DNA from: Octopus sinensis
Lineage: Eukaryota
Assembly (NCBI RefSeq): GCF_006345805.1
Contig: NC_043001.1
Location: forward strand, 107,384,001-107,448,000
Length of the DNA: 64,000 nt
Reading direction: 5' to 3'
Shown one piece after another: positions 1 to 64,000 of this stretch. The translations under genes were made by a program, and so were the position numbers. The notes under the pieces are model-generated. The model searched no databases. It was given only the letters and a program-made list of their open reading frames with translations, and had not been told where the DNA came from. How positions within the stretch are numbered: the first letter of the stretch is position 1; each line of letters opens with the position of its first letter.

Positions 1-147
1 AGCCGACAACTGATGAAGGGTCGTTCTTTATGTTGCTTGTCTTGTTTTCCATTTGTTTCTTTCGTTGTTCGCAAAAGAAAAACAGGTTCGCATTCCATGT
101 TTACGTATTTCGTATTTCCTGTTGTTTACGTTCTATGACAACCTCTA

Positions 148-187
<40 letters not shown>

Positions 188-1673
188 TGTGTGTGTGTTT
201 CTCCTCAATCATCGCTTGAAAAAAGGTGTTGGTGTGTTTATGTCCCCATAACTTAGCGGTTCGGCAATAGAGAACCGATAGAATAAGTACTAGGCTTACA
301 AAGAATAATACGTCCTGGAGTCAATTTGTTCGACTAGAGGCGGTGCTCCAGTATGGCCGCAGTCAAATGACTGAAACAAGTAAAAGAATAGTAGGCGGAC
401 CACGCCCATTAGAATCAAACTCTCCCTTCTCTCTATCCCCTCCTCTTCTTATCTCTGTTTAGTATGTGTGAGTGAGTGTGTGAGTATGGTGGGGGTGTGT
501 GTGCTTGAACGTCCTTGCTCTCAAAGGCAGGTAAAACTAGCCAATATATAAAGCCGTAGGATTTTGAATGCTTTTATTCATATTGTTCTCGAAAAGGCAT
601 GTGTGTGTGTGTGTGAGTGTGTGTGCGCGCGCTTTCATAGTGCGTCTAAGATTGCATGCGTGTGTGTGTGTGCATCTGCATGCATGTATGTATTTATGTC
701 TGTCTGTATGTATGTATATTGTTCTAGTTAAAAAGCTGTTGGATAATCATTTGGAATAATCATTTGGATTTGAGACGGATTATCTGCTATTGTGTAGATT
801 ATTGCAGTATTGCTTTCAATCTAATAAAGTATGTGTGTGTGTATGTGTGCATTTGTATGTCTGTGTTTGTTCACCCACCATCGTTTGACAACCGATGCTG
901 GTGTGCTTACGTCCCCGTAACTTAGCAGTTCTGCAAAAGAGAACCGATAGGATAGGTACCAGGCTTACAAAGAATAAGTCCTGGGGTCGATTTGTTCGAC
1001 TAGAGGCGATGCTCCAGCATGGCCGCAGTCAAAATGACTGAAACCAGTAAAGGAGTAATAAAGTAAAAAAGCGTATATATATATATATATATATAACATT
1101 TGATTTCAGCATTTGCAAAGCCTATTCGACCGTAAGAGAATGAAATGCTGGTTCAATAAGATCGCGTGGGATTTTAGGCAAGTGTTTCGCCATTTACAAC
1201 CTCCGGTTGATCCAAGCTTTGTCAGTCATATGGCTCGCCGAAAACTATTTAGAAACCTTAGAGATCGATCAAATGTGTCGTTCAAAAATCCGACCTTGTG
1301 TCAGTCTGTCATACTTGAGTCTATCCAGCAGATTACGTCAAAAATACAAAGGGTGTGCAGAAATACTTAACCACGCAGGTTTCAGATCGTTTGGTTGATT
1401 AACCAAATGAAAGCGACTGAGATTCATTTTCATTTATAGCTTTTTAATTTTCTGCCGCTGTCTCCTAGCTTTTTTTTTCCTTCACACTCACACACATACA
1501 CACACGCACACATGCATTCATATATATATACATACATAATTTTAATTTTTAATCGGCAGCAGTTAAAGTGTGGCTCAAAAGCCTAGAGCTTCGTTTGTTG
1601 GCATTTATTGATAAGTGCCAATGCACGGAAATCTCGAACCGTGTGACACTGTAATTTCTGCCGAATAATAATG

Positions 1674-1776
<103 letters not shown>

Positions 1777-3784
1777 AAGAAGAAGAAGAAAAGAAGAATA
1801 GTAATAATAATAATGATGATGATCATAATAATAATAATTTTAATTATTATTATTATATAGACATACTACAAACTACATACATGTACATGCATGCATATAT
1901 ACGTATATGTTTGTGTGTGTGTGTATGTCTGTATGAAGTGGTACAATTTACTTTCAGTTCGTAGTTTTTCTATTTCTCTTGAGGTCAAATACTCTTGAGG
2001 AAAGCCGAAGCCGTATAACATTTATATTAACCATCGAAATATACCATTATTTAGGGAAGTCGAAAGCATTTAATTTCCTCATTTAACTGCACTTGCAATC
2101 AATGATAAGCCGACATTTCAACATGTTCATTGTGATCCGAAATACTGAATGTAACAGAGCTGAATATTCTTGCATCAAACGTAATTTTAAAATTATTATG
2201 CGTACGAATCTAATTTAATAGTATTATCACTTCCATGTCAGACAAGATTGAATGTATGTATTACAAGAGCGTAATTCTTACTCTAGGCAAAGTAGAGGCT
2301 ATTTGATATGAAGCTTTAGTGTCTGAGAATGTGATTATTGAATTACTGACTTTTAGTTCAATGAAAACGATTCTTGTTTTAAAATAAATGCCCAATTTTC
2401 AGTGTGACTAAATCAGACTAGCGCGCCCCCCACACCCACCCACCCACAAGACTAGGATTCAATGATTCAATGTAAATTGTTAATCTATGAGCGAGTATCT
2501 AAATATAGGGAGACAAACCCGCAAGTATATTTTCTCGTTGAGAAATTTCGTCCACGAATATCTTTGAGTCATTATCAATAAGTTTCCTCTGAGAAGTAAT
2601 GTCCACCGATGAGTCACAACTTTTGAGCGAAGGACTCAGAGTCACACGCTGTACCTCACTTCCCTTATGACTCAATAAATGTATAAACCTATCACAGTAG
2701 TGTCCCTTTTTCTTTTTACAATATATTCTATAAATTTACTCAAAAGCACAAACACATGTTTCCGGTACAACCATTTTTTCCTATCCTTCACCGGGTTATT
2801 GATAAGTTTGAAAATTTCATCACATTCAACAATATATTTTCTAATTCTCCCGGGTGCCTCTGTCGCCGGGTCGGGTGGTTCGACTCTCCGTATCAGCCTT
2901 AGCTTTATGTTAACCCCCATCGTATCAAAATTGTTCTAACCATGAACTTCTCAGTTCATTTTCTATTTCACATTATCTGACATGACTTTTGTTAAGAAGA
3001 AAAAGTGGGGCATTGATATAAATTTGGCGGTAATTTCTAACTGACACAGTTACTAAGTGGTAGGCGCCTTTTCATTGACTAAAGAGATAAACAGTTTAAA
3101 CAACAGGTGGTATGGTTCTCTTAAGATAATCTTGTTTGTCAACCCACTCTGCTTTACTCATTGTTTTGCTCAACTGCTGAAACTGCAAAATATTACTGAC
3201 AACCCAGAGATAAAATAGTGAAAACAAACAAGGAAAGACACTACGAGCTTCTCAGTAATGGCGGGTATTTGGTAGTCACTCATTGTCACCGTTATCACCG
3301 CAACCACCACTATCACCACCGCCGCCGCCATCAACACACCATTATCTCTATTACTGTCACTATCACGTTGCTACAGCCTTCACCACAACTGCAGCCACAG
3401 CCCTCACCACAACAACCGTCACCTACTTCTACGACTACTACTACTGAGCGCTCGTCTCGGTCGATTGATTTGCTAGAAATAGCAGTCACAATTTCCTTAA
3501 TCCACAATGTTTATATCCGAAAGATAAATCAGAAAAGGGGTTGGATTCCATAGTTTTTTGAAATATGAAAAATGTGCTGATGGTCATGGTTGCAACGCCT
3601 TTGATCATAGTCCTGTTTCAACGCATCCCAATCAATCAACGACACTTCTTGTTCGTGGCATTATCATTATTGATACTGTTACCAGTAATAGCAATAATAA
3701 CTAACTGCTAAAAACTAACAAGAAGGCCTCTCAATACGATCACTGAACAACCAAATCTTTCTCAAATCGAACTCTGTTTTAGAA

Positions 3785-3903
<119 letters not shown>

Positions 3904-4637
3904 CTGCGTCTGTCCCACCACAATAGCTTGACAACCGATGTTGGCGTGTTTATATCCACGCAACTTAGCTGTTCGGCAAAATATACAAATAGAATAAATA
4001 CTAGACTTACAAAGATTAAGTCTCGGGATCGATATCTTCGGCTAACAGGACAGTAATATAATATAATATAATATAATATAATACAATATAATACAATATA
4101 ATATAATATAGTATTATATTAAATATATATATATATTTATATATATATATATATAGGTAAATGTAAAAAAACACAAACTGGGACAAGAACGCAAAACATT
4201 TATATAAATATATATATATATATATATATGTCTATATGTAGGTGTGTACGTGTGTGTCTTGCTCTTACACCTATAACTATGACAAATATAACATTAAAAG
4301 TTCCACTGGTGTATTACAAAATTCCAATTCTATTCACCATTCTAATTCTATTCAGCCACAGTTTATTCAATGTTTGTAACGGATGTGAAAAGTTTTAAAG
4401 GAGTGTTGAACATAATAATTCTAACACATCCGCTTTGCTTTGTGACCTGTTTGTGTTATTTTAAAGGAAATACATTTTAATGGGAAAATTATGCTATGAA
4501 ATTCTCTTATATTATCTTTCAAAAAATAATTTTTGTTATACTTCAGAAATCTCCTCTACTCCACCCCTATGATTTTATGTTAGTATATATTTCAATGGCT
4601 GAATATATATACATACATACATATATACATACATACA

Positions 4638-4700
<63 letters not shown>

Positions 4701-4789
4701 TATATATATAGGGAAAAAACAAAAGACGAAGACAGGTGGTGTATAAAACAAACAGATGTACTAGTATAACGCTCAGGAATTGAAAAAGT

Positions 4790-4825
4790 CTTTTACGTTT
4801 CGAGACTACGCTCTTCAACAGAAAG
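4790..4825 (-). ncRNA. Family H4 copy
   Basis: Reverse complement reads CUUU-CUGUUGA-A-GAGC-GUAG-UCUC-GAAA-CG-UA-AAAG, inside the same repeat (about 4710-4830) as at 59115-59345. Confidence 0.45.
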
Positions 4826-4849
4826 GGACACACACACACACACACACAC

Positions 4850-4884
<35 letters not shown>

Positions 4885-5028
4885 TCAGGATTAAATAAAA
4901 AGAAGGCAACTAACGGAAAATATAACCAAAGACTCATGAGTGGATTTGATCAGTTATCGACCAGATTCTGTGTCCGATCAGTATTTGCGAGGGGAGGTCA
5001 TAGCTCACTTCCCTAGCCTTACGTTATA

Positions 5029-5073
5029 CATACGGAGTCGAGTTTCTGAGTGGTTACCCGTCCTCAACGTGTC
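5029..5073 (-). ncRNA. Diverged hammerhead family H2 copy
   Basis: Reverse complement reads GACACG-UUGAGGA-C-GGGU-AACC-ACUC-A-GAAA-CUCGAC-UC-CGUAUG. Same layout, C3U; stem III is one change from the palindrome ACUCGAGU. Confidence 0.55.
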
Positions 5074-7579
5074 TTAATTACCAGGGATGGGAGCGATGAC
5101 CTCCCCTCATAAATACTAATCGGACTCAGAATATGTGTCATTAGCCAGCTGGAGGAGATGCCTTCCTGGAGTTATAAACATCAGTAGCACTGTCCCGTAT
5201 AGGACGCCAGACTTGTTTGGCAATTATATGTTACGATTCCGTATTGCTACTGTTTATACCTCGCTCAGAGATTTAATATAGCTTATACACACACACACGC
5301 ACACACACACATATATATATATAAATATATATAAATATTATTTGCATAAATAAAGATTATTTGGATATTCTCCGCATGCGTATACATGTCTACATGTGTG
5401 TAATTACATCTGACAGCAGACACAGTAATATATTTTTATCCTTTAGCGCACTGTTTAAACCTGGCTAATATATGCACACAACAGTAAACAAAATGGCGAG
5501 GAGATTTGGATCGAGTGTTTAGAGTCTCTTGTGTCGGCTGCTTGTTTCGTGCATGTCTATATACGCGTAGATATATATATATATATATATATATAAGTTC
5601 AGCAAAATTTAGATTCAGATGAATATGGTATTAAGTTAAAGGCACCAGAATTTTGTATGGTATTATCCATATAAATCAAATGGGGTGATTATAATCAAAA
5701 TAAGCAACAAGGATGTCCAAAGTAGTGTAGTACAATTGTTTCATGCTACTTCATTTTATTAAACACTGTAAGTATTACATCAGTTTTAAAATGTCGAGCA
5801 ATCGATATATATATATATATATGTGTATGTGTGTGTGTGTGTGTGTGTGTGATTGTATTTCTTTGAATGTATAGATAGTACTTTTGGCAATCACCTTCTA
5901 GTATATATTTTAGCTATTGTACTTCTAGGACTGTAAATTTTGACATTTTTTAAAACCAGTTGTGTGAGATTCATGTTATTCGGTTGCAATTTCTAGCAGA
6001 TCAAATGATCCCCACAAAGGCTCTCATGTTAGCTTTGTATTAACTTTATCAACAAACCTATCATGAAACTAATTAAGCTGAGTGATGTCATTGGTGGAGC
6101 AGGAACTAAATATTGATCACAGAATAAATCAACCATGTAGGACAGTTACACTGTTGTATTGCACGTTCGACGTACGATATAACGGGATAACGATAACGTC
6201 CTCACATATCGTTCTACTCAAGATACGGATAATAACCCTCGAAAATACGCAACTCACGGTTTACTCTGTTCTCAAGGCTGTCTGTGTATGTCCATTTATA
6301 TTGTGGCACAGAGGCGGCGAACTGGCAGAAACGTTAGCGCGCTGGGCGAAATGCTTAGCGGCATTTCGTCTGCCGTTACGTTCTGAGTTCAAATTCCGCC
6401 CAGGTCGACTTTGCCTTTCATCCTTTCGGGGTCGATAAATAAAGTACCAGTTTCGTACTGGGGTCGATGTAATCGACTTAATCCGTTTGTCTGTCTTTGT
6501 TTAGCCCCTTTGTGGGTAGTAAAGAAATATATATTGTAGCATAGTCCATTAGGGGCCAGCCAAAAGGGGTGTTCTACTTCCACACAACATATACAATGGT
6601 TGAGAACAAAAATGAAGTGTTTAAAGAATAATAATGATTCAGAGTCGCCTAACATAATGTAAATTATCATAGGAGCGCTAAAACTTAACTAAAACTATTC
6701 ATTCATTGAGGAAAAAAATATTATGTTACTAATAGCCTTTTAATTTGTTCGTTAAGAAAGTCACCTTCAGACATGTTCTGTTTTTTTCTCTTTTTCTTTA
6801 TGTCCTTTTGAGCAAAGCATAAGGACACACTACACTTGACTAGAGAATCAGTCGTAAGGAATACGTGCATTACTACGAACTGACTGTAACCGTAAAATAG
6901 AATACTTCAGAGAAGTCTGCATGGAAAATTAATGTAAATGAAAATTAATGTAAATAATCCAAGGAGCCTTTATGAATCTAACCCAAAAATAATCATACCA
7001 TACAGTAAAAAAATAAAAACAAAAAAATAAATAAATAAAAAAGCAAATTAGTTTGGCAAGTACGGGAGACAACTCCTGATATGTTTCAATCTTCTTATAA
7101 TCTCTACAGCGAAGCCATGGGCTTTAACATGACGATGTAGTTGTGGAGGAATCGTTCGTAACGATTTGTAGTCAACGTTTTAATGTTTAAATTAAACAAT
7201 TAAGGTTTCATGATAACATTAAAAATATTTACATTGAACCAACTACAGTAATTCCTGCCGATGGCGCCTCTAATTTATGTCGGACATATATTTCATGATT
7301 GTTAGTGGCTTGGACTCGTTATTTTCTATAGACGCTGCGAGTGATTGTGGTGTTGGTCTTAAAATAGTTAGGATTAGGAGCAATAATGGAAAAGTCCATC
7401 GTGACAACGGTGGCAACGAGAGCAATAACTATGGTTACTGTAGCGACACAAGTTCTGATGGTTCAGGCGAAGGCGGTAGTGGTCGTATAAATAATGTCGT
7501 CATGTTAACTCTAAGTGGCTCACAGAGCATTCAGCAGGGCAGGTCGGTCGATGTTAATCATAGTAACAGTAGCCATCAT

Positions 7580-7615
<36 letters not shown>

Positions 7616-7620
7616 ATAAT

Positions 7621-7651
<31 letters not shown>

Positions 7652-7847
7652 TAATAATAATAATAGTAGTAGTAGTAGTAGCAGTAGTAGTCGTACAGAC
7701 AGCAGCAGCGGTATTACCGGTGGTGGTGGTAGTAGTAGCAGGTGGTCGTGATGATGGTGGTAGTTTTCACAATAAGCATGTATGTGGCTCTGTTCCTTTA
7801 GATCTGATCGATTGTATTTTTTTTCTATTTCAACAGAACAATTAAAA

Positions 7848-7917
7848 ATGAAGGCCGTAATACTATGCCTGGCTATTATGCTCTCTTACGCTCTACTGGC
7901 AGTAGCAAACAACGACA
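7848..7917 (+). CDS. Coding exon 1 of a small secreted/GPI-anchored mucin-like protein: signal peptide MKAVILCLAIMLSYALLAVA-NND
   Basis: Acceptor ttttttttctatttcaacAG ends at 7836, followed by an 11-nt UTR and ATG at 7848 in A-rich context (aaaaATG). Encodes K plus a hydrophobic core and an A-V-A cleavage motif. Ends with donor A|GTAAGT at 7918 (phase 1). Confidence 0.88.
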
Positions 7918-7987
7918 GTAAGTAGTTTCTCTCTTAATAAAGAAATAAGTAAGTAGTTTCTCTCCACATTACATACATACGTACATA

Positions 7988-8023
<36 letters not shown>

Positions 8024-8242
8024 TTCTTTTATTCTTTAATTCTTTTACTTGTTTCAGTTGAGTGATGCCATGCTGGAGCACCGTCTCGAAGGATTCTCAG
8101 CCGAATGGATCGAACCCATTATTTTTTTGTAAATCCTAGTACATATTCTATCGGTCCATTTTGCCGAACTGCTATGTTACGGGGACGTAAACACACCAAC
8201 ACCGGTTGTCAAGCAGTGATGTGAGGATAAACAGACACAAAG

Positions 8243-8282
<40 letters not shown>

Positions 8283-9294
8283 GACGGGGGTTCTTTCAGC
8301 TTCTGTCTACCAAAACCCTTCACAAAGCTATAGTAGAAGACACTTGCCCAAGGTGCCACACAGTGGGACTGAACCAAGAACCATGTGGTTGGGAAGCAAG
8401 CTTCTTACTACACAGCCACTCCTATACATACATACATACATACATACATACATACATACATACATACATACATACATGCATACATGCATACATACTACGT
8501 CTGTCCACCAAATCCACTCACAAGATTTTGATCGGCCTGGGGCTATAATATAAGACACTTGAACGAGATACCACACATCTTGTTTGGGGGTAGACATCAG
8601 AGATAAGTGAAATGAAATCGATATTCTCTATGCATGATGGGAAATAATTGTGAACAGGCCGCTGATTGAAGTTGAAAGAATGGGAAAAAGTGAAACAGGA
8701 TTCAGGAAGAGGGTTTCAGGGCCATGCGAACCGGATCATGAAGCATCAGATTTCGTTGCAGAATTTGTGCAATGCACAGGTATCTGTAGGATAACAAGGA
8801 AGTTTCTCAAAGAAGGAAAACAAAAATTGCTTTGTATTTATATCATATATAATCGTAGAAAATCACAGATGTCGGGATGAAACATCATACTATCTTCTTT
8901 AGGGTCAAAATTCAAACTATATGCTGAAGTTTCCTTGTGTTTCTTCTTCATCCTTGGAAATCTCTTGGAAGTGTTTTCTTTTTTGCGATATATGGATGAT
9001 GCAAAATTCTAGCATAACTTTAGACCATGACAGAACATCAAAACCTCCAAGTATATAATGCTATTACTCCCTACAGTAAGCATACTACCATAACAGTATA
9101 CAACGTTATCGTTATTTAGAACTGTGCTGTTCTGTAATGACGTTTATTTACAGTCATGTGTACTACATTCTGTTGATTAAATGGACAGGTTGTAGTAGCA
9201 TTGACAAATAATGAACAATCGATTCCTCAGTAGATTGTCAGTTTTATCCATTTTCCAAGTTTCGATATACAACCGCATTAAAGTTATTATTTAT

Positions 9295-10230
9295 ATTATG
9301 ATGGAACGGGAAGTCATGTTGCAATTTTAGATGCGACTGAAACAATTGCTTCTTCGCTCCTACTTGGTATATTTAATCAAGATAATATTTCCAATCATTA
9401 TTGATCACATGATACCTTATATCTGGCTAATTGTTGATCACTCGACCATAAAATTCTTCAGGTTTCGAAACTAATAAAAGCCTCGGTATCACTCTTGAGC
9501 TCTTTACGAGTAATAAACACTTTTCCTTCTAAATAATGTTGCAATGATCTGGAAATATGGTTATCACACGAAGTTAGATCAGGAGAATAAGGAAGATGAA
9601 GCAAGGATGGCATATTTAGTGTAATAATAGTCTTTTCCCAAGTGACTTGGACAATAAGTGGTCTGCATTATGATTTACCAATGGCGGCCCTTTTCCTGTA
9701 AGTTTTTGAGCAATGTATCAAATGATAATATTATAGCTCGGCAATAACAGTTTCGTCTTGATTGAACACTTCATGATAGGCAATACCTTCATTTCTCACT
9801 AAACTCAGAGCGTAACATTTTCGGGTGCAATCTTGGCTTGGGATGGATTACCTCTTTTCGTTGGGTATTTCTTTACTACCCACAAGGAGCTAAACACAGG
9901 AGAAACAAGGACAGATAAACAGATTGTTCTTGTTGGATATGGTTATAGAGAAGGCCCTTTTCATCACTTGTGATTATTCAAGACAACGATGCAAAGCAGA
10001 GGTCAACTCTCTAATTAAGCTGAGAAGCAGCCAGCGGATGAAGAGCCCACTAGCCAAGTTTAGACACTTTTCCTACTGTTTTTTTTTTACCTAAGTGTGG
10101 CTTGAATTGTTTCTAATTCTCGTGAAGTTTGCTTTGAATTTTCTTCAACTGTGGTTTTCAGAATGTCAGTATTGACAGAACTTGTTTGTCCAAATTGAGG
10201 GAACTGTGCGGCAGAAAATCTAGTCAAATC
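9295..10230 (-). mobile_element. Degenerate mariner (DD34D-type) transposase remnant in the first coding intron of the 74-aa gene
   Basis: Minus-strand frames give GQTSSVNTDILKTTVEENSKQTSRELE, GKVSKLG*WALHPL (WVPHEL-like), ITSDEKGLLYN and LHLPYSPDLTSCDNHISRSLQHYLEGK (YSPDL); multiple stops/frameshifts; SINE fragment inserted at about 9860-9925. Confidence 0.85.
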
Positions 10231-11049
10231 CCCGTTGGCATATCCGGACACTTAAAGGTTGATTTCTATAGACAAATGAATATTCTTTGCCGTTTCTATT
10301 GCTAAAAAGACCATTTTGAATGCATGCAGCATGCGATGCCTGATATGGGCCTGATTTAAACCCGCTTCAAAAGGATAAAATCGATACAAACTTAACTACT
10401 ATAGTATAAAGTAATCTGTAAAGAAAGAGAAAAGCATTGAAATATAACACTTAATGCTAGTTTTACCGTAAAAAGTACCGTCAAAGGGATCATGTCAAAA
10501 ATGTGACAAGCCTTTCTTTCCAACTTAATACATATTTTTAACGGTGGTATTGGATAATGTTAATTAATTGTGGTAGGCATACTTTAAAGAAAAAACGGAG
10601 AAGGAATGGCTTCAGTCTAGATCCAAAGTTGAACTGACTACATAAGGAAACGCATTTCCCGACTATGTTGTTTTTGTTACCGTTGGATAGCCCAGTGTAA
10701 AGCTGACTGAATAGGCATATCATCAAAGGTATTTCAGCTATAACAGTCACATATTTCTAGGGTTATGCAGATCAACATTATCCGATGTATCCTTCTCATA
10801 ATTGTGGTGGGTATATCATTTGATGAACATTTGTCTGCTGTTTCGTTAGAAGTCAGTCAACAAATCTCCGGCTCAATCATTAGCCCGATTAAAGTAAATA
10901 TGCATACAGCAATATATCAAATTGTTTCTGTTTAAAAAAAGTCGTGATATTTGTAAAATAAAATTCATTGCCAAATATTGTAATATTCAAAAATAAATGA
11001 TATATTTTTAAAAATGCTAACATTGGGTCTCACTTCTATACTTTTCCAG

Positions 11050-11144
11050 CTACAGCCGACACGACAATATCTCCGAATGTTACAGAAGCAGAAGCGGCGA
11101 ACGTAACCACATCAAAGCCAGAAACCACCACTTCAGGATATTCG
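11050..11144 (+). CDS. Coding exon 2: (T)TADTTISPNVTEAEAANVTTSKPETTTSGYS, S/T-rich ectodomain
   Basis: Acceptor ttctatacttttccAG ends at 11049; donor G|GTATGT at 11145. The 95-nt exon accepts phase 1 from exon 1 and ends in phase 0, open only as a Thr-rich peptide with two NVT sequons. Confidence 0.88.
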
Positions 11145-11359
11145 GTATGTTTGTATTATATAAAAAGTCGAAGGAGAAATAGAATTCCCTTTATTTTTGT
11201 TTCTATAATTTGTTCCCCAGAAAGGTGGAGAGCTAGCAGAGTGGTTAACATGCCGGACACAATTCTTAGCGGCATTTCGTCCGTCTTTTCATTGTGAGTC
11301 TGTTATGTCCTTATGGATAAGCGAATGCACTGCAACAGTGTAATAACAATATAATCGAG

Positions 11360-11945
11360 GGCGGCGAGCTGGCAGAATCGTTAGCACGCCGGGTGGAATG
11401 CTTAGCCGTATTTCGTCTGTCGTTACGTTCTGAGTTCAAATTCTGCCGAGGTCGACTTTGCCTTTCATCCTTTCGGGGTCGATTAAATACGTACCAGTTA
11501 AACACTGGGGTCGATATAATCGACTTAATCCGTCTGTATGTCCTTGTTTGTCTCCTCTGTGTTTAGCAACTTGTGGGTAATAAAGAAATAGGAATTTCGT
11601 TTGCCGCTACGTTCTGAGTTCAAATTCCACCGCGGTCGACTTTGCCTTTCATCCTTTCGGGTTCGATTAAACAAGTACCAGTTACGCACTGGGGTTGATT
11701 TAATCGACTTAATCCGTTTGTCTGTCCTTGTTTCTCCTCTCTGTGTTTAGCTCCTTGTGGGTAGTAAAGAAATAGAAATAGGTATTTCGTCTGTCTTTAT
11801 GTTCTTAGTTCAAATTCCGCCGAGGTCGACTTTGCCTTTCATCCTTTCGGGGTCGATAAATTAAGTACCAGTTGCCTATTGGGGTCGATCTAATCGACTG
11901 TCCTCCTCCCCCCAAATTTCGGACCTTGTGCCTGGAGCAGAAAAG
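11360..11945 (+). mobile_element. tRNA-derived SINE family A, tandem multimer (intronic)
   Basis: GGCGGCGAGCTGGCAGAA..GAGTTCAAATTC head plus repeated units of about 190 nt. Other copies at about 6313-6530, 16187-16410, 21930-22130, 25195-25400(-), 38590-39115(-), 40625-41205(-), 43465-43735(-), 45048-45380(-), 47964-48380, 53450-53625. Confidence 0.9.
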
Positions 11946-12103
11946 AATTTAGCCATTATTTAGCTATTATAGTGGCGCAAGTATGCAAATAGCTAATCTA
12001 CATAGTTTGATTATGTATAGAAAAATACTGAGTTATTTTTTCCTTTAATTGAATATTATATTATAGATAATTATATAATTGCTTATTTCTCTTTCTTTTG
12101 CAG

Positions 12104-12163
12104 ATTGTTTTACCTTCAGTTATGTTTGTCGGAGCAGCGAATATATTACAGCGATTTATCTGA
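12104..12163 (+). CDS. Coding exon 3: IVLPSVMFVGAANILQRFI-stop, GPI-signal-like hydrophobic tail
   Basis: Strong acceptor ttatttctctttcttttgcAG ends at 12103; phase 0 matches exon 2; TGA at 12161-12163; AT-rich 3' UTR with AATAAA at 12229-12234. Confidence 0.85.
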   Translation: MVLPSVMFVGAANILQRFI

Positions 12164-12228
12164 ATGATTATTTTCAATCAATAATATTTCCACATAATTT
12201 TTTATATATAAAGTTTTGAAATAACATA

Positions 12229-12234
12229 AATAAA
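12229..12234 (+). promoter_or_regulatory. Candidate polyadenylation signal of the 74-aa gene
   Basis: AATAAA 65 nt after the stop codon; further AATAAA near 12483-12492. Confidence 0.45.
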
Positions 12235-13132
12235 TCCTTCGATAATTGTTTGACTAATATAAATCCGTCTTCATATGTTCAATGGTTATACTACAATCGA
12301 TGCCGAAAAATAAACTAACGATGAATAATGAAATTGAATTTGCTTTCGGGTTTGGAGGAGCCGAATATAAAAGTGAAAAACAAACAAAACAAAGAACAAA
12401 AACAAAAAAGAAAAAACGGTATATGAATCCAGACCCAGAATGAAGTAAAACCATCAGAAAATAATATAAGTGTAATTTGTTTAAATAAATAAATATCATT
12501 CCGACATAAAATTAAAATATTTATTTATTTATTTCTCGTCGATGGAGCTTGAGAGCAATCTTTTTTTCTTTTTTTTACCATGTGACTTTGAGTCTACTGG
12601 TCAAGGTATAAGATGCTCAAATTGCCTCTTCTTTCTCAGCATTCACCACGTTGATATATGATCAAAGGTAATCTATCAGTAGCCACGATATCGTCTATTT
12701 TTTAAAAATTCTGACATGGATTAAGAAATAAAATTAAGTATAAAATTTGTATCCTTCCGTTTCTATTTTAAGGCGATAGGATGTTATCTGTGAGAGATTT
12801 GGTTGTTATTTTTAGCAAGTCGAAAGATCATTTAGAAGCTGTCCTCTTAAAATTGTAGTAAAAGCTGTCAAAGTAACCCCTTTACAGTGCACGGTTCTGC
12901 TAGAATAACAACCAAATCTCTCAGATGATACCGTACTGTCTTACAAAAGAGGATTGCAGGATAATACAATTTTGTATGCAGTATGTTTGAAAAAAATGGG
13001 AGGGATATGAAAAGAGAGGTGGCTATTGATTAAAGGCTTGCTTGATCCTAGATTTGTTCAATTTGGAATACTATGGTTCAGTGCAACGGTAGAAGTCAAG
13101 CAGCTTACTCCTCTTAGGAATAGCAAATTCCG

Positions 13133-13163
<31 letters not shown>

Positions 13164-13294
13164 CATACATACATGCATACATACATGCATACATACATAC
13201 ATACATACATACATACATACATGCATACATACATACATACATACATACATACATACATACATGATGGCTTCCCCCTCGTTATCGAATATGGCCA

Positions 13295-13666
13295 TTACAC
13301 GAAGCTTAACTGATATTGGTGTTGTGATCGAATGTGACTTTTTAGCCCAGCTAAAGATCTACAATGTCTTGTGCAGAATTGGCAGCTAAAAACTTTACCG
13401 GCAATAGCCGGCTGTAGTTGTAACTGGGCTTCATGTACCTTTGCATGTCGTTTAAGTCCTCCTGCCGAATTACACTCTCTTCCACATGCCTGACAGATAT
13501 GATTAGTATGGTGTGTAACACCACCACTAGTGGCCAGGTTGTCACTCATCTGTCTCGTTTTATGACTACGAAGATGACTCTTAAGTCCAGCTTTACTGAG
13601 GCAGGGTCTTGCACACACACACTGCATGTCAGCATCATAGGAAGACCCTTCCCTAATGGAAGAGTA
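13295..13666 (-). mobile_element. RTE-type LINE 3' end encoding three C2H2 zinc fingers
   Basis: CVCARPCLSKAGLKSHLRSH, CQACGRECNSAGGLKRHAKVH, CQFCTRHCRSLAGLKSHIRSQH, stop, short tail ending ...gaagccatcat, flanked by (CATA)n. The CxxCxRxCxSxxGLxSH pattern is typical of RTE ORF C-termini. Confidence 0.7.
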
Positions 13667-14339
13667 ACATACATACATACATACATACATACATACATAC
13701 ATACATACATACATACATACATACATACATAACATACATGCATACATACATACATACATACATACATACATACATACATACATACACATACATACATACA
13801 TACATACATACATACATACATACATACATACTTACATACATATACACGTATATACATGAGAGAGCAATACCGACACGAGTTGGAGAAAGTCCCACCGACC
13901 TGATCTTATCAGTGATCAACGAAATTGCGAGATAACAAGTAGCTCAAATCCAAATTCCTAACTTTCGGACAACAATGTCCTGCTATATTGTGCCGCAGTA
14001 ACTGTGCACCAACAGCTGGGAGTAAGAGAGACCGATCCGAACGATAACACAGAGCCAAAAATGGATTTTTTTTTTTCCATCAATGGACTCAGGGAAAAAG
14101 ATAAGTCAGTTGGACTCTATCATCAAAATTCGAGGCTAAATATGAGTTCACGAATCACCAGCTAAGACTGCATGATAGGTTCTCCAAGTTGTATGAGTAA
14201 TGCCGCCGAGAAACAACCACAGAAAAACGTATCGGTCTCAAATATGATCTATGTGCAGTAAGTAAATAACTTGGTTATTGTAAAAAAAAATTACATGAAC
14301 GGAAAATGATAAAATGACAGTTTGCTTGAAATTCACAAG

Positions 14340-16680
14340 CAGTATATTACAGTTATTATGAAACTCCCGAATGGAAAATCATCAGGGAGAGGCCTGATAG
14401 TAGGTTACTGGTACACAAACCTCACGTTCTTCAGGGAAACTCTCATGAACATGTTTAAAATGTAATGGACACTGAGCTAGATATACGAGATTGGCTGACG
14501 TTTGCACGGGCTACTCTTATCCCCACCCTCCCAAAAAACAAAGAAACCCATGTGACCAAAAACTATAGGCTCATAGCATAACAAGATATTAAGACTACAT
14601 ACTGCGGCAGAAAAGAATAAAATTAATGTCACCCACAAATGTTTGTTTTGTTTGCTGACCTGTACACAGGCTGCCTGAATATGTATATGAATATGACCTT
14701 AAGTATACCAATCAATATCACCGTAATATCTTAACGGTATGGCTAGCCTAAAAGAAGGCGTTCGACTCTATGCTTCACTCGTGGGTGGTAGAATCATTAC
14801 GCTTTGCCAAAGTACCAGCTGTTATTGTGAATGGCATTGAAAGATTGACCACAACCTGGTCCACACAGTTATCAGTGACAACTGCTAATGCAACACCAAC
14901 TGTCATGAACACAATTAAGTTATCAATAGGCATATTCCAGGCCGATAGTTTATCTGCAATGTTGTTTGTAGTAACAGTGAATCTTTTGTCAGCCCTTTTA
15001 ACAAGATGCCAACACTACATGCTTGGATATGCAGGAAAGAATAAAATTAATGTCACCCACACATTTTTGTTGAAGACCTAAAGTTATATTCTAGTAATAT
15101 GAATAAACTGGAGGGATAATTGGAACTAGTTACAATATTCTCACGAGATATAGGAATAGAGTTTGAGTAAGATGAATGCTCATATATGATAGACAACCGA
15201 GGAAAGATTCTCGATCAAGCAAAGAACATGTGCATCAACGGCTTGTCTGTCTCCCCTATCTCTAATGATGGAAGTTACAAGCACCTCGGAATCAATGAGA
15301 ATGTTGCATACGTTGGTACTGTGACTAAAGCCCGAATAACAAAAAGAATACTTCTGTAAACTCTGGAAAATATGGAACTCAGAGCTGTCTGCATTTAATA
15401 AGATCGTACACCACAATTCTTCTGCAGTACCAGTTCTAGTACCAACATTTTAATTATTGGACTAGACACTCAATGAAATACGCAGTCTGGACATAAAAAC
15501 CAGAAACGAACTGACCAACACTGGCAACTTCCACATTAACTGTGACACCGACAGGAGAAAAAGTGATGGCGGTTGAGGCATAAGGCCAGTCCAAACAGCA
15601 TTTGAATGTCATATTGTACCAGTCAGAGCTGCTGGACAGTAATGAAAGAAATGAGTACATTCCATAAATACTCAAAATGGAGATCAAAAACGTCTTCAGA
15701 GTTGAAGAACTACTGTGCAGGCACTCTGAGGATACATGTCTCATACGCCCCAAATGAGGCTGGACTCGCCTATCTAAAGAGAAGCTTGGAGGAGATGTTG
15801 GTATCATACCAACAAAAAGCAATGCATGGGTACATACCCCGTAAACTAAAGGGCCACAGCAGCATTGACAGAAAAAGTCGATTCTCCTGGACCTGCGATA
15901 GATACATTACATTCTATCTCGAAGAATATGTCTTCACTATCCAGGAACAGGAGATAGGTCCTAAATACCTGAGGGACAAAGATATCCCCAAACCTTCACG
16001 CTATGATAAAAATGTCGACTCTGCTATATCAACGTGGAAGATACCAACCACATTATCAGCAGCTGCTTTAAAACGTCTACGAGATGCTACCTGCTCCTGA
16101 GGCATGACGTAATTGCAATAACTATTTACAATGCTCTGATGTATGCATCAAATACATGTCAGAAGCAACAGGTATTCATTCTTTAAGGCGGCGAGCTGGC
16201 AGAAACGTTAGTGCGCCGGGCGAAATGCTGCGCGGTATTTCATCTGAGTTCTGAGTTCAAATTCTGCCAAGGTCGACTTTGCCTTTCATTCTATCGGGGT
16301 CGATTAAATAAGTACTAGTTACGCACTGGGGTCGATGTAACCGACTTAATCCGTTTGTCTGTCCTTGTTTGTCTCCTCCATGTTTAGCCTCTTGTGGGCA
16401 TTAAAGAAATAGGTATTCATTCTTTTAAAAACAAGGAATACTGGTGGAATACCCCAATAAAATATCAATTCGGTGCAAAGATGATAGACCTGATATTATT
16501 CTGTAGGACAGGAACAAAAGTTGTGCACTGCTGTAGATGTCAGCGGTCCAGTGGATGTGAATTTATAATTATAAGTCCAGAGGATGTTTATGGCGAATTA
16601 GTGGGCAACTTACAGCTCTTGTACTCTATGAATTCTCATTTGTTATTATCATCAGCGGTGCATTAGGTTATATACCAACT
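14340..16680 (+). mobile_element. Degenerate RLE-type (R4/Dong-like) non-LTR retrotransposon
   Basis: RT motifs SIGIFQADSLSAMLF and YKHLGI, HINCDTDR; C-terminal RHDVIA and EYWWNTPI..RPDII; many frameshifts; SINE inserted at 16187-16410. Confidence 0.85.
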
Positions 16681-16759
16681 CATTTGTACAAAAAAAAAAA
16701 CAGAAAACTAGAAATTCTTGGTTTCACGGAAAAACAACAAAAGAAACTGACGCGGATTC

Positions 16760-17190
16760 TCTAAACGCAATCTAAGCAGTTATCCAAAAATGTCATCGCG
16801 TTACTATCTACCGATGAGACATGATGTTGTAAGCAAGGGACTGTATAGTGGGATACGCGGAAAGAGTAAACATGAGGTCAAAAATATAAGAACCCACAGT
16901 ATGGTAGATACCATAGCCACTCATAATAAGTCCTGGTGGAATATTCCAGAGAAAAGCTCAATAAAATGTAAACACAACAGACCTGAGACAATGGTTTGGG
17001 ACGCAGAAGAGAACCTGTGTACAGTTGTGGGAATGAGCTGTCCAGCCGATGTTAACATAAAGCCAAAGATGAGCGAAAAGGAAAATACCTACGCTCAACT
17101 GTTGAGGAATCTACAGTTACTGTACCTGGAATACAAGACATTATGCCAAGAATCATTGGCTCATCTTCGTCGTTGTTTAGTTCCAGACTA
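16760..17190 (+). mobile_element. Second RLE-type LINE C-terminal fragment
   Basis: MSSRYYLPMRHDVVSK...WWNIP..KCKHNRPETMVWD...SCPADVN..KENTYAQLLRNLQLLY. Confidence 0.85.
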
Positions 17191-17909
17191 AACATAATTG
17201 AACAAAAATCTAAATTCAAAAGATATTTCTTTCATAATCTTCATTTTGTCTATGCCTAAGACTGTACGCATTGAACGGCCGAATGATTAAGAAGTTCGTA
17301 CGCAACTCAAGGCAACGTTGTTCGATTTCACTGCGCGATATTCTTCGATAAATGTAATTTTTTTTAGGCTACAATTCGATCATTGTGTGTAAAGATGTAT
17401 ATACGGAAGCTGTATAGAAAGAAACTCGTCCGATGGGTTGTGCCTTGTCACACTTTATGTCACTCTATGTCACACTATGTCACACTGTATGTCACACTGT
17501 ATGTGTGGAGGTACATGGCCTAGTGGTTAGAGCAGCTGACTCGCGGTCGAGGGATCGCGGGTTCGAATCTCAGACCGTGCGATGTGTGTGTTTATGAGCG
17601 AAATACCTAAGCTCCATGCGGCTCCGGCAGAAGGTAATGGTGAACTTCTGCTGACTCTTTCGCCACAACTTTCTCTCACTCTTTCCTCCTGCATCTTGCA
17701 GCTCATCTGCGACGGACTGGCGTCCCATCCACGTGGGGAACATATACGCCAAGGAAACCGGGAAACCGGCCCTTATGAGCCAGGCATGGCTTGAGAAGGA
17801 ACAAACAAAAAAAGCAAAAACAAAAAAAAAAACAAACACTATGTCACATTTTTTCTCAGAATATTTTGCACAATAATTTTTAAAGAAATCTGGACAACTT
17901 TCTTATTGC

Positions 17910-18380
17910 TAACCATTCAACTTGCTGCTACCCGCATGGTTCATGGTCTCAAAAATTTGTCTTATGAAGAAAGGCTGAAGACGCTCGACCTTTATTCTCT
18001 AGAAAAACGCCGCCGCCGTGGTGATCTGATTCTCGCTCACAACATCGTAAGCGGAAAGTGTAACCTCTCGAAAGAGCTGTTCTTCACTCCTGCTCCAGAG
18101 CGTCGGCTGCGGGGTCATTCCGAAAAGCTCTACCTGCGACGATTTCATCTCAATCGAAGGAGAGGAGCTTTCGCCGTCCGGGTTGCGGATCCGTGGAACA
18201 AGCTGCCGGACGAGATGGTGAAGATGCCGACGACCGCTTTGTTCAAAGTCTCCCTTGACCTCAAGTGGCCTGAACTCTTTACATGAACACCACCCTGTAC
18301 TTAACTCCATGTCCCCCTACATGGCCTTGCTATTTGCTTTTGAGCCAAATTAACTAACTAACTAACTAACTAACTAACTT
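17910..18380 (+). mobile_element. Young CR1-like LINE 3' end with (TAAC)n tail
   Basis: Uninterrupted LSYEERLKTLDLYSLEKRRRRGDLI...LRGHSEKL...FAVRVADPWNKLP...FKVSLD to a stop at 18286, short 3' UTR, tandem TAAC tail at about 18350-18379. Confidence 0.92.
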
Positions 18381-19420
18381 CAAATTACAATTGTTAATTG
18401 ATGGACGTCAAGCAGACTGGGATGTACATATAATGTTATCGTATAAAGGGGAAGTTCAATAGGAAGTGTTGAACTCATTATTTTGTGGTTAGTAATACAT
18501 TACCTTAAATTTGAAGCCATTAAGTCTTTAAGCTATTTTACTGCGTTTAGTCTTTCAACGTTCGCCATGATGGAGTATCACCTTAAAAAATTTAATTGAT
18601 CATACTGACCTCAGTACATATTTCAATCTGTCATTTATTTTATAGATCTCTGCTTGATGAACTGCTAAGTTTGAGACATAGTGGGACATAATACTCGATT
18701 TAACAACAAATGTAAACACACGCACACACATATTAGGCGCAAGAATGACTGCGTGGTTGAGACGTTTGCTTCGAAATCACATCGTCCCACGTTCAGCCCA
18801 TCTGCATGGTACCATGGGCAAGTGTTTTCTACTATAGCCCTAGGCCAACCACAGACTTGTGACTGAATTTGGTGGACGGAAACTGCAGCACTGATCATCA
18901 GAAAATGACCGGAAAACATGTTTATAAAAAAGAGTTGTTTGCTTCATACTCCACGTGTGCCGATTCTGCCCATAAGAAAGGAACAAATAATACAATGTGG
19001 GTGTAGGTCATAACACCTGGGCAACGCCGGGGTGTATGGCAAGTAACGAAAATGAAGAAGCAGCACCCATACCGCTGTAATGCTGCTACTATTGCTGCGG
19101 GAGCTGTTTATGATGGAAATAAATAAATAAATGAATTCATAAAAAATACATAAATTGATAATTGTCCTACATAGAATCAAGTAACTTTTTGATACCGAAT
19201 GTCAATAAGTACTTTGAAATAAAGTTAAATATAGAAAACAATAAAATGTATTCACACTTAGTCATGCATCCAAACGATTTTATTATTTTTTCTTCTGGAA
19301 CAGACTAACTGCATGTATATAATTGCGTGTGTCTATGTGTCTATGTGTACTTCAGGATGTGTACACCTACACGTAATACACACACACACACACACATGCA
19401 CGCACGCATACTCACACACA

Positions 19421-20276
19421 CGTTGTCTGATCAATAGGTATCCAGTCTGTTGTCATAGTAACGAAGCTAGAGCACGCAGAGTAAAACCGCTTCGCACAGA
19501 TTGACCTTAAACTTTGATGTGCAGGCTCACTAAGTTTTAATGTTCTGGCTCAAATCCGCATTTTACAGCAGTGCTTTGAAGGAAGGTGCGTAGCGTGTGA
19601 TCGTCGCACCGAAAATGACAGAGAAAGTTGAGCAGAGAGTCTGCATCAAATTTTGCCAAAAGTTTGGTTATACCTGTTCAGAAGCCTACGCAAATTTTCA
19701 AAAGGTTTTCATCATTCTCAACACAATCAAGGACATCTTGTGCAACTGAAACCCAATTGTCTTTTTGGTCAGCTGAAAGCAATTTTGACACAAACTTGGC
19801 AGACAGGCATCTCATATACAAATCTTTAGTGATAATGGACTGAAATGTAACTAATCTGCACGTTTTCTGATAACTCACGGATGGTGATTCTACGATTTCC
19901 TCTCACAGCTGCACGCACATCTCCGATGTTTTTCTCAGTTCTGCTGGTTGCTGGTCTCCCAGAAAGTTCGTCAATATCGACATTTTTTCGGCCATCTTGG
20001 AAACGTGAGAACCACTCGTAGACTTTCTGCAACTTTGCGTAGGCCTCTGAGTCGGTTTCGCCATGACAAATATCTTTGTCATGGTCAATGCAACGATCAC
20101 ACGCTATACAACTTCCTTCCAAGCACTGCTGTAGACAGCGGAGGTGAGCCAGATCGTTAAAACGTATTGCGCATGCACAGTAGAGTTCAAGGTCAATCTT
20201 TGCAAAGCGGCTCTATTCTGCGTACTTTAGCTTCGTTATTATGGCAACAGTATGGTAACTTATTGATCAGACCGCA
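19421..20276. mobile_element. Mariner-derived element made of two inverted 5' ends
   Basis: Ends gtctgatcaatag / tattgatcagac with TA after the right end. Left arm encodes MTEKVEQRVCIKFCQKFG (+); right arm encodes VYEWFSRFQDGR..SGRPATSRT..NRRITIREL..AKFVSKLL (-). Confidence 0.85.
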
Positions 20277-20297
20277 TATAAATACATAAATACAAAC

Positions 20298-20328
<31 letters not shown>

Positions 20329-20392
20329 TATTGGTAAAAACGGTTTGAAAACAAAAGAAAGAGACCTGAATATTATGTAAATAGAGGAATTT

Positions 20393-20554
20393 ATCTGTAA
20401 AATAATATGTGACAATTATTTAGTGGCCAAGATAAAACTCTGAGTTTCGGAGGCGGATAACCGAAGAGATGGTGGTGTGGATTTCCACCTCGGCATCCGA
20501 AACTCAGAGTTTTATCTTGGCTACTGAATTGTTGTCACATATTATTTTACAGAT
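20393..20554. repeat. Inverted repeat of about 59 bp enclosing hammerhead H3
   Basis: atctgtaaaataatatgtgacaa...gagtttcgga (20393-20451) vs tccgaaactcagag...ttttacagat (20496-20554). Confidence 0.8.
20456..20516 (+). ncRNA. Hammerhead motif family H3 (U4C variant)
   Basis: GAUAA-CCGAAGA-GAUG...CAUC-C-GAAA-CUCAGAG-UU-UUAUC. Stem I 5 bp, stem II with an inner GUGG/CCAC hairpin, stem III ACUC-A-GAGU; one change from CUGAAGA. Confidence 0.6.
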
Positions 20555-20599
20555 ATATATGTATATATTTAAAAACTTAGATAAAACTTAGATATGTTT

Positions 20600-21070
20600 C
20601 GACCAGAGATTGGTCCAGGCCATGTCTAACTTAATAGCACCACCTGATAGGATTATTCGAATCCTGTTTAAGTCAAGTTTTGTTCAAGTAGTGAGTTCTT
20701 GTTGGGTGAGTTGTATCCAGTTTTGTTCAAGTAGTGAGTTCTTGTTGGGTGAGTTGTATCCAATTATGGGTGGCTTATCTGGTATTCTTTGAAGGAATCT
20801 ATCCAGACTCTGTTTAAAGTTGATGGGATCCTTTTCCTCTTTGATCTCCCTCGGGACAATGTTAAATAGGGCAGGGCCTGTTGAGGAAAAGAAATTATGT
20901 TGCAGTGTACATGTATGTTGTGATCTTGAATTTGGCAGTGGACGTATAGCTCGTGGTCCAAGTCTTGGATGAACCTTGAAGCTAATGTTTAGGTCGTTTG
21001 GGCAAAGTTGGCGGTATATTTTCCACATCGTACAAATGATGTACCGCTCACGGCGACGCTGGAGGGAGTA
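20600..21070 (-). mobile_element. CR1-like LINE 3' fragment
   Basis: YSLQRRRERYIICTMWK...GPALFNIVP...FKQSLDRFLQRIPDKP...NSLLE; includes a tandem duplication of about 40 bp near 20680-20760. Confidence 0.85.
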
Positions 21071-21689
21071 ATATATATATATATAACTTACGCACACATA
21101 GACTTTTATGCGCGTGCGAGGGATTTTGTGTGTATAAAAAGAGCCTTATAGTAAAACTGGAGAACTCCCCTCGACGAATCGACTGCAGAGAAACAATCTT
21201 ACGCACACGCGCACAGACAAAGCAGAAGAGTAGCTTACATATGTAAAAAATGCAAATGAGTTAAAAGTGCTACATTTGCTCATTTGCATATCAACACACT
21301 CGTTGACAGCCACTATTAATCAACTAAAATATTGAAACAATGCGTGTGTGTGAGTGTGAATATTTTGTAAATATACATACATTTCCCCGTCACTTAGCGG
21401 TTCGGCAAAAAGAGCTCGATAGGATAAGTACTGGGCTTACAAAGAATAAGTCTCGGGGTCGATTTCCTCGACTAAAGGCGGTGCTCCAGCATGGCCGCGG
21501 TCAAATGACTGAAACAAGTAAAAGAGTAAAAGAGTAAAAGAGTAAAAGAGTATACATGCTTATTTCTTATTTCGTTCCCTAAACATAAATTCAACTGAGT
21601 TGAGTAAATCAACCCCGTAGTTAAACCAAATGATTTTCTCTGCAGAATGAACTACAGAAAAACTTGTCTAATTTCAACGACTCATTACA

Positions 21690-21910
21690 GTTTCACTGGA
21701 GGTATTCACTTAATGTGTAGTTGATTGGGAGTTTTAGTAAGACTTCACACACGGCACGCAGTTGTTCTTGTGGAATCGAAGCTCATTCCTGGCGTAGTTT
21801 TGCCTTCAGAGCATCGAGTGAAGCATGAGGAGTGCTCAAAACCCTCGTCTTCAAAATAGACCAAACAGAAAAATCCATTGGGTTGACATCGGAGTTTCTT
21901 GAAAGCTATA
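21690..21910 (-). mobile_element. Tc1/mariner (DD37D-like) transposase C-terminal remnant
   Basis: SRNSDVNPMDFSVWSILKTRVLSTPHASLDALKAKLRQE*ASIPQEQLRA, matching the SPDLNPLDFSVWSIL..PH.SL..LK..L...W..IP pattern. Confidence 0.75.
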
Positions 21911-22139
21911 CATCTTTATCTGTAAAGCGGCAACCTGGCAGAAATGTTAGCACGCCGGGCGAAATGCGTAGCCGTATTTCGTCTGCTGTTATGTTCTGAG
22001 TTCAAATTTCGCCGAGGTCGACTTTGCTTTTCATCCTTTCGGGGTCGATAAATTAAGTACCAGTTACACACTGGGGTCGATGTAATCGACTTAATACCTA
22101 TGTCTGTCCTTGTTTGTCCCCTCTATGTTTTTTTTCTGA

Positions 22140-22430
22140 ATCCAGTGTTGTGCCTGTTTGGAGCTGTTGGATGATACCGAAACCCGTTGGAGGCTCTCAC
22201 TTATTTCGGCCGCTTGTATCCGGATTCGTAATCTTTCGGTCGTTACTCAACATTCGCGACCATAGGTAAGAATAGGCAGGAAAATCAATGTGAAATAGCA
22301 ATTTTGGCATTTTTCCAACCTTTCCTCATCTGAAGGTCAAATGTTAGAACTGACTTATATCTATGCCAGCACCTGTAACTCAAGCTCTCAATCCAGCCAC
22401 CCGATACTCGTCAGTCGTGAATACAACCCT
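22140..22430 (-). mobile_element. RTE LINE fragment
   Basis: IFLPILTYGREC*VTTERLRIRIQAAEIS, matching the RTE motif LTYGxECWxxTxxxxxRIQAxEM. Confidence 0.75.
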
Positions 22431-22449
22431 GAAGTACTTACACTTCGAT

Positions 22450-22812
22450 GGAGGCACAATGGCCCAGTGGTTAGGGCAGCGGACTCGCGGTCGTAAGATC
22501 GCGGTTTCGATTCGCAAACCGGGTATTGTGAGTGTTTATTGAGCAAAAACATCTAAAGCTCTACGAAGCTCCGGCAGGGGTGGTGGCGAATCCCGCTGAT
22601 TTCTTTTACCACAACTTTCTCTCAGTCTTTCTTCCTGTTTCTGTATTTCAAAGGGCCAGCCTTGCCACACTCTGTGTCGCGCTGAATCTCCCCAAGAACT
22701 ACGTCAAGGGTAAACGTGTCTGTGAAGTGCTTAGCCACTTGCACGTTAATTTCACGAGCAGGCTGTTCCGTTGATCGGATCAACTGGAACCCTCGTCGTC
22801 GTAACCAACGTT
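22450..22812 (+). mobile_element. tRNA-derived SINE family C
   Basis: GGAGGCACAATGGCCCAGTGGTTAGGGCAGCGGACTCGCGGTCG...GGTTTCGATTC tRNA-like head. Other copies at about 17508-17800, 36884-37250, 49727-49892, 58490-58660 (old). Confidence 0.88.
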
Positions 22813-23039
22813 CGACTAACATTTAGGGAGCGCGAGGAAATTCTCGAAATATTTTTATTAGAAGTTCTTTTTAAATTACCATGCCTCATAGTAAGAAATA
22901 TGAATTTCTCTCATCCCTTGGATGATATTCGTTTTTCAAATGCAAAACACTTGTCAATACTCTATCAGTTATCAATTGCATAATTGCTATCAGTGTATAA
23001 TTTTACACAAAATACATCAATATATCCCAATGATACTAT

Positions 23040-23410
23040 CGGTTTGTTTAAGAATGTTGAATGAAATACGCATGTTTCTAGACGTGAATTATTCAAACCC
23101 TAAAGAATTCTTTTTAACATATAGCGATAATGCTCCCCCACTACTTCTGCTCGTGATCAGAGATGCTCATATGGTCAGCCATTAAGGAACATGCTCAAAT
23201 AGTTAAAGTCCCGCAACTGAAAAGCAAATCTGTGGTACAGAGCAGAATAGTTCCTGTAACCCATCTTTTATACAAATACAAAGCATGTACGTGATAACAC
23301 TTCCAATCAGTTAAGATCAAAAGTTATGAGAGCTAGTGCCTGGTACTGCATGAGGGCACTGAGAGCCACTGCTTGGTACTGCATCAGAGCATTTATTATT
23401 ATTATTGCCT
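23040..23410 (+). mobile_element. Dispersed retroposon 3' region ending in (TTA)n; inverted relative at about 48991-49700
   Basis: cttccaatcagttaagatc...gagccactgcttggtactgcatcagagcat(tta)n is the reverse complement of 48991-49400. Confidence 0.7.
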
Positions 23411-23700
23411 TTGCACAGCTTCTAACGCTGGAGGTGTACTACAGTGTCAGCTGTTCACTGCCAGTGAACTAAGGTAATACCTCTTATTTTTCGAGCACCT
23501 TCCGGAGTAATCGAGCGGTTTCAAGCAGTGCTGTTTTCTGCAAGTGCTCCACCCTTACTGTAGCCCCTATTTGTTCCACGTACTTCTCGAGATTCTTACT
23601 CCTTGTTCCCAGGGCTCTGACAATTATTAGTACTACTGCTACCTTTTTCATCGATCACACCTGTTTAACTTCCCAAGCTAACCTGTCATATCTTTCGATT
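23410..23700 (-). mobile_element. RLE-type LINE 3' end
   Basis: RYDRLAWEVK...IIVRALGT..KNLEKYVEQIGATVRVEHLQKTALLETARLLRKVLE*. Confidence 0.85.
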
Positions 23701-23786
23701 TTCTTTATTCCTTGTTGTCAGCTGGGCATGCTTTGATCCAGCATAGTTTGTTTTCTTTCTCAATGAAATTATTATTATTATTATTA

Positions 23787-23857
<71 letters not shown>

Positions 23858-23949
23858 ATTATTATTATTATTAATAGTTTCATATACACACAGCATATTA
23901 GACTCTTGGAAATGAAAAAAATCCTAACATGGGGCTCTCACAAGTAACT

Positions 23950-24330
23950 TTAGATGCTAAGAACCCTCTTAAGTATCCTAGCTGTCCCTAACAGCACCGG
24001 TTTCTGGAGCTGTACTAAACTTTATTTCTTGCCTATATTCTCTGTCCATCTGTTCAGCTCTTTAGGGATAGTTCCCAATACACTTACATCTACTGGGATA
24101 CATTTTACCCACACTTATTATAGTTTCTGTAATTTAATGGCTAGGTCCTGGTATTTTGCTATTTTTTCTATACCTCTCATATTGATTTTTTCATCATTTG
24201 GGACTGTAAAGTTAATTATCTGGCACTTTCTATTCTCTTTATCTACTACTTCTAAATCAGGCCTTCTAGCTTCTATTACTCTGTCAGTCTGAATATTAAA
24301 GTCCTACATCTTGTATTTCTTACTTTCTAG
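23950..24330 (-). mobile_element. RLE-type LINE 3' end
   Basis: QTDRVIEARRPDLEVVDKENRKCQIINFTVPND...KYQDLA...LGTIPK...LQKPVLLGTARILKRVL (antisense of ORF-track entry 23954..24292). Confidence 0.88.
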
Positions 24331-24832
24331 TATATTACTAAATTCATTTTTATACCTTCTGAGCGGGGTTGAAATATTCTGTTTGCATCTGGTTTGGGGT
24401 GGTGACTACACTCAAATTGGGCAATGATTCTCCTCCAACTTGGACAGCTGAGTACAAAAACTAAGTTGATGCACAGCCTTTTTCAAGTAGCTCTAAAAAA
24501 GATGATTTAAAACACAAGAACACTGTAATCATATAAAAAAATTTCACGGTCTGTAGTTATAAAAGAATTGCATGAATTAAAGAAGCATTTTAAAAAACTT
24601 TCTTGCAGAAAATGTGGGAAATATGTTAACAGGCGGAGAAATATGTAACAAACAACGGAGACTACTTTAAAAAAACCAAGTAATTCTTTGTACAATCTGT
24701 TCTCATGGTTTATTGTTAGTGGTGTAGTCAATCTTTTGAATACCCACCCTGAATACAGAAATATTCACAAACACAAACAAATAACTCCCACTCCACCGCA
24801 TATACATACATACATACATATATATATATATA

Positions 24833-24985
24833 CCAATTAAGGACTGAACACGAAAAGGTGGACAGTCAACATGCTAGATATAGACGTCAAATCGCCATTC
24901 TCGTCTATATCTCGTCTATATCGCGATTTGACGTCTATATCTAGCATGTTGACTGTCCACCTTTTCGTGTTCAGTCCTTAATTGG
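24833..24985. repeat. Perfect 63-bp inverted repeat with 27-bp spacer
   Basis: 24833-24895 is the exact reverse complement of 24923-24985; flanked by TATA. Confidence 0.95.
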
Positions 24986-25072
24986 TATATATAAATATTT
25001 TAATCTTCGGATTCTTTTTAATGTGCTAGACCACTGGTTTTAATTGACTAATATCAATTTTTATCCTTAATT

Positions 25073-25142
<70 letters not shown>

Positions 25143-25651
25143 GTATGTATGTACGTACGTTTATCTACACACAAAGTCATACAAGCATAGACTTTGATTT
25201 CAAACTTTAGTACAAGGCCTACAAGTTTGTGGGGGAGGGGTAAGTCGATTACATCGACCCCAGAGCACATTTCATCGATCTCGATGATGAGAGGCGCAGT
25301 CAATCTCGACAGAATTTGATCATCTCAGAACATAAGAACGGACGAAATGCCACTAAGCATTTTATCCGGCGTGCTAACCGTTCTGCCAGCCTGTCTCCTT
25401 AATGCACACAGAAAAATTCATTATAATTTTTATACAGTTTCAAAGTATAGACGGTGGCGACTTATTCAAACTGTTAGTTTATCAATGAGCTGTCGTTGCT
25501 AAAACTTTGTACTCATCCACTAAGGGTGGATGCTATTGTAGCTTGTAGCCCCAGGTGAACATCTTCTCCAGCTGGCTATTGACACACTTTCTGTGCCCTA
25601 TCGGTATTTGCAAAAGGAAGCCATCCTTCCCATCGTCGACCTGACGTGATA

Positions 25652-25696
25652 CACACGGACCCGGGTTTCTGGGTATTTACCCGTCGTCAGCGCACG
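25652..25696 (-). ncRNA. Minimal type-I hammerhead ribozyme (family H2)
   Basis: Reverse complement reads CGUGCG-CUGACGA-C-GGGU-AAAU-ACCC-A-GAAA-CCCGGG-UC-CGUGUG: intact core, GUC triplet, stem III palindrome ACCCGGGU, C.A at positions 10.1/11.1. Confidence 0.78.
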
Positions 25697-25965
25697 ACAA
25701 TCACCGGTCTTCGATGCGAAGGGGTCCCAATGCAGCTGGAGAATATGTTCTCCTGGGGCTATGAGCTACAGTAGCATCTACCCTTAGTGGTTAGCCACAT
25801 TTAAGTGACAAATACACTTCATATTGTCGTGCAGCTACTGTTTATACCTCGTTCAGAGATTTATTATTGCTTGTTTACACTTTTTCGAGATCAGTGATTT
25901 CGTCACAGGAAAAAGGATATATGTATTTGCATTGGGACCCCTTCGCCTCGAAGACCGGTGATTGT

Positions 25966-26010
25966 CGTGCGCTGACGACGGGTAAATATTCAGAAACCAG
26001 GGTCCGTGCG
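25966..26010 (+). ncRNA. Hammerhead family H2, second (decayed) copy
   Basis: CGUGCG-CUGACGA-C-GGGU-AAAU-AUUC-A-GAAA-CCAGGG-UC-CGUGCG; core intact, stems II and III weakened. Confidence 0.65.
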
Positions 26011-26226
26011 TATCACGCCAGGTCGACGATGAGAAGGATGGCTTCCCTTTGCAAGTACTAATAGGGGACAGAAAATATGTCAATAGCCAGCTGGAGAAGA
26101 TGTTCTCCTGGGGCTACAAGCTACAGTAGTACCCACTCTTAGTGGTTAGCCACATTTAAGTGGCAAATATACTTCACATTGTCGTGCAGCTATTGTTTGT
26201 ACCTCGTTCAGAGATTTATTATTGCT

Positions 26227-26279
<53 letters not shown>

Positions 26280-26656
26280 TAATATATATATATAATCAAA
26301 ATAAGCAAAAAGGATATCCAGAGGTAATGCAGTACGATCGTTTCATGCGACTCCATTTAATTGAACAATGCATTTAAAGATGTTTTTGTTAAATATTGTT
26401 ATTGTTTTTATTGAATAAAATTTGTTGAAAACAGCTGCAATAATTATGCACCTACCTAATATATATGTATATATGCATGTATGTGTATGTGTGCCTCAGT
26501 GTGTGTGTGAGTGTGTGTGTATTTGTGTGTCTGCGTGTGAGCCTGTGTCTGTGTATGTGTGTGCATGTGTGTGTGTCTGTGTGTTTGTGTATGTGTTTGT
26601 GTGTGTGTGTATTTATATATATATGTATGTATATATGCATGTATGAGCCTCTCCTT

Positions 26657-26693
<37 letters not shown>

Positions 26694-26949
26694 TTCTCTC
26701 TCTCTCTGAAACATTATTACATATATTATGCACATATGAAATCGATAAAAATCGATAAAAATTCCCAAGAAGTAAAAATACCATTGCTTAACTACCGTAC
26801 GCAAAAGAATGTAGTTTGCCCACCACAGTTGGCTTGCTTTTGCGTTCTGGAGTGTTAGCTTCTAAATCTTCCTATAATTTGTACAGCAATTTCTTAATAC
26901 TTAAATTACAGTAATACACATATATATGTATTAGACAATAGCTTGTGCG

Positions 26950-28410
26950 ACAGGGTTGCTGCCAAACTGTAGCAAACCTGATGTTCCTTTGAACCCAGCA
27001 GTGTTGGAGAGAGAAGGAACATGCTGCATGTGCAACCTCCTGTCCCCCATAACACATCACCCAGTTTGGTATCCGAACTCCACTACACATCACTCAACAA
27101 CACACCCGCACCTTACAACCGGAGAGGACACTCCGGCTTCGCCAACAGCGTGGACACAGCACGGGGTATAGCAGTTAGCGGTGATAAACCTTCAATCATT
27201 GGCGTAAAGCAAAGCACCAGGGGTTGCTCCCGACGGTAGAAGAGATTTTCGGAGCTCACTGTGCAGCTATCGCCCGCTTTAAGCTGGGTATCGCCCAGTT
27301 AGTGGGTGCTGTCCCGTCACAGTTTGCTTTCCTCATTAGGAGAATGAGGGTTAGGATTCGTTAGAACAGCAGATGGTAACCTTCACACCAGATAAAACGG
27401 CAAAACAACAAAAGAGACCAGCTCTAAAATTGAGAACTTGGAATGGCTGACAATGATGACTGGCCTATTCGATAACATGCTGAACAGCAGCGACTACAGA
27501 AAAACTGCCGTGGTTAACACTGTACTGATGAGACTGAAGGTGGACATAGCTGCCCTTCAGGAAACACAGCTTTCGTAGACCTCACCAAGGCAGTTGATCT
27601 GGTCAGTAGAGGCAGCCTTTTCAAGATACTCCCAAAGATTGGCTGCCACGAAATCTGCAAAGCATGATCAAATTCTTCTAAACCAACAAAAAGGGGACAG
27701 TGCAGTTTAACGGGAGCATCTCAAAGCCGTTCAACGTTTGAAGCGGCGTCAAACAAGGCTGCATCCTTGCACCTACACTCTTTGGATTTTCTTTGCTCTT
27801 GTTTTGAACCACGCATTCAGCACTGCAATAGAAGGGATCTTCCTGCGTACCAGATAGGACGGCAGACTGTTCAATTTCGCCCACCTCAGATCGAGATCAA
27901 AGGCGCGCAAAACCCTCATCAGAGACACGCTATTTGCCGATGATACTGCGGGTGTGACACACTCCCAGCAGGAACTCTAGTTACTGCTGGACCGCTTCTC
28001 TCAGGCCTCAGGGACTTTGGATTGACATTCAGCCTAAAGAAGACAAAAGATTCGGGAGAGGACAGAGAGGCACCGCTGGTCATCAAAATCGATGACTACC
28101 AACTCCATGTTGTCCATCAGTTCACTTACCTCGGCTCTACCATCATCGACAGTTTCTCTCGGTACAGTGCTTGACAAGAAGATCGGGAAGGCAGCCACGG
28201 CACTTGCTTGCCTGACAACCCGTGTGTGGACAAACCCCATGCTGATGCTAAAGACTAAGAAAGCAGTGTACAACGTCTGTGTCATCGGTACACTGCCATC
28301 TGGCAGTGTGACGAGTCAGATATACCAGACGGGAGAGGCGACTCAACACTTTCCATCTGAGAAGCCCACGTGATATCCTGGGCATAATCTGGCAACACAG
28401 TGTCTAACAC
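26950..28410 (+). mobile_element. RTE LINE, internally deleted and degenerate
   Basis: GC-rich 5' leader and endonuclease start (RKTAVVN..L.RLKVDIAALQET) joined directly at about 27575 to RT (FVDLTKAVDLVSR, GVKQGCILAPTLFG, LFADD, FTYLGS). Confidence 0.85.
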
Positions 28411-28469
28411 TAATGTGTATGTATGTATGTATGTATGTAATGTATGTATGTATGTATGTATGTATGTAT

Positions 28470-29450
28470 GTATGATATGCCCTCAACTGCCTGGATAACC
28501 ACCTTTGCTAGCTACGCAGACAAGAAAGTCTCACAGAAAATACAGATATCGCACGTCTGCAGCAGGAGTTGGACTCAATTTACAGATGGGCTGAGGATAA
28601 TAATATGCAGTTTAATGCTGAAAAATTCCAAGCCCTGTGCTATCAGCGTCCAAAACTGAATATGAAACTTACAAAGTAGACAGGTCCACAGGGAATTACA
28701 ATCCCAGAGCCTAAATAAGGGAGGGTTCTGGGTATCGACATGAGTGATGTTACCTCTTTGCAAGTGGACATTACCAGGATGGCGACAAGGTGCAGACGAC
28801 TGGCTGGCTGGATCTTTAGAACATTCAGAACTAGAGGAAAGGAAACCATGATGGTCCTCTGAAGGACATTCGTCCTCAGACTGGATTACTGCTCCCAGCT
28901 ATGGTCACTCAGCAGTTTAAAATTAACAGCGCACCTTGACGCAATCCAACACGGTTCACAAAGAAGACCGTCTCATTGCAACATCTCAGCTACTGGGAAA
29001 GGCTGAAACAGCTAAGACTCTACTCCCTGGAGCGAAGGTGGAGGAGATATGCAGTAATATACATCTGGAAGATCCTGGAAGGAATTGTGCCAAATTTTGG
29101 CATTGAAAGCCACACCAATGCCAGAACGGGTCGACACTGCACAGTACCAAAGATCCTAGCAATGCCATCGCCCTTCAAGACCAGTTACTGCAACAGCCTG
29201 GGTTTCAAGGGCCCAAAGCTTTTAAATATTCTCCCAAAGAGCACGCGGAACCTACACAAAATGGGTGTAGGTGTTTTAAAATCAAAACTAGACCTCTTCC
29301 TGTCGAGAGTCCCAGATGAACCTACCTCACGGCAAGAGGTGCAAACGAGTAGCGATATCAAAATCCATTCTTCACCAAGTCCCACATATTAGAGGAAGCT
29401 CTTAGTAGTAACAGCGTAGCAAAACGGCGGTGCCCCAGCATGGCCACACC
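28470..29450 (+). mobile_element. CR1-like LINE 3' part
   Basis: SYAD..WAEDNNMQFNAEKFQ; DYCSQLWS; LSYWERLKQLRLYSLERR; GPKLLNILP..LDLFLSRVPDEP. Confidence 0.88.
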
Positions 29451-29576
29451 TCACCTGAAACTACAATATATGTACACAGACACACACACACACACATATA
29501 TATATGTATTTATGCATGTATGCATATATGAATGTTCGTACGCATGTACCTTTATATAAGTATATATGTGTGTGTG

Positions 29577-29637
<61 letters not shown>

Positions 29638-29894
29638 GCACACACGTACATATACACACATGTAGGAAAATAGATAAACGGATAGATATAGCGAATAATA
29701 CCTAGCAACCTGCGAGCAAAATTTAAAAAAATACAAATAATGATAAAACAATAATCCTGATTTATAATAAAATAGCGTTACTACGGACACAAAACTTGAT
29801 TCTAGGTAGATTAAACAAGATATTATAATGATAAGAAAAATATATTGCGGAAAAGGTATAGGGACTTGCCGGGAAGTAGGAGTGGTAGGAAGAG

Positions 29895-29991
29895 GAGAGA
29901 GAGAGAAAGAAAAAGGTTGTTAGAGTGGCAACAGTTGCCGCCGCCACTGGACTAGCAGCAGCAGCAGTTGCAGTAGTAGTAGTAGTAGTAA

Positions 29992-30045
<54 letters not shown>

Positions 30046-30185
30046 ATAATTTGAAACGCTGATAAGAATGAAGTTGTAATAATACATAAGGGAAGGGGTG
30101 GATAGGGGGAAGAATGAGGGGGAAAAAGGTGGAGGAGTAGAGGGAGTGGATGTGGAGAAGGATGTATAAAGGAAGGGGAGGATGT

Positions 30186-30216
<31 letters not shown>

Positions 30217-31395
30217 GTATACTTTAAGAGACTTACTATTGTTTCTGCCCCCAAAAGATTTGTTATTGAACGGGGTCATTTTTGTTGCTAGGTGACACCA
30301 CTAACATCACCACCAGCACCACCAGCACCACCACCACCACCACCACTATCGTCATCATCATCATCATCATCTCCACCATTCACAACTGTCGCACAACAGC
30401 AGCAGCAGTAGCAGCAGTAGCAGCCGTAGCAGCAGCAGCACTGTAAACAACAAATTAAAGGGCAGTGATTAATCCTAATTTCCAGCATTGCTATATGGCC
30501 AGGCTGGAGCAAGAGAATCGATCGCAACTACTTGATTGCAACTTAATGTTATCGAACCCTTGAAAGTATAAAATGTACAATTAACGGTACAGAATTTTGT
30601 AATTGTGAAGGCGCGCAGCATGTGGTAAGAAGCTCGCTTCCCAATCGCATGGTTCCGAGTTCAGTCCCACTGGATGACGCCTTTGGCTAGTGTCTTCTAC
30701 AATAGCCCCTGAAAGAAGCCTATCGTTTAATACTTTTCTCGTTGTATTACGTGTTCATTTCTTTATTGTATCTCTTTACTTTTTTACTCTTTTACTTATT
30801 TCAGTCATGTGACTGTGACCATGCTGGAGCACCGCCTTTAGTCGAGCAAATCGACCCCAGGACTTATTCTCTGTAAGCCTATAACTTATTCTAGCGACCC
30901 CCTTTGCCGAACCGCTAAGTTACGGGGACGTAAACACACCAGCATCGATTGTCAAGTGATGTTGGGGGGGGGACCAACACATCGCTTGACAACCGATGCG
31001 GGTGCGTTTACGTCCCCTTAACTTAACGGTTCGGCAAAAGACCCCGATAGAATAAGTACTAGGCTTACAAAGAATAAGTCCTGGGGTCGATTTGCTCGAC
31101 TAAAGGCGGCGCTCCAGCATGGTCACAGTCACATGACTGAAATAAGTAAAAGAGTAAAAGAGTTAATGGTAGCATTAATTTATTTCCCAGCGTTCTCACT
31201 GTTGTACCACCCGACATACGCTTAACGGCAACGGTGACTAAATTGGTCTAAGTATATACAATTTGTAAATGGAGTCAGTTCCCGGTTTTTGAAAGAGAGA
31301 GAGAGAGAGAAAGAAAAAGGTTGTTAGAGTGGCAACAGTTGCCGCCGCCACTGGACTAGCAGCAGCAGCAGTTGCAGTAGTAGTAGTAGTAGTAA

Positions 31396-31455
<60 letters not shown>

Positions 31456-31595
31456 ATAATTTGAAACGCTGATAAGAATGAAGTTGTAATAATACATAAG
31501 GGAAGGGGTGGATAGGGGGAAGAATGAGGGGGAAAAAGGTGGAGGAGTAGAGGGAGTGGATGTGGAGAAGGATGTATAAAGGAAGGGGAGGATGT

Positions 31596-31626
<31 letters not shown>

Positions 31627-32740
31627 GTATACTTTAAGAGACTTACTATTGTTTCTGCCCCCAAAAGATTTGTTATTGAACGGGGTCATTTTTGTTGCTA
31701 GGTGACACCACTAACATCACCACCAGCACCACCAGCACCACCAGCACCACCACCACCACCACTATCGTCATCATCATCATCATCATCATCTCCACCATTC
31801 ACAACTGTCGCACAGCAGTAGCAGCAGTAGCAGCAGTAGCAGCAGTAGCAGCCGTAGCAGCAGCAGCACTGTAAACAACAAATTAAAGGGCAGTGATTAA
31901 TCCTAATTTCCAGCATTGCTATATGGCCAGGCTGGAGCAAGAGAATCGATCGCAACTACTTGATTGCAACTTAATGTTATCGAACCCTTGAAAGTATAAA
32001 ATGTACAATTAACGGTACAGAATTTTGTAATTGTGAAGGCGCGCAGCATGTGGTAAGAAGCTCGCTTCCCAATCGCATGGTTCCGAGTTCAGTCCCACTG
32101 GATGACGCCTTTGGCTAGTGTCTTCTACAATAGCCCCTGAAAGAAGCCTATCGTTTAATACTTTTCTCGTTGTATTACGTGTTCATTTCTTATTGTATCT
32201 CTTTACTTTTTTACTCTTTTACTTATTTCAGTCATGTGACTGTGACCATGCTGGAGCACCGCCTTTAGTCGAGCAAATCGACCCCAGGACTTATTCTCTG
32301 TAAGCCTATAACTTATTCTAGCGACCCCCTTTGCCGAACCGCTAAGTTACGGGGACGTAAACACACCAGCATCGATTGTCAAGTGATGTTGGGGGGGGGA
32401 CCAACACATCGCTTGACAACCGATGCGGGTGCGTTTACGTCCCCTTAACTTAACGGTTCGGCAAAAGACCCCGATAGAATAAGTACTAGGCTTACAAAGA
32501 ATAAGTCCTGGGGTCGATTTGCTCGACTAAAGGCGGCGCTCCAGCATGGTCACAGTCACATGACTGAAATAAGTAAAAGAGTAAAAGAGTTAATGGTAGC
32601 ATTAATTTATTTCCCAGCGTTCTCACTGTTGTACCACCCGACATACGCTTAACGGCAACGGTGACTAAATTGGTCTAAGTATATACAATTTGTAAATGGA
32701 GTCAGTTCCCGGTTTTTGAAAGAGAGAGAGAGAGAGAGAT
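29895..32740. repeat. Tandem duplication with a unit of about 1.4 kb
   Basis: aaaaggttgttagagtggc at 29911 and 31315; unique sequence essentially identical, only microsatellite lengths differ; junctions lie in (GA)n. Confidence 0.95.
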
Positions 32741-34472
32741 AAAGACTCAGAGGGTGAGTGGGAGAGATTGAGAAAGAGAGAGATGGTAAATGTGTGTATT
32801 CAGGAAGACTGACATTTATGTGTTTGTGCAATGTGAGTAATACGGTGTGTTCTATACAGATAATAATTCTGTGACGTCAGTGTACCTCTGTTGGTGAGCT
32901 TCCTGACCATTCGTCCAAGCTCTACACGTGTCCTGGGATGCTCGGCCCATTGTGTTGAAACAAATCGATGTTTCTGCTAATTAGCGAGCCCCTCAACACA
33001 AAACCATGAGACCACCCGCTTTGAGTCTTTCAGTGATCTGATGGAAAGAAAATGGCGCCCGATAAAGCGTAACGACAGGTTCAAAGAGCGAAACCCATCG
33101 CAGAACATGACTGGTCCATTAATTTATCGATCCCAGAACAATAAAAGATAAAACTGACCTCTATTTCGGAAGGATCAAAGACGGAAGTTGACGTCAGTGG
33201 GATTTGCACTCGGAAAATAATGAACCAGAACATATAACTCAAAATATTTTGATACTGTAATTCTTATCACTTCCTCTGTACTTCACTGGTACTTTAATTT
33301 ATAGACCGGGGAAGAATGAAAAGAAAACAAAGTTGACGACGGTAGATTTAAACTCAGAATATACAGAACCAGAACAAATTCAGTAATCAATCATATACTA
33401 CTCCTTTGATCTAGGATGCGTTCAATTGTTTTTTTTTTGTGTGTGTGTGTGTGTGTGTTTCTTCGGGAGTTATAATTGGTGATTGTAAAGTGAAATTCTC
33501 CACCAAGTGAAAGGAGACGCAGACTATTTATCAGTACATTCAGCCCATTCTATGGGGACTGAGAATATTTAGCCACGTTTTGAACCGAAATCTTCCATCA
33601 AAACAAATTTGTCCGGATGAGGAAATTCTCAAGATGATTACTAAGTTGTTTATAGCATTTATCTATCTGAAGCTCACGAACACAAATGCTTCAAGCGTAA
33701 CACCTGAGTTGTGTCGCAGAACTATCGTTTTCAAAGTCAGGTGGAAGCGTCTTAATTCAGTTTCTGAAAAGAATATAAGTACATCTCAGGTTGAGATTTT
33801 GATAGACAACAAATACCTTATAGACGGGTTCGATTAGCACTTCTACCGATTCAGAAGAAACAGTGTCCTCTACCATAAGTACACGAACAAAATTTGCTTT
33901 GGAGGCACGAAACCAGAGCCAACCGTAAATGTTCAAAGCGTTTTCATTGTCCCCCGACTCCTGCCAGAAACATTAAGTGGGTTACAAATGCAACCCCTGT
34001 GCTCCTTGTTCCCAAACCTATGCACCTACTTCAGCTAGCAGTGAAGTCCTGGCAAGACGAGTTTCACTGAGAACAGAAATATGTATTATACTCTTTAATC
34101 TTTACTCTTTTACCTGTTTCAGTCATTTGATTGCGGCCACGCTGGAGCACCGCCTTTAGTCGAATCAAATCGACCCGAGGACTTATTCTTTGTAAGCCTA
34201 GTACTTATTCTATCGGTCTCTTTTGCCAAACCGCTAAGTGAAGGGGACGTAAACACACCAACATCGGTTGTCAAGCGATGTAGGAGGGACAAGCACAGAC
34301 ACGCAAACACACACACACACACACACATACACACACACATATATATATATATGAATATATATACGCATACATATATATGACGGGCTTCTTTCAATTTCCG
34401 TCTACCAAATCCACTCACAACGCTTTGGTCGGCCTTGTGGATTTGGTAGACTGAAACTGAAAGAAGCCCGTC

Positions 34473-34517
<45 letters not shown>

Positions 34518-34783
34518 GTGTGTGTGTGTGTGGTGTGTGTGTGTTGTGTGTGTGTGTGTGTGTGTGTGAGTGTGTGTGTGTAAGTTTGTGTCTCTGTGTT
34601 TGTCCCCTAAACCATCGCTTGACAACCGATGTTGGTGTTCGCGTCCCCGTAACTTAACGGTTCGGTAAAAGAGCCCGATAGAATAAGTACTAGACTTACA
34701 AAGAATAAGTCCTAGAGTCGATTTGCTCGACTAAAGGCGGTGCTCCAGCGTGGCCGCAGTGAAATGACTGAAGCAAATAAAAG

Positions 34784-34823
<40 letters not shown>

Positions 34824-35587
34824 TATATAAAGGTAAGCATATTAAATGGGGTTCTTTGGAAAAGTCATTTAAATATAAGGGTTGGGAAGCACGGGTATAG
34901 ATTATCCATCACTTTTCTTCCACCGGTTGTCTTTTGTGTTACAGCTTTGCTTTCAATGGAGTCCACTTATAAGAGGACTTGCGCGCGCTTGTATGAGTGT
35001 GTGTGTGTTGTGTGTTCACAGTAACATCGTATGATATAGCGAAAAATATTGATGTGACGGCAATGTACTTTAACTGGTGTATCACGTCACCTGTCGTCGG
35101 AGCTTACGCTAGATTATGTATTATCGAATAATTAGTAGGAATAAAAAAACGAGTAGCTTTGAGAATACGCTTTTCCCTATATATGCATATGCGAGCACTT
35201 GTGCACTACGAGCATGTGTGCATGGCAGTGTTCACAAGTTTGTGTGTGTTGTGTGTGTGTGTGTTTGTGTGTTTCTAAGCGTTTATTGTCCTTGATGTAG
35301 TCTTGGATACAGACTGGTAACACTCACGCTTTGAAAGATGTGTGCTATTCTGTTTATATTTTCAATGAAAACACTGGCTGACTAGCATAGCCACTTAGCA
35401 TGAAAATATATCTTACATATATGCATATATGCCAATGTATATGCATATATGCCAATGTATATGCATATATATTATATATATTATATATATATATATAATA
35501 TATATATATTATATATATATATATATATATAATGTATGTATGTATATATATGTATGTATGTATATATATAATATATATATATGTATG

Positions 35588-35657
<70 letters not shown>

Positions 35658-35729
35658 ATTTATATAAAATATACAATATATACCACTTATATGTATACAT
35701 ACAGAATTACACATTCGACATAAACGCAT

Positions 35730-35819
<90 letters not shown>

Positions 35820-36488
35820 TCTTTTTATTTTCTTATTATAGGTAGTGGGTAACGATTTTCTTCTCTACTTCAAGGATTGACGACCCTGCCTGACATGGGT
35901 CCCGGGCTTAGCTGGCTCCGGCTGACAGTACCCGGTATGGGCCCCTACGGAAAGGAGACAATCTTCAAAGAAATCCTGAGTGGAGCTTCGATAGGCGGTT
36001 TAGTGTTCAACACGATACTCTTCAGGCAGCTCCTGCAACCAAGCTGCTGCTAAACGTAGTGCTCTACACTCCTTTGGAATACGTCAGCGAGGTCGAGAGA
36101 GGAATCCTGACGATTGGGTTACCCAAGATTTTCTTACATCTAGTCTTGGTCTGCGCAAAACGAGCAAAAACAAGACTGGATCATTTTATGCGTAACTCCA
36201 ATGCCTCCCGAGACAAAAGGATGCCAACAACAAGAATTCTTTTACTTGTTTTAGTCATTTGACCGCGGCCATGATGGAGCACCACCTTTTGTTGAACGAA
36301 TCACACCCACAGGACTTATTTTTTTGTAACCCTAGTACTTATTCTACAGGCTTCTTTTGCCGAACCGGTAAGCTACGGGGACGTAAACATACCAACATCG
36401 GTTGTCAAGCGATGGTGGGGTGGGGGGACAAACACAGACACACAAACGTATGTATGTATGTATGTATATATATATATATATATGTATA

Positions 36489-36584
<96 letters not shown>

Positions 36585-36715
36585 GACGGCTTCTTTCAGT
36601 TTCCGTCTATTAAGCCACTCACAAGGCTTTGATCGGCCTGCCACGCAATGGGACTGAACCCGGAAACCATGCATTTGGGAAGCAAGCTTCATGCCACACA
36701 ATCATGCCTGCGTCC

Positions 36716-36768
<53 letters not shown>

Positions 36769-36789
36769 TGTGTGTGTGTGTGTATGTAT

Positions 36790-36822
<33 letters not shown>

Positions 36823-37269
36823 CAAAAATACATATAATGTATGAATATCTACATATCTACATATACATATACATATGTATGCATAATGGCCCAGTGGTTA
36901 GGGCAGCGGACTTGCGGTCCTAGGATCGCAGTTTCGATTCCCAGACCGGGCGTTCCGAATGTTTATTGAGCGAAAACACCTAAAAGTCCACGAGGCTTCG
37001 GCAGAGGGCGGTGGTGATCATTGGTGTATTCTTTCACCAGAACTTTCTCTGACTCTTTCTTCCAGTTTCTTTTGTAAAAGGGGCCAGCATTGACATACTG
37101 TGTCATGCTGAATCTTCCCGAAAACTATGTAAGGGATACACGTGACTGTGGAGTGCTCAACCACTTGCACGTTAATTTCACGAGCAAAGCTGTTCCGCAG
37201 ATCGGATCAACTGTAACGCTCTTCGTCACAACCGACGGAGTGCCTGCAATATACATATACTTACGTACA

Positions 37270-37327
<58 letters not shown>

Positions 37328-37444
37328 CACACATACACATAAGCACACACACATACTCACGCATTTATATCTATATCTAAATGTATGCATATATATATAT
37401 AATATATATATGTATGTATATATGTATGTATATATGTACGTATG

Positions 37445-37513
<69 letters not shown>

Positions 37514-38221
37514 ACATACATACATACATACACGCATGCATATATATATATGTATGCATGTAAGTGTGTATGGTAGGACAGACAAAAAAGGCGAGGTGGG
37601 GGAGAAACAACAGCTTTTTTTTTGTGGATCGAAAATCGTTTTTCATTTCTTTCTTTCTCTTTCTAGTCATAGCAACCAAATCTAAGGTGATAACTTAATG
37701 CGTCAATAAGCAGTAGCATTAATAATGAAAGAAAGAAAAAAACTGAAACATTATAAATATTTCAGCTGTGACAATCAATTGAGTATAATCAGACGACTTA
37801 TGTTCTCCATTTTGCTTTGTTATTCTGTTGTTGGAGTTGGAAAGAAAATAAAAAAAATATGTCTCCTTCTAGAAATTAAAAGTAATTGTAATTATTATGA
37901 CACGTATTTCTATTTTGGAATGAGAATCTCAGTTTTATTTTGTAATTAAAATGAATATTTGTCGTAATTAAGATATTACGGTAAAAAAAATAAACTATAA
38001 ATAAATACAACGAACACAAAGGTTTGTAGAGTCCACCATGTTTAGTCAAGTTGGCGGCTATTGTTTATTAGGATTCTACTGCGCACGCGTTTATTTCGAT
38101 TCTTCACTGAGATAGATCAATCATATATGAACAGTAATTATATTGATACAGTAGCAAACATAAATACGGCAAGTAACATTATATATATATATATATATAT
38201 ATACATGCACACACACACATA

Positions 38222-38299
<78 letters not shown>

Positions 38300-38314
38300 G
38301 TATATATATGTATA

Positions 38315-38355
<41 letters not shown>

Positions 38356-39726
38356 AAATAAATGCGTAAATAAATAAAGTGAAATCCCTATATCAACAAT
38401 CCTTGAGTCCTTCCTCGGAAGGAAAAGCCTGATATAAGTTTTTTTCTAAATAGCACGGAGAAAAGAATAGAAGTTTTGGTGGTTCTGTGTTTCCAAACAG
38501 CTTTTATAGCATAAATGAAGCGAAATAGCTTGAAAATTTTGTGGACTTCATCGCTGGAATCATGTCTGAAAATATATTTTTTGCAACTCTGGGCACAAGG
38601 CCCGAAATTTTTCGGGAGGGGTTCAATCGGTTAGATTGACCTCAATATGCAACTGGTACTTAATTTATCGACCTCGCGAAAGGATGAAAGTCAAAGTCGA
38701 CCTCAGAACATAAAGACAGACGAAATACCTGTTTCTTTACTACCCACAAGGGGCTAAACACAGAGAGGACAAACAAGGACAGACAAACAGATTAAGTCGA
38801 TTATATCGACCCCAGTACGTAACTGGTACTTATTTAATCGACCTCGAAAGGTTGAAAGGCAAAGTCGAGCTCGGCGGAATTTGAACTCAGAACTTAACGG
38901 CAGACGAAATACAGATACGCATTTCGCCCGGCGTGCTAACGTTTCTGCCATTTCGCCGCCTTATGTCTGTAGAAATATTCTTTTCTACTCTAGGCACAAG
39001 GCCCAAAATTTTTGAGGAGGGGTTCAGTCAATTAGATCGATCTTGGTATGCAGACGAAATACCGCTAAGCATTTCGCCCAGCATGCTACTGTTTCTGCCA
39101 GCTCGCCGTCTTATGTCTGTAAAAATATTACGTGTTTGATGTAAACGAAAACGTTGTGTCTATGGCTTTCTGTAAGCTTTCCGAAACCGTTGCAACAGCT
39201 GGCGTTCAGCCGCAACAGTCTGGCGTCCTACAGATTGGAAGATCTTGTAGTCTCTGTCATTTTACCTGGAAATCTAGGTCAAATAAATCAGTAGTTTGTC
39301 TTGAACTAACTTTAAATATTTTAATATTAGTCATTCAAAAACCAAAATAGTTCAATATAATTTCTTGATGCTTTTCTAAGCGTATAACTTCGGCTCTTCG
39401 CTTGAAGGGTCAGTTTGGGAATTGCATCGTGATTCTACTTCTTCAAATCGCTTACTATTTTGATCTTTACTACTACGCCGAGAAGCAATCATTTGGCTAA
39501 GTAGAGAGGGTAGTTTTTAAATTAAGAATCCGTGTCGAAATATGACCAAACAGACGGTCATATTTTACAATTTCTGCAAACGCAAAATTCCGTAATAACC
39601 TAAGTTGGATGTAACGCACAGGTACCTCTAGAAGATTTCTTGCTCATAGCAGCTATTTTATATTGTTTGGAGATTATATTTTTATCACAGTGTTTTGCAG
39701 CCAGACCGTTTTCTACTTTATTTTTT

Positions 39727-40109
39727 ACTAGCAGTATCGCCCGGCGTTGCTCGGGTTTGTTTCGACCCTTTAGAATTGGAATTTTTGAAAAGTAAAAATT
39801 TTGCATTATGTAGCTTGTTATTCTCTTTAAGTGAACATTTTTCTAGTTGAAATACACCGAAAAATGGCCACACATCGTAAAAAATAAAGCTTTTCATAGA
39901 AAAAAAAGCACCTTTTTGATGTAAATAATTTTTGGTGTTAACATGGTCCGATTTGAATTTCTTCTTCTATGGAAGGAAGAGCAAGCCTTCTTCTATCATA
40001 CTCTCAATTTTGGTCAACTTACGCCGCAGGGTCTCGGAGGAGATAGTGTTAGTTGAAGGTTACCAAACCTGCCATACACAGACAACTTAAGCCTTATATA
40101 TAGAGAGAT
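39727..40109 (+). mobile_element. Non-autonomous Helitron/DINE-1-like element
   Basis: Starts in a T-run with ACTAGCAGTATCGCCCGGCGTTGCTCGGG and ends ...cacagacaac...TATATATAGAGAGAT, the terminal pattern of DINE-1/Lep1-like Helitron derivatives. Confidence 0.55.
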
Positions 40110-42885
40110 CTGAACATGAATGACAAGAGTAAGGAATATGCCCTAAGTGCATTTTCTGTCTTGTGCTATAACACGTCTCTGTCTGCTCCAACTTATTGCT
40201 CATATTTATACGCAGTTCGAAAAATTCGACCTGTTTTTGTCTCGCTATTTTCAGCCGTCTATTCGCACTGCGTTTTCTATTCATTCTTTATCAGCCGCTT
40301 CATTGATTTTTTGGCCTCTGTAATGAGTTTCAATGTTTTAGTGCTTAAAAGTCTTGCTTTGAAACTCATTAATTGCTTTAATTTGCTACCACTCACTTCT
40401 ACTCTTACTACATTAAGACTGCATCACGCACGAGACAAATGAATTTCAGGTGTTCCTTCAAGTCCCAGGTAACTATACTTACTACATACACGACCAGCAA
40501 GTTTTCTATCTCAAACAGTTGGCTTATATCATTCTTCTTTCCCCGATTAAGTGCGTTTCCTTTTGTCCTGCAGTCTTGAAGATCATATTTTTCAATATGT
40601 TTAGAAATGTCATCATTTGCATACATCTTTTCTACTCTAGACACAAGGCCAAAAATTTGTAGGGAGAGGGCTAGTCAGTTAGATCGATCCCCATTACGTA
40701 ACTGGTACTTAATTTATCGATCCCGTAAAGATGAAAGGCAAAGTTGTCCTCGGCGGAATTTGAACTCAGAACCTAAATACAGAAGAAATACCTATTTCTT
40801 TACTACCCACAAGGAGCTAAACACAGAGGGTACAAACAAGGACAGACAAACGGATTAAGTCGATTACATCGACCCTAGTGCGTAACTGGTACTTATTTAA
40901 TCGACCCCGAAAGGATGAAAGGCAAAGTCGACCTCAGCGGAATTTGAACTCAGAACGTAGCGGACAGGCGAAATGCTTATTTCTTTACTACCCACAAGGG
41001 GCTAAACATAGAGAAGACAAACAAGGACAGACAAACGGATTAAGGCGATTATATCGACCCCAGTGCGTAACTGGTACTTAATTTATCGACCCCGAAAGGA
41101 TGAAAGGCAAAGTCGACCTTGTCCAAATTTGAACTCAGAACGTAGCGGCAGACGAAATACAGACACGCATTTCGCTCGGCGTGCTAACGTTTCTGCCAGT
41201 TCGCTGCTTTATCGCGTCAAGAATAAAGCTACAAGGACGAAATCGTCAGGTTCAATAATTTAGCTCTTATTATAGATTCAGTGTTTTCACTACCGTTTAT
41301 CTTTAAAATATTTTACATTGCACGTTTCGTTTGTTCACAGGGGGAAAACACCAATATGAAACGCATAAATATTTGATAGTAGCGATCTGTATATAATAAA
41401 ATATGTATAATGCCATTGTAAGTGGTCTATTGCTAAATAAAGTCATGCACAACAGAATATTCACCACTCAGAATTTAGTGAGGAAAATTGCTTTTTATTT
41501 TATGTTTGCTGTCTTCCCTCCCCTTTTTCATCTAACCCAGACATCTAATATAAAAACTGCAATTTCTTTTGCCGGGTGGCGGCGACAGAAACGAATTGAA
41601 TTCTATATTATCTGGCCTAGTTTAGGCCTGCCATAGCAATTATTAATTAATGAAGATCATGTAAAAACTAGTCTAATGACTAAACTACAGTAAGTTAAAT
41701 ATCCGGTGGATAACAGCTGTCCCACGCCAAAACTAAGCCGCGCATCTCACGCCATTCAAGCTATATATAATATATCGTCCTTGAATAGAAGACGTATAAC
41801 TCAGATAGTTAAAATGTTGATTATGTGAATTTATATCATGTATATTTACTTAAAGTTTCGCTGAGAAAAAACGTCTAATCAAACAAACTGAAGCATGTGG
41901 CAAATCTATAACACAACTGTTTGTGTGAGGTTAATTTCAAGATATTTCAATGATAAACTATTGCTGCAATTATATACAGTACAACTAAAACATGTAGGCA
42001 TTTGTTGTGTACGAGAAAAGTCAGACTACTTTCTACCATTTAATTTTGCATTAAATATGTATGTTCATCTGCAAGAATATTGTAATACTTGTTCATACCC
42101 AAGACCTTACAATTCTACAAGCCTCACGCCGACATATGAATCTAATATTTGAAACCATCTTTTGCTTTTGATAACCACGCAACCCAAAATGCTTCCGCAC
42201 ATTGTTTTTAGGCAACCCTACTTGCATACTCAAAGCTTCAATACCTACCCCTGTGATACACATCGTAGATTACAAGGACCTACAAGTACCCGTAAATTAT
42301 CTTCCAGGACGCAGTCTGGACAAATCTATATTTGTAGAGAAGACCAACAGTTACCCATACAACACATCTCCATGCTCAGGTATTCAATGTTGTCGAAGGG
42401 AAAGGTAAGGGCTGATGATGCTTGGCATCAGTATTGTCACAGGTGAGATAAGGAACCCCAAATCACAGGAACAACTACCGCAAGTTATTTTGTATTCCGC
42501 TCTAACACTTTTGATAATCCAGTCCTGGATTGGTACCTCCTTATCGATGCCTGAGGAATGAAAGATAAAGCTGAGCTCGGTGGGGTTTATATTCAGAATA
42601 TCTGATGTTCTAAAACTATCAACTATTTCTAAGAGAAAACATTTAGCAAAGTGTGATGCAAACCATTCAGTTATTTGAGAATAAAATATTTATTGATGGA
42701 CCAACAACAAATTAAGTGTTAGGAATTATTTTTATCGTCAGCCATTTTCTGTAATAACTTCTTATGTAGGCACAAAGCCAGAAATTATTGGAGTAGGAAC
42801 ATTCAATTATATCAACTATAGTACTTGACTATACATTAATTTTCGTATTTATTCCGTCTGTACAGGAATTCAAATCTCACCCAAT

Positions 42886-43523
42886 CTTGTGGGTAATAAA
42901 GAAATAGGTATTTCGTCTGTCATTACGTTCTGAGTTCAAATGCCACGCATTAGCAGGGCAAGTAGAAACGATTAAAGCGAGCCTAGAACGCTAGCGAGAG
43001 TGTCATTTTATCAAGTCTGTAGAAATAAAGACAGCGTTTGACCTCAGAAATGGTTGAACTCAAAAAGTTAAGAAACCGTAAGTCAATACCTCAAAGCTTG
43101 GTGTCTGGTACTCAAACAATTCTGCCAGCAGCATCTACCCTCACTAACCAGATAATGTTCTTATTAAAAGAATTTGTTGAGGACGACGGATTAGTGGGAA
43201 CGTTAAAACTTGGAAAAACGTAAATTTAGCCTCAACTTCTTTTAATAAGAACATTATCTGGTTAGTGAGGGTAGATGCTGCTGGCAGAATTGTTTGAATA
43301 CCAGACACCAAGCTTTGAGGTATCGACTTACGGTTTCTTAACTTTTTGAGTTCAACCATTTCTGAGGTCAAACGCTGTCTTTATTTCTACAGACTTGATA
43401 AAATGACACTCTCGCTAGCGTTCTAGGCTTGCTTTAATCGTTTCTACTTGCCCTGCTAATGCTTGACATTTGAACTCAGAACGTAATGACAGACGAAATA
43501 CCTATTTCTTTATTACCCACAAG
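42886..43523. repeat. Near-perfect inverted repeat, arms of about 295 bp, spacer about 47 bp
   Basis: 42886-43182 vs 43230-43523; the ORF track shows nearly the same peptide on both strands (43038+ and 43144-); a few substitutions between arms. Confidence 0.95.
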
Positions 43524-44549
43524 GGGCTAAACACAGAGAGGACAAACAAGGACATACAAACGGATTAAGGCGATTACATCGACCCCAGTGCGTAACTGGT
43601 ACTTATTTAATCGACCCCGAAAGGATGAAAGGAAAAGTCGACCTCGGCGGAATTTGAACTCAGAATGCAACGGCGGACGAAATACGGCTTCGCATTTCAC
43701 CCGGCGTGCTAACGTTTCTGCCAGCTCGCCGCCTTATAGCTTCTAAATAAAAGAAATATTTACATCAATGACCTATGCTTGATTTCGTAATTCGATGGGC
43801 GTTTTACTCAATTAAAGATTTGCTTTTGCAATTGCAGGAGATCAATACTTTTATCAACTCAGACATTAAACTGCTTTTTTTTTCTGCCTTCGCTTTCTCT
43901 CTATTTTTTCTCCTCCATCTCGTTCTGTGTCTATCGATTATCGTATCTCTGATTCTGTCTCCATATTTTCCCCTCTTACACTGTCTCTATGTATGGATCT
44001 ACTCATTTTCTCTCTCTTTCTTTCTTTCCCTCCCCCTCTCTCTCACTGTACACACATAAATATATATAGGCGCAGGAGTGGCTGTGTGGTAAGCAGCCTG
44101 CTTACCAACTACATGGCTCTGGGTTCGGTCCCACTGCGTGGCACATTGGGAAAATGTCTTCTACTATAGCCTCAGGCCGACCAAAGCCTTGTCAGTGGAT
44201 TTGGTAGACGGAAACTGAAGGAAGCCTGTGGTATATATATATTTTGTGTGTGTGTCTGTGTTTTTCCTCCTACCATCAATTGACAACCGATAGAATAAGT
44301 ATTAGGCTTACAAAAATAATTTCTGCGGTTGGTTCGTTCGACTAAAGGCAGCGCTTCAGTATGGCTGCTGTCAAATGACTGAAACAAATAAAAGAAAAAA
44401 AGAGTACACATACACACATATATATGTGGTGGTTGTCTACTCCTTATGCAAAATTTAGCCACTTCTTGTGCCAACACCCTAGATCCATCATGGTGTCTGA
44501 TGTGGCTGATGTATTGAAAAGACATCCACATAGATGGCATATCTAAGAG

Positions 44550-44955
44550 CTATTGTTAAGTTCTGATCTTAGTGGATCTTAAAATATCTTTTGAGGTCTC
44601 CGTTAGACTTGCAGACCTTATGGGATATGCGGCACTGATGGGCATGCACAGATATAAAGGTAGAATAGTTGGTGGAGGTTATGTATATATCCCCATACAA
44701 AACAAAACTTCTCGAAAATCGAATGACCCCAGTGGTCATTCATTAAAAGAATTAAGGGCATGACTGTTCTCGATTATTGGGACCGCCTTAAAGCATTGAA
44801 ACTCTATTCTCTCCAGCGCTGCCGTGAGCGATACATCTTGTGCACGATGTGGAGAATATACCGCCAGCATTTCCCAAACGACTTTAGCATTAACTTTAAA
44901 ATTCATCCAAGGATAGGGCCACGGGCCATACGACCCCTACCCAATTCTGGATCAA
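44550..44955 (+). mobile_element. CR1-like LINE fragment (same family as 20600-21070)
   Basis: LDYWDRLKALKLYSLQRCRERYILCTMW...HPRIGPRAIRPLPNS. Confidence 0.85.
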
Positions 44956-44981
44956 AACTACTGTTACTACTATTACTACAG

Positions 44982-45030
<49 letters not shown>

Positions 45031-46346
45031 AACTACTGCTGCTGTAACCAGTGCGTAACTGGTACTTATTTAATCGACCCCGAAAGGATGAAAGGCAAAG
45101 TCGACCTCGGCGGAATTTGAACTCAGAACGTAGCGGAAGACGAAATACCTATTTCTTTACTACCCACAAGGGGCTAAACACAGAGGGGACAAACAAGGAC
45201 AGACAAACGGATTAAGTCGATTACATCAACCCCAGTGCGTAACTGGTACTTATTTAATTGACCCCGAAAGGATGAAAGGCAAAGTCGACCTCGGCGGAAT
45301 TTGAACTCAGAACGTAACGACAGACGAAATACGGCTTCGCATTTCATCCGGCGTGCTAACGTTTCTGCCAGCTCGCCGCCAACCTGCATATTATCCAAGA
45401 AGTTGGATCTAGGGAAATCGGTAGAGCGTCTCTGAGAAACAGCTTTGTGGCATTTATTTATGCTACTTCATCTTTTCCAAATTCAAACTCCTCCAAAGTC
45501 ACTTTTATCGGCTGTTGATTCAGGGTTCTGGAGTCTCCTAAATATAACAATTGATATAATAACACAGCTATCATAACAGCGTCTGTTCCTCGGAAATACT
45601 TAGATACACTTTACCTCCACTCGAAACACTACCATTCCATTTAATTGTACTTTTCTGATACTATATTGATATCCTGAATATCAAAACATCTGGCAATCAA
45701 GAATTTCAAATTTCAGCAAGGCGTGACTGCTTCAAGGTGCATTCTTTCTTTAGGGTCGAAACTTTAACTATGAAGAAGGGGTTTTAATTTCACCTTGGTT
45801 ATAAATATACCAAGCTCAGAACTTCTCATTCATGACTTCAGCAAAAAACTCAAAACAAGTTTGCATAGTTTTCAACTATTATTGCGTGACGTAGTTGGGT
45901 TTTGCTGGTCACAGCTGTAGTCCGCATCAAATGTTATATTTAGGAGATTCCCGAATTCCAATATAAGATAAAAACTCCGACAATGGCAACTATTTTTAAA
46001 TAAGACTTCTGGCTTTTGCAGCGAGATTTGACGGATATGCGGTCAACGGACGCCGACGACTGAAGAAGCATAGTACGTTGAAATCACGTGATCTTGTAGT
46101 TCCGGCGCCCATGGCAAACGATTGTCATCTGCAGTGATATGTATCTGTGTTTTTATGTAACATGTATCTATATGAGACAGCCACATGAGGTGGATACCGC
46201 ATTATGATGATGCAAACGAAAAAATAGAGATCAAAATATGAGTATATGTATTTTTTTTTATTAATATTTAGCAGAAGCAACAGAGTGACTCAAGGGCTGA
46301 GAGTTTCGTGCGTTGGTACTTATCAGTTTGATATTTATACAATAAT

Positions 46347-46410
<64 letters not shown>

Positions 46411-46448
46411 TGGAGAGATAGATAGAGGTAGATAGATATGGATATCTA

Positions 46449-46493
<45 letters not shown>

Positions 46494-46929
46494 CATATAC
46501 ATGAATATGTGTGTTAGTGTTTATATATACATATATAACTTTATTGATGCTATGTATATATCCAATTCTCTATTTTTCCCTCTCCCTGTCAGCCTACTAT
46601 ATTTTATGTGCGCGCACGCACACACACACACACACATATACATATATATGTGTGTGAGTGTAGTTATATTTGTATATGTATATATAAATATACATAAATA
46701 TATACACAGAAATACACACACACGCACACACACATACACACTCTTGATTGTGCCTGCATCTGCAATTGTTACGTCAATGCATTCATATCTTCAGGATATT
46801 AAAAATTCCTGTCTACATATGGAGTATAAATAATCGTATCTGTCTTGAGTAAATTATGAAAATAATAACCTTTTATCATGGTTGCAAATGACAATAAATC
46901 TTCCAGTCAAGAAATTCAAGAATTAAGGG

Positions 46930-46930
46930 C

Positions 46931-46961
<31 letters not shown>

Positions 46962-47243
46962 TAATAATAATAATAATAATAATAAAAACAGAAACAATTC
47001 CTATCATAGTAGGTGCATTAGGCATGATAAAAAAATATTCAGACAAATACATAACAAAAACACCAGGACTTACAAACACATATAACATACAGAAAATTGC
47101 ACTACTAGGCACTGCACACATCCTACGCAGAACACTTTCCATACAATAACCATCAGATCATCACAACAAATCACAGCACATACCCAAGGCACACAGAGCT
47201 GCGCTCGGTAGTGAAGTGAAATCACGCTATAAAAATAAAACTA

Positions 47244-47300
<57 letters not shown>
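46930..47300 (+). mobile_element. RLE-type LINE 3' end with (TAA)n tail
   Basis: TETIPIIVGALGMIKK...IQKIALLGTAHILRRTLSIQ*, 3' UTR and (TAA)n. Confidence 0.88.
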
Positions 47301-47302
<2 letters not shown>

Positions 47303-47409
47303 ATAAAAAAAGAAAGAATATGTATGATAATCGACATAGCATGCCCCCGGTGAAAATAGGATCAATGTGAAAGAAGAAAAAATAAAAAAAACAACTATGT
47401 CAATTTAAA

Positions 47410-47680
47410 GTGGGAACTACAAAGGTTATGGTCAATGAGGAGAGCAGACTTGATACCAATAGGAATTGGTGCACTTGGAAGTATCAGCACTCAACTACCA
47501 GCATGACTGAAAAAGGTTGGTGCAAGTGTGAAGGTAGAACACCTACAAAAATCAGAATTGCTTGGAACTGCAAGAATTCTTCGCAGGATTCTTGAAGCAT
47601 GTAAACAAGTGTCACCTTAGTCTGCTGGCTGTGGAGAGCTGGCACTTTCATAGCAGCCCAAGATCAATGCCTACTTACAA
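47410..47680 (+). mobile_element. RLE-type LINE 3' end
   Basis: IPIGIGALGSIS..L..LKKVGASVKVEHLQKSELLGTARILRRILEA; same family as 23410-23700. Confidence 0.8.
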
Positions 47681-48909
47681 GGAACTACCTACAATTTTAC
47701 CTCCTCTTCTTACATAAGTTATTGTTTTCCTCAGTGTATTCTGCACAAGAGCATTACGAGTGTTAACGATTACTCTGCTCCCATTTATTTATAATATGGA
47801 TTTTCCATTTCCTAAATCGTCTATTGACAGATTTATACTTTCTTGTGTTTGCTTGACTACAGTTGCGAATTCGATTGGCCGAGAATTGTAATTTTTGTCC
47901 TTTTCAGTGACTGGGTTGACGTTAATGGTGGTAGTGACGGCGATGGTGATTGAATTTTCAGAAGGCGGCGAGCTGGCAGAAACGTTAGCACGCCGGGCGA
48001 AATGCTTAGCAGTATTTCGTCTGCCGCTACGTTCTGAGTTCAAATCCCGCCGAAGTCGACTTTGTCTTTCATCCGTTCGGAGTCGATTAAATAAGTACCA
48101 GTTATGCACTGGCGTCGATACAATCAACTCAATCCGTTTGTCTGTACTTGTTTGTCTCCTCTATGTTTAGCCCCCTGTGGGCAATAAAGAAATAGGTATT
48201 TCGTCTGCCTCTACGTTCTGAGTTCAAATTCCGCCGAGGTCGACTTTGCCTTTCATCCTTTCGGGGTCGATTAAATAAGTACCAGTTACGCACTGGGGTC
48301 GATATAATCGACTTAATCCGATCGTCTGTCCTTGTTTGTCCTCTCTGTGTTTAGCCCCTTGTGGGTAGTAAAGAAATAGGTGGTTGAATTTTCACGTGTT
48401 GTGTGGGAAAAAATTCCTTTCTGTTTTCCTTGATTTTCTTGTTCATTGTTGTTGGTGCTCTGGTTGGCTTTTGTGATGGCGGTGGTGGTTATTGTTTTCA
48501 CTTGATTTTTCTTTTATGTTTTGCCGGTGTTGGTGACTGTGATGAATTTGTTGCTGCTGCTAACACTGTCATTAACTTTGGCTGTTCTGTTGTGCGGATG
48601 AATGGATGTTATTTTCAACGGATAAACTATTCTCGTCTGCCAGCTTTCTTGTTTAAGCAAGCATTGAGGGGCATATGAGCCTAAAAACCTCCACCAAACT
48701 AGCCGGTAAGGGCTACAAGTGGAGAAAAGCTTCCAAGCTCCCTAAGGTCCTGGTCAATTCATTTATGTAACGGTGACAGATGTACAGTATATAGCAAATA
48801 GATAAATACCAACAAAATAACGGGAGTGATGCGTAAAACGTATTGATGATGTTGTAGAAATTTGCCTGAAACTATCTAATGCTGAATAATAATAATAATA
48901 ATGATAATA

Positions 48910-48990
<81 letters not shown>

Positions 48991-48992
<2 letters not shown>

Positions 48993-49292
48993 CCCTGATG
49001 CAGTACCAGGCAGTGGCTCTCATGGCTTCTGATCTTAACTGATTGGAAGTGTTATCATGTACAATGTTTTGTCTTGGTATAAAAGATGGGCTACAGCAGA
49101 TATTCTGCTCAATACCACAGATTTGCTTGTCAGTTGTTTGATGCCCTGATGCAGTACCAGGCAGTGGCTCTCATGGCTTCTGATCTTAACTGATTGGAAG
49201 TGTTATCATGTACAATGTTTTGTCTTGGTATAAAAGATGGGCTACAGCAAATATTCTGCTCAATACCACAGATTTGCTTGTCAGTTGTTTGA
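48991..49292. repeat. 151-bp tandem duplication at a retroposon 3' end
   Basis: tgccctgatgcagtacc...ttgtttga starts at 48991 and again at 49142. Confidence 0.92.
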
Positions 49293-49942
49293 CCTTAACC
49301 AGTTGAGCATGTTCCTTAGTGGCTGACGATATGTGCATCTCTGATCACGAGCAGAAGTGGTGGGGGAGCATCATAGCCATGTGTTGAGAGGGATTCTTTG
49401 GGGTTTGAATAATTCACCTCTGGAAACATGGGTGGTTCTTTCAACATCCTTAAACAACCCTTATTCATGGACCTTTTGAGCGGGATGGGCTACTCAACCT
49501 GAAGAAAATTCTAACTGGGCCCCACCTGCAAGGTCATGTACTGTTTATCTTGATATGAGATCACCATGTCGCGCACATATGGTTGTGATGCATGTGCCTG
49601 GTGTACCCTTATCAGACGGGTAGTCATGATGGGTATATTGGGCTTCGTATATTTTACCCCAGTGTCACTTTGATGGCACGAACTGCTCTCTCACTCAATA
49701 ATAATAATAATATATATATATTATATGGAGGCGCAATGGCCCAGTGGTTAGGGCAGCGGACTTGCGGTCGGAGGATCGCGGTTTCGATTCCCAGACCGGG
49801 CGTTGTGTGTGTTTATTGAGCGAAAACACCTAAAAGCTCCACGAGGCTCCGGCAGGGGATGGTGGTGATCCCTGCTGTACTCTTTCACCACTCTAAAGGC
49901 GGTGCTCCAGCATGGCCGCAGTCAAATGACTGAAACAAGTAC

Positions 49943-49974
<32 letters not shown>

Positions 49975-50029
49975 CATATGTATATATATATACATACACA
50001 TAGGTAGGTAGGTAGGTAGGTAGGTAATT

Positions 50030-51515
50030 ACCAGCTTGCACACGTTGGCAACGACGGACGCCCTAAGGTCCAATGTGGGGATGGATTCCGTGCCTCTCGT
50101 GGCACAAATGACATAATTTTCGGTGTTAGACATCTCCAAAAGGAAAGTAGGGAACAATAAGAATCCATTTTCTTGTTTTCTAAGGCTTAGAAAAAAGGCT
50201 TTTGATAGCATTTCAAGAATTGTTATGTGGAAGGTTCTTCATAATTTTGGATATTCTAATAATTATATCTCTCTGGTTCAAGCAATACCTGACGATATGT
50301 CTGGACGTGCATTCCACGAAAACATGCCAGAAAAAACTCCAATCACTTTCTGACTAAAACAAGAATGCATCTTGACACCTCTATTCTCTTTTTATATGGC
50401 TGCAATGCTTCACGAAGTTCCTCCAGACAATCCAAGAGTTGACATCAGATATCGACATGATGGAGGGCTTTTCAATCTTTGTAGATTTCAGTCTAAACAT
50501 CTAACACACATGCAGAAAATCTCAGAACTTCAATATGCTGGTGACAATACTGCCCCCTGCTATTCAAAAGAACAACTTTGCTATGGTCTACCACCGCTTT
50601 GGGCTTACAGTAAACATCAGGAACACCAAGGTCCTTGCATAACCAGCCCCAAATGCCATCTCACCAGATTTTGATGTTACCATCTCGGATACACCTTTTC
50701 CAGAAAGTAGAACAGTTTCCATATCTTGGCAGCCTTTTATAAAACAAGTGTACATCAGAAAAGGATGTGTAACACAAGTTGGAGCTGCAGACGCGGCATT
50801 TGTAAAGTTAACCAAACGCATCTCCAACAACAAAGATCTTAAATTAAGAACGAAAATTAAGATTTATAATGCTGTTGTCATCTCATTCTTACTATATGGC
50901 CGCGAAACCTGGATTCTATATAGTCGCAACCTCCAAAAGTTAGAACTCTTTGACTAACAAAAGCTTCTTTCAATCTTAAGCACCAAATGGGAACACTATG
51001 TGACCAACAACAAAGTCCTGGAAAGAGCCAACAGTCAAAGTATCGAATCGTGGACCATGAAGAACCGTGTTCGATGGTCAGGATATGTAGCAAAACTGGA
51101 CGAGTCAAGGTTCTTACGCCAAATTTTATTCAGTGAACTCACTTCAGGAAAAAAAAAGACCCCGAGTTGCCCTCGTCGAAGATACAAAGACCAATTCAAA
51201 GCAACAGTGAAAGCGACTGGAATTGGGCCTAAACCGTTTGAAACACAAACCGGAAACCGTACCATGTGGTGTTCCATCAACATCGGAACCCCAAACTTCA
51301 AAGGTACCAGAATAGTAAAAGAAGAAATCGGGCGACAGGTGAGAAAGGCTTGACCAAATCAAGCTTGTCCTGCACCAACATTACCATACAGTCAATGCCA
51401 TCGACTCTTCTATGCAAGAATTGGTCTACAGAGCTCTCAACGGCATCACCATAAAGGAAGCTTTGAGCAAGGAAGAAACTAAATACTCGGATTCGAGATA
51501 AGGCTGATGACGTTA
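50030..51515 (+). mobile_element. Degenerate RTE LINE (RT through C-terminus)
   Basis: KAFDSISR..MWKVL, KQECILTPLFSFY, ELQYAGD, LLYGRETW, RWSGYVAKLDESRFLRQILFSEL..G..PRRRYKDQFK and a decayed terminal zinc finger. Confidence 0.9.
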
Positions 51516-51729
51516 GATTAATGTAAATCTCAGCAGTTTCCTTTTAATGCACATCTGTTTGTTCCATTACTACAATCAATATGTATCCATTATCACTGTT
51601 GTATGTAAATGAAAACACACACAATAAAATTGAGGATTATAGAAATATTAATAGCAGAGTTGTTGTATAAACAAAACAGCAAAATGGAAATGGCTTGGTA
51701 TGATTCCTTCTCCACATTACAAGTGCTTA

Positions 51730-51929
51730 ATTTTGCACCAGGAATCACAAAGATTTACATGCTATATGGCCATGTAAGGGATCTCCTGTTAGAGAAGTCA
51801 TCAGGCAGAGAGAACTTTTTTATGTAAATGTTTTTATCAATCTTTGATAAAATAATTTTTCTGTCTGACGATTTCTCTAATAGGAAATTCCTTACATGAC
51901 TATATAACAGGTAAATCTTTGTGGTTCCT
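51730..51929. mobile_element. MITE-like foldback element
   Basis: Arms of about 70 bp, aggaatcacaaagatttac... / ...gtaaatctttgtggttcct, roughly 80% complementary, AT-rich spacer. Confidence 0.55.
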
Positions 51930-51993
51930 ATTGGAAAATGAAACATATGTAATGGAGAATAGATAATACCGAAACATTTTCCTCTTTTTTATA

Positions 51994-52030
<37 letters not shown>

Positions 52031-52041
52031 CATATACATAT

Positions 52042-52108
<67 letters not shown>

Positions 52109-52223
52109 TATACATGTATGTATATATATACGTATGTATACACACACACGCACACACAGATGTATATATAGCTGCATCAGTTAAATTTACACATACATAT
52201 AGACGAGATTACGTGCACATACA

Positions 52224-52313
<90 letters not shown>

Positions 52314-53629
52314 ATATGCAGTGGCAGACGGGCAAACTGGCAAGCTGGCCTGTCCGCAAGTGGGCCCCTGCGCCATTAGAATCCATATATGTGGGCTCAT
52401 ATGAGTATCTAAGGTGCCCATCTCCTCAAGTTTGAGAATTCTTTTATTCACTCCGGGAAGAATGCATTAATCATTTCAGCCTGGCTGTGTTTGTAGACAG
52501 TTGAAAGAATACTTTTAACAGGAAAAAGAAAAATTAAATAATAGCTTTGTAGTTGCGGGTGGGACCCCCCTTGAAGTTGTGGGTGGGCCCCCTTAGTCTC
52601 CTGGCAACCAATACTTTTAGACCCAGTCCACCATTGATAGGTATGTGTGTATAAATAAACACACCTATATACATATGTATGCATGTATGTATGTGTTTGT
52701 GTTTATGCGTACGTACTCGTATCTATGTAGGTCTAAAACAGTGATGCAACTAAATACCAAAAAGCATATGAGTGGGTATATGTGTATGTGTGTGGTGTGT
52801 GTATGTATGTATGGTGTATGAAAAAGTGTATTTGTACGTGCATATGTATGTTCATGTGCTGTCAGGATGTTTGTACAAACTGCAGCATTATTTAAGTATA
52901 GATAGCAGATGCGATCAAAAGAAAGATTAATGGAAAGTTGGTCAGCTTGAAAATTCAATCGAAGTCGAAGTTTTTTGTTGCCGGAATATGACGTCATTGA
53001 TTATATGAGCGAAGCGTACACCAGGTAACCAACACAAAGTTAAAACGGCTGTTCATTATGCTAGGAAAGTGGACTTTCTGGTTGATATGTTGTCCTACGA
53101 AAGCTCTATTGACATTTAACGAGCAAACGTGTGAGAAGTATATTGATTCTCTCATAGCTGCTATCATAATGTTTGAAACTATTGAATTTTCTATGTCACA
53201 CAAACTACCCTGGACTATCCTATTTCCTAATAAACGAGAATATACACCGTTATTTCATTGAATACAATGTGTGAATGAATAGCACGACTTTTGTAAGCTT
53301 CTGCTAAGGGCGCCTGTATCATTGTGCAGTAGATTTCAGTAGAGAGTCAAGCTATTAGAGTACTGACTAAGTGTATTGTTATTATAGTGCAGATTTCAGC
53401 GGACAGCCAAAATATTAGAGTACAATACTAAATATATTGATTTCAAATTTTGCTACAAGGCCAACAGTTTTGGAGGAGGGGATAAGTCGATTACATCGAC
53501 CCCATTGTTCAACTGGTACTTATTTTATCAACACCGAAAAGATGAAAGGCAAAGTCGATCCCGGTGGCATTTGATATCAGAACGTAAAGTTGGAAGAAAT
53601 TCCGCTAAGTATTTTTCCCGGCGCGATTC

Positions 53630-53900
53630 CCCTTGGTCACCACCTACAAACGGCAATGTACTGCCATTTTGAATATGTCCAGCCTGTCTCAGACAAATTA
53701 TACAGTCGGCTACGTAATGTATGGAGCACCACTAGGGAAAGAATAGCTTACTTTACTGGGCACTGCTGTGTAAAGTAAGAAGGACTTGATTAGTGACGGC
53801 GAAATTGCATTGGTTGCTAGACGTCGATTTTACAGATGACCATACAATGGAAAATATAAGTGGATGAAGAATCAGAGCATTGTGAATCTGTGAAACGTCG
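53630..53900 (+). mobile_element. Old RTE-like LINE fragment
   Basis: MYCHFEYVQPVSDKLYSRL...YFTGHCCVK and ...KRRP resemble the LYGxLPxISxxIxxRRLRFAGHC..RGRP tail of RTE-group ORFs. Confidence 0.45.
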
Positions 53901-54227
53901 ACCCAAGAAGATGATGACTACATTTTCGTTGTTAGACTTACCCCCACTCCACCACCACCACACCACTTGATTAAACATACCCACCTCTCTTATGACTTCT
54001 TTCAGTGCAGATCACTCTGCTACAAGCATTAACGTTAGATTCCGCTCAGAAGACAACTTCCTCTCTCCACCATATCAATATTTCATATGTGTGAGTATGT
54101 GTCAGTATATTTCATATATGCACATACTCGTGAGTACGTGCATATATGAGTTTTAGCATGCATATTTGCATGTATGTATGTATGTATGTATGTAGTATGT
54201 ATGTATGTATGTATGTATGTATGTATG

Positions 54228-54610
54228 TATGCCATCTACGGAGATCCTGAGACAGTGAAATTGGCCAGCATCGAATGCATGATCCTCGAACGTCAGCTGC
54301 GCTGGGTGGGGCGTGTTATCAGGATGCCGGAAAACCATATACCCAAGATTGTCATTTTTGGGCAGTTAGCAGAGGGTAACCGACCGTAAGGAGGTCCAAA
54401 GAAGCGATATAAAGCGATATTAAAGATCTTCTCAAGAAATCCCCAAAGCTCTGCAACATCCCCCCTGGTGGACTTGAAACACTGGCCACAGATTGTTCTA
54501 CCTGGAGGGGTATGGTCAAAACTGGTACGCAGTATTTTGAGGATGAGCGGACTAGAATGTTCCTCAAGTCAAAACATTTACGAGTCCCGTCTTCTAGCGA
54601 AGACATATAT
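54228..54610 (+). mobile_element. RTE LINE 3' fragment
   Basis: SIECMILERQLRWVGRVIRMPENHIPKIVIFGQLAEGNRP*GGPKKRYK. Confidence 0.88.
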
Positions 54611-55289
54611 TGACGACTGGAATGTACAACCATTTAGAAGTTCATAAATTAAGGAAATATTTATCAGTGGATTTGTGGAACGGGTGTATAGAAACTGAAT
54701 TGTTATGAGTTGTGAAATAATATTGAAACTTACTGGTTGGGTAGGACTGATTTCAGAGGGAAACTTAATGAGCTATGAATCAGTGGGTTTTTTTAAAGTC
54801 CCTATATCCTTTACGTAAAAATACCTCGATAACATATCAGCCAGCAGGATGAACAGGTTGGGATTGTCAGCAGATAAATATTCATGGTTGTCATCGACGT
54901 GACATCTCAACAACGAAAAAATTTGATAAAATAAATAGAAATTGAAAAAAAAAAAGATATATATCAGAAAGATAGATCATATGTCATGTGGACTCAAGGA
55001 AAGAAAAAAAAAAGAAAGCAATAACAAGCCTTGACTTCGAAGGACATTTGCTTTGCATGAACCAAATAAACTGAAATGACTAACAAAAACCTAACATAAT
55101 CCCGTATCCTGTTAACACGATTATTATATGTTCATGTCTTGTATGTCAGCCAGAAAATCTTAGTCAGTCACATGTTCTCTTAGAAAAATCGTAGCCAAAT
55201 CTTCCTCAAATCAAACTCTGCTTTTATAAAATAAGAATTGGATAATGTGGCCCTGATGTACAAAAAGACAGTAAGATAATTCTTGAAAT

Positions 55290-55700
55290 ACGTTCAATCG
55301 AGCGTTAAAAATGCAAAAAATGACGAAGCGCTAAAGAAAATTCTTGAGGGTAAATAGAGAAATGCCCAATCTGAATACCAGTTTAGGAAAGTCTCCGGTA
55401 GAGTTAATGTTCGCGCGAAAAGCAAAATAGGTCTTCGATGAATTATTGCCAGGAAAAATATATTTAAAGGAAATACAGGAAAGGCAACAAAACATCTCGA
55501 AGTAGGCGACATAATTCATCAATTTTTTTAAAGGGTAAAGAAGGCTAGAAGAATGGTTTTGTAACTAAAAGATTAGGAAACATGATTATGTAATTGAAGG
55601 ACAACGTTGAAAAAATAAGAGACACCTAAACCAATTAAAGACGAGACAAACTGAAGAACGAAAAGAAATGTCAATGGAAGTATGCTATGATATGTTTGAG
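55290..55700 (+). mobile_element. Ty3/Gypsy integrase C-terminal remnant
   Basis: FNRALK...KFLRVNREMPNLNTSLGKSPVELMFARK..VFDELLP...EVGD...KRLG...KRHLNQLKTR. Confidence 0.75.
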
Positions 55701-55889
55701 GTGCCAGCACCGAAAGCGATTGAGCCTCGTAGATGCAGCAGTAGTAAAAGGAAACAGACTGTACACTTAGAAATAATACCAAAACGAACAAGATATTAAG
55801 TTTTCAAAAAAGAAAGGGAGCGGTGCTGAAACTATGGAAGATGAAATAAACTTCACTTCTTACGGAAGTTGAAATCTCAAAAGGGGAGA

Positions 55890-56172
55890 TGTTGTGATAA
55901 GTCACGATTTCTCCTTGCGAGAAGTAGACTGGATCGTGTGATTATAAATAGTAGCGTTCGGAGTGAAGTTTGTGCGTTAGTTCGAATTGAGTTCACGGTG
56001 ATGTTGGAAGGTGACAGCTGGTTAGTTCGTTTGGAATATTAATTGTTGGTTGCCGAAGAGATTGTTAGATAGTTACTTTGTTAATACGGCTGCATTGTTA
56101 TCTTGCTCACTGTTAAAACATTGGTACAGCGTATCTAAACAATTAGTCAAATATCTTGGCGGTACCACAACA
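55890..56172 (+). mobile_element. Gypsy 3' LTR
   Basis: Polypurine tract AAAAGGGGAGA (55879-55889) directly before TGTTGTG; ends CACAACA (inverted terminal heptamer); internal TATAAATA. Confidence 0.7.
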
Positions 56173-56853
56173 TTGGAGACGGAATATACAACAAAGCCAT
56201 ATGTGATTATATGTATTTTTCATACATATAAATACGGAATAAATTATTCTCCACGTGTTAAAAAGATAAACTTATGTATGTATGTGTATGTATGTATGTA
56301 TGTATATATACACACATAGATGTAGATAAGAGGAAACTCTAAATCCTTGCGTTAAAATAAATAATACAATCCTGGAGTGTTAGTTGCAGTTGTTTTGCAT
56401 ACCAGACAGGGCGAAACAACACACCTGCTGTTTGAATTCAAATGTCATGAAAATAAGTTATATGATATCTTTAATGACTAACCGATTTAAATCACAATAA
56501 GGACACTATCAGCTTTTTTCCCAATGAGTAACAAAATTTAGAACGCCACGTTGAATTTTTTTTATCCATTTTTATAGTTAAATATTTATATATTAGTGCT
56601 TCAATATATTTACCTACCTCCACGCTACCATGTAGTTGGATGCGGGCACACATTATTAAAAACGCCTCAAAAAGCCGAAATGCATCAGGTGTACTCGCTG
56701 GCCGCCGCTCACATGATTGTTTTTTTCCCTCCCTCTAATAATTATTGTCCTTTTAACACTACATATCACTAATAGGTTATTGCAAGACGAATACCGCAGT
56801 AACCCCCTACCAAAGGTGTATTTACGTTCAGTTTTATTTATAAATGGATGGAT

Positions 56854-56943
<90 letters not shown>

Positions 56944-57410
56944 AATTATATTTTAATACTTACTAATCATTTCTAAATTCTCTCTGCTACACGTGTTTCA
57001 TGAGGTGCGCTTAACGTTCCTTAGACACGCAGCCTTTTACAGCAACATATCTTAACTGCAACCCCAATCGTCAGGACTCTTGATAACTTTATAATTCAAT
57101 AACAATTTCTATATGTTAATATTTTAACAGTTACGAATGTAATTAACAGACAAATATGCGTGTGAGCAAATACATTCGCCGAACCTTGCTATGCAAGCCA
57201 TAATTTAAATGACTAAAAATAAAAAAAAGTACAAAACTAACTTCAAACGGGAGTTATGCCTATAAACATGCATATAAATTAATAATATGTAGGAATGAAA
57301 GTTATAATATATAATAGTGATGATATAATAATGAAAAGACTATATAATACAGCGATGATAAAATAAACAATGACAAAGAAATATATATTCGAATAAAAAT
57401 TATAGTTAAA

Positions 57411-57808
57411 AGTGGGTGTCTGGTAAGTAGCTTGTCTACCAACCACATGGTTCCGGGTTCAGTCCCACTGCGTGGCACCTTGGGTAAGTGTCTTCTACTA
57501 TAGCCTCGGGCCGACCAAAGCCTTGTGAGTGGATTTGGTAGACGGAAACTGAAAGAAGCCCGTCGTATATATGTATATATATATATGTTTGTGTGTCTGT
57601 GTTTGTCCCCTAGCATTGCTTGACAACCGATGCTGGTGTGTTTATGTCCCCGTTACTTAGCGGTTCGGCAAAAGAGACCGATAGAATAAGTACTGGGCTT
57701 ACATAAGAATAAGTCCCGGGGTCGAGTTGCTCGATTAAAGGCGGTGCTCCAGCATGGCCACAGTCAAATGACTGAAACAAGTAAAAGAGTAAAAGAGTAA
57801 AGAGTAAA
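57411..57808 (+). mobile_element. tRNA-derived SINE family B, near full length
   Basis: Head ...gtggtaagtagcttg..ggttccgggttcagtccc (A/B boxes), internal (TA)/(TG) run, 3' ...gtcaaatgactgaaacaagt(aaaagagt)n. Other copies at about 190-391, 860-1062, 3900-4050, 8035-8560(-), 18600-18890, 21380-21552, 30615-31165, 32030-32592, 34100-34790 (inverted pair), 36240-36720(-), 44065-44400, 62935-63320(-). Confidence 0.9.
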
Positions 57809-58335
57809 CAAATGCGTAAAATTTAGGGCGTAATAACGTAAAAATAACGTACAAAATATCGTAAAATAAATGTCGTAAAATACGTTATTAGGCTCTAATT
57901 TTTACAGGACCCGAAAGCACTACAATCCCAGAGTCACAAGATCTGCGTGGCCAGTTTACCTGCCAGAAATACCAAACAAATGTCCAGCAAACCCCATACA
58001 ACTCTCTCTAAAAAGTAAAGCATCATTGGATTATGTTAGGATGAACAGAAAACAGGTTGGATTGTATGAAACATAATTCCAATAAATGATTAATTAATCA
58101 TTTAGGGACAAAATAATGACTCATCAACTGGACAAACTGATTGATCGATTGATTGATTGATTACTGACTCACTCATTCTATTTCTTTGCCCGCCTGCCCT
58201 CCTCCAACCCTAACTCACACACACTTACTCATATATATATATATATATATATAGTGGAATAAATAAAATATATGCATACATACAAACATATATGTGCGTA
58301 CTGATATCTACATGTATATATACATGCATATATAA

Positions 58336-58417
<82 letters not shown>

Positions 58418-59070
58418 TACACACACGCGCTTATATAATATGAATGTATTAAATGTATATATACGTGTGTTTGTGTGTGTGTTTGTTAGGGTGCATGGCT
58501 TAGGAGTTAGGGTGTAGCACTCACGGCCTTGCGATTATGATTTCAATTCCTAGACCAAGTAGCGCGATGTGTTTTTGAGCAAAACATTTCATTTCACGTT
58601 GTTTTGCCATCACTGTGACACTTGGCGCGCGGCCCAACGTGTATCTGTTCAGAGAACGTCCATTTGATAGAGAAAGGGGGCAAATGTGCAGCACGAGCCT
58701 TTCATCACTATAAACACCAAAAGCAAATAATGACAAACGAAATGAGTTATTCCAAATACGATGTTAGTAATTTCGAAATTTATTATTCCCAGTTATTGCA
58801 CCGTTCGTAGGGAATTATGCATTTCATTAGTAAGTGCTAAATCGAACGCTCATCCAAAATGAATCGCATAAGATTGACCGCTAACTCCACTAAATTTAGA
58901 ATTAATCAACATATCTAATCTTTCCGTTATACCAAGGTAAAATGTGCCACTCTTTTAGCGTTATATATTCAGTTGTAGAAGCAAAATAATGTCATTGTAT
59001 ATCTCAGGACATCTCATTCATTCAGACATATACAAACATGTATACATACATATGTGTAGTGTATATATAT

Positions 59071-59101
<31 letters not shown>

Positions 59102-59242
59102 TATATATTATATAACGGGAAGCTTTATGAAAAGACAAAAGACGAAGGCAGGTTTACGGAAATAAACAAAAGACGAAGGCAGGTGGAATACAAACAAACA
59201 ATTGTATTAGTATGGCGCTCAGGAAATATAAATAAAACAAGT

Positions 59243-59278
59243 CTTTAACGTTTCGAGCCTACGCTCTTCAACAGAAAG
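59243..59278 (-). ncRNA. Non-canonical hammerhead-like motif (family H4)
   Basis: Reverse complement reads CUUU-CUGUUGA-A-GAGC-GUAG-GCUC-GAAA-CG-UU-AAAG. Stems I and II perfect, stem III palindrome ACGU, core A6U plus an extra A. Confidence 0.5.
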
Positions 59279-59353
59279 ATACACAGAAAAGAACACAGAA
59301 AGAAGGAGAGAAAAAAAATGCGTGCAGAGCTAGCGAATCAACATGCGATCATA

Positions 59354-59400
<47 letters not shown>

Positions 59401-59744
59401 TATATCATTACTTTATTTTTATATGTACATTTATTTTCATACTTTCTAAACTTTCCTGTATTTTTTGGTCTTTCTTTTTGTCGTCTCTTCCTTCTCAAGA
59501 TGTCCTTACTCTATTTTCTCTAGTCTACACCCGTTATTTTGCCCCCCTCTCCACCAGTCCTATTTCATACGCACATAACTTTCTCTTATACACACACGCG
59601 CCTTCGTGTTGGGGGGGGGGCATCTTTACTTTGTTATCTCCCCTACTTTCTTTCTCGTGCGTGATCCTTCTGTCCGAGGCAGTCGCCATGATAGATCGTT
59701 AGCCACTACACATATTTTCTTCTCTCCTTGTTTTTTCTGTGTTC

Positions 59745-59780
59745 CTTTCTGTAGAAGAGCGTAGGCTCGAAACGTAAAAT
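59745..59780 (+). ncRNA. Family H4 copy in inverted orientation
   Basis: CUUU-CUGUAGA-A-GAGC-GUAG-GCUC-GAAA-CG-UA-AAAU; differs from the other copies at core position 7. Confidence 0.45.
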
Positions 59781-59883
59781 ACTTTTTCAATTCCTGAGCG
59801 TTATACTTATACATCTGTTTGTTTTCTACACCACCTGTCTTCGTCTTTTGTTTTTTTCGTAAACTCTCCCTATATATATATAT

Positions 59884-59927
<44 letters not shown>

Positions 59928-60188
59928 GTGTGTGTGTGTGTAATATAATATCGGAACAAACATTGAATTCAATGTTTGCTCTTAAATTACGTTATTGATA
60001 TGTGCATCTGGCTCACTGTCATTTGAGCACTTCCCTGCAGTCCTATATATATTGTTCTTTTTCAATCGAAAGAAACGAAAGGAAGGATAAATGATATACT
60101 CAGTGAACAATTTAAGAGTGTCTTCACTCCCCCTTCATTTCTTCTATTCTTACACTTGTTTGGATTAATAACACCTTCACTCTCCCTC

Positions 60189-60248
<60 letters not shown>

Positions 60249-60295
60249 GTATGTATGTATGTATATATATATATGTGTGTATATATGTATATATG

Positions 60296-60415
<120 letters not shown>

Positions 60416-60671
60416 ATATTAATGCAATACTAGAGTATTGCTTTCTGGTAAAGAATAGCCCGTGAGGGTAAAATTATACATAATAGTAAATAAATGGTAC
60501 AACGAAGCACCGATATCTACTGGAAAATAGCGAACGTAATAAATACGACGCTAATGTATAGCTTCACTGTGTATGTACAAGAGTAAAGATGCGTGTGTGC
60601 AACAAACATGAAAAAAATTGTCTTACCTCTAGGAAGAACATCTGAAAAATGAAAAACCGAGATAACGGATA

Positions 60672-60744
60672 ATGCAGTACCGTTTTCGGATTTTTCAAAA
60701 TACGGTTGCTAATCGTATATTTGATTTATCCTCATCAGCTGCAT
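60672..60744 (-). ncRNA. Hammerhead family H1 copy with mutated stem III
   Basis: Reverse complement matches the 61180 motif except GAAA-ACGG-UA instead of GAAA-CCGG-UA, which breaks the palindrome. Confidence 0.7.
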
Positions 60745-61179
60745 AAACCTCAACAATATTTCAAATGTTGCCACATCTATACCAGTATACTCGTCTGAAC
60801 GCCAAAAACGTTAACAGAACGAGAACAGTGAAGAAGTTTCAATGAAAATAGTAATGTAATACTAGAGTATTGCTTTCCAGTAAAGAATATCTTGTGAGGG
60901 TAAAATTATACATAATAGTAAATAAATGGTACAACGAAGCACCGATATCTACTGGAAAATAGCGAACGTAATAAATACGACGCTAATGTATAGCTTCACT
61001 GTGTATGTACTAGTAAAGATGCGTGTGTGCAACAAACATGAAAAGAATTGTCTTACCTCTAGGAAGAACATCTGAAAAAATGAAAAACCTAGATAACGGA
61101 TAATGCAGTACCGGTTTCGGATTTTTCAAAATACGATTAGCAACCGTATTTGGAAAAATACGAAATATTGTTGAGGTTT

Positions 61180-61252
61180 ATGCAGCTGATGAGGATAAAT
61201 CAAATATACGATTAGCAACCGTATTTTGAAAAATCCGAAACCGGTACTGCAT
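61180..61252 (+). ncRNA. Type-I hammerhead ribozyme, canonical core, palindromic stem III (family H1)
   Basis: AUGCAG-CUGAUGA-GGAU...AUCC-GAAA-CCGG-UA-CUGCAU. Stem I 6 bp; long stem II (GGAU/AUCC, UCAAA/UUUGA, AUACG/CGUAU, loop AUUAGCAAC); stem III is the palindrome ACCGGU; predicted cleavage after GUA at 61246. Confidence 0.85.
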
Positions 61253-61433
61253 TATCCGTTATCTAGGTTTTTTATTTTTCAGATGTTTTTCCTAGAGGTA
61301 AGACAATTTTTTTAATGTTTGTTGCACACACGCATCTTTACTAGTACATACGCAGTGAAGCTATACATTAGCGTCGTATTTATTACGTTCGCTATTTTCC
61401 AGTAGATATCGGTGCTTCGTTGTACCATTTATT

Positions 61434-61473
<40 letters not shown>

Positions 61474-62049
61474 AGGAGGTTCAAAGCTGGAATATCTGCT
61501 ATCAAATGGCAAATAGGATATATGTGGCCAGTTTGCCTGCTAGAAATACCACACAAATGTCCAGCAAACCCCATACAACTCTCTCTAAAAAGTAAGGCAT
61601 CATTGGATTGTGTTAGGATGAACTGAAAACAGGTTGGATTGTATGAAATATAATTCCAATAAATGATTAATTAATCATTTAGGGACAAAATAATGACTCA
61701 TCAACTGGACAAACTGATTGATTGATTACTGACTCACTCATTCTATTTCTTTGCCCGCCTGCCCTCCTCCAACCCTAACTGACACTCAGATATATATATA
61801 TATATATATGTATGTATGTGTATGTGTGTGTGCGTGCGCGCGCGCAGGTGCGTGTGTGTTTGTTAGGGTGCATGCCTTAGGAGTTAGGGAGTTGCTCTTG
61901 TCTGTACTTCATGTCCGGCTGCTGGTTCATCTGGTATTGCGGAGAGGAGGATGTCTAGTTCCTTTTTGAAAACATCTACTTTCACCTTATGCAAATTTCT
62001 TAATTTTTGTTGCAAGGCATTGAAGAGCTGTGGGCCGTTGAACCCTAGA

Positions 62050-62255
62050 CTATTGCAGTACTTGGTCCTGAATTTAGATGTAGTAGATAGTACCTATATG
62101 GGCAAGGGTCAAAATTTTGACATCCCTTAAACCTTCCCCGAGTAATACCTTCATGCCAAATTTGGTGCAGATTGATCCAGAGGTTTGGAAACACACATAC
62201 ACACACACACATATATACATGCATACATACACACACACATATATAATATATAGAG
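62050..62255 (+). mobile_element. DINE-1/Lep1-like Helitron-derived fragment
   Basis: ...catgccaaatttggtgcagattgatccagaggtttggaa-(CA)n...atatatag core typical of these elements. Confidence 0.45.
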
Positions 62256-62885
62256 AGAGAGAGAATGGGAGAGAGAGAGAAAGAGAGAGAAAGAAAGAGA
62301 GATTCCACGATAATTCGAAGGTACTAGAATAGTTGAACAAATCTCTCCACCTAACGGTATTAGATCAAATTCAATGTTAGCACCGCCGAATTCAAAATAT
62401 GAATGAGGTTCGTTTAGCTTCCCCTGCCCGCCCGCCCGCGTGTGTCTTCAAGTAAACTACTACAGGAAAAAACAAAATCTGCAATTTGTTCTCAGGGAGA
62501 AAATTCTATTATCAATAATAACAAATGCCGATGAAGAATATGGTTAGTAAAGTATAATTTTATATTCTTTATGCAAAACCTAATTCAGAAACGCGCGTCC
62601 ATGGATAACCAGATATTGATTGATTTTCGTTGCTTTACTCTCTGCTTGTGTGAATTATCTTCAAGTATCTTGGTTTCTCCGGGAGACCCCCTTTTAAAGT
62701 AGAAGAAATAGCTAAGATTTTTGGCTGCTATTTCTAAACTTCGGTGTGTGGTGAAGCAAATCTTTGCTGAACCCTTTTTATTAGTATTACTTAAACTTAC
62801 CGTGAAATGGTCCTTTTTTCAAATCGAATTCTACTTGGTGAAATTATTAATTATTTCTTAATTAATTAATTTTACCCTTTGTTAT

Positions 62886-62926
<41 letters not shown>

Positions 62927-63694
62927 ATTTTTTCCTTTCTCTTTCACTTGTTTCAGTCATCTGACTGCGGCCATGCTGGAGCACCGTCTTTAGTCTAGCA
63001 AATCCACCCAGGACTTATTCTTTGTAAGCCTAGTGCTTATTCTATCGGTATCTTTTGTCGAACCGCTAAGTTACACCAGCATCGATTGTCAAGTGATGTT
63101 TTTTTTTTGGGGGGGGGGAACATAGACACACAAACATATACACACACATACTTATATATATACGTATATATACGACGGGCTTCTTTCAGTTTCCGTCCAG
63201 CAAATCCACTCACAAAGCTATAGTAGAAGACACTTGCCCAAATATGCCATGCAGCGGGAATGATCCCGAAACCATGTGGTTGGTGAGCAAGCTACTTACC
63301 ACACAGCCACTCCTGCCCCTATATGTCTACTAAAACAGAAAATTTCATTCGAAATAGCACTCTGGCCTGTCGATCATATCCTCTATCTTCGCAATATTCG
63401 TCTGCACACTTTCTTTCTCTCTTACTACATCCATTATCCGCTATTTAAAAATATTAAGGCTGACCTTTAATCTTACATGTAATTTTATACAGGTTTTATT
63501 TGTTTTTTTTCTTATACATAATTCATAAGAACAGTGCGCAGGCTTAATCGTTATAGACGCTGATAAAATGACATGCAGCAATACTACTTGTTTATGTACA
63601 AAAATGAGATCTTGTCGAGCTTTACTTAGCTGGTCTCTCTTGCTCGATCGATAAAATAAAATACGAATCAAGAACTGAGGATGATTTAGTCGGC

Positions 63695-63843
63695 TAAATT
63701 TCTCCAAATTTCTCCAAATTTCTCTAAATTTCTCCAAATTTCTCCAAATTTCTCCAAATTTCTCCAAATTTCTCTAAATTTCTCCAAATTTCTCCAAATT
63801 TCTCCAAATTTCTCCAAATTTCTCCAAATTTCTCTAAATTTCT
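63695..63843. repeat. 10-bp minisatellite (AAATTTCTCC/T), about 15 units
   Basis: Direct reading; T-variant units at 63725, 63775 and 63835. Confidence 0.95.
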
Positions 63844-64000
63844 GCGTGCTTCAGAAACAACTCAATACAAGTCACGTATGAGCTTATTGTTTTAATACAT
63901 TACCTTCACATCTATTTCATATTAGACATATTTACATGCTGTTCGTCGTAAACCCTTCATTATGCATACGTTTAGATGTGTGAGTGTGTGTGTCTGCGCG

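What the first reader, a model, noticed from the sequence alone, without database searches (positions are those of the whole stretch)
7837..12240. Hidden 74-aa CD24/CD52-like GPI-anchored glycopeptide gene
Seen: three short exons with canonical splice sites and matching phases (1, 0) join to MKAVILCLAIMLSYALLAVA|NNDTTADTTISPNVTEAEAANVTTSKPETTTSGYSIVLPSVMFVGAANILQRFI. After predicted signal cleavage (A20) and GPI addition near T51-G53, the mature chain is about 32 aa with 13 Ser/Thr, three N-glycan sequons (N22-D-T, created only by the exon 1/2 splice; N33-V-T; N41-V-T) and no Cys. Established: that layout is the architecture of vertebrate CD24 and CD52, tiny glycan-dominated GPI surface antigens. 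Inference: a cephalopod analogue, probably convergent and too short for automatic annotation. An upstream non-coding exon must exist because an acceptor precedes the ATG; I could not locate it.
Basis: partly seen in the sequence, partly recalled or inferred. Interest (0 to 1): 0.8.

Follow-up and report, generated by a model that had tools for sequence, protein, structure and literature searches.

The report
Tiny octopus mucin-like surface peptide gene
The three short exons are really there, and two of them belong to an annotated but uncharacterised Octopus vulgaris gene, so this is probably a real octopus-only micro-gene for a small sugar-coated, lipid-anchored surface peptide whose exposed part changes unusually fast; its expression, its signal-peptide exon and its anchor remain unproven.

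Summary
Exons 7848-7917, 11050-11144 and 12104-12163 (+), with GT/AG sites and phases 1 and 0, give the quoted 74-aa ORF.

It is not fully "hidden". Exons 2 and 3 form the 3' part of an annotated O. vulgaris gene (CAI9723384.1, 75 aa, "hypothetical predicted protein"), with the same junction, frame and stop.

Exon 1 is identical in O. vulgaris. It has top-1% acceptor and top-3% donor scores. It is the only SP-like ATG exon outside microsatellite repeats in 128 kb. It is an 81-nt in-frame cassette relative to the annotated model.

Against a 0.70% background, exon 2 carries 8 substitutions in 55 nt, all nonsynonymous (Bonferroni-corrected P about 1e-4). Both sequences have three N-glycan sequons, with one lost and one gained.

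No homologue was found in 1.84 billion protein representatives. Pfam gave no CD24 or CD52 match.

The layout matches CD24 in size (SP 20, mature about 33, tail 21 aa). The GPI site is ambiguous, and neither exon-1 use nor translation has been shown.

Verdict: a probable lineage-restricted micro-gene, CD24-like by analogy only. Interest is moderate.

The parts
7837..7917 (+). Exon 1. An 81-nt cassette: 11 nt leader plus ATG (7848) plus 23 1/3 codons that encode the signal peptide MKAVILCLAIMLSYALLAVA|NND. Phase 1 at both ends.
   Evidence: Sequence read. Acceptor score is in the top 1.3% and donor score in the top 3.3%. It is 100% identical in O. vulgaris. It is the only SP-like ATG exon outside microsatellite repeats in 128 kb. 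It is in frame with upstream exons A and B of the O. vulgaris model. It is not part of the annotated O. vulgaris CDS.
7918..11049 (+). Intron 1 (3132 nt). Positions 7918-7948 are a 31-nt insertion that partly duplicates the donor region. The insertion is absent from O. vulgaris.
11050..11144 (+). Exon 2 (95 nt). It encodes the mucin-like mature region T24-S55.
   Evidence: Orthologous to the third coding exon of O. vulgaris CAI9723384.1, with the same boundaries and frame.
11052..11104 (+). Hypervariable segment of exon 2. It carries 8 point substitutions against O. vulgaris, all nonsynonymous (T25A, A26S, D27N, I30M, N33S, A37E, A39G, V42G).
   Evidence: The background rate is 0.70%. P(>=8 in 55 nt) is 5e-9, or about 1e-4 after correction for 19,213 window starts. 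dN here is about 27 times the background rate.
11145..12103 (+). Intron 2 (959 nt). It contains SINE-like copies at about 11360-11900.
12104..12163 (+). Coding part of exon 3. It encodes the hydrophobic C-terminal tail IVLPSVMFVGAANILQRFI and the TGA stop.
   Evidence: It is 100% identical to, and is the last coding exon of, the O. vulgaris model. The Kyte-Doolittle 19-mer mean is 1.61, which is marginal.
12164..12255 (+). Probable short 3' UTR with AATAAA at 12229-12234. The polyadenylation site is inferred, not observed.
   Evidence: AATAAA occurs 1.3 times per kb in this AT-rich window, so this is weak evidence.

Best explanation
This is a real micro-gene restricted to the octopus lineage. 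It has at least five exons: A and B upstream of the window, and exons 1, 2 and 3 inside it.

Shown: exons 2 and 3 are bona fide exons.

Inferred: exon 1 is an 81-nt in-frame cassette that supplies a well-placed AUG and a classical cleavable signal peptide. When exon 1 is included, the 74-aa prepropeptide is proposed to behave as follows.
1. It enters the ER and loses residues 1-20 after the A-V-A motif.
2. It is N-glycosylated at up to three sequons and O-glycosylated on its S/T clusters.
3. Its marginally hydrophobic C-terminal segment, which runs to the very C-terminus, is exchanged for a GPI anchor by GPI transamidase.

The product would be an acidic, cysteine-free glycopeptide of about 21-33 residues on the outer membrane leaflet. 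It would work like vertebrate CD24: a minimal protein stalk whose job is to display glycans for adhesion, anti-adhesion or lectin recognition.

The N-terminal half of the mature peptide is diverging about 27 times faster than the surrounding DNA, entirely by amino-acid changes. This suggests diversifying selection from a fast-evolving partner such as a pathogen, a gamete-recognition protein or a self/non-self system.
For: - Exact ORF and canonical splice sites.
- Exons 2 and 3, their junction, frame and stop are used by O. vulgaris CAI9723384.1/A0AA36AWK1. I rebuilt that protein exactly from exons A+B+2+3.
- That annotation was built from Iso-Seq and RNA-seq evidence, ab initio prediction and EVM/PASA (PMC10700109). 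An 11-nt microexon in the model argues for junction evidence; this is inference.
- Exon 1 is 100% conserved. Its acceptor is as strong as that of annotated exon 2 and its donor is GTAAGT.
- Exon 1 is the only SP-like ATG exon with a good donor outside microsatellite repeats in 128 kb. It lies 3.1 kb upstream of exon 2 in the matching phase.
- Exon 1 is 81 nt long and symmetric, so it is in frame with exons A and B. Its ATG has A at -3, while the exon-A ATG has T at -3.
- All exons are single-copy in 121 kb, so they are not repeats.
- Substitution cluster in exon 2: 8 in 55 nt against a 0.70% background, corrected P about 1e-4. For nonsynonymous changes over the whole CDS, P = 2.7e-5. All 8 are nonsynonymous in this frame, against 6 of 8 in each other frame.
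- Both sequences have three sequons, with N33 lost and N27 gained.
- The tail has marginal hydrophobicity (KD 1.61) and no cytoplasmic extension. Polar linker and omega candidates are present.
- Dimensions match CD24.
Against: - The only public model skips exon 1. No exon-1-containing protein, either the 74-aa or the 102-aa form, exists among 5.8 billion clustered sequences. The signal-peptide exon therefore has no transcript support here.
- No read-level RNA evidence could be examined.
- With 0.7% divergence, conservation of exons 1 and 3 carries no information (P of zero changes = 0.29).
- 8 of 8 nonsynonymous is only P = 0.08 on its own. The sequon count is not above shuffled expectation (P = 0.12-0.14).
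- The GPI pattern is imperfect. Omega at G53 or T51 leaves a 0-2 residue spacer, whereas PMC10491789 describes 8-12. Omega at N41 or T43 has a suboptimal omega or omega+2 residue.
- The tail contains P, N, Q and R.
- No orthologue outside the O. vulgaris/O. sinensis pair was found.
- A permissive chain search produces decoys.
Confidence: 0.42

Rival explanations
1. This is a non-coding or non-functional transcript. Exons 2 and 3, with upstream exons A and B, belong to a low-level or long non-coding RNA. The annotation pipeline gave it the longest available ORF. The 74-aa reading is a fortuitous ORF, and exon 2 is simply unconstrained or mutation-prone.
For: - The annotated product is a 75-aa 'hypothetical predicted protein' with no domain.
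- No homologue exists anywhere.
- There is no sign of purifying selection: all 8 changes are nonsynonymous and none is synonymous.
- The locus is embedded in TE- and microsatellite-rich DNA.
- Permissive scans produce decoy chains.
Against: - Lack of constraint cannot explain a rate about 27 times above the neighbouring introns.
- A coherent SP, mucin and hydrophobic C-terminus architecture split across three phase-matched exons with top-percentile splice sites is unlikely by chance.
- My rough post hoc estimate for exon 1 alone arising by chance is about 1e-3 to 4e-3. It comes from the candidate density and the acceptor density.
Confidence: 0.23
2. This is the same secreted-pathway gene but without a GPI anchor. 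The C-terminal segment acts as a weak type I transmembrane anchor with a 4-residue tail (QRFI). Alternatively the peptide is simply secreted or shed as a small mucin-like glycopeptide.
For: - The tail ends in Q-R-F-I, with a basic residue that fits the positive-inside rule.
- The 19-mer KD of 1.61 sits at the classical threshold for a membrane span.
- The hydrophilic spacer expected of GPI signals is missing if omega lies at 51-53.
- There is a weak, sub-threshold resemblance to secreted Drosophila New_glue proteins (14.5 bits against a cut-off of 31).
Against: - The hydrophobic run is short, about 15 residues, and is interrupted by P, S, G and N.
- There is no real cytoplasmic domain.
- According to Galian et al. 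2012, marginal hydrophobicity at the extreme C-terminus characterises GPI signals. That paper is listed in the references of PMC10491789 and PMC9520029, and I could not read it.
- CD24's own GPI signal is 21 aa, per PMC8347636, the same length as the segment after G53 here.
Confidence: 0.15
3. The annotated isoform that skips exon 1 is the real product. It would be a 75-aa protein without a signal peptide. It would be either cytosolic or tail-anchored by the C-terminal segment, so the sequons would be irrelevant. On this reading exon 1 is not used, or is used only rarely.
For: - This is the only product annotated in O. vulgaris.
- The C-terminal hydrophobic segment lies within the last 20 residues, as in tail-anchored proteins.
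- The ORF from the exon-A ATG is open through B, 2 and 3.
Against: - The exon-A ATG has a poor context (T at -3, C at +4), and its 25-aa N-terminus looks arbitrary.
- Exon 1 has all the hallmarks of a real exon.
- An S/T-rich, sequon-bearing, fast-evolving segment is typical of extracellular sequence rather than cytosolic sequence. This rests on general knowledge and inference.
Confidence: 0.15
4. This is pure chance or an artefact. On this reading none of the three segments is a functional exon, and the O. vulgaris model is a spurious prediction.
For: The O. vulgaris gene model is short and has no functional annotation, and I could not inspect the reads that support it.
Against: - A four-exon model spanning 36.8 kb with an 11-nt microexon is very unlikely without splice-junction evidence.
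- The splice sites fall in the top percentiles.
- Exon 2 coincides exactly with a significant substitution cluster.
Confidence: 0.05

Closest known systems
Octopus vulgaris CAI9723384.1 / UniProt A0AA36AWK1 ('Hypothetical predicted protein', 75 aa; OX597818.1:114367915-114404770)
   Same: It is the orthologous locus, with about 99.3% nucleotide identity at aligned bases. Its last 50 residues come from the same exons 2 and 3, with the same junction, frame and stop.
   Different: Its N-terminus (MRHTREVETSTRNPGKPPLPQQRFA) comes from exon A and the 11-nt microexon B, both upstream of the window. It skips the signal-peptide exon 1, which is nevertheless present and identical in that genome. Eight residues of the mature region differ.
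Vertebrate CD24 (heat-stable antigen), a small GPI-anchored sialomucin
   Same: - The architecture and dimensions match. CD24 has an 80-aa precursor with SP 1-26, a 33-residue heavily glycosylated mature peptide and a 21-residue GPI signal (PMC8347636).
- Here the figures are 74 aa, SP 1-20, about 33 residues and 21 residues.
- Both are S/T-rich and carry N-sequons.
   Different: - There is no sequence similarity. Pfam gave no hit at E<=10 and phmmer found nothing.
- The candidate has three coding exons here. CD24 has fewer, from my memory and not checked.
- GPI anchoring and glycosylation are untested here.
- The taxon differs, so any relationship is analogy or convergence, not family membership.
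Vertebrate CD52 (CAMPATH-1 antigen)
   Same: It has the same logic: signal peptide, very short glycosylated peptide and GPI signal. This is established knowledge recalled from memory.
   Different: The mature CD52 peptide is only about 12 residues with a single N-glycan, from memory. The candidate is closer in size to CD24. There is no sequence similarity.
Drosophila New_glue proteins (Pfam PF21827)
   Same: These are small secreted T/S-rich proteins with a signal peptide. This was the only Pfam model to give any signal (E = 0.031, 14.5 bits, residues 2-52).
   Different: The score is far below the gathering cut-off of 31 bits. The match is compositional, covering the signal peptide and the Thr-rich stretch. 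Glue proteins have no hydrophobic C-terminal anchor signal.

Membership tests
CD24 / CD52 protein families (homology) | Detectable sequence similarity to the family profile | tested here: not met
   hmmscan of the 74-aa product against Pfam-A at E<=10 returned only a sub-threshold New_glue match and no CD24 or CD52 model. phmmer of the orthologue against 1.84 billion representatives found no relative.
CD24-type small GPI-anchored sialomucin (architecture class) | N-terminal cleavable ER signal peptide | tested here: met
   This was a rule-based check only. It found an n-region of M-K, a 17-residue uncharged h-region (best KD 9-mer 3.42) and A-V-A at -3/-1 before N21. SignalP was not available. 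Use of exon 1 in mRNA is not shown.
CD24-type small GPI-anchored sialomucin (architecture class) | C-terminal GPI-attachment signal: small omega and omega+2 residues, a hydrophilic spacer, and a hydrophobic stretch that runs to the C-terminus | tested here: inconclusive
   The test used the pattern in PMC10491789. A polar linker is present, and the hydrophobic tail I56-I74 ends the protein with a KD of 1.61. Omega candidates G53 and T51 leave a 0-2 residue spacer, and N41 and T43 give a 10-12 residue spacer but suboptimal residues. NetGPI, PredGPI and big-PI were not available.
CD24-type small GPI-anchored sialomucin (architecture class) | Very short, Cys-free, S/T-rich mature chain with N-glycan sequons | tested here: met
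   Residues 21-53 are 33 aa with 13 S/T, 2 P, 5 acidic and 1 basic residue, no Cys and 3 sequons. The sequon count is not significantly above the shuffled expectation (P = 0.12).
CD24-type small GPI-anchored sialomucin (architecture class) | Actual glycosylation and PI-PLC-sensitive surface anchoring | not testable with these tools
   This needs expression of a tagged construct, followed by PNGase F and O-glycosidase shifts and PI-PLC release.
Expressed protein-coding gene | Spliced transcript containing all three exons | tested here: inconclusive
   Exons 2 and 3 are joined in the annotated O. vulgaris CDS. Exon 1 is absent from that model, and no exon-1-containing product is in the protein collection. 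I had no access to reads.
Expressed protein-coding gene | Open frame conserved in related species | tested here: inconclusive
   The frame is intact in O. vulgaris. However, divergence is only 0.7%, and that paper reports 1.22% heterozygosity for O. vulgaris itself. More distant octopod genomes could not be searched with these tools.
Tail-anchored membrane protein (for the annotated isoform that skips exon 1) | No signal peptide and a single hydrophobic segment within about 30 residues of the C-terminus | tested here: inconclusive
   P0001 has no N-terminal hydrophobic segment and carries the same C-terminal segment. The hydrophobicity is marginal, and the segment is interrupted by P, G and N.

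The most novel reading that the evidence does not exclude
This would be an octopus-specific, convergently evolved CD24-like GPI glycopeptide whose exposed half is under strong diversifying or balancing selection. Its 81-nt signal-peptide cassette exon would be alternatively included, switching the same tiny ORF between a glycosylated surface form and a non-secreted form that lacks the signal peptide.
Probability: 0.12. Interest if true: 0.55.

Novelty: new member of a known kind. Interest (0 to 1): 0.33.

Why it matters
If real, this would be an example of a micro-protein gene that standard pipelines only half capture. In O. vulgaris the model has the wrong or an alternative N-terminus, and no matching protein from the window's own record was listed.

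It would also be a convergent invertebrate counterpart of the vertebrate minimal glycan-carrier surface antigens. The fast, purely amino-acid-changing divergence of its exposed segment would make it a candidate for recognition functions in cephalopods, such as immunity, gamete recognition or cell-cell recognition, where few such molecules are known.

If it is only an incidental ORF in a weakly expressed transcript, it has no wider importance. Small orphan proteins with a signal peptide and S/T-rich sequence are common in animal genomes, so by itself the finding is not very surprising.

Tried and rejected
- Paralogues or repeat origin. tblastn and blastn of each exon against the window and the 57-kb O. 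vulgaris locus found only the orthologous copies. The remaining hits were Thr-rich microsatellite translations.
- Distant homologues. The word-indexed search found only P0001. Full phmmer with P0001 found only a 1677-aa bacterial repeat protein, P0002, which matches the T/S-rich part compositionally, so I rejected it.
I did not try it in the other tools with the same restriction.
- Pfam gave no CD24 or CD52 hit. New_glue was sub-threshold.
- Rfam gave nothing at gathering thresholds anywhere in the window.
- Literature. No paper links CD24, CD52, GPI and invertebrates. Nothing useful came up on octopus orphan secreted genes. The peptide strings occur in no paper. Galian et al. 2012 is not held.
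- The two other apparent 'substitution clusters' (11971-11989 and about 3835-3890) do not count as point-substitution clusters. The first is a block replacement within tandem repeats. The second lies at the end of an alignment block, and I did not inspect it.
- Exon 2 extended upstream instead of spliced. The in-frame upstream sequence does not encode the QRFA of the annotated protein, so I rejected this. The 11-nt microexon explains it exactly.
- CpG decay as the cause of the cluster. By my reading of the aligned sequence, only one or two of the eight changes fall at CpG sites and the change types are mixed, so I rejected this.

Full report
**1. What is in the sequence**

The window is octopus-type DNA. 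It is 37.6% G+C and packed with microsatellites, SINE-like copies and LINE-tail ORFs.

- Exon 1: the acceptor tttcaacag|AACAATTAAAA precedes the ATG at 7848. The exon ends GACA|gtaagt at 7917, in phase 1.
- Exon 2: it runs from ttttccag|CTACAG at 11050 to TATTCG|gtatgt at 11144, in phase 0.
- Exon 3: it starts at ttttgcag|ATTGTT at 12104 and reaches TGA at 12161-12163.
- An AATAAA lies 66 nt past the stop. This is weak evidence, because the motif occurs 1.3 times per kb here.

The joined 225-nt CDS gives the quoted 74-aa sequence.

**2. Independent evidence that these are exons**

A search of 5.8 billion clustered proteins returned one hit, a 75-aa "Hypothetical predicted protein [Octopus vulgaris]" (CAI9723384.1, A0AA36AWK1). 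Its last 50 residues correspond to exons 2 and 3.

Its gene spans 36.8 kb on chromosome OX597818.1 (locus L001). Window positions 1-22469 align with L001 36330-56856, and aligned bases differ at 0.74%.

I rebuilt the annotated protein exactly from four pieces.
- Exon A: L001 10001-10062, with donor CA|GTAAGT.
- Microexon B: 11 nt at L001 30999-31009, atag|ACAACGATTTG|gtaagt.
- Exon 2.
- Exon 3.

That annotation combined Iso-Seq and RNA-seq assemblies (PASA and TransDecoder), ab initio predictors and EVM (PMC10700109).

An 11-nt microexon is hard to obtain without junction reads. I therefore infer, but cannot show, that transcripts support the model.

**3. Exon 1, the weak point**

The O. vulgaris model skips exon 1. 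No protein containing it is in the collection. Exon 1 nevertheless looks like a real exon.
- It is identical in O. vulgaris, including both splice sites.
- Its acceptor scores as high as that of annotated exon 2, in the top 1.3% of AG sites. Its donor is GTAAGT, in the top 3.3% of GT sites.
- A strict rule-based scan of both strands found four SP-like ATG exons with a good donor. Three are microsatellite translations and the fourth is exon 1.
- It lies 3.1 kb upstream of exon 2 in the matching phase.
- It is 81 nt long with phase 1 at both ends, so inclusion or skipping preserves the frame.
- If it is included after exons A and B, the exon-A ORF reads through it (…QQRF-EQLK-MKAVIL…) to give 102 aa.
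- The exon-A ATG has T at -3 and the exon-1 ATG has A at -3. Leaky scanning to the signal-peptide ATG is therefore plausible, though this is inference.

From the candidate and acceptor densities, my rough post hoc estimate for such an exon arising by chance in the intron between B and exon 2 is about 1e-3 to 4e-3.

A deliberately permissive three-exon chain search does give two poor decoy loci in 128 kb. The architecture alone would therefore not be convincing.

**4. Evolutionary signal**

Over 19,213 aligned bases there are 142 substitutions. Leaving out exon 2, the background rate is 0.70%.

Exon 2 has eight substitutions within 55 nt (11052-11104). The binomial P is 5e-9, or about 1e-4 after correction for all window starts.

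Two other windows showed dense mismatches. One (11971-11989) is a block replacement in a tandem repeat. The other lies at the end of an alignment block, and I did not inspect it.

All eight changes are nonsynonymous in the proposed frame (T25A, A26S, D27N, I30M, N33S, A37E, A39G, V42G). In each of the other two frames, six of eight are nonsynonymous.
- On its own, 8 of 8 gives only P = 0.08.
- The nonsynonymous rate in this segment is about 27 times the neighbouring non-coding rate.
- For the whole CDS the excess has P = 2.7e-5.

The remaining 179 exon bases are unchanged: exon 1, the 3' third of exon 2 (TSKPETTTSGYS) and exon 3. At this divergence that carries no information (P = 0.29).

Both sequences have three sequons, with N33 lost and N27 gained. 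Three sequons is not more than the composition predicts (P = 0.12-0.14).

The paper reports 1.22% heterozygosity for O. vulgaris and a 2.5-Myr split from O. sinensis. The window may therefore be O. sinensis or another O. vulgaris haplotype. The cluster may accordingly be divergence or old polymorphism.

**5. What it most likely does**

The N-terminus obeys the classical signal-peptide rules: M-K, a 17-residue uncharged hydrophobic core and A-V-A|N.

The middle is acidic, Cys-free and S/T/P-rich.

The C-terminal 19 residues are marginally hydrophobic (KD 1.61), are interrupted by P, G and N, and end the protein. This is the character of GPI signals rather than of stable transmembrane helices.

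Measured against the published GPI pattern (PMC10491789), the omega site is ambiguous.
- G53 or T51 gives a 21-23 residue signal like CD24's, but almost no spacer.
- N41 or T43 gives a canonical 10-12 residue hydrophilic spacer. It would also place all eight variable residues in the mature peptide and the invariant part in the cleaved signal.

I therefore favour this mechanism: ER entry, N- and O-glycosylation, and GPI anchoring of a 21-33 residue glycopeptide that serves as a glycan display. Every step after "the ORF exists" is inferred.

**6. Comparison with known systems**

The dimensions match CD24: 80 aa, SP 26, mature 33, GPI signal 21 (PMC8347636).

There is no sequence similarity to CD24, CD52 or anything else. 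The candidate may work like CD24, but it is not a member of that family. The only Pfam signal, New_glue at 14.5 bits, is compositional.

**7. Verdict**

- This is probably a genuine, lineage-restricted micro-gene. It is partly annotated in O. vulgaris with a different N-terminus.
- The signal-peptide exon, translation, glycosylation and the GPI anchor all remain untested.
- Novelty: a new member of a known kind, the small mucin-like GPI or secreted peptides.
- Interest is moderate. It is raised somewhat by the sharply localised, purely amino-acid-changing divergence of the exposed segment.

Noticed in passing
window 7918-7948: A 31-nt insertion sits immediately after exon 1. It consists of a 17-nt duplication of the donor region AGTAAGTAGTTTCTCTC plus 14 nt of filler, and it is absent from O. 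vulgaris. It creates a second GTAAGT 31 nt downstream. Using that donor would run into an in-frame TAG.
   Followed up: partly
window 11050-11055: A NAGNAG-like second acceptor (ccag|CTACAG|) lies 6 nt inside exon 2. It is present only in the window sequence, because O. vulgaris has CTGCAT. Using it would delete two residues in frame and keep the N-D-T sequon.
   Followed up: no
window ~29950-32489: A tandem duplication with a period of about 1.41-1.43 kb and copies 98-100% identical. It includes long triplet microsatellites that translate as poly-L, poly-Y and poly-T ORFs.
   Followed up: partly
window 19425-20272: Inverted repeat arms of 206 nt (80% complementary) flank a 98-aa ORF at 19826-20122 (-) that has weak helix-turn-helix Pfam hits. 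This looks like a decayed DNA-transposon remnant.
   Followed up: partly
window 6312-6514, 11360-11900, 16180-16417, 21919-22130: Copies of one SINE-like family of about 200 nt, 83-91% similar to several copies in the O. vulgaris locus. Two or three adjacent copies sit inside intron 2 of the candidate gene.
   Followed up: no
window 13295-13825 (-): A 176-aa ORF with three C2H2 zinc-finger-like motifs (Pfam E-values down to 2.5e-6), fused to a (TACA/TGTA)n microsatellite translation. It is probably a TE or pseudogene fragment.
   Followed up: partly
window 17906-18286 (+), 28976-29392 (+), 44760-45047 (+), 20684-21097 (-): Recurrent ORFs that share the motif ...L(D/S)YWERLK.L.LYSLE.RR.R.... 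They look like C-terminal fragments of a retrotransposon ORF. None has a Pfam hit.
   Followed up: partly
L001 9601-9800 (O. vulgaris); window 47156-47331: A repeat family of about 200 nt ends roughly 200 nt upstream of the exon-A ATG of the O. vulgaris gene. It has another copy inside the window. It could be a TE-derived promoter for the upstream start, but this is speculative.
   Followed up: no
window 11971-11989: A block of about 20 nt is replaced relative to O. vulgaris, which has extra TTAGCCATTA-type tandem units there. In a plain alignment this looks like a substitution cluster.
   Followed up: yes
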